Shown piece by piece: positions 1-64,000 of a DNA stretch of 64,000 bases. The stretch spans positions 31,124,001 to 31,188,000 of the forward strand of contig CM114271.1 in the NCBI GenBank assembly GCA_050084515.1, in the 5' to 3' direction. The DNA comes from Blasia pusilla. Lineage: Eukaryota. Under the pieces are notes generated by a model, which was given only the letters and a program-made list of their open reading frames with translations, made no database searches and was not told the origin of the DNA. Within the stretch, counting starts at the first letter, position 1, and the number at the start of each line of letters is the position of its first letter. The position numbers and the translations under genes were made by a program.

Positions 1-125
1 ATTACGCACTGATATATATAGTGAGAAGAATATGATTAGTATACAACCATTCCATGATGGGCATTGTCATGTCATTTTGCTATTCAACTAATTTGTCTTT
101 TTCAAGATAAATATCCATTGGTCCC

Positions 126-303
126 TGTCCCTCTTCATCTAACAGGGTCTGATTGTTTTGAGATATTCTTTTCCAAAGTTGGAGGGATGGCAGGTCATGT
201 TGCAAGTGCTAACATGTCCCTCTTCATCTAACAGGGTCTGATTGTTGTGAGATATTCTTTTCCAAAGTTGGAGGGATGGCGGGTCATGTTGCAAGTGCCA
301 ATC
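126..303. repeat. Tandem duplication, 2 x 89 bp
   Basis: tgtccctcttcatctaacagggtctgattg...gttgcaagtgc starts at 126 and again at 215, with few substitutions. Confidence 0.9.
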
Positions 304-1553
304 ATGACTTGTCCAAGTTGATGCACTTTGGTCTCGGAATTGGAGGTCACTTTTGTTGTGGTTTTTTGTGTGGTCACAATCGTTTATGATGGTCCCAAAT
401 TATTTCCAACCCTATCTTGTCTTCATTCGGAAGGCAATCGGCCTTCAAAATGCGGAGTGTATGTGGCCATGTTAGAGGCACTATGCACCTTGCTTTAGAT
501 TGTACGGGTCATCCTTATCACATCGCAATATCTTAAACCAACCAAAATTTGATCTTGGCTGGAAACGCCACATCATTGTACCGACTTACTTACGAAGGCC
601 ATGCCTTCCCTCTGTCGAGATAGACACTGACCTTCAAAAACAACCTGTCAACTTTGCAGCTTTCACGTCTTGAGAGAATTGCGAAGAGTCATGTATATCT
701 AATCATACGTTTCCAAAGACAAAGACAACGACCTTTGTGAAAGGCCGTCGAAAAGATTTGAGTCCCTTTTCATGTCCGTGCGAGACAAATCCGGACGATT
801 AACAATTCCATGAGAAAGTCTTTAAGGGTGACAACAATAGATTTGACAAACACCAAGGACGAGGATTTACCCACCATACGAAACAAGAAAAGGGCTTAAA
901 AAGTGGCTATGAACGGCTTTGGAGAATACACGAGATCACGCTCACTGAAGGAGTGGAACGCACTCGAGAATTTCTTCAACACGTTACGAAAACCGCATTG
1001 AAATATTTTTCTCGTGAGACTTCTTGGAAAAGCCTTGGTCACAAATAAGGGGAACAACGTTGTATAGAGAAAATCGACGTCACTGGAATCACCAAGCTAT
1101 ACAGCAGACTTGCCACAAACGGGTGTACTAGAAACTATGAATAAGAACATCCCGGTAAACATCCCGGTAAAATGGAATAGAAACTATGAATAAGAACTAT
1201 AGCCTATGTAGCTCTTTGTAAGAATGCTTTCTCAGCGCATCAATCGATCCTTCTATCTACCTACGTCAGTCTTACAACCCATGACTTGCACGTGGACTGA
1301 TCAATCCATGTCGTAAGATTCGCTAATAAGTCTCTCCACGCTATGAAGGTGCGACGAATCCATCAGCTAAGTGTACAGAAATTTACAGGAGAAAATTGTG
1401 GGAGCCCTGTTGTACTGTATAGAATTCGATAACCTGATGATACAGAGAGGTGGCTAGTAGATCTGACAGACAACCCAGTTGATAGACTGAAGCTGGATGG
1501 CCAATGAATGATGAACTAGGCTTACAAAACTTTCGATGTGGAGAAAGGAGGGT

Positions 1554-3807
1554 CTAAAGCTGAGGTTCACGAACCCATTGTTGGTGGTCACTGGTATTGA
1601 AGCCATATACTTGCGGCTTTCCATTTATATATCCTTCTTCGCCTCCAAGTTTGTCGGCTGGCCCCTGACTTCTCTTCATATACCAGGCGATCCAGGTGAA
1701 GATTTCAAGAATCAGAGCCACAACTGCAATGGTGCACAGAATTACAATGTAAGCAGTCTTCCAACCTTTGGCCGGTTGAAGAATGTCGATTCCCTCGAAG
1801 ACGTTGACTATGCTAATAATGATGAGCGCAAATCCGCACGAGTGGTGGTACACGTTCCAGTACTTTCGCAACTTGTGCTCCTTATTTGGTCTCAACGCTA
1901 GCGCCGTGATCTGAAAATAGATAGCACAAGATTGTGAGCGTCACGCATCTCATCTCCATCACGTTTTCGTTATTGACAGAACTTGCTCTCCTCAAATCCC
2001 ACAGAAGGGATGCTTCATTTGGCAGACACGGCAGGTTACAGTGCTAGGGAGAGTCAAGACTATTCTCTATCAACGCAAAGATGCCGAGATACAACTCTGG
2101 AAGGTGCCAACATCGAAGTCACAATGAGAATCCGATCTTGAAATTAATGGCCATTGCAGTCAGGAGTTAGTTTCCAACCCACACTTGTGCTATAGTTTGT
2201 AGGAAGGCAGTTGCGTGTCGAGGATCTCGTGGCTCTTTTCAGAGATATACCATCTGCCATACTCGTTTTTTAAGGCATTTCGATGTTTGGAAACTGCCAG
2301 AGAAGGCTGAAGAGTGACATGGAAGAACGATTTCGGAGTTTTCAGTTAATCCTATCGCCCACCACAGTCTGATTTCTATCTGGCTTCAGGAGTTAACGGT
2401 CATAGACGCGTTTCGAAATTTTACGATAAAATCGACCCCTGTGAACTGTTTTGCTGTAAGCCTTCAATGTTAGAATTGACCACAACGGAAGTATGATCAT
2501 GTGGTGGGAGATGGAAGGGAATAACCTCTTGCCACTGTGAACAACCCAGAAATTTATTTGTACTCAAATTGTTTTGAGGTTGCATTCCAGATCTCCTTCA
2601 TAGAAAAGCCGGAGCGTGGAGATTGGGCTAGTAGATTGAATCGGTTATAAAAATTCATGAAATTCTCAACGAGAGAGCTACCTTCTACAATTTGTGTTCT
2701 CGGCTCTACCTACTTGATAGTGACTGTTACACGAAGAGTGCGAAAGTTTAGTAGGTCACGAGGATGTGTTCCATACCTGCAAAGTTGCCAAGACGAATAA
2801 TGCGATGCCGAGATTCTTATGCTTGTACTTGATGTTGCTAGAATAAGTCTCAAGCTTCAATCCCATACCCCAGCCAACCACTCCGAGAAAGTAAGCAGTC
2901 ACCTGGCAGCTAACGTGAAGATAGAACCACAACGGATCGAATATTGCGAAAGGACGCATATAGCGTGCGGCCATGACCCCCAGAGGAAATAGGAGGCCCC
3001 AAGCGATTGCGTTGATAATTCCGTGGTTCTGCGTCAAGAAATTCTCACTCATCAGCACCAACCCTCAGAAACTCGCATTTTTAAAGACGAGGAAATCCCG
3101 TTCAGAGCTTCAGTTTCGAATCTATGGATTACGGCACTGGTAGAGGACGTAGGGTAAGAGCTTACATTTTTAAAATCCTGGTGAGGCAGACCGGCAGAAG
3201 TGGCACCTCCGTTGAGAAGATCAAGAGTTCCAGCGCTCAAGAGGTTGTTGCCACTCAGGGCATGTTGAAGCGGAGCGAAATTACTGACGCTATCTCCTCT
3301 GTTCCATATCTGATTCAATGTAACTTGATTTTCTTTGAGTTTCAGAGTGCCACTGAATGTCACTTTTAGATCTGCAGGAACGATGAGAACGGTCGTGGAA
3401 TTCTCCACGAGATTGAAGTCCGCCGTATTCACTGACTGCGGCCCACTGAGGAGGAGGTTGAAGGGTCGAAGGTTACTTCCGTTCGTGCTCGAAGAAAAAG
3501 CCACCAAGACATTTCCGCCATCCATTCGGGGTGAGGTGGGATTGAACCCCCATCCAACCCAGCCACCGGCACTGGTCATTGTACTCTGGAAAGCGAATTC
3601 GAAGAGAAAACTGGTGGGATTATAATTCCAAGCTATCGAGGACTCAAGGTGTGGGAGGGTCAAGCACTTCGTAAATGTTTTTGGAATCCCATTGTCCGAA
3701 ACCACAACATCGTTGCCACATGTTTGAGCGAGCGCCGGTCTACAAGTGGTAAAGGCCAAGAGAGTCACTAGAGCGAGAACGGCGACGGTTGAAATCAGAT
3801 GCCTCAT
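1554..3807 (-). CDS. Cytochrome b561 and DOMON domain-containing protein (CYBDOM, AIR12-like DOMON), about 416 aa; exons 3807-3166, 3028-2777, 1910-1554
   Basis: Signal-peptide-like N-terminus ([19 protein letters not shown]), DOMON motifs ([19 protein letters not shown]) and b561 His motifs ([33 protein letters not shown]). Both introns are phase-0 GT..AG; exon lengths 642, 252 and 357 are all multiples of 3. Confidence 0.93.
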
Positions 3808-6800
3808 GACGTCCTCACCAATTTTTCGACACTCGTACAAGTAGACTCCACTGGTCGATTCACTCTGGGAATTCCTCCTGATTTCAGAGAATCAATCGTT
3901 TTGTCTCCTCACCAATTTGTCTACAGTATAAGCAGATTCTCCACTCTGGCAATTCCTCGTCCTGATTCTAGGACAGAATGTCAATCGTTTAGCGTCCGGA
4001 AACCCCGAAGGCAGATCTAAAATATCTCTGTCTGTGGCCCCTATCTAACCGGAGCCCACACAGTTCGCGAGCTCACACTTCGCGAAAAGTCGGAAGAGGT
4101 GACGAACGGAACCTCCAGTGTTCTGGAGCTACTATCTGTTCGTCAGGAGAAACATCTCACCAGGAAAACCAAAGCAAACTAGACAAAGAAACGGAACGAA
4201 GCAAACGAAGAGGTGAATCAATCGAAAGCAGAGCCAGAACTCAGCTCGATCGTCGGACAGATAAAGATCCGAGATCGCATATATGATTTAATTTGTTTAG
4301 AGAGGGATGGTACTTGGCAAGTGAAGAAGGAAAACCATGAGGGTCGAATGCCGAACACCCGGGGAATATATGACAACGAACTGAAGCCATTCGTACAGCT
4401 ACTTCGGTTGGGCGTCCTGCCCTGGTCGGCCGCGTTCGTTTGACTCATCACTGTTCCAGACTTTCACTTCTGGATCGTCCGACCCCGACTCAGTGGATGA
4501 AAGGCCTGCAAACTTAGTCCAACACCCTAGACTACAGTCTTTACTCTTCTACTCCTGCCATCTCTCGCCGCTAGAGAACGGGTCGTACTGAAGACAAAGT
4601 CCTGACCGTAGGCCAGAGCGAAGCGACCAGCCTCTGTAAGTCCTCTTCTCGCTTCGAAGCCGCTGCAAAAGCTTCCAACTTCCAGACGACTAGCAACCGA
4701 CGCGTTGGTCTGTTAGTCAAAGTGCGTCCAGCGGCCGGCGGGGCCCATAGATGATCGATCGCTCCCATCCTGCCTTGACCGCGCCTTACCTTGTGCATCA
4801 ATATACATATATCGTATAAAATGACGAGGGCCTGGCGAATTGTGAACAAGTCCCTACGCGGAAGGTGGCGACCCTACTCATTTGTAGTTTTCGGCCAAAG
4901 AAATATTTTCTCGCTGCACCGGCAGCTCGAGAACCATTCTGTGGTAGAAAAAAGGATTCTTCTCGTGACTTTCCGCGATTGGTCCGTATCGGTGTCCACT
5001 ATGGCGACCTTTTTCCATTCCTCGAAGACTCTCCACGAGACACAAGTCACACTGCCAAAGTTCAAATTCGTCGAGTCCAAATATGCGTTGTCCCGGTACT
5101 TCCAAACCTCGCATTAGCGACAGCAAGTTGTTTTCGGGGTAGATTTTTGTTTTTCCTTCCATGTTTCACCTTGCGATCATTTCATCATCAATATCAAATC
5201 TCCTTCGACGGGCATCCATTTTTAGGTGTTCCAGCTGGGGAGGCAGTCTGGAATTGTGCAGTCTATTCAAGACGGGAAATAAAAATCAGTGTGCAGTTAG
5301 ATACACGATGGCCTACCGTCTACTTTTCCAATTACGCCAGTATGGTACGGTCTCGCTCGCGCAGGTCCAGTGGTTCATTTCTTGAAGTTCCAACAGTTCA
5401 AGAAACAACTCACTGAGCTATGGCCGCCACCCACCAAGACAAACGTGACGAATGGTTGTGAATGGGAGTTTCTAGAAGTTTTGGAGGAAAATGTAATATA
5501 AAAGTAAGAATTACAGGAAGTATGATATCACAGCTCTCGTAGTGGCGAGCAACGTCGTTGTGGCATGACGTGGGAGCATGGGTCGCTGATCGGTTCCGTC
5601 ATTCCCATCTTCTATCCGTGAGATTACCCTTTCCTCTGCCATGAATAGTGGACGAGGCTGAGGAGCCAACCGGGTGCCTTCTCCATTATGGCTGAAAGTC
5701 TCTGCTCGCGACACAATGCTCACTCCCCATGATGGTCTTAGTGAAGAGAAAAGACCTCACTCCAGTTCTCATTTTCTTTTCCTTCCGAGGACTCGTGCCA
5801 CAACGGAACGTCCGTTCATGAAATCGTCTGCCACATGGACAAGAAACCTAAACGATGCCAAGGTTCAAGAGGTCATCATCCTGTTAGGTCCCTTCTCCGA
5901 ACTGTCGGGGATAAGACGAAGGTTGTAATCGGATCATGATTCCGAGGGAGACTTAAGTGCACGAGGTCGGGCAATGTGGAGAGTGGAAGGTAATTGAACC
6001 AACTATCGAGAGAGTAGAGATACATCTTGTTACCAACCAGTCACAATTGTATCCTTCACATCCTTGGTAACTCCCGAGGAAGACGTTCTGCGATCCCATC
6101 CACGTTTCGTTCGTACAGCCAAGTTACAAACACGGTTCCGGAGTCCCGGGATTTCCGAACCGGGAGCACTGCTGTGATCGGGTTTTGTACTGTATCGGAC
6201 TACTTGGGACTTGCAAAAGCGATCTAGTCTGGTCTCGATGAAATCCGCGTAGGCACGCTCCCTTTCTTCGCTACAAAGGCATAACGTATTGTCCACCTCG
6301 ACAGTATTTGTACTCTCTAGCGAAGGGGTACACTTGGAGATAGGCCCAAGCAACTAAATCGAACATCGTGGTGCCTGGGAAACCGAATCCGTTTTCTCCC
6401 ATCGTCCAAAGTTTGTTGAGCTCTTCATCTCTGCTCGCCCTCTACGTCTCATCTGCTTACACTAGAACCAAACTAGAGGCCAGAGCTTTGTGGCCTTGCC
6501 GGCGAATGGATTCACATAAAAAAAGGGGCATTCGTTTAGAATTCGTGTGCAACGAGTTTCTCATTTCTGTCTATTCTGAAGACCTAATTAATTGTGGGTT
6601 AGGGTAAATATCCAAACAGAGGTATGTCAACATTCCAGTACCGCCTCCAGAAACCGCGAGTCATTGCGAATCATGACACGGGGATTTCGGGGATGGGATC
6701 CAACCGAATGGCGAAACCGTGTATAGAATCCGGGACTCGTGCATGCAGGGGGCAGTTCCGATCCGGTGACGAATAAGTAGCCCCGGCTTGGCATCGACGG

Positions 6801-7769
6801 TCGACCCAGGTTTAATCCCAGGTTTCTTAAGATTTTTGGTGAATCCGGCATCCCGATCCCGACAAAGGAAACGTTAGGTGTCAGTTTCCTCTGTAGTAGG
6901 TAGCCAGTACGGCTACTACGGCATGTTATACACATGTGACTCTCGTAAACCTGTTCGATGTTTCCTTTGCATGGAGGTTGACTTGATTCAGAAACCAAGT
7001 GAGTACTGTGTTGCTCGGTGGCGTCTGAAAGTAGAATCCCATATAGAAAACAAGTATGCGGCCTGTACAGTGGTGGATGTAATAAAGTATTAATATAGTG
7101 GAAAGATTGTAAAATAGGTAGTTTTGCCGTGGACTGATAAAATAGTAGAGAATAAAATATTTGTAAATCGGGTATAAGTTGTGAAATTACACTATGGTTA
7201 GTGAGTGTACAAATCAGAGTTTGTTCTTGAGTGAATGAAGTTTTGTAAATTCCAAGTCATTTAATTTGGAAATGAAGATATTTTATTGTATTTTGTGATT
7301 GGCGGTTGCGAGTAGTTTCATACAATAAATGTAAAACATTAATATCACAATGTTTGTGTTGGATTACTGTGTATTGAACTCCATTTGCATGTGATCCACA
7401 AAGAAGATTGCAATATAAATGAACCACTGAGATGAAGAGTGGATAGTGATTTTAATGAATTTTAAGCAGCAGCGACAAAGAGAGTGCAATTGATTTCGAG
7501 TGATTTGCTGCAGAAGTTTTGAACAAGAAATCTGGAAGATATAAAAATTGGTACAAGCTTGAAAATGTGCAAGTCTATTGAAAGTATTTGAAAATAGTTT
7601 TACATTAGTTCTAAGTAATGACAAACACATTGATGCTCCAATTACTCAATAAAATAAGTGGAGTGGATAGTAGTAATTGAATGTTGGCCATCTAGTAAGC
7701 TGTCCAAATCTTTAAATCGGAAATAACATGAATGTCTTGAATTTAAGACACATGTATTTCAGGTCCAAA

Positions 7770-10145
7770 ACTACCGATGCAATATAGATCTAATTGTCAA
7801 TATCTTCATTTTAAGCTTAGGATAATCCTGAAATAAGTGTTCAATATCCTTGGAGAGCATGGTTGTACAAAAATGGACAAGTCCTTCCTTAGGACGGACA
7901 TGGACGAACAAGTCTGGACATGTCCACGGATATGGGATAAGAGGTGGGACCCACACTTTTAGTCCATGATGGAAGACAAGGCAAGGATGAGAAGAGCAAT
8001 GAGGGAGGAGGGAGTGGAGGTGGAGGGAGGAAGAAATGGGGGAGTATGGAACATGAAGGTCGGTAAGGGGATTGAGAAAGAAGGGAATGGTGGGATCCAT
8101 ACGGATAATTCCTTCCATAGGACAGACATAAGTCCACGGACACGGACTTTGTCCACATGCAACCATGTTGGAGAGGTCAACAAATTCGTCTTCTGCATTC
8201 TTCAGCTGCTGTTTGAGAGACATGTAATCTAACATGCTAGAAGCATGTCGATCATAAGTTGAATCTAACATACGCATAAGTGTTTGTATGCGTGTAGATA
8301 ATTGTTCATGTGTTTCTTCATCTTGACTCAATGCTCTGCATGCATTCTGGTAGACCTACAATGGGACTGCAAGTCGTGTAGAAGAGTCATTTCTTTCTAC
8401 GGGATGTGCATCAACTTGTTGTTGAAGTATGCCAACGCATGCCGAAACATTGATCGGATTCAATCTTCCTCAACCACACGGTTTCGTGGTTCCCATTTTC
8501 CTCTCATGAACCATAGAATGATAGAATCATAGTATTCAATAGAATGTAAGCTTCAGAACCTAATCGGTGTTGACTAATGTGACAAAATAAGAAGTGAATA
8601 AGCTCTGAAACAAAGAACATCAAGTAACGAATGCAAGGTAAAGTATTACAGAACAGAGAATCATGAATGCAAGTAAGAGAAACAAAATTAGTCTAATAGG
8701 ACTAAATGTCCATAATAGAAGTAACAACCAGAATGACTGAGCACATAGAAAAGAACAAATTCTGAGAAAATGAAGTGTTGAGTACTACTTAAAAAGACTT
8801 TTATGAGAGTAACATAACTAGAAAGGTTTCTAATATATGTTCTGTAAGTAGAAGAGTATCATGGTATGACATGCATAATACTAATAAACATAACCAGCAA
8901 AAGCTTTGTTCATTGCACAAACGTGACTTAAGTAATATTGAGCTGCAAATGAATGCAACCTACTGGCACTGTAGCATTGAAAAACAAAAAAAATCTGATC
9001 TATAAAAATTTTCAGATTCAGAAATGAAGACCGCATAGTGCAAGGTCTATGCAAGTGTCATGTTTACTGCCTAACTCAATGGACTTTCGTGCAGAAAGTA
9101 CAAAGCAAAGAATCTTAATCAGTATCTATCTAGATGTTATGTTTGACGTGTAATCATGGGACTGGCTTAGAGAAAGTAGATAGTAGAGAAACCTATTCGG
9201 AAAGCAATATAATGCAAATTAAAAGAATAAAGTGCAGAAATGCCAGATTTGTACTTGAGATTCAAAGCTCTGAAGAAAAGTATCCTCTTAGTCTATTAAG
9301 CAAGTGTGTTGCCTTTGCTAAATTCAAGTCCAGTAGCATCCTCACAGGCAGGTGCATTTCATGCCTAAGCTATCACAACTGATCTATTCCAATACCACAT
9401 GAGACAAGATTGAACAATCTTGTTGCATCCTTCCTTGATAATGTACTTTCCTTAGAATCTACATTTCTAAATGTGAGCGCCTCTTTCTGAATTCCTGATA
9501 TCCACAAAGAACATGAATTATCAACAAATAATTTCAAAAAACTTACTGAACATTTCAGAATTTAAAATCAGAAAAGAAGATATGCTATAATATTGTAATA
9601 ATTTGAATACAACAGATGGTACCTGTGGCAAGCCCATCTTCATTGATCTTGCGGAATTTTGAATGCCAATCTTGTCCTTGACTAATGAGGGATTGGATCT
9701 TACGTCTAGTGATCCCATGCTCCCAGAAAATTGGGATGAAGCCTAAGTTATCTAGATACTTTATCTGGTTTTCAATTGGTTGTGTGAACCTTGGACGGAT
9801 TTCCTCTTGCTGCGTGTTAACGTAGTTCAATATCATACTTGCAAAATCCAAGTATGTTGCTGGAACGTGAGAATTAAAAGTTAGATCATTACAATGCATC
9901 GATTTAAACTTAGGAAAAATCATCATGCTTAACACTATATCTCAATTGGAGTTTGGTTCGTAGATAGAGATGGTTCTTGAACAAATATGTCAAGATTCGT
10001 CTCATGTTCATACAATGACAGTCCATGATTGGATTGTGAAGACTGACCCACATGGGCTGAATGAGAGCTTGGTCTTGTTGGATGTCCCTTTCCTGTGTTG
10101 TTGCATGATGCCATTTGAACTAAACTCACAGCAAAAGAATACAAG
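7770..10145 (-). pseudogene. Degraded multi-exon gene of unknown function; paralog of the gene downstream of the RepHel helicase (37200-39420)
   Basis: HVPATYLDFASMIL..ENQIKYLDNLGFIPIFWEHGITRRKIQSLISQGQ (9623-9870) and LDLNLAKATHLLN (about 9290-9330) match translations at 38720-39240. GT/AG intron at 9622-9495; in-frame stops; MITE insertion. Left boundary is approximate. Confidence 0.7.
7858..8167. mobile_element. hAT-type MITE, 310 bp
   Basis: Termini CATGGTTGTA...TGCAACCATG; perfect 8-bp TSD TTGGAGAG at 7850-7857 and 8168-8175. Confidence 0.9.
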
Positions 10146-11585
10146 TGTTAGCAGCTTAGTGTGCAATTGAAAAAACTTTGAAATCCTAAGGTTGGAGTTG
10201 ACAAAATATTCTAATTTTTTCTCTTGCTTTTACTCCTGACAAGATAAGAGAGGATAAACCTATTGCAAAAACTGATGTAATAACTAACAAAGAGTTGTAG
10301 GAAACTGCTAAAGAAGCATAACTGGTGGAAAACGGCTCTCACATTTACACACCACCATGGAGAACGAAATTTTGCAATGAGAGAATGAGTGGAGGCTGGT
10401 CCCCTTCTCAATTATATAGGGTATGTACAAGAAACCTTAACTGTAATCTTAACCATAGTCTCAAGTTAGACTAATTGTGATTAACTAACCATAGTTAAGA
10501 TAATCGCGCTTAACTGACTAACCAAGATTAAGCTTCCCTACTTCATGTGAGTACCAAATGTAGCAGTTCAGGTGTCTCATGAGCTTGACTGTAACTCAAT
10601 CTTGAATAATCCCCCTCAAGTTCATATCGATATCTCTAATGCTTAAATCATTTCTAAACATCTCAAACTTATCTCTAGACAATGTGATTGTAAAGATGTC
10701 AGCAATTTGTTGATCTGTACCTATATACACTAGATCAATTTCTCATGCAAACACTTTCTCTATGATAAAATGAATGTGCACCTCAACATGCTTTATAGGA
10801 GCATAAAACACAGGGTTATTAGCAAGCTTGATGCTACTAATATTTTCTGCATATATTACACTAGGTCTTAAGTTACTAATACCATATACCGCATAATCCT
10901 CCTCACAACATCAAGGTGAGATTTTCGAGGTGCTTGCATAAATTGGCTCACTAGGCCAACTGCATAGCTCAAATCTAGCCTAGTTATAGTCAAATAGATC
11001 AAAATTCTAACCATATGCATGTACATATTAGAATATGCAATCAACTCTCCTTCATATACTCTTAACTTCACACTCTGGTCCAACGGTGTAGAGATTGGCT
11101 TACAAGCCGTCATACCATATTTTGAAAGCATGTGAAGGGCATATTGAAGTTGTAGTAACCACATGCTCTCTCCAACCTTGATAAATTCAATACCAAGGAA
11201 GTACTTGAGTTCTCCTAAGTCTTTCATATCAAATTCTACTTGTAATTTTAGCTTGACTTGTTGTACCATATCCTCAGTACTCCCAATAATCAAGAGGTCG
11301 TCAACATACAACACAATGATAACCTTATGATTTTGTCCTCTCAAGACATATAAAGAGGAGTCAAAATCACATACCCTAAAACCCAACTCTTGTAGAACAT
11401 ATGTAATCTTGCCATACCAATCTCTTGGAGCTTGTTTGAGCACGTATAGAGCTTTCTTCAACGTGCATACGCGAAATGGAAACTCGAGATGCTCGTATCC
11501 AGGTGGTTAAGTCATATATACCTCCTCATATAGATCTCCATTCAAGAAGGCATTCTTGATGTCCATATGATGTAATCTCCACTTG
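10146..11585 (-). mobile_element. 5'-truncated Ty1/Copia remnant: RT, partial RNase H, PPT and probable 3' LTR (about 10146-10608)
   Basis: KKALYVLKQAPRDW, LYVDDLLIIG, DLGELKYFLGIE (10868-11461); KHVEV / DQQIADIFTI RNase H-like motifs near 10680-10800; PPT CTTGAGGGGG on the minus strand at 10611-10620. Confidence 0.85.
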
Positions 11586-13178
11586 GCTCAAGAGGTCGAG
11601 GAAGACTTGTTGAGGCCCCGAGAAACCTGAGAGAGTAGGTTTTCCCTTCGTTTCGGCTCATTTGGAGCCATATTTAAGAATTTACTATTTTAGGTAAGTA
11701 CCATTTTGAGTATATTATCGTGCGCCTACTCTCCTTGAACGTTAATCTTGTTGTTGCGGAAGCGTGGATTCAATAGGTCACGCTCTCAAGGCTAATCTGC
11801 ATCCAAACACGCACTATGGTTAGTCGGGTCTTGGATCAATCAGCGAGCTAACTTTCCGAGTTCTCGTCTCGGTCTCTCATCAAGCTTAACCTTCCTTGTT
11901 TCGCGGTTTATAACACAGGCAAGTCTCGAAAGACTTGGGACAGACTTTTTGGTCGGTTCAAGAACCTCAAACGGCATTTCGCGCTTGGTGGTTCCAACTG
12001 TCCGATGGACATCCAATGAGTCCCTAACCAAGACTCGCACAAAGTGAATCTCGGGTCCGAATCCAAGTGTGACGTACAAAGCCCACTCCCTTGGATCAGG
12101 TTTGGTTTTCGAGTTCCAACGCCAAACTCCCGTTTCGTCCCGTGCCTTTGAGACGCCATTTGGTGCTCAAAGTGGGGATTTGTATTCCAAGATATCTTGG
12201 AGAGACTCTTTCTTTACTAGTACTTGTGGGTATCTCCAGGGTTCCCTACATTTAGGGAAAAACACGCGGGCCTCTCCAATTGGCCCTCAACCCGATTGCT
12301 CTTACACTTGTTTTGGGCCAATATTTGAGTATGTACTAATACATTTGCTGAGATCTTTGGTGCGTTGGAAGCGTCTCAAGATAAGCTTTCCAACGCGCCC
12401 TTATATATATTATATATATATTATAACGCGCCCTTATTATTATTATATACGCTATATTATATATAGCGTATATATATAAACGCTAGTCGTGTTCCAAAAT
12501 TGGTTCTCACCTCTTTGGCAACCAATCTTCCAAGACTTAACTCATCTCAAGTCTTGGCTCATGTTTGGTCTAGGTTTCCTCGTCGCGACCACTAATGCAT
12601 GAAACACACAACTCTGTTCCGCATCTCGTCTCTTGGACTTTTTCAATAGACCTTTCCAAACGCCTCTCGAAAGCGCAAATATCGCAGCATGAGTCCACTT
12701 GAGTTCTGATGTTCCACTTGGCGTCTATTTTGTGTTGTTTGGTTATGAGGGTCGCGACATATATGGTCAACTTTCTATTTTTGGTAAGTGGCCCTTGACC
12801 TCCTACATCAGGTCAAAAGCTAAAGAGGTGACTTAGGAGCATATGTTACCATGGAGAGATAGCTTGAGAGCTCATTCTCTCTTTGTTGAACCTCTTGGCA
12901 CGAGGCGGCTGAGCTATGGTCCCTTGCCTTGTGAGTGTAACCCAAGCCTCTCACTAGGAGAGTGGGTTTGGTTTGACATTAAGAGAGACATGTGAGAGTG
13001 CACACATGTGAGAGATATGGTGTTATGAGAGAGATTTCACCTTATTTTTAATTGGAGATATTTTGGTACTTCTTGTCTCATTGTTTGGATGTCATGAGTT
13101 AGCATGGGATTGTGTGTGTTTGTGTGTGTGTTCGGTGACAACGATGTATGTTGTGTAGCGATGTGTATGCGCACGACA
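11586..13178 (+). mobile_element. LTR-like repeat related to the termini of the 25826-33573 element, interrupted by a solo LTR
   Basis: 3' end gatgtatgttgtgtagcgatgtgtatgcgcacgaca (to 13178) resembles the reverse complement of 25826-25860 (aatgtatgttggcagagatgtgtattcgcacgaca). The 5' end is uncertain. Confidence 0.55.
11716..12759 (-). mobile_element. Solo LTR of the chromovirus family at 41998-51677, reverse orientation
   Basis: Reverse complement aligns along its length with 50660-51677; perfect 5-bp TSD TATAT at 11711-11715 and 12760-12764. Confidence 0.9.
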
Positions 13179-15415
13179 CAACTCTAGAAAATTGCAGATC
13201 TTGATGGTTTCACCTTCTTATATATTTAACTACTAGTGTTCGTTCCATATCTTTCTTCATTGTGAAGTGCTTGTATCTTGAGTCTTTGCACAAAGTACCT
13301 CTATAGTCTTTGCATGAAATATAACAATACAAACTACTTCAAAGAGTCAATCTCCTTGAAGTGTCTTCATAAAGACAATCTTTCTTCATCTTCAGAAAAA
13401 ATCCTCATTTTGTATCCCTCTAGGAAGTTGAGAGTCTAGCTTCGTCCTTGTTTAGATATCTTCTTCCCATCCTCGATATTCATTCTCATTACCTAATTAT
13501 TAACAACGTTTCAAATTCCCCTCGTACTTTACTTCTTTGATGTACATCTTACAATAATGATCTAATTTCCTTCTTCCTAAGTGATCCCTAAATTCACAAA
13601 CTCTCTACTTTCATGATCCTCTAATGTTAAAATTTGAAAATGAGTAAGTATTACACCTATTGTCCTGGTGTGGGAGGCAAGGATGTCATCACGAGTTTTA
13701 ACAACTTACGTGAGCTAGTGAGGAGTGTGGAAGGATCAAGTTGAGTTGAATTGCTTCAATGTGTGAGGCAAGGTTTTAAATTATTGGAACATTCTTGTAG
13801 GATTTGGAAGGATGGGGCAATTTAAGTAGTAGTGGAGGATTGAGTCATAGGATGGAATGAAGCATTGAGGGGTTTCAAGTAACCCAAGCGTCCATATGTG
13901 GCTCCATTATCATCATTGGATAATTAGACTAATCATGAGATAAGAGTGTCATGTGGAGAGACATAAATAACATGGGCCATAGTGTCATGGAATACTCCGA
14001 TGAACCATTCATACATGTTGTTACCTCATCTATCCCAACCTGCACTAGCAAGTTAATGGTCAATTCCCAAAAAGGAAATTCAGAAAGCCTGAAAATAGTG
14101 AACTTACCTGAAATACTAAATTCATAAAATGAGCCCAAAAATGGGTAACATGTGCACACATGTTAAATTACTCATGAGTAGGTCATCCTCGACCACCCAA
14201 AATTGAACTACAACCTTCTCGTATATGCCGTGGGAATACTCTTTGTTCCGTAACAAAATATCTGTCATATAAGACATGGGACGTGATTTAATTCTTTCAT
14301 GGCAGGCTTTGCTCTAGCATTTGGAATCTTGGAGGAATCTCCTAGGGATGATTTCTGCGAGTTCTTGCTTTTACATATGGTAGAGATCAATGCTTGTATG
14401 GTGTATTGGGTAATTTGGGTTCTATGTAGGATGAAGATCCAAGTTATGACGTGTATTAGGGATTAGCCGCAAGGACTATAGATGCATGTTTCTAAAAGCA
14501 CATATGGAGGGATTTCCAATATTTTGTTGAACTCTAATTATTACTTAACGTGAAAAACTGAGTTCAGACTATGTATATGGAGGAGGAGGAGGACTATGAC
14601 CTTGGAGGAGGAGGACTATGGCGGAGGAGATGGAGGGACGTATAGAATTTTGCTTGTAACTATTTTCATGGTGATCCAATCTTTTCAATCTAAGGCCCAA
14701 TTGTGTTCATCTTCTCAAGCTTGAACTTTGGGTTCTTCTTTTTTACATTTAAGATTGAGTTTTCCAAAGTTCTTAGGATCTTTGGACCTCCTTCTCTCCT
14801 AAATGTGCTTATAGATTCCTATACGCAATCTTAAACATAGCGCTCTCCTTATAGAGTGATACTGGGTTACCATCGGCTTAAGGGATTCCTCTTGCTTTTC
14901 TGGATCTTTTGATACGGGCTGGGCCCAACATTACGAACTCATTCCCTCATAGCCGTCATTGGTGGGTGGCTCACTTACTCCTCACATCCTCTTTTTTGGT
15001 GTTTCCAATTTCTTTCATAACTTTCTTCTGGAATGTCGGTTTTGGACGGTTTTGGGCTTGTTTTGATCGTCTTGACAAACTCGTTCTTTTGATATCAAGT
15101 AGGTTTTCTAGTTTTTCTTCCTTCTTTGTAGGCGCCTATTTTTTTGTACGGGTTTGTTTTAGATCAATTCCTCCCAAAAGTCTTCCTTGCTCTTCCAACT
15201 CCTTACTTTACTGTTTCGCCCCTACATACGTTTGCCATCTCCTTAAGGACATTAGAAATTCATATTCTTGAGCTATCTCTTCCGATACCATATAGATCAC
15301 TTTTCTTTTTCAATTGCTTTTTATATTTTTCTTATAGTAACTTTCAATCATAAATTTGGTCTTGCCTAATCTTCATCTCTCCATCTAAATTTCTTTTGGA
15401 CAGATTCCACTACTT

Positions 15416-18400
15416 TTGCTTTGCTCGTTATCCTCATGCTTTCTCCAAACCACGTTTCATATGTCTTTTCGTGTCTTTGATGATTTGGCTATCTATATGT
15501 CATCAGAGATGGAGTTGGATTCTCCATCTACTTGCTTATCTGGTTTTACACGCCCTCCTACAGCCGTAACCTCTCCCCTTGGTTCACCTCCTCATCGTAG
15601 ATCTCGCCATTTTCCTCCAGATGCTAATACACCCATTACACTCACTACATTTCTTCCAGATTCTCCTCTTCTCCCTTCTTTGCCTTGTCTTATTGAGCCT
15701 AATCTTGATCCATTATTACCAAATCCTTCTACTTTGCCATCCCCACATATCTCATCTATGCCCTTGCTTCCAACTCCCATCTATTCTACCCAAATCTCCC
15801 CTCTTCCTCCTCCTCCTTCCCCAACCTACTTACCCCCTCATCGTCGGCCATCACCACCTCTTGCACCTCCTACCTCCTCTCCTTGTAACCCTTCTACTTC
15901 TCCATTCGTACCAAAGGTTCATTGCATACCTTGTGGTAAGGAGTTTGCTCCTAATGGGATCAAAAGACATCAGCGGTATTGTCGATCCATACATGGGCCT
16001 TCAATCCCTAACCCGATACCACCTCCTACTGCACTCCCCACAACAACTGCTTGGACCTGGTTAAGCCAAATTGATATCCTTCGCTCTTTCCATCCAGGTC
16101 TTCCTCGTCCTAGACTCTACACTCGCATTCCTATTGCTCTTCGCCCCATCACCCAACAAGCTTTGTTTTTCCCATTAGAAAGGTTAGCGCGTGACCCCAC
16201 AGATATAAATTCTTCGTATCTCCTATTACTCTTCCCACAATGGGTTTTAGTCCTCCCTCCAAGGGGTGGTGCAACGGGTCATCGTGAAATCTCCACACGT
16301 ATTCAACGCTTTATGTTTGGGGATTGGGAGAATCTTCAGAATGAGCATGTACTTCGAGCAGAGGCCTTAGCTGCGGCTCATCCCACTAAACATGCCAATC
16401 ATGGAAGGCCTTCAATACAACAACGCCTTCGACGAAGTCTACTTTTGGGGCAGGTTGGTGAGTTTTCACGTGCAGCTCGAGCATTGGGTCCTCTTTCTTG
16501 GGCGGTTCCAAGTGCGGAAACAGTGGCTCTCTTAGAAGCTCTTCATCCTCCTTCAAGTGGCGATGCTCCATCTTTTGTGGAAGACTATACAACAGACCTT
16601 GACTTGGAGCTTGACTTGGAGGTTTTCACAAGGGCTTTTCTACATACGCCTCGCTTATCAGCAAGCGGGCTATCAGGGATGGGTTTTGAGCATCTTCGCG
16701 ATTGCTTTATCCGAGCAGATTCAGCAAGTGGTTTTGTCTCTCTATATAAGGTGTGTGTACATATGGCGGCAGGTCGTCTCCCATTCTCTATCTCTAGGCT
16801 CTTAGGGGCTTGTCGTTTGTTGGCTATGGATAAGCCTCCTTCAGGTGTGCGCCCTTTGGCTATTGGAGAGGTTTTATACCGCTTGGTTAGTCGATCCCTA
16901 TGCTTGCAATTTCGTCCTTACTTTAGTGCCCACTTATTTCCTCATAAATTTGGAGTGGCAACTTCTGGAGGTTGTGAGGCTGTGGTGCATGGGATTCGCT
17001 CCACTCTTGATATTCATCTAGATTGGGTAGCAATTCAAGTCGATGTGGCTAACGCATTCAATTCAGTTTCTCGTGCGGCCATCTTTGAGGAGTTACGTTG
17101 TGCAAGAGGAAAACTTGTGAGCCTCATTCTATTTGTTCGCTCCTTCTATGCCTATGATACGCCCATTATCTATTCCCATCATGCTACTTCTGGGGAATAT
17201 AGTATTCTACAATCGGCTTGTGGCACACGTCAAGGTGATCCCATGGGTGGCCCACTCTTTGCCACTGCCCATTTTCGTGCCCTTCGAGCATCAGCGGAAG
17301 CATTTCCATCTTGTCTTTTCCCGTCTATTGCTGATGACACTCACATTATAGGTCCTCCTTTTGAAGTGGTTCTTGCTTGTGCCCATTTCGTGGAGCAACT
17401 CTCTTTATTAAACCTTAAAGTCCAACCTAGTAAATGTGGAGTATGGTCTCTTTCATGCCTTCCCTCAACGTTCATCCCACCTACTCCTGATTTTCCCATC
17501 TACATTGAAGGGGTTAGAGTTCTTGGGGTCCCAATTGGCTTCATCGCCTATGTCTCAAAGTTCTTGGACGAGGCCCTTTTGAAAGACGTGGAATGGCTTC
17601 ATTTGTTACCTCATCTAGGGGATCCCAAGTGGCTTATGGGATTCTCTCCCAATATTTTCTATGACGTCCTTCCTACCTTCTTCGCACTTTTCCTCCCACT
17701 TCAAAGTTCTTACATTGGTTGGCCTCTTTTGATGCTTCTATCTTGGCAACTTTTGGTCAACTTCTTGGCCCGAATACCTTTGAGGGAGAGGATGGTGTCT
17801 TTGCTTCACGAAAAACTATCTTGCCTATTTCTTTTGGAGGGGTGGGACTGTCCTCCACAGTCGCATCTGCTCCCGCAGTCTTTTTGGGGAATTGGGCGTT
17901 GGTAGCACCGATTATGGCTTCAAGGTTTCTCCAAGGAGATACACCTATCTTGATGGATCATATCGCCCATGTAGAGGAGGGGGACTTGTTATTTCAACAA
18001 CAATTGAGATCTGCACGAGCTCTTCTTCCTCTTGCTACACAAGCAATTCTACCCCCTTTCAGTCAACTAATGACGGAAGGGCTTGATCGACTTCAAGAGC
18101 ATATCTCCGAGAATCTGCATCAAATCAGCTTTTCCAGCATTCTCTCCGAGGCATCCTCTGACGCTAATCGAGCTCGCCTACGTTCATGTGCGGGTACTGG
18201 AGCGGGGGCGTGGTTATTGCAAATCCTCTTATTCTTCCATTTCGTCTTCCTCGAAGTATATTCTCGACAACTTTGCTGTTATGTCTTGGACTTCCCCATC
18301 CTTCTCTCTTAGGTGTGCCGAATTGTGTATGCGGGGATCCCATTGATGCCAAGGGTATCCATATTCTCTGATGTGCACATGGTGGAGAACGAACGACCAC

Positions 18401-19107
18401 ACATGATGTCATTAGAGAGGCGGTAGCATCGGTGGCTCATCTTTGCAGATACACCGTTGGGCAAGAGCAACTCCACATCCTACCTTCAACCACACAAGCA
18501 ACCTCTCTCGAGAGTGGATCTTGTTATGTCTCGAGGTGGATTCGGACACTAGGTGATGTGGTGGTTCTTTGATCCAACATGTTGTGACTTGGTGTGTCGA
18601 GCAGCACATACCAAAGGCTTGGCGGCCGAAGCTGCAGCAAGAATCAAGGAGTTAAGTTATGTTGTGAGACATGCGACTGATGGATTTATTCCTTTTGCAG
18701 TGGAAGTATTCGGTCATTTACATGTGTGTTTTGATACTTTCCTGAAAACATGTGCTCACCACTCCCTCGAGAATCATCGCCTTGCCCCTTCCCGTAGTCC
18801 TTCTCTCTCGGTAGTTACTATTTATTTTCGGCAATGCATCTTAGTGGCCTTACAACGTGCACAAGCCTTGGCATTGATACGTCGTGCGGAGGTGATGGGG
18901 GGTCGCTCGCCTCGTCGTCCATTCACGTCTGACCAACCACTCGTGTTCTTGTCAGATTTGTTTCAGGCTATCAATCGTGTAGCTCGTTGAGGCCGTGTTT
19001 GCGTTGGCTTGTTGCCATTTTCTTTTTGCGTTCTTGTATGCATTTTTTGACTCCTCTTTTGAGTTATTACCTATCTTTGTCCTCTTATGAGGTTTATTTT
19101 ATAATAA
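15416..19107 (+). mobile_element. CRE-like (R2 group) non-LTR retrotransposon: zinc finger, RT, CCHC motif, restriction-like endonuclease; frameshifted
   Basis: CIPCGKEFAPNGIKRHQRYC zinc finger; RT motifs GVRPLAIGE, QVDVANAFNSVSR, GTRQGDPMGG, IADDTHI; CVCGDPIDAKGIHIL*CAHGGERTTTHDVIR; RVDLV...AARIKELSY...FIPFAVEVFG. Frameshifts near 17630, 18220 and 18420-18550; AATAAA at 19102. 5' boundary not determined. Confidence 0.85.
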
Positions 19108-22100
19108 AGTGGATGTAGTCTATTTATGTCCTCTACTAATTCATACCCCACCGGCCATCAGACTAATCTTATGTTAAATGTTGGAATGATCACTAAATGT
19201 TGTAGTAATTTTAGGGAAGACACTCATTAAGGTAGATTTCTCATAATCACTTCTCGATGACATGTGTTGACTCATAAGGAGGGACGAATGAGTCACCAAG
19301 ACTCATGGGAGAGGAGGAGGGAAGTGACCAGTAATCTACAAGGAACGAGGCAACGAAGGCTCTTTTGGGAATGAAAGCACTTAAAGAAGTGAAGCCTTCT
19401 AAAATAAGAAAAGATCTCGAAAAGGGGTTTTCTGCAACGTAGTATCACATGTACTAAAGCATACTTTTGAACTTTCATCCCGAGGCGGTTGCAAGGTGGG
19501 GAACATGCAGAAGAAATGTTTATACGACACGAGAACTTTATGAATGAACATGGGGAAAACTGAAACTAATTCTCATTATTACTTCATACTTCATGCCAAC
19601 CGCTGTGCTTTTTCCGAGACGCAGGGCAGCCAATCCCTCAATAATGAGCCACTTATCAGTATATTTTATGTCCATGCGAACCAAACAGGCATCAGGGTGT
19701 TTGCACCGTGCAATCGACTACAGTGGCTGGCGATGGGTAATGGCCCTGAAAACCTCTGTGAATCATTGCCGCTGGCCACGCCTAGCTCAGCTTTTTAGAA
19801 TCCTCCACAGGTTTTGGGATAGAAATTTGTCGGTTTGGTGGACAATATCGATGGACTGAAGTCAGTGTCTACTCATGCACGTCAAGAGTGCCAGTAACTG
19901 CAGGGAACGGTCACCCGTGGATGCCGATCTGTTCAAAATGAAAGTCCTACTAGCACACAAAACTTTGCGTAGCTTGATCTCTGTCTGATTCATCTTTTAC
20001 TCAATCTAGTTTATTGAGTGTGGATCAGAAATTTCTCAGAACCCCAAATTCATCTTTGAAACAAAGCAGAATTGTCGAGGTAACGAATCGTAAAACTGGG
20101 ATTTGGTCAAAGAAGAGGCAGATGCTCTCCGCCCGATCAAGCACATCGATCGGACTGCCTCTGTGGCCTTGCAAAACCTCTACCTGATACTAAGGGGACA
20201 AAGATGCTGTCGATAAACTTGCAACAACTGTTGAAATCTCGGCCTAGTGTCCTACAGATGCTATTTGCTTGCATTTGACCAAACATGTGTTTACCGTTGA
20301 TTGTTATGCTGTCTTCTGGAGAATACTTTTCATCAATCCAGATATTTTTCACCTTCCAGAAATATCTTCGTGGCATTTTTGTTTCTGGCAGGGTACATAT
20401 TGTAGTGAGACTGAGCTTGCAAAAGAAATGTATATGACCTTCGTTTACACGCGCTGGAAATTTCAATGAATTCGTTTGAATACTACATCCATCGGCTCCC
20501 TGGGACTTAACTGAATCTGCTCGTGTCATAAACAACTTATAATATTCTCATAGTTGCAATTTAGCTGCTACAGAACTTCTAGAATTTAGAGCGATGGAAT
20601 TGACTCTGGAGGGTTGGAACTGAAGTATGAAACACGATGCACCACCATTCAGGGACTGATCGTTGTGTACTGTCAACTCGTCTCTTGGCTGTTACGTGCT
20701 GAAGCTGCCAGAATAGTTTGACTTTCACCAAAAGTGTAGGGATATTCTTCTCCTGTACGGCAGGAAATTGCTTGAACTTTGAACCACTGTCGTGAGAACC
20801 ATGTCGCGGCCACTGCGGACACAAAGCTTTAGACCCTTCTGATCGGGGCCGGTTCGCTCGCTATCTACGTTGTACCACGTAAACGTTTCTCAGGGGCAAG
20901 TCTATTGAGCCTTCTACTGGATCCGCTCATTAGTTTTCACTCGTGCTTACTAATGCATAGCAAGCTTAACGAACTGATCAATATGATGGTGTCTCAATGA
21001 GGACACTCAATCTAGGACATTGTGAGATATTTCGTAAGACATAGCTAGGATTGAATTTTCTAAGGGACATGAGAATTCAAGATATTGAATCGTTGAATTT
21101 AATGTGAAGTCGACGATATTCTTCACTTGTACAATGGAGAGTTGACAACTTTCTCTTTGAGAAGTAGATTTAGCACGTCCAACCCGTGCTCCCGTTCGCG
21201 TTCCGCTTCACTCCTTTCTGAAATAGAATCTGAGAGGGTTACGCAGAAACCAGGAGAGCCTGCGTTGGTGGAGATGATGAGATCACGAGAACAATGCTGC
21301 TTTAGCTTTACTGACATCGTGAGTAATTAGCCTGTGTTTGCATTTCACACTCCTTGTTCGGATGGTCCCAAAGTAAGCTGAGATTGACTGGAACGTGGCG
21401 TGACTTTACTCTGAATCTGTTATAATGTTACCTCCTGCCAGCAGTATACGCAGACTGCAGAAGGCTACTAATTTCCTCAACTGCCATAAAGTGTTTATTC
21501 ATCGCATAATTCTTCAAACTGCCATTAAACATTGGACGACTGAGTGAACTTCAAAATTCCCTCAACCCATCCCTCCCCAATCCCCATACCTGCTCACGCT
21601 CCCATGTCAGGACCAACTTAGGGTTTGGCTGCGAATCTATTAAGCAAACACCGAGGGTTACTAAAAGTAGGAAGATAAAAGGGTACTTTCTGGAGTGCTT
21701 CTATATGAAGTGAAGCACTGGAAAAAGTTCGACGGCAGTTTGGCCTCTGGGTGGGAGTAAAGTGGGGAAGGGGAAAAATATACTTCTAAAGAAGTGAAGC
21801 ATCCCACTTTCGAAAAGAGGAGGTGAGTAAGTGGATCATGCGCTCGGTTCGTGTGTCTCGGTTCATGGAGAACCTCTACAGAGTGGGGGACATTTACCAC
21901 TGAACATGGAGATTCCCACCTTCCACACAAAAGTTCCCTCTAACTTTGGTCTGTGGTCTTTGGTTACATCCACGAAAGGTAACTATGTCGGCAGATAAGC
22001 TAACCTTGGGCTCGTAGCCTCGCAGTAAGCAATTTGGAAGGTAAATACGTAAGTGAAACTCCTAAAATTTACGAATCTTGTGGGTATGGAAGTGAATGAG

Positions 22101-25100
22101 CCAAATTACTGAATTGCTCGGAGTTGAAGGAGTTGGAGGCGTTGGGAGGTGTGAAATTGAAGTTGCTAGTGGGTAAATCTGGTTTGAAAAGCTGTTTTCA
22201 ACCGGGTACTCTCTTGCTACTGTATGTTACCATTTCCTAATTGTGTGTGATTGTTACCAACAGCTTGCTAGGACCTGGAAACATAACGATGAACTTGCTA
22301 GGACCTGATGGCATTGCAGGAAAGGAATCATCGAGCTCTTCAATAGCCACCCCCAAACATTGCTGCACCTGTTCTTGTTCTTGGAGCGTCGAAATCAGCT
22401 CTCCACCCAACCCCACAAACCACGGGGCTCAGTGTAGCCTCAGCAGTCATCGCCATTACTCCTCGGAATTAGCCGCGCCTACGGTAGACATCCCCCATCA
22501 AACCGCTCAAAATTAATTTCCATCTCTTTCCCTCCAAACGACGAGAAATTCATCACACGCAGCAGCAGATGACGTTTAGGGATCTACTGGACTCTCGCTC
22601 GGTCTTGGTTGCCGGAGACAGCGCTCTCTTCTGTCAAAATGTACCGAGGCACGACCAGAAGAAGAGTCACCAGACTTGCCACAAGATGAGAAATTCCTCT
22701 CATGCCGTGGGATCCGCAAGTGAGGGGGGATCCAACCTTAATTCGCTTGCTCTATACACCACTGCCTTCTTGTCCTGATGCATTCACAGACTCTCTCTCT
22801 CCCTCTCCAATTTCGTTCGAGATTCGCGTGCTGCAATGGCGAACGAGCCCGTGCTATATCCATGAAATACACCTTGTTTCTATTTTGAATTCAGTGGAAG
22901 GAGGTTATGCTGTAGAAATCGCCAAACCTTTACGGGTTTCAATACTACAAGTTGAGGTAGCGTACTGAGACCAGATCATATATAAGACCGCAAAAGCGCC
23001 TGCAATCTTCCTGTCGATCGGGGCTTTGGTGGTGAAAGCCTTATTTGCCAAGCGAGTGCCAAAAAAATTTCACTTTCCAAGATATCACTACTGGCGATAA
23101 AATCCATTTCATACCTTGATATCCTCGTAAGACTCAAACCTTGTTTTCCTTTAGGGGTGTCTAGCGGTAGCTTGAACAGGAATGAACCCATTTTGATTTT
23201 TTTGAAGATGGAGGAGATCAACTCCCGCTCTAAAGAAAAGAGACGGAGTATTTACCTCAATAGCGTCCTCATGAAGGCCTCATGCACAGGAGGCGGAAAT
23301 ATGCTCCGGCGTGAAGAGCAATCCGCGGACTCCGAAGTTAGTGAAATTGTCTCTCATGATTTATCTTACGATAGTGACAGCAGTCGATACATGTATCTCA
23401 ATGGCCCTAGGGAGAAACAATGAAGACCTAGGTAGGCTGCTTTGTGTCTTTGATTCAGAACCCAAGATCGATATAGTTTGAGGTGATCAACAGAACTATT
23501 TCTGTTATTGCTTCATTCGCGTGTGCAATGTACATCCGCCCCTCTGCTTCTCTACACAAGCGTCGTTGAGTCGAACTTATGACCTCTATCGAGGTTGCAT
23601 CTAACAACCCTGAATCCACGGTACTATTGTAGTAAGGGCTTCCCAAATTCTGGGGCTGCAGACCGGGAAACTCATGCTCGAGCTGTTTTGTTAGTGCCAT
23701 CTTGTTTAGGCCCTGCGCTGCTGCGTCCAAAACTCACACGAGAGGTTTCGCACACTTGTTTCCAATTTCTTTCATTGCCGATTTGGTAGATTAGACGGTG
23801 GCTCGAACAAATTTAAGAAACACCAATACAAGTGTGCGAAGACGGTCGCAATCATGACTATGCTTCGTATGTTTAGGTGAGGAATCCTGCTGTAATTACG
23901 AAAGGACCTAGTGGTTTGATAATGCTTACAGCTTGTGACTGAAGATGACAGATTGATTAGGGGTCAACGAAGATGAAGGTTCTACTTTCCCTTCATGATT
24001 ACTAGATTGAATGGCATACCGATAGAATGTTCCCTTCGCTGGACACACTTTTTACTTTGCGTTAGCCTGTTGGTGGAAGCTAGGATCTCTGGCCCTGGAT
24101 TATGCATCGATGAGTATGGTGTTAGACAGACTTGAATTTCTAACTTGCCTAAGTTTGAGAACTCCAACAAGTATTCTCACTTTGGTGACTTCTTATCTTC
24201 TCATCTACACATTGATTTTTTGATTGCAACGCCTCTAGATATGGAAGTTAGGTGGAAGTTTATTGCGAACAAAATAGCTTTCGATCAGGAGGGCAAATTG
24301 TACATAAAGTTCTGGATACTTTATCTATCCACCTGTTTGGAACATCCCTTCTTGATTTACAAATAACTCTTTGGTGGACATGGGGCAACAAGAAAGTGTT
24401 TTCCTCTCTAGGGGCAGCAAGAAAACGATTTCTGGTCACTCCCGTGCATGGCACGGGCTCCTCCGTAGTAGTAATTATGTGTGTTCTAAGGAATTCAATG
24501 AATAATGGAGGAGTTTTTAAACTTGGTAGCACTAATTTTAAATTTTGAAATAGCTTTATATTCTATATTTAGTTGGATTATCATTTCTATTTAAATTTAT
24601 GTTTGTTATTGGAAATTTGACATCCATTTTTTATTTGGAGCCAATCATATTGCATGTATAGAGTGACCCTAAGTTGTATCATGCAAACTCCCTCAACATG
24701 ATGCAAAAGCATGTACTTGCCAGAACAATCGTAATGAATGGGAGTCCAAAATAATTGGTAGAGAGAGATGAGGAGCACATATTCTTTCTATCTTGATTGC
24801 ATAGAAAACAAAATTTATTTGATGTGGATCCTAATCTTTCCACTCCTACTGCAAATGTTTACAATGAGGTTGATGAGCTCAGGGAAGTTGGGAGTGTTGG
24901 ATTCTCAACATCCACTTCTCTCACTTAATCTGATCGGCCCCTTTGTATGAGGAGAAACCTAGATTGATGGTTCTGACTTAGACGTCGAAGGAGTCATAGT
25001 AATATGATGTAGGTGGTTTATGGAGTAGTGTTATTAGGATTATATAACCCTATGTTGCATCAGGGTGCGAGGCACCCTGATGCATCGAGGGGGTCCAAGG

Positions 25101-25446
25101 GCACAGCCCCTGGAAAAAATTATATAAATAGAAACTAAGAAAACTAGGTAAAAAACCCTAGTTTCCCGGGTAGTGAGATAGTCGGGAGCCGTAGCGGTAG
25201 CGTATTCTCGTATGTCAAGTTATCTCCATGTCCGAGTTCCATCAAAGCTCTTTTGTGAGCGCACGGACGGACTACGCCACTTTGTATCTCCAAGATTTGT
25301 AATACATTTCAGTGATTTTTTCACATTGTGTTTTCTCACAGAGAGAGGTAAGGGAACTGTGGGTACTTTCAATAGTGATGAAAGATATTCTATATAGATA
25401 TCTGCCTTGATCTTGTAGAACATGAACATACAAAATATTCCTCCAT

Positions 25447-25773
25447 TGCACATGGACAAATTCCGTGGCCGTGGACTTATGTCCGTCCTCTAGACTGACA
25501 TGTCTGTGATGGCTAGGGTACCCGTACCTGAGCCCGCCGCATAGACCCGGGATGATGGAGCCCGCACCTATTGCATGGCCCGCCAAGGCCCGTAACCAGG
25601 CCAATATGACAGGCTTGGCCCTCATTGGGCGGGCTCACGGCCCGCTTGGGTTACGAGCCCTCAACCAGTGCAGCATGCAAGCTCCGTTAGTACGGGTCTA
25701 CGCGACGGGCTCTAAGCCGGCTCGTGTGTGGACCAGGCATGTCCGTGGACATGTTCGTTTCCGCGCAACCTTG
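25447..25773. mobile_element. Diverged relative of the hAT MITE family with a GC-rich interior
   Basis: Shares subterminal tgcacatggacaaa..ccgtggacttatgtcc and the right end GCAACCTTG. Left TIR appears clipped; flanks tcctccat / ccctctat match 6 of 8. Confidence 0.6.
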
Positions 25774-28700
25774 CCCTCTATGATTTAGAGGGATATTTTA
25801 TCGTTAATAATAATGATATATTGGATGTCGTGCGAATACACATCTCTGCCAACATACATTGGCTCTCGTGCACACACATGTCTAAGATCCATCTAGATAT
25901 GAATCCTAACATCTCTTCACTTGAACGACTAGACAACCCCAATATAAAGTTGAATACGCACCGTAAACTCTGATGAAATCTGCAATCAATCGCGCTTCAT
26001 CCAAACTACCATACTCATGATTCGGATATACAGTGGTGTAATAACAAAAGAAAGTATACACAAGGATTGCCAAAATGTTTGATCTTCCTTATTGATTGCT
26101 CCTAGCCCACTCTTCAGGAGAGAATCCACGCTCAATACATGCAAGCCGCATTGTATCATAGATCCCAACAAGGTTCCGCACTCCTAAGGAGATTAGCTCC
26201 AAATGAGCTTCACCCGAGGTATACCCCCCCTAGGCACCTCCATAGGTGACATATACACAGAGGTCACCTCCCTCCTAGCAGGTCACTACCAATATGTAGT
26301 ACACACATACTAGCTCCCTAACAACTACACATGTGGTCCCCTCATGAGACCAACTACCAACTAACCCACGACCCCATAGGTCCAAGTGGAGCCATATATG
26401 GTTGGGAAGGTCAACCTCTCCAAAGTTGTCACTCCTCATAAAGGGAAGGGTGACCTACACTCATAGGTCACCTCCTAAGAGCAATTCGCATATGACCTCT
26501 CAAAATAGGGTGGTACAAGACCCCTCTAAGGCCTCAATACTATCTCGCCCTATGCCTCATCTACCATGACAACTGTTGTGCGAATACACATCGCTGCCAA
26601 CAGACATCGGCTGTCAAGCACACACATGTCTAAGATCCATCTAGGTATGAATCCTAACATCTCTACACATGATCGACTAGACAACCCCAATCGCCTCCCT
26701 AGCTGGCGGTTAGGTCCCTCTAACTCTACATAGCCTACAAAACAAGTCTAAATGCTACGCACCTTTTCGGTGCTAAGTTCTAGATCATGAGGTCGGATGC
26801 TATGTCGCCCCATTGTTAGTCACCTTCCTGCAATCCATAACATCAAGAGTCATCTTGTAATCTACCTATGCCACCTATGTACATCTACGACAAAGTCAAC
26901 GTCCCTGAGGAACCAAGTCAAGAGGCGGCATCAAACACGATATATGCCATCCTCGAGAACACCCATCACAAACTAGCATCGTGGCTGTGCCTCTGGCAGA
27001 CCCACACAATATGCATCTCAAGCCTGCAAGAACAACTTCCAAGCTCGGATCAATCCTCCCATCTACGTTCGAAAGATGACATGGCGCACCATTACGCACA
27101 TGATCTTTCCAAACCCTTACGACCCTCTAAAACAAGGACTCTAGAAGGTAAAATCTCTCGCACTCGTAGAATAGTGTGTCTCGCCTTCACGTCCAATGTT
27201 GTCAACATTTTCTGCTATAGGTAGACATAATCTCCAAGATGGAATTGCCGAATCCTTTGTCAATAGCCTCCTCCACGCGTAGTTGCGTACCTTAGAGTAT
27301 CGCGATCCTCAGCGATAGCCAGGTTCTCAAACGACATAAGCATGACTCTTCAAAAGAGCTCAGCCCGTCAAAACAAGCTCGCATCCGTACGTCTGGATCG
27401 TCGAGGTCAAGTACCTCAACCACATCTCATCGAATCTACGATGGTAACTCTCGCTCTCTCTCATAGAGCAAGAAATACATTGAAAATGATGCCAAGGATG
27501 CCTGTCGACTGAAGAGGTAATCCATTGCCAACCACGCCAACTGTAGGTCCCAATCTCCCAAGTGTCCTCTCTGCAGTCCATACTTGCGCAATCCTCTCTA
27601 CACCATCCGCACAACTCTCTATGCCAAACCATCTGCCTGCGGATGATCTTGATAAGTCGTACGATGATCTATCAGTGCCTAATCACACAAGGCCTAAAAA
27701 GTCACCCCTAAACTCAGTACCCTGGTTTATCAACACCTCTGCTGGTACGCCGAAATGACTAAGCACTCTATCAAGAAATGCATAAGCCGCTCCCTCACTC
27801 AACCTATCCGGCAACACTACCAACTCAATCCACTTGGAGAAGTGCTCCACCATGAACAACACGTATTGACTATGGCGTCCCATCAATGGTAAAGGCCCTG
27901 CAAAGTCTATACTCCAACGATACCCTAATCCCATGATTGATAAAGGATGCAAGTGTGGTGTCGGAGCATTAAAAAATGCCCGCACTCTATCACATACAAT
28001 GCATCTCGCTACAAACTACTAACCATCAGTCTATATACCATGCCACCAATATTGAATCTGAATCAAGCTATACATACAGTTGACTCCGAAATTCCCTAAC
28101 TCCTCGTGAGCATATCTCACGACTTGTGCTCGTTGCAAAGGATGCGGTATCATCCGCACTCATCCATCCTCCCAAACTTGAAGCATATGCATCCCCTCCC
28201 ACCTAAACCAGCCTCCTGGCTCATTGTAGGACTCAATCCTGCTCTCTAGTACCACTGTGCTTGCTAAGACACTAGTGCCCATGTACTCCAAGACCATCTC
28301 ATCGTCATGGATGTCTCCAGTCCATGTTAATTGCTCACTAGCATCTGGATCTAAGGACTCACCATCCAACCTCCCTCTTGGAGTGAATGCCTCTTGCTGA
28401 CTTGACATGGCCAACCGACACAAAAAGACGGATGCGTACCAACTTGGAACCATCTCCTCATCACTCTCACCATGCCACCACACTCCTATCGCATCGCTCT
28501 CGCTCGTGCATGGGTTACGGATTAACCTGTCCGCATCTTGGTTCAGATGTCTTGGGCGATGGACAACCTGAAAATCATATTCCTACAACAGGAGTGACCA
28601 TCTAGCAAGCTTCCGTATAAGCTTGTCAGACTCCATCAACCATCTGAGTGGCAGATGATCAGTGATGAGCATGAAAGGGTTCCCGAACAAATAACATCTG

Positions 28701-29661
28701 AAATAGGTCACTCCCTACATTGCAACTAAGCACTCCCCCTCATAAGAATTATACTTCGCCTCCGCAAAGTTGTTCAAGCGGCTCGCATATGCCACTATAA
28801 ACTTCTTCCCCTCATCATCTCTCTAAGTGAGCACCACTCCTAACCCCAACATATTCCAGTCCATATGTAATTGGAACGGACGACAATACATAGGTCTCCT
28901 AAAAAATGGGCGAAGACGTCAACCTGTCCTTGAGCTCTTGAATGCTCGCTCCTGATCATCTCCAAAAAACCACTCCTAGTCCAATCTAGTCAGCAAAGTC
29001 AGTGCCTTTGCAATCGCACTAAAGCCCTTCATATACCGTTGGTAGTAGTTCGCCAATCCCATGAAAGCTCGAACTCGACTCACATCTGTAGGGCGGGGAA
29101 TGCGCGCTATGGCCTCCACCTTTGTTGGTTGAACTCCAATACCCCTTGGATAAACGGTGTGTCCAAGGTACTCAATCTGGTCATGGAAGAACCTACACTT
29201 GTCTGGATATAAATTCAGCCCATGTAACTGCAATTGTCAAAACACCTCCTCCATATGTCTCTCATGCTCCTCAACGGTAGCACTGAAGAAAATAATGTCA
29301 TCGATGTAACATCTCGCATAATTCAAACTAGCCAAAATCCCATCCATAACTTGCTGAAAGCCCGCAAGGCATTCTTCAACCCAAACGGTAAGAATCGCCA
29401 CTGGTACAAACAATCCTTCCCGAAAGGATCTATCCCCCAAAATGTTGTCTTCTCCCTGTCCTCCACTCGGATGGTCAACTGATGATAGCCAGCATTGAGA
29501 TCCAAACAATTTAAGATCCTTGCATGCCCCACCGCATCAAAGATCTCCTCGGGAGTAGGCATAGTATAGCGATCGGCCTTCGTATGCCGATTAATAGGAT
29601 GATAATCCCCACAAATCCGCCTATCGGCCCATTGGCCATGTATATCCTTCTTTGTCGGCAT

Positions 29662-30925
29662 AAAGAGTTAGTGTGTAAACTCCTTCCTCGTTAAGTGTTA
29701 GATAGAGTTTTATTAGTATTAAGTAAATTAGCTTAAGAAAAGGAAATTCCCATGTTTAAACCTCTTTATGGTGCCTCTTTTATGCGCGCCCAACTTTAGG
29801 AAAAGAGGTAATAAATAAAAGATGACTTTATAAAAGTAAAGTAGTGAGGTTGGTGTTTTAATGAAAAGAAAAAATAGTCTTGGTTGGTGACTAGGTTAGT
29901 TGGGGTAATTTGGAAAATATCATGTGGGTAAAAGAGGATATTTTGGAAGAGATAAGAGGAAATCTACTTATGTCAAAATATGATTGGTTAAGCCTTGAGA
30001 GGAAGCCATGTGGCACAAGATAAGATTAGCTCTATTTCGTATTCTTGGGGATCCCTTGGGAGTATATAAAGAGGAGGGACATTCAAGGGTTCATCACATT
30101 CTATTCCACATCTTGAGTCTCTCGTGTCATTCTTGAGTGTATGGCTTTGGGATTGCTTGCTCTTCCAATGAGAGTGGATCACCCCTCTTGGAGAGTAACT
30201 TGACCATGGTCTATTCTTTGAGAGGTTTCTAGAGTGTGGTGTGTGTGTGGAGATGAGAGGCTTGTCACCTTAGAGGATTTTAGTCATACTAAAATAGTGA
30301 ATGTTTTGGCTTGTTACTTTCCCAATCAGAGTGGATTACGCCTCTTGGGGAAATAGTTCCGTCAAAACCCATTCTTGAGGAGAGTAGAGAATGTCTATCA
30401 AGCACGAATAGGGGTGGAGCACGAGTTGTGCTCAAATTTCCTTTCCTCAATCCATACCATATCAAGATACTATTTGTAGATAGGCACTAGTTCAGTCGTT
30501 ATTTAGTTTATCACTTTGGGGAGGCGTTCATGAACCAGGTCATGCAATCTCCAACTCCGGTGATCCTTCCTATCGTCACATATGGAAGGACATGGGATTG
30601 TACTTTGTATGTCCTTATATAGTAATCCATGGATATCAATAGGCCTGCTCAAGTAGGGTTTAACACTAGTTGTGCTATCTTCCTCGTATACAAGCGTAAA
30701 ATAGTTTATAGGGATTTTATAGTTAGGAATTTCGGGGTCCGATGTTACGAAGAAGTGATCGCCTCAGCACTTCCATTTGTGATACCTGTCATGAGAGAAT
30801 GGAGAGTATACACAATAATTTTATATTGAAAAAGGAGAACTTCTCAGAGAGTTTATCTTGCATCGACCACGTTTGCCGCAGCTAAAAGACCTACCCTTAC
30901 TTAAAGAAAGGCTCTCGACACGACA
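29662..30925. mobile_element. About 1.27-kb solo-LTR-like insertion, left end clipped, inside the pol gene of the 25826-33573 element
   Basis: Aligns along its length with 46270-47544 and ends CGACACGACA. It separates pol segments ..PIFRRSYRYSDMERALI..QDLANA (30926-31025) and MPTKKD (from 29661). Confidence 0.85.
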
Positions 30926-31266
30926 GCGTTAGCCAAGTCTTGACTCATACTGTGAATCAAGGCTCGCTCCATGTCGGAATACCTGTAGGATCGTCGGAAG
31001 ATAGGAGTATCACTATCCAACTCGCGCACTTGATAGAAAGAGCCGCGCGCACTTGAACAAGCCGCGAAATAGGAACCACATTTCCAATTCTTCCTCCATC
31101 CTCTCGCCGTGCTTGAAGAAGAGCCGCACCGCACTTGAGAATCCACGGAATGGGAACTCGATTTCCGATTCTTCTCTCCTTCCTCTGAACGCCGTGTTGA
31201 AACTGAGAGTATCGCCGATCTCACTTCTTGGGTCCGCACCAAAGGTAATCAGAACTTCAATTCTGA

Positions 31267-31585
31267 TTGCCTCCTTCCTATCCTCTCCACCTTCTTATAG
31301 AGAAGACCCAAAAGTGAGGAGCGGAATGGGAACTAGAGTTCCAATTGCCTGCTTCCTATCCTCTCCACCTTCCTATAGAGAAGACCCATAAGTGAGGAGC
31401 GGAATGGAAACTAGAGTTCCGATTTCCACCTTCCTATCCTCTCCACCTTCCTGTAGAGAAGACCCACAAATGAGGAGCAGAATGGGAACTGAAGTTCCAA
31501 TTGCCTCCTTCCTATCCTCTCCACCTTCCTATAGAGAAGACCCACAAGTGAGGAGCGGAATGGGAACTGAAGTTCCAATTGCCTG
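31267..31585. repeat. Minisatellite, 4 x 78 bp
   Basis: Unit ttgcctccttcctatcctctccaccttcctatagagaagaccca..gtgaggagcggaatgggaact..agttccaa starts at 31267, 31345, 31423 and 31501. Confidence 0.92.
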
Positions 31586-34500
31586 CTCACTTCACTTTCC
31601 TACGCCGCCGCACTATGCCACGCCGTAGTAGTCAACTACAGTTGAGACGCTCCAATGTTCTCCAACTGAGACAGAATGGCACTTGAGTTCCAAATCCTCC
31701 TTACTTCCTTATCACTTCCATGCCAATCTCTGCTACGCCGTCGAGATGACCACCATGCAGTTAAACCACGCCTTGGCTCAACTATGCTTGAAATGGAACT
31801 TGAGTTCCAAATCCCTTTTGTAGCTCCTTGTCACCCTTGCCGCCCCGTGCCATGCCACGCCCTTAAGATGACTCAGCCCTTGTTGTTGAATCAGAACTTC
31901 AATTCTGATTCCCACTTTGCCGCTCTGCTCAGAATTGCCTCTTGGGAGGGCTCTGCTGAATCAAAACTTAAGTTCTCATGCCTCCCTCAACTCTACCAAC
32001 TCTGTGGCTAACAGTCCTAACTACACTCCACTAACGGCTCCAAACTAGTGCCACTAGTTCCTCCACTAGCGGCACCCAAACCTTTCTCAACCTCTCACCA
32101 AGGGAAAGCTATACCACGTAGCCTCTTCCTTGCCTTTCGTGAACCATGTTCATCAACAAGGGAAATCATAACTTCAGTTCCGATTGAATGAAGAGCTCTC
32201 CTCCTCCTCACTCCTTCTCACTTTTCCACAAAAGGGCTATCAGAACTTAAGTTCTGATGCCTTGCACAGCAGCTCCAACGCTACTCTCTTGCCCTTTCAC
32301 ACTGATGATCCGCTCATCTCAAGGAATCTATGTGGCTATGGGAAATCTTTTTGGAATATTTCTTAAATGAACTCCGTTTCCGGTCTCGATTTCAGAGTTG
32401 GATTCAAATTTTTGCGATCTTTCCAATTGCAAATTCAGCTCTCACAAAATCCCGCACAATCAAACACCATTGTGCCCTCCTTACATTTGCTTCTTGCTTG
32501 ATTCTCCCTTTGCCCAAAATTCATCCAATTTGATCCTTAATCAAGCATACCTCACTCAAAATTAGCAACGAAGTGCCCACGTACTTGCTGACTGGCCCAC
32601 CCTCAATCATGTCACAATTGACATTGATTTCCTCACCAAAATTGTCTCAAGAATTCCGTTCCTACAATCTGATCCTTAATTGCTCCACTCTTGAGCAACT
32701 CCACCAAGATTGAGAAGCCGCCCCCCTTCAAATCCTGTCAAATTTGTCGCATTGCACAGATTTCTCAATTCTGAACATCTCACTTCGATTTTAGCAATTC
32801 TTCTGCCCCATCTCCTCCCACATGGTCAGGATACACTAGCTTGCAATTCCTGCAAACCCCACAGCACCACAATTGTTCTCTACATCACATATTGAGTCCC
32901 ACGTTCTCTTCTATTGAGAACCAGTGTGCATATCCTTAGGATATAAAGTTTAATACGCATAGTAAACTCTGATGAAATCTGCAATCGACCGTGCTTCATC
33001 CAAATAGCCATACTCATGATTCGGATACACACTGGTGTAACAACAAAAGAAAGTATACACAAGGATTCCCAAAATATGTGATCTTCCTTATTGATCGCTC
33101 CTAGTCCACTCTTCAAGAGAGAATCCAGGCTTAATACATGCAAACTACAGTGTATCACAAATCCCAACAAGGGTCTGCAATCCTAAGGAGATGAGCTCCA
33201 AATGAGTTTCATCCAAGATATATCCTCCTAAGCACCTCCATAGGTTACCTGTACACACAAGTCACCTCCCTCCTAGTAGGTCACTACCAATCTATAGTAC
33301 ACACATATATACTAGCTCCCCAACAACTACACATATGGTCCCCTCATGAGACCAACTACCAACTAACCCACGACCCCATAGATCCAAGTGGAGTCATACA
33401 AAGGTAGGAAGGTCAACCTCTCCAAGGTTGCCATTCCTCATAAAGGGAAGGGTGACCTACACTCGTAGGTCACTTCCTAAGAGCAGGTCACATATGACCT
33501 CTCAAAATAGGGGAGTGCAAGACCCCTTTAAGGCCTCGATACTATCTCGCCCTATGCCTCATCTATCATGACATAAGAAAGTAGACACATCAATTATAGG
33601 GGTTTAGACATTAGTGATAATTGTAGTGAGATTAGAGATTTGATGTTTGATACCCTTTCTCTTTATCATGATTCAAGTGTTGAATATGATAATGGGCGTA
33701 ATTAGCGGATAGAGTATATATTGTGTATATTTATCATTGATATTCATACTCAAATAAAAAATTTGATGAAAAATATATTATATTCTCTACAAATTATGAA
33801 AACTCGCCATTTTTTTGTTTTTTTGTTTTATATATATATATGAAATTCTTTAAATATTATGACTTGTTGCAGACTTTGCAAGTTATGGCAAAGAAGAATA
33901 TGAGAAAAAAATATTTTATAAACCATGAGGCAACTTGAAGATAGTGATGGTGAGTAGTATGTTCCTCTTGGTGAAGAAGCACTTGAGCCTATGCCAAAAA
34001 ATCTTGAGTGAAGTGAAGTCTTACAAGTTTTGAGTGATGGCTTTGTTCCAACACATGTTTTTTATGAGGAGCTAGATAATAAGTACATAATTGTACCAAT
34101 TAAGGATGTAAGATGAGTGTTTGATGAGAGTGTATGAAGAGTTCTATCCACACTTATAGTAGAACCTATTAATTAATGTTTTATTATTGAGTTATCCCAA
34201 GGTAAGGAGGAAGAAGGAGATCCAGGTTCGACTAATGATTGTAATCCTTCCTTTGAGCTCATATCCTCTGGCCTTTGTGCAAGACGTTTGAGGTTTTTGG
34301 GTCTTGGATTCTTATGAGTGCTTATTTTTATGACTCTGATGACTCAAGTGAAATAAGTATTGCTGTGTCTCACTTCATAGTAGATTCATTGCCTTTCTGA
34401 AATATGAAATCTAAGAAACTTACCATTTTTTTATTCATAGCAATGTAATGGTCAAGTTCATATGTTCTTTGATTCCAAATATGTATGTTTATATTTATTT

Positions 34501-35250
34501 GTGAAATTTTTTTATCTTCCATAGAAATATTTGTCATAGGATTGATAAAGATCAAGCATCATAACAATATGGTAAAAGGTCTTTCAGTGATATTACAAAC
34601 TTTGAGGGTAATATGGATCTTGCATGTAAGAAGGCAGAAAAGGCATAGTATCAAAGGAAAAAGCGAGCATGTTAAGATTTTCCCTTTGTAACTCCTCCTA
34701 CATTTTCGACTATAACGTGTGCAAAGTAAGGATGTTCAACATTATTTTAATTTAAAGAGATCTAAATTTTCTGGGCATCTTATGGAAAAAAATATGTTCT
34801 TCCTTTATTTCTTATTTATTTTTAGTTTTTTTAGACATCCAGATCCATTGAACTCATGACGGCTATGTTAAATACATAAAGTTGCAAGAGCTCAAGGAAA
34901 AAGTTGAAGATATGGAATTTTAGATCGTAGGTATTATTCTATTTTTTCTTAGTATATCAATATTGGAATGATTGTGAATAATCTTGGCTTACTAAAATCT
35001 TTTCATTGTTTTTTTTTAGGCTAGTAGCAAATATATTGGATATGGTTTATCTAGCCTTCTAATGTTTTATTTATGTCATCTCCTATGTATGTTTCTATTC
35101 TGTGGCACTCCTTTCCTTTTTATTTCCATTAGTTTGTTTTTATTGATGTATTCTAACGTGTAAGTTACACGACATAATCCTTAATAACTTGTTTATTTTA
35201 GTCTTCCTATTCCTTCCAACCCTCAAAAATTAGATGACATGCTTCGAGTT

Positions 35251-35552
35251 CATGGTCGCACAAAAACAGTCAAGTCTGGACATCTCCACTGACAAGGATT
35301 GTAAGAGGTGGGGCGTATACTTATAGTTCATGATAGAAGGTAGGGCAAGGGCGAGTGGGAAATAAGGGGGGAGGAAGTGGAGGTGAAGGGAGGAAAAAAC
35401 AAGAAATATTAAATATAAAACAAAAAAGCAAGTGAGAGAAAAAGAAAGAAGAGGAAGGTGGGGCCTATATGGACAAGTCCTTTCATAGGACGGACGTAAG
35501 TCCACGGACATGGATATGTTTGCGGACACGGACTTTGTCCACATTAACCTTG
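35251..35552. mobile_element. hAT-type MITE, same family as 7858-8167
   Basis: Termini CATGGTCGCA...TTAACCTTG; TSD TTCGAGTT / TTCAAGTT (7 of 8); interior homologous to 7858-8167. Confidence 0.85.
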
Positions 35553-35612
35553 TTCAAGTTGCACGAGATCAAATTCAAAGACAAAGGCATGTTGATTTGG
35601 TTGACCTTGCTG

Positions 35613-35925
35613 CAAGGTTGCATATAGACAAAGTCCGTGTCCGTGCGCGGATATGTCCATGTCGGTGGACTTATGTCCCTCCTTTACAAGGACTTGTCCA
35701 TGTGGGCCACATCCCCCCTCCTAATTGCCTTCGTGATCTACACTTTCTTGTTTCTTCTTCCTCCCACCTTCATTCCCTCGATCCCCTCTTATTGCCCCGC
35801 CCACCCTTGCCCCATGAATTATAATTTTGGGCTCCACCTTTTACAATCCATGTCCATGGACATATCCAAAGTTTTACGTCCATGTCCATCCTAGATACGG
35901 ACTTGTATATTTTTGTACAACCATA
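35613..35925. mobile_element. hAT-type MITE, opposite orientation to 35251-35552
   Basis: Termini CAAGGTTGCA...TACAACCATA; TSD CCTTGCTG / CCTTGTTG (7 of 8). Confidence 0.85.
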
Positions 35926-37199
35926 CCTTGTTGATGTTGATAGTTGATGACCTTATGATTCTTCTCGAAGGATCATATTACATATGAAGACAATCCTAAT
36001 GTTGGGATGATTCCTTCCCCTATTAATGAAGCAGTGGCTCTTATGATTGCCACTAGAATTGATGACTTTGTTGTTGAAGATAATATGAGATACTTCTAAT
36101 TTTCTATATTGGACTTAAATTTTTTTCATATTTTAATTAACTAGGGTGCGGCCTAGGATTGCTAAGTTTGAAACGGGTCTCATAGGAGCGGAAACATGAG
36201 ATAAGAGAAGATGAATGAATCAATAAGGCATTGACATGAGGTAGATGGGTGCTATTGGAAGGCCTTTAATAAAGTGACCGCGCAACAATACGTTGGCTGC
36301 TGCTCCAACGTATTGAAGTTGGAATTTAAGGACACATCATTTGGGTAATAACATGTATTTATTATATGTAGTTGGTCATGGTATAGAGATGGCATTTTGA
36401 ATGTGTCTACATAGTTCACATTATTTGTCCTAATTATATTGTCACGAAACTGATTAAGATAGGAAGTTGATTTGCCTTTTGCGCTACATGGAGAACAATG
36501 GATGCGCAAGGTGGGGTGAAAGTTCTCTGCAAGTAGTAAATGGATACTAGTTATGTCGTAAGATTGAGGTTGTGCGACAGAGTAGCCTGTGTAGCACAAA
36601 GCTCAAATGGTATGTCATAGTATTTGATTTGGACAGGAAAGAATGAAAAGAAGGGCAACAACTTGATAGCTATGGTGGAAATCCACAAGTGGGAGTTTGT
36701 GCTAGGAAATCTGCAATCTGAAATATAGAATGGACATATGGACATTTACTGTGAATTTCTTGTATTAACAAACAACGAAAAATTCAGTGGAGTGTGTTGG
36801 ATAGAATGATGTGTGTATAGAGATCCCTTCATGAGCTTGCTGCTCTCAAAGCATGGAATGGGCAAGCATTGAGATGAAAAAATCCGGAAAAGAGATTGCA
36901 AGAGTCAGCAGAATCCTGAGAATCCTAACACACTAGCATTTGGAGGACATACTGGAGTAGAAATGAAGAGATTTTGGAAATATGTTTCTTTTTATATGTC
37001 GGATTCAAAATTGTGACAAAATGAAGTTTTGATATAGACTGAAATGGTCAAGCTAATGCTCATTGTAAAAGTGGATACATATATCTGAATATGATGTAAT
37101 TGATAATGGGCATGTAGGTCTAGCAAGCGATGGACTAGCTGGTGAGGTAGTTGTGGTAATTGAACTAGCTGAGCATGAGCAGGAGCAGGAGCAAGAGGC

Positions 37200-39420
37200 T
37201 AACTATGGCCTAAGAAGAGATATAATAATGGAAGCTTGAAGAATAAGCTTAATATCCTTGTCTATATATTCTTGGACATCATTCAAAAAGTCTTTGAAAT
37301 GTGTCCTACCATCTTTAATCTACTGCCTAATATCATGCAGTTCAACTGCAGTAGAATAACGTGCATCCTGCTTAAGTTGCAAGACATCAAAAAAATAGGA
37401 TATTTCTGCATTAAGGCATAGCGACTGCCTTTCAACATCATCCAAAGACTGACAAATGGAGTCATAGATGATTGCAGGTTGGCTACAATTATCTTGATCC
37501 CATTTTGCAAAATTCCCAGTATACCTCTCGGCACTCATCGTCATCACTCCAAACCTGCAAGAATTTGTTCATATGAAATAGAAAAGAAAATTCAAGCCAC
37601 AAACATAGATGAGAGACAAATTGGAAAATGAAGGAGCAGGAAATTAGGATGGAGGTGTAACAACAGCTGGAAATGACATAGCATGTTGTTGCCATCATCA
37701 GATGCACGAGTATGAGAAAAAAGTGCTAAAATTCTAATGGAGAAATAATCAAAGTACAAATGAACCTAGTGAGAGTTACACAATACCACAAAAGTGAAAT
37801 TAAATGTAGTCCAGAAGGTGGGTATTTCTCAATGAAGTGAGCAAGCTCTAGATATTGAAATTGTGCAGCAAGAGCAAGTAGTACCACAAACATAATGAAG
37901 TAATCACTTAAGCTGAGCATAGAATAGAAATGGAAATGTGGAGAAGAAGAAAGTAGAAATGTCAATTTGGTGAGACAAAATGGGCAAAAATAAGATAATT
38001 GTATGGAGCACTCTAATATGTGAGAAAAAAAAATACATCGTAGATACCATGGGTGGAGCAAAATGTATTAAAATTTAAGAAGGGCATAGATTTACTGTGC
38101 AGCATTGTCTAGAACTTCCGAGCGGTGGGGAAATCTAAAGTAAAATAATTCACTGGAAAATAGAAGCCAGGATGAGCTGACCACATCAATTCATATGGCT
38201 AAACTAGTGCAGAAGTTAGTGAAAATTTTCAAGGCCATGAACAGAGCCAAATGTGCGCCACTATGGCAGTAAGATTTCCAACAAAGACTTGCACATGAAT
38301 TGAGTTGATCAGCGGCAAATGTGGAGATAAAAAGCTTACATTTGGAAATTGAGACATAAAGCAGAAAAAATTCACCAAAAATGGAACATAATACACAAAG
38401 TATCCAATACATTAGACTAATGAGAACTAATAAACAATCGTTGACTCTACAGCAGAAATACACTTGGCTAAGTGCATTGCCTTTTGCTAGGAGACTCCAG
38501 CGTTGAGAGGAACTCACTGGCTTGAGGGAGCATAGAGCTACTAGTGGGGTCATGGACATTCTTGATTGGAGAATTGACAACATTAGGATGAGGATCAGAA
38601 ACTAAGATGATAACATCATCAAACTCTGGCAGCATTGGGAAATGTGAGGGATTGTACACATCAATAGGAATAGGCTCAAAATGTGGGAGCTGCCCATTGT
38701 CTTGGGCTATCTTCATCTTATCAATGAGATGAGTAGCTTTAGCGGAGTTAAGGTCCAATTTGGTGCCTCAAGATTCGAAATTGATCCAAACTCATTCCAC
38801 CAGATATAAGATTAAAGCGCCTAGCAACGTCCTTCCTTGTCAGTGAAGTCCCTTTGAAGTCGACATTCTTGTACTTGAGAACTTCGTTTTGGATTCCAAA
38901 AATAAATTGCATGGAAGTTAATATGATATGAGTAGAGAGTATAAATTGTACAAAAATAGAAAAGAAAAACTATAGAATATAGAGGAATACTTGATGCTGG
39001 TGCATCCTTGTTCAAACGTCGGAACTTAGCATCCCAGAGCTGGCCTTGGCTAATGAGACTTTGGATCTGCCTTCTTGTTACACCATGTTCCCAGAAGGCA
39101 GGGACCATCCCTAGGTTGTCCATGTACTTGATCTGATTCTCTGTGGGAAATATGAACCTGGGCTTGAATTCTTCTGGCTACGCTTGGATGTTTGAAAGTA
39201 TCATGCTAGCGAATTCCAGGTAGCTTGAGGGCACATGTGGATCATGAATTAGATATAGCACTAAAGGGCATAATAGAAAATGAGGGAAGGAGGGTATAAG
39301 GAGTAACCTGTACAACCGTCTGAGCGGGGGCATGGTTCTATCGCTGAGATTGAAGATGTGGTAAATTTGTGGGATTCGGCTCATGCTCATACCAAGGCAA
39401 TTGCTCACTTTGCTGCAAGT
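37200..39420 (-). pseudogene. Degraded multi-exon gene of unknown function immediately downstream of the RepHel helicase
   Basis: HVPSSYLEFASMIL..ENQIKYMDNLGMVPAFWEHGVTRRQIQSLISQGQ and LDLNSAKATHLIDK are homologous to 9290-9870. AT-rich intron-like spacers between coding-like blocks; boundaries approximate. Confidence 0.65.
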
Positions 39421-39474
39421 GAGAAGCGGATCTCACACTACGTCCCCTGCTTGAGTTGGCTTTAGTCGACATGC

Positions 39475-41997
39475 CTAAGTAAGTGCTGCAGAATAGATAG
39501 CAATACAGAATTTGGAGACACTTGGAACTACCTGACCAAGCACTAGGAAGTCATTAGGCTCCAATGATCCTAATGTGTGTAGTTGATCCTTGCTCTTCAC
39601 CCTGGATAGCATAACATATACTAATCCCACAGCAAAAATTGGCTGAACAACCAGTAAAAAAGGACCTTCCACGGTAGAACACTGACTCTTGTGGGCAGTC
39701 ATGGCATAACCTAATATAAGTGGAAATGATATCTTGATATATTTACGATTCGAGTCATACCTCAGGGTAGAGAATTGGTTCTACCTATCTTGATAGCATG
39801 TCGATTGGATTGAAGAGTAACAACAATATAAACTAACTCATTGTCTTCATGAATAAGATCAGACACTGTACCAAGAGATCCATTGGCTGCCTCGCACTTC
39901 AAGTTAACATTAGATGTAATCATAACTGGACAATATAGTGCGACGAATGGTAGTTGGTGAAAAAACTCATCATTTAACCAAATATCAAATTCTGGTTGTG
40001 AGGGAGCGTCAGAAATAACATTAACTTTGATAATAGAGGCATCTCCAAAAATCCTTCTAAGTGATAGGAGATTGAATATGGCAATGTCATCACAATGAGT
40101 ACAAATGATTGTTGTGCTAGAAGTGATGAAATCTATAGCTTCATTCTCATACACAAAGCAGGATTGTAGATTGTCATCAATCTGGGCCTATGTTGGAAGA
40201 GCAGATCTGATAGAAGTTAGGAACTGATTTTAAAGAGGATCACTTGAATGGCATACAGGTGTAACCAATTCAAAGGAGAATATATTTTCCAAGAAAATAG
40301 AGGAAGTAGTATGACAGCCATGGCATACATTTTAAACTTTATGGTTGCAAACAGGTGGAAGCTGGCAGAGGTTGCCTACAAGGATGAGCAGCTCCCCACC
40401 AAGCAAATTCTGGCTGCTGCATTTTATGACTTTATTTATCCGCATCACTATAATTTGCAATAGCCTAGTTGTCACCATTGAGAACTCATCAACTACAATT
40501 ACTTGGGCAGCTTTAAGTCTCATGTAAGGATCTGAAGTAGCGTGCATAGTTGGCATATCACCATGGATGGGAATGCTGAAAGCATATTGAACTGTAAGAG
40601 CTTCTATATGAAGACGAACAACATCAATACCTGTTGTTGTAGTGAGTAGAGGTGACATTCCCTTAGATTTCCACTAATCATACATGAATTTCACAAAGAA
40701 AAACTTACCACAACCAGGTCCTCCTTTGAGGAGGATTAAATAAGATGTAAGAGATGTGATGTGTGCAAAGAGGAGTGTATGTTCAAGGTTGAGGATTGCA
40801 ATATCTAGCTGATCGGGCACATCCTCTTCATATGGATGGATAGAGCCACTATGCATAGTTTCAAAATTGATGAAGGAACTTATATCCATGTCAAGCTCAG
40901 GCTGCTCAATGCTAGTTGCTTTAGCAATTATTTCTGCCTCGTAAACTTGACTCCACAAGTTTTTGACTGCGTGTTCTTTACTGAGCTTATGGACGTCAAG
41001 CATATCATGAATTAATTTCCTATGAATGCACTCATGTATATGTGTCCAATTCTGGGCCTGGAATGATGTGAGGGTTTTCTCAGATCTAAACGGACATTCT
41101 CAAGTAGCACTAAATAAAAGAATTCATTCCACTCATAAGGTGGATGGAATTCAGTGAATTTAACAAGACGATTATTCCTACTAAAATTATTACCTAAGTG
41201 ATCCAATCCAAAAAACTTTATCACTTGGATTCTTTGGATAGGCTTCCAAGATCTCGTAACTATTCCAAAAAGCAAAGGATGATAGTTCTTCAAGAGCAAC
41301 TGGCCTATTTGCGTAGAAAGTTGTGGGATGAATGCATGGTATAGATGCGGATTTGTAGCGATAAGTTCTCCTTGAGGGAGGGTTGCAATCAACATAGTGA
41401 ATGGCTTGCGACCTATATATAATTGGAATCTAAAGAGAGGTTTGTGCAGCTTTTGTAGATGAGATAGCTCTGTTTAGAACAACCCCGAAGACAAGACGTA
41501 GCTTAATGTCATCTAATCCACCAAGTCCGAGAGATTTAGCTGATTTTGTATCAATATCTAAAGACCCAGTGGGCTCTGACTTCAAAGCATATTAGAGAAG
41601 ATAAAAGGACCAGTCAACATTGGTTACCCTTTGGATGTTCATGTGGGCTCCCGAGAGCAGGAGCACTAGGGGATGGTATGGAATGACATTACGGTGCTCA
41701 GCTGAGGGCCTAAAGTAACTCCACTTCATTGAACGCGGATCAATAAATGGATGCAGATTAGGATTCACATGAGCAGAGAATCCTAGGTAACAATATGGTT
41801 TTTGGGACCGCTTTCTCACTATGCAAACTCCTTCCTTGCTTCGGTGCAATTGCTTCTGAAGCACTAGGCTTAAGAGTTCATCATTTGGGCTGAGGGTAGA
41901 CCTAGAATGCAGGAGATGCAACTTGGGGTCAACACATGGGATATATGAACATATTTCTGATGAAATTCGGTCAACATCATCTGGATGGAGACACAAA
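39475..41997 (-). pseudogene. Helitron-like RepHel, C-terminal part: end of the HUH Rep domain plus PIF1-family helicase
   Basis: NVIPYHP..AHMNIQ..YLL*YALK (Rep motif 3, about 41580-41700); GGPGCGK (40704-40724); VIVVDEFSMV; LVGNLCQLPPV; NGSLG; TAHKSQ; YVMLSRVKS. Multiple stops and frameshifts. Confidence 0.9.
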
Positions 41998-42955
41998 TGT
42001 TGCGACCCTCATAACCAAACAACACCAAATAGGCGCCAAGCGAAACATCAGAACTCAAAGGAACTCACGCTGCGAGGTTTGCGCTTTGGAGAGGCGTTTG
42101 GAAAAGTCTCTTGGAAAAGTCTAAGAGACGAAACGCAGAACAAAGTTGTGCGTTTCATGCGTTAGTGGTCGTAACCAGAAAACCTAGACCAAACGCGAGC
42201 CAAGATTTGAGATGAGTTGAGTCTTGGGAGGTTGGTTGCCAAAGAGGTGAGAACCAGTTTGGAACACGACTAGCGTTTGGGAGAATCTGACTGCGTTTAG
42301 GACCATAACGTTGAGCGTTCGGGACAAGTAAGGGCGCGTTAGAAAGCTGATCTTGAGATGCTTTCGACGCACCAAAATCTCAGCAAACGCATAAGTACAG
42401 GCTGAGATATTGGCCGAAAACGATTGAGAGAGCAATCGGGTTGAGGGCCAATTGGAGAGGCCCGGGTGTCTTTCCCTAAATGTAGGCGGGCCCCGGAGAT
42501 CCCCAGAAGTACTAGTAAAGGAGGACTCTCTCCGAGATGTCTCGGGAAATGAATCCCCACTTTGGGCGCCAAACGGCGTTTCAGGGGCACGGGATGGAAC
42601 GGGAGTTTGGCGTTGGAACTCGAAACCCAAACCTGATCCAAGGGAGTGGACTTTGTACGCCACACTTGGATTCCAACCCGAGATTCACTTCGTGCGAATC
42701 TTGGTGAGGAACTCATTGGATGTCTATCGAACAGTTGGAACCGCTAGGCGCGAAACGTTGTTTCAGGTTCTTGAACCGACCAGAAAGTCTGTCCCAAGTC
42801 TTTTGAGATTTGCCCGTGTTGTAAATCGCGAAACTAGGAAGGTTGAGCTTGATGAGAGTCCGAGACGAGAACTCGGAAAGTAATCCCCCTGATTGATCCA
42901 AGACCCGACTAATCGAAGTGCGTGTGTGGATGCAGATGAGCATTGAGAGCGTGAC

Positions 42956-43957
42956 TGTCGCGACCTTCATGACCAAACAAGTGCCAAGCGGAACATCGGA
43001 ACATTAGCGGGCTCACGCTTAGATGGTTTGCGCGTTGGAGTTGTCTCAAAGAGGAGACAAGAGACGAGACGCGAGCGAGAAGTCGCGTTTCAGATGTGAT
43101 GGTCGCGACTGAGAAACCTGGACCAAACGCGGAATGAGACTTGAAAGAAGTCGAGTCTAGGAAGTGGGTTGCCAAAGGAAAGATCCGGATTTGGAACGCC
43201 ACTTGTGTTTGAGAGTTTCCAACTGTATTTATGGCCATAACTTTTAGCACCGAGATGCGTTTGGAGCAAATAAGAGTGCGTTGGAAAGCTTATGAAGAGC
43301 CGGTTCAAACACACCAAAGATCGCTGCAAACGCATAAGCAGCGGCCGAGATAAGACCCGAAAACGACTGTAAGTGGAGTCGGGTTGAGGGCCACAATGAA
43401 GGGCCCGAACCTCTTTTCCCAAAGGGGAGGGGTTATTGGAGAACCCCATAAGTACTAGTAAGGGGGAAGGTCTCCAAGAGTGCTTGGAACCCAAACCCCA
43501 CTTTGGGCGCCGCGGGGCGGCTCAAGGGCATGGAACGGAACGCGAGTTTGGGCGTTGGGTTGGAAAACCTGCACCAAGTCCATTGAGGCGATTTTAGACA
43601 TCCCTCTTGGATTTCACGCCGCGACTCAATTACTTGGGTCTCGGTTCGGAACTCACACGAGGACCGTTGAACAGTTGGGATCGCTAGGCGTGCAAGTGCC
43701 GTTTCAGATCCCTGGACTAACCAGGAAGTCTGTTCCAAGTCTTGAAGGACTTGCCATGTGTTGGGAGCTAGGAACTAAGGAAGGTTGAGCTTGATGAGAC
43801 GCCGAGTTTAGGACTCGGTGGGTTGGAACGCCGGTTGGCCAAACCCGACTAACGAGAGTGCGTGTTTGGGTGCAGATCGGCGATGAGTTCGTGACCTACT
43901 GAACGCACGCTTCAGCAACACTAAAGATTGACGTTCAAGGAGAGTAGGGGCGCGACA
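42956..43957 (+). mobile_element. Solo LTR of a related, diverged family nested in the 5' LTR
   Basis: TGTCGCG...CGCGACA; perfect 5-bp TSD GTGAC at 42951-42955 and 43958-43962. Removing it restores colinearity with the 3' LTR. Confidence 0.92.
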
Positions 43958-44026
43958 GTGACCTACTGAATGCACGCTTCCGCAACAAACAAGATTAACG
44001 TTCAAGGAGAGTAGGCACACAACACG

Positions 44027-44038
44027 TGGTATCAGAGC
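44027..44038 (+). promoter_or_regulatory. Primer-binding site complementary to the 3' end of initiator tRNA-Met
   Basis: TGGTATCAGAGC, 2 nt after the CA end of the 5' LTR. Confidence 0.9.
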
Positions 44039-44174
44039 TTATCCTTGATGAGTGTGAACTTGGGGTTGTTGAAGATCTGGACGTTTGGGAAGAACTCAAG
44101 GTAGCCGGAAGACCGCGACGTTGAGGAGGAACGTAAGAGTTGAGGAGGAGATCTGAGAAAGCAAAGACTCGCAA

Positions 44175-47100
44175 ATGGGGACCAAAGGCGAAGAACCGAG
44201 GAAACCGCGAGTCAAAGCAAAAAAGCCGAGAGACGAATCAATGACGGACCGAGAGCCAGAGGTGGAATTTGCGACTCCCAAAGTGCCGAGTCCTAGACAT
44301 GAGGATGTTCCAACCAAAAATCTTTCCGCGGGACCTTCAGTTCCAAACTTAAACCATCCGGTCTTTTATATCCAAATGATGGGATGGATGAAGGTGATGG
44401 CGGACCAGATGGCCGAACAGAGCAAAGTGATATCAGAATTCAAGTCAAATGGAGCCTCTAGTTCCGGCAAGAAGCTTTGTAAGACTAATTTGCCAACGCC
44501 ATTCACCGGAATGGGGTGTTCTCGGAAAGTGAGCGAGTTTTTAAAGGAACTCGAACTTTATCTCGAAGCGCAAAAGGCAGACAAACAAGACAAAGTGACT
44601 GTAGAGGTCACGTTTCTGAAGAATCATGCTCTCCATTGGTGGACGGCTCACCGTAAAGAACATCTAGGTCATGGGAAAACGTTGAGTTGGGAAGATTTCA
44701 AGGAGTTGATTGGGAACCGATTCACTCCGGAATATCAGGAGTATCGCGATGGCATGGAGGTGGTGAGGTTGCGCCAGAGTGGATCCCTTGGCGCTTATGT
44801 GCGAGAGTTTAGTGCACTTTCCACGGATGAACATACAAAAAAGGTGATCTTCCTAAGTGGACTCAAACCGAGTGCCGAAAAGGCCCTCTTTTGTATGCCT
44901 CACATCCCATAGACGTGCGCGGATCTTCTGAGACTAGCAGAGCGGATTGGGGACGATGAAGTCCAACACCCGAAACCCTTTGAGCCAAAACGTTTTTGTA
45001 AGTTACCGAAAAACAAAGGGACATCCAAGAGGGTTTGGAATTGGGGTGAGCGCGACCACGTAGGGTTTCTTGCCCCAGCAGCAAAACGAGTGGAACTCAA
45101 CGCAAAGCCAAAAGGGCCGCCGTTTACGAAGTCAACGAATGCCAAAGTGATTTGCTACAACTGTGGTGAACTGTGTGGACATATGGCTAAGGAATGTGTT
45201 AGGCCCAAGGTTAGTAAACTGAGTATGATTACGTTTGCCGCTAAGCATTTATCGGAGGGAGATCTAGATACATCTCTACAAGTCACCAAGAGAACGCCCA
45301 ATTTGGTTTACCTAGGATCCAGGATCGCTAATCGCGATGTAATGTTGCTCGTTGATACTGGTGCTTCGCACTCATTCTTGAGTCCGAGAATCGTGAAAAC
45401 GTTGGGATTACCAACCACCAAGGTGGATGAACCCATTAGGGTAGGATTCGCGGGAGGCAAGTCCCACCAGACTTCAGATCTGGTTTTAGGGCTAGTTGTG
45501 AGATGCGGAGTATTTGAGTTGAAGGAGAATTTCACAGTTTGCGACATGGACGGTATCGACGGAGTCTTGGGGAACACATTCTTGGATGCGTATGAGGTGG
45601 AATTGAGGCGAAGACTTTTGAGGTTGAGCATCTTGGTTAACGGCAAACGGACGGACGTCATATTGGTTTGCGAGGTGCCTAGGAAGACGGAGTTGGTGAA
45701 TGCCATCACAAGGACGAGTTTGGCCGAGTTAGAGGAAGGATTCCTTTGCTTGATGAGACAAGTAGAGGATGATGCACGCACGAGATGTAGAGATCAGAAC
45801 TCAGCTTCAAGGGGAATCCCTGAAACACTCAAAAGAGTTGTGAAAGAATTTGGAGATGTGTTGACTAAGGAGCTTCCGACTGAGTTGCCACCACATAGGG
45901 CGGTTGATCATAAGATTGAGGTGATACCATGATCTCAACCACCTTCAAAAGCACCATATAGGTTGAATCAAGAGGAACTTGCTGAGTTGAAGAAACAATT
46001 GGGTGAACTCCTAGAGAGGGGTTACATCCGAACAAGCAAGTCACCTTATGGGGCGCCCGTTCTCTTTGTAAAGAAGAAGGATGGGAAGTTGAGACTCTGT
46101 GTTGATTATCGGGCGTTGAATAAAGTGAATGTAAGGAACAACTATCCTCTACCAAGGATGGATGACCTCTTTGATCAATTTTTGGGTTCCAAGTATTTCA
46201 GCCGGATTGACCTGAAATCAGTATATTATCAGATTCGGATTGCCGAAGCGGATGTAGAGAAGACTGCGTTGTCGTATAGTAAAATCAACTAGTGTGTAAA
46301 CTCCTTCGTCATTAAGTGTTAGATAGAGTTTCATTAGTATTAAGTAAATTGGCTTAGAAAAAGGAGATTCTTATGTTTAAATCTCTTTATGGTGCCTCTT
46401 TTATGCGGGCCCAACTTTAGGAAAAGGAGGTAATAAATAAAAGATGACTTTATAAAAGTAAAGTAGTTGCTTTAATGAAAAGCAAAAGTAGTCTTGGTTG
46501 GTGGCTAGGTTAGTTGGGGTAATTTGGAAAATATCATGTGGGTAAAAGAGGATATTTTGGAAGAGATAAGAGGAAATCTACTTGTGTCAAAATGTGATTG
46601 GCTAAGCCTTGAGAGGAAGCCATGTGGCACAAGATAAGATAAGCTCTATTTCGTACTCTTGTGGATCCCTTGTGAGTATATAAAGAGGAGGGACCTTTAA
46701 GGGTTCATCACCTTCTATTCCACATCTTGAGTCTTTCGTGTCTCTCTTGAGTGTATGGCTTTGGGATTACTTGCTCTTCCAATGAGAGTGGATCACCCCT
46801 CTTGGGAGAGTAACTTGACCATGGTCTATTGTTCGAGAGATTTCTAGAGTGGTGCGTGTGTGTGTGGGAATGAGAGGTTTGTCACAGAGAGGAGTTTAGT
46901 CATACTAAAATAGCGGATGTTTTTTGTTACTTCCCCAATGAGAGTGGATTACCCTCTTGGGAGAATAACTCCGCCAAAACCCATTCTTGAGGAGAGTAGA
47001 GAATGTCTCCAAGCATGGATAGGGGGTGGAGCACGAGCCATTTGTGCCCGACTTTCCTTTCCTCAATCCTTACCATGTCAAGGTACTCTTTGTAGATAGG

Positions 47101-49966
47101 CACTGGTTCACTCGCTATTTAGTTTATCACTTTGGGGAGGCGTTCATGAATCAGGTCATGCAATCTCCAACTCCGGTGATTCTTCCTATTGTCACATATG
47201 GAAGGACATGGGATTGTACTTTGTATGTCCTTATATAGCAATCCATGGATGTCAATAGGTCTGCTCAAGTAGGGTTTAACACTAGTTGTGCTATCTTCCT
47301 CGTGTACAAGCGTAAAATAGTTTATAGGGATTTTATAGTTAGGAATTTTGGGGTCCGATGTTACGAAGAAGTGATCGCCTCAAGCACTTCCATTTGTGAT
47401 ACTGCAATCGTGAGAGAATGGAGAGTGTACATCATAATTTTATATTGAAAAAGGAGAACTTATTAGAGAGCTCACCTTGCATCAACCGCATCTACCGCAG
47501 CTAGAAGGCCCGCCCTTGCTCGAAGAAAGACTCTCGACACGACAGCGTGTAGAACGAGATACGGTTCGTTCGAGTTTGTGATGATGCCTTTTGGTCTTTG
47601 TAATGCGCCTTTGACGTTTACCACTTTGATGAACTCCATCTTTCATAAGGAGACGGATGAGTTTGTGATCATCTATATTGATGACATACTCATCTATTCG
47701 AAAACACTAGAGGAGCACGCTCGACATTTGAAGACGGTGTTTGAGAAACTTAGGGAACAAGTCAGTATGCGAATGCGGATAAAGTGAGTTCGGTTTGACG
47801 AAGATCAAGTTCTTGGGGCATGTGGTTAGTGCGGATGGAGTGAGTCCAGACATGGAGAAGGTAAGCGCAATTGCCGAACGGGAACCGCCTTCCACGGTGA
47901 AGGGATGAGAAGGTTCATCGAGCGATCCGATTTTACGGACATACGTGAAGAACTTTTCGGGAATAGTGAAACCTCTCACGGATTGGACCGCAAAGTTTTC
48001 CAATACTATATGGACCGAGGAAGTGGATAAAGCGTTCAATCGAGTCAAAGAGATCCTCTTGCAGAACCGGATTCAAAGCGCGGAGTTTGACCAACCGTTC
48101 GAAGTGCACACGGATGCTAGTGATTTCGCGATTGCGGGAATGTTGGTGCCAAAAGGGAGACCTATAGCATACGAGAGCAAGAAGCTTAGCAACACCGAAA
48201 GGAGATGGCCTACTCATGAGAAAGAGTTGTTTGCAGTGGTTCACTACTTGAGGAAGTGGCGTCACTATGTGGGACTTCACAAGACTCGAGTATTCACCGA
48301 TAATATATCGCTCAAGTATTTTGAGACCCAGGATCACGTAACGCCAAAGCAACTTCGGTGGCATGATACCTTGGCATTGATGAATGTGGAGCTAATCCAC
48401 AAGCCGGGGAAAGACAATGTCATTCCAGATGCGTTAAGTCGCAGGGATGAGCACATGCCATCGACGACACAAGTGTTGAGAGCAATGTTCCCTAATGAAA
48501 CAGACCTGGAAAGAAGGATTCGTGAAGGATACATGAAGGATGCGCAAGCGAGGGAGTACCTTGGGAAGTTAAAGCGGGGCGAGAAGGTGGCCAATCTGAG
48601 TTTGAGACACAACTTGCTAAGGTTTAAGCAGAGCAGGATCTATGTAGGCCAAGGCAAGCTACGGACCAAGGTGTTTGTGGAATGTCATGATGGACCTTTG
48701 GCTAGACACAAAGGGGAGAAATCCACTCTTGCTGTTTTGACCAAAAGGTTCTTTTGGCCCAACATGAAGGAAGATGTTGCTCAATATGTGAAAAAATGCG
48801 TGACCTGTTAGGCGAACCGCGTTTCTTATGCAAAGAAACAAGGCTTACTTCATCCTTTGCCAATCCCGGAGGGACCCTTGCAAAGCATTAGCATGGACTT
48901 CATTATGAGTCTTTCGGAATCTGAGGGATACAACGCTATATTTGTGATAGTTGATCGGTTTAGCAAGTTGGTGAGGTTTGTGCCGACGAGAGAGTCTGCG
49001 ACGGCCTACACGACTCCCCGACTGTTCCTGGATGGTTGGTGGCGAGCGCACGGATTTCCTAGGAGCATTGTGTCCGATCGAGATCTGAAGTCTACCAGTG
49101 CCTTTTGGAAACATCTATTCAGGAGGTTCCGGACCAAACTCAGCTTTAGTACGGCCTTCCATCCTCAAACGGATGGGCAAACGGAAAAAGTAAACTCGAT
49201 CGTAAACCAATACTTACGGAATCACGTGAGTGCAGACCAGAGAGATTGGGCCAAGTGGTTAAGTATGGCTAAGTATTGTTACAACTCGACTAAGAATTCA
49301 GCAACCGGAGAATCTCCGTTTCTTCTGGCGTATCAAAGAGAACCAAAAGGGCCTCTTGACTTAGCTCTTTTGAAGGGCGCTACATAGACACACACTCGTT
49401 AAGCAACCGCGGAATGTTTGTTAGTGGAAATGCAGGAACGACAAGAGCGAGCGAGGAAAAGTCTCGCCAAGGCTCAACTAAGGTACGTGAAGCATGCTAA
49501 CAAAAGTCGGCGCCAAGTGAGTTTCCAAGTTGGGGAACAAGTATGGTTGAGTGTAAAGAATCTCACTCTTTCGAAGAAATTGTCCGCAAAATTTTCAGCC
49601 AAGTATGTTGGATCGTATGTGATCAAGGCAAAGCCGTTTGAGGATGTGTACACATTGGAGCTGCCAAACGAGTTCAAGATTCACCCGACTTTCCATGTGT
49701 CATTATTGAAGAAGTGTCTTCAAGACAATGTGAGTCCGGAGCAAAGGAGGATGTTGAGACCATAACCGGTCATCAGAAATGAGGAACCAGAGTTTGAGGT
49801 TGAGACCATTTTGCGTTCCAGACGTAGAGCCACCAAGTACGAGTACTTGGTCAAGTGGAAAGGCTACCATGTGAAAGAGGCGACTTGGATTGCGGAGGCG
49901 GATCTTGAACACACGCAAGAAGCATTGCGTGACTTCAGATGGATGCAAGAAAGGCACGTGCGTTAG
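44175..49966 (+). pseudogene. gag-pol of the chromovirus: gag, zinc knuckle, protease, RT, RNase H, integrase, chromodomain; disabled
   Basis: [91 protein letters not shown] (49790-49890). Stops at about 44910, 45930, 48809, 49385 and 49763; insertion at 46270. Confidence 0.93.
46270..47544. mobile_element. 1275-bp solo-LTR-like insertion in the RT domain
   Basis: TGTCGT...ACGACA; 4-bp TSD GCGT at 46266-46269 and 47545-47548. Removing it restores [14 protein letters not shown]. Confidence 0.92.
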
Positions 49967-51677
49967 TACATGGTGAAGCAATGGACATAACTTGTGACCG
50001 GAAAGCTTGGGCCGATAACCCGTTGTAACTAGAAATGTTTAGTTGTTGCAATAAAGAAGACATGGATTTGGAGATTCGATGCTTGTATTGTAATTTTGAG
50101 TTTGGTTTGTGCAAGGCAATGAGTAGTTCTTCATATGCTTAGGATGTAAGTCAAGGAGACCAAACAATGAGTATTTGAGGTGAGAGCTTGTATTCAGATA
50201 AGGCATCTAGATCAGGACCAAGTGTTGAAGTACTAGCATTTGGGCTCGCCCTAACGTCGGCGGGGAAGATGAGTCTGTTTTGGGGTTTGTGGTGATCTCA
50301 TTCATGTTGCATGACTTAACTTAGTGATGCGCCTAGGTGGAATACAAGTGACCCAAAAGTAGTACGAGTTGGCTAGGTAGATAGGCGGTTGTTTACAAAT
50401 AGTGAGTGAAGTGTTAGATTGCAGACTTAGTGAGCTTATTTTGATAGTTAGATTAGTTTTGCAGAACAGGTCTAGGCTCATCGAAAAGAAGAAGCTAATA
50501 AGTCTAAGTGCTGCAAGCGACAACCTAAGACTTAAGCCAAAAGAGGAATTGCGGGTTAGTTACCAGAACGCGATTCAGTGTTAAGGGGTCGGCTTCCCAC
50601 AACTTAACATTAATAAGGTTTGCGTTGATGAGGACATCAACCTTCTAAGGAGGGGTGAGTGTCACGACCCTCATAACCAAACGACACCAAATAGGTGCCA
50701 AGCGAAACATCAGAACTCAAAGGAACTCACGCTGCGAGGTTTGCGCTTTGGAGAGGCGTTTGGAAAAGTCTAAGAGACGAAACGTAGAACAAAGTTGTGC
50801 GTTTCATGCGTTAGTGGTCGCGACCAGAAAACCTAGACCAAACGCGAGCCAAGACTTGAGATGAGTTGAGTCTTGGGAGGTTGGTTGCCAAAGAGGTGAG
50901 AACCAGTTTGGAACACGACTAGCGTTTGGGAGAATCTGACTGCGTTTAGGACCATAACGTTGAGCTCCAAGATGAGTTTGGGACAAGTAAGGGCACTTTA
51001 GAAAGCTGATCTTGAGACGCTTTTGACGCACCAAAGATTTTAGCAAACACATAATTACATGCTGAGATATTGGCCGAAAACGATTGAGAGAGCAATCAGG
51101 TTGAGGGCCAATTGGAGAGGCCCGGGTGTCTTTCCCTAAATGTAGGCGGGCCCCGGAGATCCCCAGAAGTACTAGTAAAGGAGGACTCTCTCCGAGATGT
51201 CTCAAGAAATGAATCCCCACTTTGGGCTCCAAACGGCGTTTCAGGGGCACGGGATGGAACGGGAGTTTGGTGTTGGAACTCGAAACCCAAACCTGATCCA
51301 AGGGAGTGGACTTTGTACTCCACACTTGGATTCCACCCCGAGATTCACTTCGTACGAGTCTTGGTGAGGAACTCATTGGATGTCCATCGGACAGTTGGAA
51401 CCGCTAGGCGCGAAACGTCGTTTCAGGTTCTTGAACCGACCAGAAAGTCTGTCCCAAGTCTTTCGAGATTTGCTCGTGTTGTAAACCGCGAAACTAGGAA
51501 GGTTGAGCTTGATGAGAGTCCGAGATGAGAACTCGGAAAGTAATCCCGCTGATTGATCCAAGACCCGACTAACCAAAGTGCGTGTTTGGATGCAGATGAG
51601 CATTGAGACCGTGACCTACTGAACGCACGCTTCCACAACAAACAAGATTAACGTTCAAGGAGAGTAGGCGCACGACA

Positions 51678-53262
51678 AAAAAATCATATGGCAATGCAAA
51701 CTACCTTTGCCTTGTAGCTCGTAGTGGAGCAAATAATATGCAACTCTACCCAAAAGACATGGGCCTGAAAAAATGTATTAAGACAGGAAAGAGTGCATTC
51801 TAATATGGAATAATAGTGCGCACTCAGTTGGAGCATCGTGCCAAGTAAAGTCAGGGTTGAACTTGGCAAGTATAGCTTCAATATCATAAAATTCATTCCA
51901 TCTTGTTGTAGATACTTCATCAGAAGTTAGTGTTAAGAAAAAATGTGGCATGCCCCATTTTTGTACCATAGCCTTTAGATCTTTCAAATGTCTTCTATGC
52001 CATGTAGGGCTTCCTGGGATCTCGGGACTAATTGAATACTTAGAAAGATGGTGATACAAGCTTGCATCACTTAAGCGGGACTTATCTCCATGAAGTCGGT
52101 CTAGTTCCCTACTTAGAACAAATGTTTTTGAGGTAGAGCAGCAGGTGATTGTCTGCCGTATCTGGTACATTAATAGAGCATAAGGCTTAAACAAAGAGAA
52201 TGGACTAAACAGTTGGCGGCTCCGAGCACAATTATAGTTAAATAATGTTGAGCTCCCTTTAAAATAGCCTCCATGGAAGGGGAAGGGGAAGGGGAAGGAT
52301 GCAATCTCTAACGTGAGTTTTGTGTCTATTGAAGCACCATATATATCAGTCAAGAGCTTATCACGTGCAAATGCATTTGCCCTCAGAGATATACTATCAT
52401 TATCAAATATGTCTGTGGAAGCTCGTCTTTGAACAGGTAGGGAGTAGGCAACATCTTGAAGGATATTGAGATCAGGATGGTAAGGATTGTGGCTCATGCT
52501 ATGTGTAACTTGTCCTTTCTCTTGGGAAGCTTTGATTATTCTCTAGACCAATGATTCATGAAGGATAACTATTCCAGATGAAGGATTTGGAAATTCTATA
52601 AGTGTTCTGTAGTCTCTGTATAATGGATTGATTTCAAGGATTATCTTTAGTATCTCTCGCACAGCATGTGGAATAGGAGATTCTCCTGGTATTCTATTTT
52701 TCAGGAGGTTGAAACCAATGAAAGGTGAATCTACTAGAGATGTTATGGTGAAGAATCCCATGTGGAAGCCATTCAATTTCTTTTCTACTCCTAATCTAGA
52801 GTCAACTATGGAGAGGAGCTCAAATTACAGTGGTTCCACATTAAGCAACTGCCTAATGTAAGTTGGAGTCATATACACATTGATTTGTGTACGAGGTCCA
52901 TTTGAGATGCAAGTATCACAGACATGGAAGTGACGTGGATGAGGTACTATGTAATCTCTCATGAATCCATTGCATAATGCATATGACGGACTGGCTGGGT
53001 CTTTCACAACACACATTTTTGTTCGAGGGTTACAAAATTGCATAGCATGGCAATATCCACACCACTACATGTCCTTGATGGTTGATGAGCATATTGCATG
53101 CCACCTACGAAGGTAGGAATCAACGCATGACCAGTCCATGCAATGGGGCTTACATGCAAGCTTTATGAGATGGGAAACCCTCCTACGTACATGCAGCCAG
53201 AGCTCTGATAACCTTCTTCTATTCAGACCTATCATTTGTTTCACTAGGTCCCAATAGAAGTA
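51678..53262 (-). pseudogene. Helitron-like RepHel, N-terminal part with HUH Rep motifs 1 and 2
   Basis: GSPTWHRRHLKDLKAMVQKWGMPHFFLTLT, then after one stop YELQGKGSLHCHMIF (about 51680-51723). The protein continues as LCLHPDD at 41996, on the other side of the retrotransposon. Confidence 0.88.
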
Positions 53263-53905
<643 letters not shown>

Positions 53906-56787
53906 GAACATGCTATATTTGATGGGTTCAAGAGAAGTCGGCCTTGGAATTGGGAGACCTAGAGATAGTGAGAGGTCTTCTAGAGGATGATGTGGAAATT
54001 TTTGAGTCCCCAGCCTCTTCTAACATCCAAATTCTAAAAGAGAAAGACCAATAGCCGACTCTTTTCACAACAATTTTGGACAGGCCCTCTTGCAGGTATT
54101 CACCTCCAAAAGGCATTTGAGGAGTTCTAACTAGAGAAAAACCTTTTCATTAATGAGTAGAGATCTTGAACAAGGAGATGGATGTTCTCAAAGCAAAATT
54201 AGAGGCCAATGAAATGCGGTTGCGGGAGCACAGTCATGTTGCGTAGTTGAAGAAGTCCGCCATTGAAATGAAGATGTTTCTCGTGATGGAGACCATGGAA
54301 TCTTTGATTGTGCAAAGGACAAAGTTGGAGAAGGAGTTAGAAGATATGCAGGAGGAATTATTAGTTTCCATGTCGAAGGCGGAACAACAACAACAATTAC
54401 AGTTTAATACTATGACGGCGAATTCGGAACTGTTGGAGAGTAAATATGTGGAAGCTGACAAAAAGGTTGTTGTCTTGCAGTCCTTACTTACGTGGAATCT
54501 TTGAGTGTCCAAAAGGCAGAGTTGGAGAAGGAGTTAGGAAATGTGCTTGAGGAATTATTAGTTGCCATGTTGAAGGCGAAACAACAACAAGTAGAGCTTG
54601 AAACAATCTAGGCAAATTTGGAACTATTAACGTTGGAGAATAAATATGTGGAAGCTGACAAAATTGATGTTGTCGGACAGACCTGACTACTATTGTACAT
54701 CCTTTCAACAGAAATATGGAAGGCCGGGAAAGAAGGGATGGTGGAGAAACTGAACGAATTGATGTCCATGTCTGCATGCAAGGATGAATACGAAATTCCA
54801 CCATGTCTCAAGTGGGCACAATAAAAATGAGATTGTTGATGGGCTTAGGGCCATCATTTTTTAGAAAGATAGCACCATCTTATGTGCAAGGAAAGAGATG
54901 GAGATCGCAATCTCAAACCAGAAGGCGGCTGAACTTGAGATGGAAAACTGCAAGATGCAAGGTGAAAAGATAGATCGGCTATGGTATATCAAGAAAGTGT
55001 TAGCTTGAACGACGTTATCCCCATGAATCTAGCGACGACCGAGGATGAGTTATCTAAGAGGCAACTCCAAATTGAATCTTTTGAGAGGGAGGTGCAGAAA
55101 GTTGGACGAACATCTACTTAGATTTCTCCCAAAAAAAAAAGGCTATTGGAATTGGTACATTGATCGAGAGCTCACCTGATGTGTGCAATGTTCAGGTAAG
55201 ATGTGCCAACAATGTGCCAACGACTTACCGTAACACGACTAAATATGGAGTTGTGAGCTCTGTGCCGCTCACACAAGGCTTCCTGCCAATGGACATGTGG
55301 CACACCTTTGTGTATCGCTTCCTTCAAATCAATGGCTTCTTGGTCACGGGCAAAAACAGAAAGCAGAAAAACAAGAAAGCGGAAAAATAAGGGCGCACAG
55401 TAGTCGACGGCTGAGTTCAGCTTTCTCACCTGAAGTTCACTTGGAATTTGGGTCGACGACAATAAAAGCAATCCATAGCGCACATACATTCCTTGCTGCA
55501 TGATGCACCAACTTGCTCCCAATCTACTCGAAACGCTTAGCATTACCTTAACCCCCCCAGTTGCAGAGGTCTCACTTCCACAAATATGCCCCATCACGTG
55601 CAACAAAGTAAGGGGTTTTTTAATTATGTCCCTTGGAAGACTTATTAAGTTTTATGGAAGAACAATAGGGTTCAATTTATTCCATGGTGCTCTTAAAAGA
55701 ACAATAGGGTCTTTATATTAGTTGCCCTTCCATGGAAGATGTTCACATAAGATAGGGTTAATACTCACAAAATATTTATAATAAATATTTTTGCATAAAA
55801 TTTAGTTTTATTTATTTCAAATTTAATTTTATATAAAAATTTCCTCCCTAGGTAGAAAATTCTTTGATTCTTTGTAGGGAAATTTAGAGGGGAAAAGAAA
55901 AATTTTTTCTAAATGGTTTCCCCCCTTAACCATTTTCCCAATATTTCTCTCGAGAAGACTTGAACCGGGTTTGGGTTTAGGGGAAAACCTTCCAAGGAAA
56001 AATTAACAGCCGCCACTCGGAAGAGGAGTTTGAAAGCAAGTTGCATGCGGGTTGTAGGGAGGTTTGATGATCGAGCAAACTTCAATCAATCCTCTGTCGA
56101 GTTCTTCTTGAATAGCGGATATGTTGAAAAGCTTTCTTCGATCTGTGGTGACTAACACCTACTTGTGAAGCAACTCAAGACGTCTTTTTTTTCAATTGGC
56201 TCTACATCTTGCGATACTGGAACCTTGGAAGGACGGACTCTGCTTCTTTTGAATCGTTCGTGTATGTTTGTCGTTTCGACTTATAGTTCAAGTTGGCTCA
56301 CCATTGTTTGGCCTTGGTCGGCTTATTGTTAACCACCATCTTGTTTTCAGGCTGATTTAGGTAAGCATGTGACCTCTCTCTCTTTTGATTCACATTTGGT
56401 CGTGGGGGGAATCAAATTTGGTTGTGAAAGAGAGATATTTGCAACCTAGTGCACCCAAAAAAAATCTTCCTCTCCTCGCCATCTCTCCGCTGCAGTCCTG
56501 TGCTTCTCCTCAAAGCCACCATGCATCTACCTCTTGTAATGCCACCATGCGCCAACCTCGGACAAGCACTTAATTGCAGTATTCAGTTGCGCCCATATTT
56601 TTCCAACATAAAATATCCAGTTGAAATCTTAAATCAATGTCGTCTCTTATGGAAATTTTTGTATAGATTGATTAGCGAATCAAATTTTGCAATTTGTTTC
56701 CAATCATATTTTAATTGTTGAACTCTCTAGAAACACTTGAGAATTTTTAACTCCTGTGAGCGTGGTTATTAAGCAAAACTGACTACT

Positions 56788-57453
56788 GTGGCTATTCCAC
56801 ATGAAATATTGCCTATTGTAACTTATGAGGGCAAGATTATCTATAAGTCCACCCTTGTAAATCACTTTTCTTGCAATCCTTTCATGTCAAGGGACAGGCT
56901 AACTCGAATAGCCCAAAAGACATATTACACTACTGGCAAGGGAGAGGAGCGTGATCCCAATTGCCCAACTGATTTGGTTGATTTTGGTAGTGATATCGCA
57001 TTTTTGTTACAATCTATAGCAGACGTTGGCCCTTCCACAAGATCAACAAAGTCAAAGAAAATGAAGGGAAAAAAGACACAACTTGCAATGGAGGCAAGAG
57101 TTGCAAAAAAGAAGTATTGGTTGGGGCGTATCGTGTTTATGATTCAAAAGAATGGTACACATTGGTCAAGATGTCGTAGGGCCTTGCGCTTGATGGGCAT
57201 GTCTGTACCTCCTCCTCTACAGAAGGGAAGCATTTGTCGTGTCATGTGTAATTGGTACAAGTCTTCCGGCCATGGTAATAACAAAACCTTGTTCACTTAT
57301 GATGCAATAGATGCGCAATGGATTGATATTGAAATGGTGATTTCTAATATGAACTTGACAATGAAATCAGGGGTACAAGATACAATATATATATATATAC
57401 TTGATTCAATTGACTTACATGCTTTGACTACATACATTCAGAGTGTGAGTTGA
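56788..57453 (+). CDS. 221-codon ORF of unknown function, probably a C-terminal fragment of a transposon-associated protein
   Basis: Open frame with protein-like composition (IYKSTLVNHFSCNPFMSRDRLTRI, YWLGRI, CNWY). It starts at a GTG codon rather than ATG; no domain could be assigned. Confidence 0.4.
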   Translation: MAIPHEILPIVTYEGKIIYKSTLVNHFSCNPFMSRDRLTRIAQKTYYTTGKGEERDPNCPTDLVDFGSDIAFLLQSIADVGPSTRSTKSKKMKGKKTQLAMEARVAKKKYWLGRIVFMIQKNGTHWSRCRRALRLMGMSVPPPLQKGSICRVMCNWYKSSGHGNNKTLFTYDAIDAQWIDIEMVISNMNLTMKSGVQDTIYIYILDSIDLHALTTYIQSVS

Positions 57454-58232
57454 TCTTGGTGAGTGTTTTTATGTTTGAGACATGTTGGATTCAATATTTT
57501 TGTGGATTGTGCTTAGAGTGTACTTGACACTGTTGAATTGTGAGTAGGTTAGTGGGAGGGATTAGGTTAGGGGGATGATAGATTGGTTGATTGAGCTTCT
57601 TGCTCAATTAGGGGTTGAATCCCCCTCTATCATATCTAAGGACAACATGTTGGATATTAACTTAACTTGGTATTTTTCTTTTCTTTCAAGGCCTTATTTA
57701 TTTCAAGTGATTACTTTACTTAAAGAATTTTAGGGGTACCAAAAATGAAAAATGACTCCTTTAAAGTACATAAGGGTGAGAAAAAAAGATTCACTTATTA
57801 GGGGGTGTAGACCCTAAAACGTCGTAGGTGATGTAGAGCCTTTCATATAGTGGCCCCCTCGAGCCCCCGGTGCAATCCTCCACAACCCTCTGTTCCTCAC
57901 TACTCTTGAGCTCCCAGCCTACAATCCCCGTGCACTATCTCCCGCCACAGCGAGTCGACTCAGAATTGGACCCAAACTTGGGGCCACATCAACACGTTTC
58001 AAAATGCCAAGTCACAATGGACCATGTTCCACTTCAGCATTGTCAAAATTGCCCAGTCATTCTCCTTAGCAGCAAGGGGGGAGGTGGACTTCAACTTATT
58101 TACTTACTAAGAAAGGGTTTGTCTATGGAAAAGCAACATCGATCAATGGCTCTCACCAATCCAGCATATGCGATGAGCTCTAACCCACACTTTTCAATAA
58201 ACTCTAAGGTAAAGAAAATCCCTAGATGACAA

Positions 58233-58578
58233 CCCACACATGAAATAAAAAAATTGAAAACCCTAAAGAAGGTCCCCATTGAGCCCCCATCTTGCCCCCT
58301 CCACCCTCAACAGGGTCCAAAAATCAGGAAACTTTACCCATGGGAGCACCATAACACCAGAAACACAAGAGAATAGAAAAAACTTGAAATAACTCCCCAC
58401 ACATGAAATAAAAAAATTGAAAACCCTAAAGAAGGTCCCCATTGAGCCCCCATCTTGCCCCCTCCACCCTCAACAGGGTCCAAAAATCAGGAAACTTTAC
58501 CCATGGGAGCACCATAACATCAGAAACACAAGAGAATAGAAAAAACTTGAAATAACTCCCCACACATGAAATAAAAAA
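58233..58578. repeat. Tandem duplication, 2 x 163 bp, nearly identical
   Basis: acacatgaaataaaaaa starts at 58236, 58399 and 58562; one substitution noticed (accag / atcag). Confidence 0.92.
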
Positions 58579-60620
58579 TCGTAAGCCCTACAGAAAATAT
58601 CTGATTTTTGGCAAGAGAACAAAGGCTCATAAAGAAAGATCTAAACCGTTGAAACTATGGAGGGGGGTATTTTCAAGGCTTGTGCCAAGTCTCATCACCA
58701 TCCAATGGTTGGAAGAAATGATAGCTCCATGTTAGCGTGAAAATGACATAACCACTAGGAACAATCCTACTTAAAGGCCTCGTCTTCCTTCTTGATCCAC
58801 CATTTTCTCCCCTACCCCCTAACCATGAGTCCAATAATCATGAAACTTATCCGAAACGGGAACCCCAATCCTAGGAACATATGGGAAAATAAAAAATTGG
58901 AAATGACCCCTCACACATGGAATTAGAAACCGTAAACCCTAAATAAGGTTTTTGATTTGGTATTAGCATGGGGGTGAAAATTGGAGGTCTGAGCCGTTGA
59001 AGTTCTAGAGGGATTTCATGATAGAGCTATGGAAAAGATTCATCATCATCCAATGGTGGGAAGAAAATTTATCACCATGTTACCATGAAAATGACGCAAC
59101 AGCTTGGAACAAGACTACTCTAAGTCCTCATCCTTCTTCTTGATCCACCATTTTCTCCCCTACCCCTTAATCATGAGTCCAAAAATCATGAAAATTTTCC
59201 CAAAGGGGCTATCCAGTCCCAGGAATACAGGGGAAAAAAATTGGAAATGATTACTCACACATGGAATTAAAAAACAAAAACCCTAAATAAGGTTGGTGAT
59301 TTTTGGTATTAGCATGGGGGCTTGAATGACAGATCGGAATCATTGAAGTTGTGGAGGGCTTTAATGACAGGGCACTGGAAAATATTTATCACCATCCAAT
59401 GGTGGCAAGAAATGTTATCACCATGTTACCATGAAAACGACACACCGACTTGGAACAAGACTACTCTAAGTCCTTGTCCTCCTTCTTCATCCACCATTTT
59501 CTCCCCGCCCCCTTAAACATGAGTCCAAAAATCATGAAACTTTTTCTAAAGGGACACCCCAACCCCAAAAATACAGGGGGAAATAAAAAATTGGAAATGA
59601 CCCCTCACACAAGGAATTACAAATCGTAAACCCTAAATAAGGGTTTGGATATTTGGTATTAGCATGGGGGCTTAAATAGCAGATCGGAATCATTGAAGTT
59701 GCGGAGGGATTTAATGAAAAGGTTCTGGAAAATATTCATCACCATCCAATGGTGGCAAGAAAAGTTATCACCATGTTACCATGAAAATGACACAACGGCT
59801 TGGAACAAGACTACTCTAAGTCCTCGTCCTCCTTCTTCATCCACCATTTTCTCCCCGCCCCCTCAACCATGAGTCCAAAATCTTGAAACTTTTCCCGAAG
59901 AGGCACCCCAGTCCCAGAAACACAAGGGAAAAGAAAAAATTGGAAATGACCACTCACACGAGGAATTAAAAATCGTGAACCCTAAATAAGGGTTTGGATT
60001 TGTAGTACTAGCATCAATGCTTGAATGGCATATCTGAACCATTGAAGTTGTGGAGGAATTTCATGATAGGGCTATGACAAAGATGCATCACCACCCAACG
60101 GTGGGAAAAAAAGTTATCACCAAGTGATCATGAAAATGACACAACGGCTTGGAACAAGACTACTCTAGGTCCTCGTCCTCCTTCTTCATCATCATTTTTG
60201 CCCCCCAACCATGAGTCCAAAAATCATGAAATGTTTCCCAAAGGGGCACCCCTATCCCAGGAATACACGGGAAAAGAAAAAATTGGAAATGACCACTCAC
60301 ACATGGAATTAAAACCCGTAAACCCTAAATAAGGTTTTTGATTTTTGGTATTAGCATGGGGGCTTAAATGGCAGGTTGGAATCATTGGAATTGTGGAGGC
60401 ATTTAATTCCAAGGATTGTGCCAAGTTTGACCATCATCTAATGGTTGGAAGAAATGTTAAAAACATGTTAACATGAAAATGCCGCAAGAGTCAAAATAAT
60501 CAGACTCAATGCCATCTTCCTCCTGTATGACATCCTGCCTACCCCCCCCTTTTGACTAGGGTCCAAAAATCAAGAATGGTTTTCTAGAGGGGCACCGGTA
60601 CCCAAAGCCGAGGAACCCAT
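58540..60620. repeat. Satellite, about 6 x 350 bp
   Basis: Anchor cacac(a/g).ggaatta recurs at about 58561, 58913, 59257, 59606, 59955 and 60298; units share catccaatggt and accatgaaaatgac, and most carry aaccctaaataag. Confidence 0.9.
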
Positions 60621-60964
60621 GATATATATCCCAACAACATAAAAAAAACTCCTTAACTGAAGCATGGACTACTTAAGCACATTAGTCGTTGTGTATGACT
60701 AGGTATTACTAGACAAGTGAAACAAGTACGACTAGTCTTGACTGAAGGATATTGATAACTGCTTTAGTCATAAGCAGATGACTACGTGAGTTGCATAAAC
60801 ATAATTTTTATGACTAAACCATTTTAGTCATAATTTGAGTCATTCTTTTGAGACACACATCTCTAAGACGCTAAGAGCAAAAAGTTCAGGTGCTCATATG
60901 GCCCTATCGTTAGTCATCTTTTTGTCATCCATATCACAGAAACAAGTCAGAATCTATGACTACA

Positions 60965-61210
60965 TGCTCTATGTACATCTAAGGCACATCCATCGTCTCC
61001 AAGGAATCCTAGTGAAAGGTGGCATCACACATGCCATATGCCATCCTCTCGAACATCCATCACAGACTAGCATAGTGGGTGCACCATGGGCTGAACCATA
61101 CAAGATACATTGCAAGCATGCAAAAACTACTACTAAGCTTGGATCAACGGTACCGTGAATGTTAGGAAGGTGACATGGCGCACAGTTACGCACATATATG
61201 GTCCTTCCAA
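60965..61210 (-). pseudogene. Fragment of a Gypsy integrase C-terminus with PHD finger, homologous to 26870-27110
   Basis: RNCAPCHLPNIHGTVDPSL..CILYG..MLVCDGCSRGWHMACVMPP..WMCLRC. Confidence 0.8.
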
Positions 61211-61639
61211 ACCATACCATTGAGTCCCTCCAAGAAGAGAACAACATATGGCAAAACCTCACACATTCTCAAGATGGTACGCCCCGCACTCACATCCAGC
61301 GTCGTGAGTGCCTTATGATGGAAGCAGACATAGTCTCCCTAATAAAACCTCCGGACAGTAGGTCGGTAATCACCTCGATACTAGAATAAATCCTTGGTTT
61401 TATAACTAGGTTTCATGACTCATATGAGTCATATGTCACCATGAATGACTAGAAATGACTATTTACTCATAGAGACACAAAATTCAAGTCATATCTTCCG
61501 CATAGTTTGAATGACTAGCATGGTTTGTTGACATTGCATGAAAATATGAGTCATATTAACATGACTGCTATATCATATAGATGAGGAGGTAAGTGATTTG
61601 ATGACATGGACTAAATGACAAAAAAATTGTCCAACCATA

Positions 61640-62045
61640 TGCCCCATCTTCCATCTATCTATCCATTTCTCTATCTATTATTTTCGTCCATGTGTTGCAC
61701 CCTCTATTCAGATCCCTTCCATCTTCCATCCGTCATCAACTCCGTTTGTCCATTCTTACTCCATCCATCCATGCGCTCTACCTTCCATCTATCCATGAAC
61801 TCCTTCTCCATCCATTCTTCTTCCTCCAAACTCCATCCATCAACCTTACTCTATCCATTAACCCCTTCTATCCATGCATTCCATCCCCCATCTATTTATG
61901 AACTCCTTCTCTGTCCATCGATCCACCCCATCCATCCATTCTTCTCCCTCCAAACTCCATCCATCAACCTTGCTCCGTCCATGCATTCCATCCCCCATCT
62001 ATTTATGAACTCCGTCTCCGTCCATCCATCCATGCGTCCCACCTT
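61640..62045. repeat. Pyrimidine-rich low-complexity tract (CCATC-rich) with an internal duplication
   Basis: ctccaaactccatccatcaacctt and atgcattcc..ccatctatttatgaactcc each occur twice. Confidence 0.75.
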
Positions 62046-62389
62046 ATATTCATTATCTTGGTTTGCCAAAACATGTCTTGGGCAAGATTCAAACTTGCAC
62101 CACTAGCCCAAAGTGGAGTCTTCTGCTACTAGCCCACACATTATTGTATGTACATATGTAACAAATTCAAATACATATAGATTTTTTTTCTTTTTTGCAT
62201 ATTTTACTTAAAAATGTATGATAATATATGATAATAATTAGATCGTTCATATAATCCAATATGATAGTTTATTGGATCATATTAAGTCTAAAAATAATCT
62301 AATGGTTACAAAAGTTGATCATTTAAAAAAAACCATCAAGTATTAAATAAGAAAATTGGATTTAATTATTGCCGTGCTGATGGGTGGAT

Positions 62390-63120
62390 ATTTCTTGATT
62401 CTAACATTTTAAATTTTTAAATGACAACGTCACAAGATGAAAATGACACTTGAAAGATTTTTCCTGAAAGTCCCCCATTCCTCTTGCTTCCTTCTTTTTT
62501 TATATTTCTCTCCAAAAAGGAATGCATAAATCACGCAACTTTGTCACAATATGTACGTGGGTCTCAAGAACTAGACCAAAAATAAAATCTCAAAATAACC
62601 ATCCAAAGAGGGAATTAAAAATAACGAATTTTAAATTTGCCTTCCCAATACTTGTCTCATCATGTAAACGTAAATAGAAGATCTGAACCGCTCAAAAGAG
62701 AGAAGGTCTTCCCAACATCAAGTCCTCCAATGGTGGAAACAAATGATGTTTCAAGATGACTATGAAAATGCTAAAAACATTTAAAATATTTCCTCTTAAA
62801 GTTCTCCTCTTCCACTTTGCATTGTCTCTTCTATTTTTACCTTTCTCTCCGACGAGTAGTTCATAAATCATGCCATTTGGTCACAATATGAAATTTGGTC
62901 TTAAAATCCAAGCCCAAAACGAAAATATTGAAATGAATTTCCAAAGAGGGAATAAAAAATTCTAAACCCTAAATGTAGTCTCATAATTATGGTTTCATCA
63001 TAGAAGATTAAATGGAAGATTTGATCCGGAGAAGTGCTAGAAGGTCTTACCAAAATCCACTCCTCCAAGTTTCAACTTAATCCAATGGTGGGAACCAATG
63101 ATGCTTCAAGATGAAGAAAA
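62390..63120. repeat. Two diverged units of about 340 bp resembling the 58540-60620 satellite
   Basis: ccaaagagggaat at 62603 and 62941; ccaatggtgg..atgatg..tcaagatga occurs twice. Confidence 0.6.
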
Positions 63121-63489
63121 TACAAAGAATGGTCGTTACATGTCCACTCAAAGACAATGATCATTACCGTTACTGGTATTCCTTATTTATTAGCGTGTCG
63201 CTCAAACAAGCTTAAAGATACAAAATCATTCAAACATTCTCATATCTATTATTTAAGATGAAAGTGAAATTTTAACAAGAAATATGGACGTTTTCCCACC
63301 AAATGGAATTGTAAAGGGAAAATAGATATCTTGATTACAAATCAAAATATTACAAATTTAGTTAAAAATACCTAGAAATTTGGCAGTTGCGCAACAACCC
63401 TAAAGTTCTCAAACGCCATGGCATCACTCTCCGAAACAGCTTAGCCCTAAGAACATGCTTGCATCCATACATCATGGTCATCTAGGTCC

Positions 63490-64000
63490 AATATCTCACC
63501 AGCATCTCGACGAATGGCTGTAGGTCTATCTGGCTCTTGGCCATAAAGCAGCAAATACGGTGAGAAAGACGCTAAGGAGGCTTGTCTGCTAAATTTGCAT
63601 CCCATCGCCAATCACGGCAATTGGAGGTCCCAATCTCCTAGGTGACCCCTCTACAAGCCATACTTGTGTAAACCTCTCTTCATCGTCTGCACAACCCTCT
63701 CCCCTAGTCCATCCGCCTCAGCATGATCTCGCAAAGTGGTGCAATGGTCGATCAACGCCTGATCACATAAGGCATTAAACTCCCTATGAAACTCTATACC
63801 TTGGTCTATCAACACCTCAGCTGCTATGCCCTAGTGACTCATCACTAAATCTAGGAAGACATACTCTACTTCCTCACTCGCTTTTTCAAGCAATGCAACC
63901 AACTCTATCCACTTCGAGAAGTGTTCGACCATCACCAACACATAACAACTATGGCACTCCATCAAAGGTAAAGGTCTTGCAAAATCAAAACTTCATCTAT
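63490..64000 (-). pseudogene. Gypsy integrase core fragment related to 27400-27920; runs off the end of the window
   Basis: DFARPLPLM..YVLVMVEHFSKWIELVAL..EVLIDQGIEF on the minus strand. Confidence 0.85.

Follow-up and report, generated by a model that had tools for sequence, protein, structure and literature searches.

In a clade of Gypsy retroelements with DNA methyltransferase (DNMT) and PHD finger domains, the ends set by reverse transcription and the ends used by the integrase appear to be offset by one block in every element examined, while the mark of a DDE integrase is retained. In the plan taught for LTR retrotransposons and retroviruses, the ends that arise from reverse transcription are the integrase ends. 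The clade came to our attention through a copy in Blasia pusilla, lying in a window of 64 kb (the whole stretch of DNA that was analysed; contig CM114271.1). Our preferred explanation, to which we assign a probability of roughly 0.6, is that self-primed reverse transcription would yield a product bounded by A-nn-B units, that integration would proceed from a palindrome inside this unit, and that a permuted insertion would result.

Read along the minus strand, the window copy has the order B'-internal region-A'-gt-B-A (Table 1). Both B blocks begin with TGTCATG and both A blocks end in ..ACA; after B' the sequence continues with cctaaggat.. instead of A, and blastn found no third A or B block within the 64 kb window. 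Judged by length and identity, the A/A' and B/B' repeats cannot be due to chance. Rather than two complete and identical LTRs around the internal region, the 5' repeat is missing its A, and an extra A comes after the 3' unit. This is the arrangement of split direct repeats, A1-ORFs-B1-A2-B2, as defined for PAT-type elements in the part of the source at hand (PMC4157794). The preliminary description of this DNA had given the same four blocks, which repeat search and blastn reproduced to the nucleotide, and its likening of them to PAT and Ngaro repeats is borne out by the arrangement. Besides, the junction of B' with the flank is covered by an exact-match contig (X1 record 7) from an independent run, possibly one of the assembly's own sample.

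Table 1. Features of the retroelement copy in the window, in minus-strand order (positions in the window)
Feature	Position	Strand	Evidence or remark
B', 5' repeat: truncated LTR unit (3' part of U3, R, U5)	32941..33573	-	88.5% identity to B over 634 columns (repeat search, blastn); TGTCATG at 33573
Stretch in B' complementary to the first bases after B'; predicted transcript 5' end	33182..33195	-	11/14 complementary
Predicted self-primer binding site CCTAAGGATATGCA, directly after B'	32927..32940	-	complementarity to the stretch in B'
5' internal region; no recognisable gag, protease or methyltransferase	31024..32926	-	no Pfam match in three minus frames; no tblastn match upstream of 31023
78-bp tandem repeats inside the 5' internal region	31252-31642		repeat search
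RT N-terminal remnant, separated from the remaining RT by the nested repeat	30856..31023	-	tblastn, Marchantia P0008 residues 741-792, 46% identity
Nested unrelated 1.26-kb repeat, foreign to the element	29669..30929	+	90.7% identity to 46290-47548, same orientation; high read depth
Reverse transcriptase, with frameshift and stop codons	29237..29667	-	RVT_1, tblastn
RNase H	28577..28963	-	RT_RNaseH E 4.1e-24, RT_RNaseH_2 E 4.1e-15
Integrase zinc-binding domain H2C2	27980..28135	-	PF17921, E 4.8e-10
DDE integrase core rve	27707..27922	-	PF00665, 34.2 bits (cut-off 32.6) in the ORF alone; 27.7 bits in read-through
PHD finger, C-terminal end of pol	26881..27015	-	PF00628, E 1.7e-07 and 6.8e-07
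Polypurine tract block ccagctagggaggcg, directly upstream of A'	26692..26706	-	sequence
A', 118-bp start of the complete internal LTR unit, from the 5' part of U3; final bases ..CACAACA	26574..26691	-	90.7% identity to A over 118 columns (repeat search, blastn)
Junction palindrome ..CACAACA gt TGTCATG.., proposed integrase site	26565..26580	-	each half is identical to one end of the inserted element
B, remainder of the complete LTR unit (3' part of U3, R, U5)	25942..26571	-	repeat search, blastn
A, terminal 118-bp block, 2-nt overlap (AT) with the end of B; ..CACGACA closes the 3' end of the element	25826..25943	-	repeat search, blastn

The layout is very probably lineage-wide and DDE-integrated. 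Among 80 metagenome loci of relatives, which form two sequence groups plus one GC-rich locus and whose counts are not all independent, 37 have recognisable A/B blocks and 43 do not. The full order B-internal-A-nn-B-A occurs in 10 of these 37 loci, corresponding to 9 distinct elements, and 9 further loci carry the A-B-A 3' part, with the upstream part outside their sequence. Four loci consist of B..A only and would fit either secondary recombination between A blocks or primary cleavage at both palindromes. None of the 37 has two plain LTRs, an A block upstream of the genes or the opposite permutation B-A-B..A; the last was likewise absent from all 17 loci with an upstream B. The preliminary description, which took the layout not to be damage to a single copy, had named complete LTR pairs elsewhere as its refutation, and the relatives thus uphold it. 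Within elements, the identities of the B blocks (79-91%) and of the A blocks (84-95%) co-vary. In Blasia pusilla itself, contigs of other copies, ~85% identical, span B to A' (X1 record 1, X2 record 9), a further one spans the junction of A' with the internal region (X2 record 10), and the B-A joint is carried by at least four contig variants; the read depth of A (80 + 164) is about that of B. Since no contig among the other Blasia pusilla copies examined spans the junction of B' with the internal region (32941), support for the 5' half of the layout comes from the metagenome relatives.

Predicted signals for reverse transcription lie before, in and after the A-nn-B unit. A polypurine run precedes the first A in 33/35 cases. 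In addition, 1122 reads of the wider family match positions 26687-26735 and diverge below 26687, so the LTR of the wider family would start where A' starts. No TGG-type tRNA primer binding site follows B'. The first bases after B' can instead pair with a stretch inside B', the 8 bases nearest the boundary perfectly, at a level reached by 5 of 200 shuffles, and a TATA-like GATATAT lies ~30 nt upstream of that stretch. The window copy therefore combines a polypurine tract at the start of its 3' LTR with a binding site after its 5' LTR that is self-primer-like and not of the tRNA type. Relatives show the arrangement more clearly: the complementarity rises to 13/14 in L013 and L016, with a TATA box ~30 nt upstream, and amounts to at least 11/14 in 10 of 18 cases, with TATAAAAG ~30 nt upstream. 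Self-priming has been described for Tf1/Sushi elements and predicted for plant Tcn1, according to the text at hand (PMC6317226). There, as here, the predicted transcript start, ~30 nt past a TATA box, can pair with a site directly after the 5' repeat. Tf1/Sushi and Tcn1, however, possess a chromodomain and a pair of ordinary LTRs, and the window copy has a PHD finger and, by Pfam, no chromodomain. The earlier suggestion of tRNA-independent priming looks correct in this light. Given the polypurine tract before the first A and the TATA box and Tf1-type self-primer arrangement in and after B, LTR-type reverse transcription would quite probably yield a self-primed A-nn-B unit, with U3 predicted to comprise A, nn and the first part of B, and R-U5 the remainder of B.

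Instead of the tips of this unit, the inserted DNA has as its ends the two halves of a palindrome that lies within U3. In the window copy, these ends read TGTCATG..ACGACA and are thus of the TG..CA type. The junction palindrome is present in 23/23 elements examined, nn being purine-pyrimidine in 21 of them, and the relatives share the consensus ..CAYRAYA nn TGTCATG.. with a mostly purine-pyrimidine nn. Relatives are flanked by 4-bp target duplications, perfect in 5/13 and matching at three of four positions in another 4/13, with none recognisable in the remaining 4; at control offsets, a perfect duplication was seen in 5/1040 cases (0.5%) and a three-of-four match in 74/1040 (7%). Duplications of this kind are a hallmark of DDE integrases. 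At the window copy itself, the flanking CTTA and TCCA agree at 1/4 positions, which makes no convincing target-site duplication. Moreover, the B-A joint consists of the tip of B and the tip of A, with a variation of -3 to +1 nt across elements (0 to 3 nt).

Because the inserted ends lie at the CA-RY-TG palindrome inside the A-nn-B unit, we infer that inserted copies are circular permutations of the reverse transcription product. Reverse transcription would produce ordinary DNA with an A-nn-B LTR on each side; the integrase would bypass the tips and cleave the CA-nn-TG palindrome of the 5' LTR, where two nicks 2 nt apart would create both recessed CA-3'OH ends at once. The outer tips, at which the 3' B ends and the 5' A begins, may be joined before this cleavage, through a template switch or as in a 2-LTR circle, or else by host end-joining once it has taken place, and the insertion would then be a circular permutation of the product. 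No other permutation would leave a promoter-bearing B upstream together with a full U3-R downstream, so that this one alone could found a lineage. As formulated, this route of cleavage plus tip joining is tentative and less probable than not. That the palindrome of the 5' LTR and not that of the 3' LTR would be opened may have a kinetic reason, at which we can guess: the 5' LTR could become double-stranded first. A simple circle model is incomplete, since either palindrome of a symmetrical 2-LTR circle should be open to cleavage, whereas none of the 17 loci with an upstream B displays the other product.

An unlikely alternative is completion in the manner of DIRS/PAT elements, in which an RNA without the outer ends would use the A-nn-B junction as template or splint for both termini, and the DDE integrase would insert B..A-B-A normally. 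The layout formally equals the split direct repeats of PAT and Ngaro, at the internal junction exactly the two terminal sequences adjoin, priming does not look tRNA-based, and the single permutation would be accounted for. The position of the signals argues against it, however: with the polypurine tract before A, not before B, and the self-primer site after B, not after A, standard priming would give A-nn-B LTRs whose tips do not coincide with the inserted ends. Besides, the B-A joint shows small gains and losses like those of end joining, although a templated end should be exact. For elements with a DDE integrase, such a route is not known in any of its steps. The preliminary description had suggested that the ends are regenerated from an internal junction template; this is a conceivable mechanism, but polypurine tract, TATA box and self-primer point to ordinary LTR-type reverse transcription of an A-nn-B unit and, after it, to unusually chosen ends for integration.

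Far less probable is that the true LTR is A-B-A with a terminal duplication, both 5' A blocks having been lost, or that host recombination generated the layout from canonical copies. A-B and B-A junctions are indeed both common in the family, but the read depth of A resembles that of B instead of being twofold, A is never found upstream of the genes in the 37 relatives, and every single element would need to have undergone two exact deletions. Still less probable is that a normal Gypsy copy with two LTRs was rearranged once or misassembled. The window copy is damaged, with stops, a nested repeat, missing gag, protease and DNMT and no clear target duplication; its junctions, however, are common to other copies of the same species, 9 distinct metagenome elements share its layout and 9 more its 3' part, with no plain two-LTR locus among 37, and the layout is in print for Klebsormidium, which together refute this reading.

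That record is KnitGypsy-Dnmt3 of Klebsormidium nitens, for which the legend to Fig. 4c gives a DIRS-like repeat arrangement with Gypsy domains (de Mendoza et al. 2018; PMC5890265). On the question of an earlier description, which had been left undecided, the answer is therefore that the layout itself was already known from a 2018 figure legend. The portions of that paper at hand give no account of primer binding site, polypurine tract, ends, target duplications or mechanism for KnitGypsy-Dnmt3. Likewise, an A-nn-B unit with polypurine tract, TATA box and Tf1-like self-primer, ends at a CA-RY-TG palindrome and 4-bp duplications were not found in the published text at hand. By its legend, KnitGypsy-Dnmt3 resembles the window copy in Gypsy domain order, DDE integrase and DIRS-like repeats, and the nearest protein relatives of the window copy carry its DNA methyltransferase in pol, shared domains that suggest kinship. 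In contrast, methyltransferase, protease and gag are all missing from the window copy, which resides in a different host and has its nearest named relative in Marchantia.

The minus strand of the window copy encodes RVT_1, RT_RNaseH, Integrase_H2C2, rve and PHD (Pfam, on ORFs and three-frame read-through), which is the Ty3/Gypsy pol order RT-RNase H-integrase with a DDE core; the Gypsy order, DDE integrase and TG..CA ends originally read from the letters are hence confirmed. The PHD finger has the same position in P0003, P0005 and P0006. Among the best 9 longer homologues (P0002-P0010), PF00145 occurs in 9/9 and PF00628 in 7/9, and the domain order of the relatives is PR-DNMT-RT-RH-IN-PHD. In a pol tree of 29 rows, hand-picked from 39 matches, the window copy is sister to the Marchantia protein P0008 (support 100/98), and both belong to a larger clade (100/98) in which each of the 13 rows has DNMT, PHD or both. 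Judging by this placement, its PHD finger and its DIRS/PAT-like repeats, the window copy belongs to the Gypsy (Ty3) clade with a DNA methyltransferase and a C-terminal PHD finger, although it lacks a methyltransferase domain of its own. That it is a tyrosine-recombinase retroelement (DIRS/PAT/Ngaro) whose integrase had been misread has next to no probability and is refuted: reverse transcriptases of the DIRS group are Gypsy-like and the repeat layout is that of the group, but rve and Integrase_H2C2 are present, Pfam lists no tyrosine recombinase family in the three minus frames of the window copy or in P0003, P0005, P0006 and P0008, the copy falls inside a Gypsy clade with DDE integrases, and 4-bp target duplications occur in relatives.

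PAT, TOC1, kangaroo and Ngaro have the same formal layout, and a two-LTR circle cut open within one of its LTRs would describe both them and the present lineage. Those elements carry a tyrosine recombinase and no DDE integrase and, to our knowledge, make no target duplication, whereas the present lineage has rve and H2C2, TG..CA ends and 4-bp duplications. In HIV-1 and foamy virus, the palindrome of the 2-LTR junction has 4 nt between CA and TG and arises only when LTR tips are joined; in the present lineage it is part of U3 itself, with CA and TG 2 nt apart. The integrases of these viruses cleave this palindromic LTR-LTR junction of 2-LTR circles, according to the sections at hand (PMC1905944, PMC1180852), and the present lineage is similar in that a palindrome made of two element ends would receive an internal, putative DDE cut. 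Possibly, though at odds short of even, a whole clade of DDE-integrase LTR elements in streptophyte algae and bryophyte-type hosts has shifted its integrase sites from the tips to a U3 palindrome. If so, these elements would use a junction-type substrate, insert a circularly permuted genome and converge on the layout of tyrosine-recombinase retroelements; they would also provide a natural example of retroviral integration by the 'circle junction' route, an idea long abandoned. This raises the testable question of whether an integrase of the retroviral type can routinely act from an internal palindrome or junction instead of free tips. In practical terms, programs that search for LTRs as two equal copies will overlook such elements or call them wrongly in bryophyte, fern and algal genomes, and LTR-divergence dating of permuted elements needs the correct repeat pairs.

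The value of these data lies in the clade-wide anatomy and not in the window locus, a dead and gutted copy. Neither gag nor aspartic protease was detected in it (Pfam, tblastn from relatives), which looks like loss because P0005 and P0006 have both. For a C-5 DNA methyltransferase between protease and RT, tblastn and Pfam likewise gave nothing upstream of 31023; where the relatives have this domain, the window copy has 1.9 kb of unrelated sequence, and the read depth over the 5' internal region (40-90; X11) resembles that of the LTR blocks. By its ~11% repeat divergence, its many stops, the loss of gag, protease and methyltransferase and the repeat nested in its RT, the window copy is an old, dead and degenerate Gypsy element. 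Neither these losses nor the nested repeat had been noticed in the preliminary description. The sequence at 46290-47548, related to that nested repeat, splits the RT of a second element in the window.

The split-repeat arrangement of the studied Blasia element is real, and the layout is a property of a clade of Gypsy elements that carry a DNA methyltransferase (DNMT) and a PHD finger. Read on the minus strand, the window copy runs B' - internal region - A' - gt - B - A. A repeat search and a blastn comparison of the region with the whole window returned the same blocks, which bears out the preliminary description as to the blocks, their order, their ends and the lack of a TGG-type primer-binding site (PBS). 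B' and B share the start TGTCATG, and A' and A share the end ..ACA. B' is directly followed by cctaaggatatgc.., with no TGG-type PBS, while ..ccagctagggaggcg directly precedes A'. At the B-A joint, the last two bases of B (AT) are also the first two of A. The blastn comparison found no additional A or B block elsewhere in the 64-kb window.

Features of the studied element and of its neighbourhood in the window
Feature	Positions	Strand	Remark
B'	32941-33573	minus	88.5% identical to B over 634 columns
B	25942-26571	minus
A'	26574-26691	minus	90.7% identical to A over 118 columns
A	25826-25943	minus
Polypurine tract (PPT) block	26687-26735
RT N-terminal remnant	31023-30856	minus	start of tblastn match to relatives
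PHD finger	26890	minus	end of tblastn match to relatives
1.26-kb repeat, copy in studied element	29669-30929	plus	90.7% identical to the other copy
1.26-kb repeat, copy in chromovirus	46290-47548	plus
Chromovirus	~41992-51700	plus
Inverted matches to chromovirus LTR	11751-12765
Second PHD-finger Gypsy member	60883-61213, 63405-63995		two matches
Tandem array	58215-60576
3'-side flank	25400-25686
Opposite flank	33723-34000

The window copy itself is a dead, gutted member of its clade. When three minus-strand frames were read through with X at stops and searched with Pfam, RVT_1, RT_RNaseH, Integrase_H2C2 and rve fell into one frame and a PHD finger into another, and the rve ORF exceeded the Pfam cut-off even alone (34.2 versus 32.6 bits). 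Tyrosine recombinase, gag and protease gave no Pfam match in these frames, which contain many stops (106 in the first). The reverse transcriptase (RT) is split by a 1.26-kb sequence whose second copy within the window, in the same orientation (blastn), interrupts the RT of a plus-strand chromovirus; this sequence is therefore a separate repeat nested in two elements. With relatives as tblastn queries, the window copy was matched only from the N-terminal part of RT, which the nested repeat separates from the rest of the domain, to the PHD finger. The 1.9 kb between B' and this remnant matched no relative in the same search and contains 78-bp tandem repeats.

Searched with the read-through RT-RNase H-integrase protein of the window copy, the databases returned 39 longer proteins at E <= 1e-10. 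The best nine of these (37-51% identity), one of them from Marchantia polymorpha, all contain a C-5 DNA methyltransferase domain and in seven cases a PHD finger, in the order protease - methyltransferase - RT - RNase H - integrase - PHD. A tree of 29 rows, chosen from the 39 hits, pairs the window copy with the Marchantia protein as sisters (support 100/98), and both lie inside a clade of 13 rows (100/98), all with DNMT and/or PHD. A search of viral contigs with the integrase ORF found no relative. Against the nearest metagenome loci, whole-element blastn aligned pol alone (67-69%); the LTR blocks are comparable by their end motifs only. KnitGypsy-Dnmt3 of Klebsormidium is an element of this DNMT-bearing Gypsy kind (de Mendoza et al. 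2018, PMC5890265); according to the Fig. 4c legend of that paper, its repeats are ordered as in DIRS while its domains are of Gypsy type. In a full-text search, its name appeared in that paper only. Neither PHD nor methyltransferase comes up in the available text of the REXdb survey of plant LTR elements (PMC6317226). No description of the clade's anatomy beyond PMC5890265 was found in the open-access main texts searched. The kind of element has been noted in print; its detailed anatomy and the mechanistic question have, as far as these searches reach, not been described.

Other copies in the same species share the 3'-side junctions of the window copy. Reads or contigs from one WGS run, one RNA run and the Logan contigs of two further runs were compared with 25400-34000 at >=80% likeness. 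Among the best-supported matches, the B-A', A'-internal and B-A junctions were all bridged in other copies: B-A' by contigs ~85% identical to the window copy in both contig sets (X1 record 1, 26502-26659; X2 record 9, 26443-26695), A'-internal by a further contig of ~85% identity (X2 record 10, 26621-26978), and B-A by at least four contig variants (joints 26672>25932, in three variants, and 26686>32970). The junction of B' with its flank is covered by an exact contig (X1 record 7). None of the best-supported matches bears on the B'-internal junction at 32941 in other copies, on an empty-site joint or on loose ends at the tips of the element. Single-position read depth was 80 and 164 for A/A', and ~55-141 for B plus 26-57 for B'; summed, these depths give an A:B ratio close to 1:1 and not 2:1. 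Besides, 1122 reads of a wider family agree with the PPT block alone and lose their match immediately below it, which indicates that the LTRs of the wider family begin where A' begins. RNA reads are in sense orientation across pol and A' and drop off through B.

We then turn to the 80 metagenome loci gathered with an alignment of 12 clade proteins. Self-comparison revealed the window copy's layout in many of them, and A and B blocks from ten elements, searched in all 80, were recognised in 37; the other 43 lack a recognisable block, and all layout counts rest on the 37.

Block layouts in the 37 metagenome loci with recognisable A or B blocks
Layout	Loci	Remark
B..A-B-A, full layout	10	9 distinct elements, L042 and L043 being the same one
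A-B-A 3' of genes	9	upstream part not covered
B..A-B, then contig end	2
B..A-B without final A	1
A-B only	1
B..A only	4
A only	8
B only	1
Partial B, then A	1

None of these 37 loci has an A block upstream of the genes. The preliminary description had named intact copies with two complete AB LTRs as the observation that would make this layout a one-off; two plain LTRs occurred in 0/37 relatives. The opposite permutation, B-A-B..A, was likewise absent (0/37 loci, and 0/17 with an upstream B). Identities of the B/B and A/A pairs go together within elements (e.g. 86.8/86.9, 90.7/92.3 and 80.6/87.5), so both pairs were alike at insertion. Among the 43 loci, the order PPT - short A - CGCGACA gc TGTCAGG can be made out by eye in the GC-rich L005. 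A strict palindrome pattern had no match in 18 loci that lack A/B matches, and a looser scan also failed to pick up L005. Four loci (L002, L010, L060, L061) read B - genes - A, the second B or A being absent, and in two of these loci the 4-bp duplication is perfect (TACA, TTTT). Here, either the inner unit was lost by A/A recombination or both palindromes were cut before insertion. Three contigs have identical ends (L005, 127 nt, 1-127 and 10419-10545; L025, 99 nt; L039, 127 nt); these 'circular' contigs may represent young elements in which the assembler collapsed identical repeats, or real circles.

The relatives also share a detailed anatomy. A run of at least six purines directly precedes the first A in 33/35 elements, and 23/23 elements have ..CAYRAYA nn TGTCATG.. 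where A meets B, with a 2-nt spacer (gc 8, ac 6, at 4, gt 3, tc 1, ga 1) that is purine-pyrimidine in 21. Each half of this junction palindrome equals one end of the inserted element. With the right end set by alignment to the internal A, the four bases outside both ends formed a perfect 4-bp target duplication in 5/13 elements, agreed at three of four bases in 4/13 and at fewer in 4/13, as against 5 perfect matches and 74 with at least three of four at control offsets (n=1040); in the window copy, one of the four bases matches. The B-A joint consists of exactly the B end plus the A start in 4/10 elements, falls 1-3 nt short in 6/10, and has one extra base in further loci. In 10/18 elements, at least 11 of the 14 bases that follow the 5' B can pair with a stretch within B (13/14 in L013 and L016), and a TATAAAAG box lies ~30 nt upstream of this stretch. 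The stretch is 129-138 nt away from the B end in one of the groups; in the group that comes closest to the window copy the distance is 174 nt, and in the window copy 255 nt. Tf1-type self-priming involves an arrangement such as that at the 5' B boundary of the clade elements. The likeness would lie in a site after the 5' repeat that is complementary to the predicted transcript start inside B, an arrangement described for Tf1-type self-priming in the available text of PMC6317226.

From the positions of the PPT, the TATA box and the self-primer site, the ordinary LTR unit would be A-nn-B, in which the putative U3 comprises A, nn and the beginning of B, and the putative R-U5 the remaining B. Inserted copies of the relatives end at the palindrome inside U3, with 4-bp duplications at their ends, and not at the limits of the A-nn-B unit, which argues that the inserted copy is a circular permutation of a two-LTR reverse-transcription product. 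We infer a route in which this product would open at the 5'-LTR palindrome and its outer tips would be joined together. If CA-nn-TG were cut behind each CA, the result would be two recessed CA-3'OH ends, each with a 2-nt overhang. Recessed CA-3'OH ends are the form of the integrase substrate. Cleavage of the palindromic LTR-LTR junction in 2-LTR circles by retroviral integrases has been reported (PMC1905944, PMC1180852), and a B-A joint that varies by a few nucleotides is consistent with end joining or a template switch.

The preliminary description had proposed instead that the ends are regenerated with an internal junction as template. This DIRS-like alternative would account for the single orientation; it fits the PPT and primer-site positions less well than cleavage and tip joining. 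Random opening of a symmetrical 2-LTR circle was dropped: it predicts the opposite permutation equally often, and none was seen in the 17 loci with an upstream B. Under the cleavage route, some factor must favour the 5' palindrome, and timing would be our guess. An LTR of A-B-A composition was dropped in view of the A:B depth ratio and the absence of A upstream of genes in the 37 loci. A misread tyrosine-recombinase element was dismissed, given rve and Integrase_H2C2 and no Pfam match to a recombinase in the three minus-strand frames, and an insertion nested in a pair of tandem LTRs was likewise dropped.

As for the neighbouring sequences, the 1.26-kb repeat, which sits in the RT of two unrelated Gypsy elements, is high-copy (X11 depth ~1000-1350), and RNA reads map to its own strand. 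Its sequence begins with TAGTGTGTAAAC and terminates in ..CGACACGACAGCGT; neither a terminal inverted repeat nor a target duplication was seen at its two window copies. The chromovirus encodes gag, protease, RT, RNase H, integrase, an SH3-like domain and a chromodomain between ordinary LTRs ~96% identical and spaced 8660 apart, and the inverted matches to its LTR may represent a solo LTR or another copy. A second PHD-finger Gypsy member, which shares ~72% identity with the studied element over the integrase and PHD parts, has ~2.2 kb between its two matches (versus 208 bp in the studied copy), extends past the window end and is disrupted at its 3' end after 60883; a PPT motif search there found no second site. 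Just downstream of it lies a satellite-like tandem array (period ~348 bp, six copies, plus a 163-bp doublet). The opposite flank of the studied element has a depth of ~2.5. The 3'-side flank is itself repeated (X11 depth ~50 at >=80% likeness), and the studied element may therefore sit inside another repeat.
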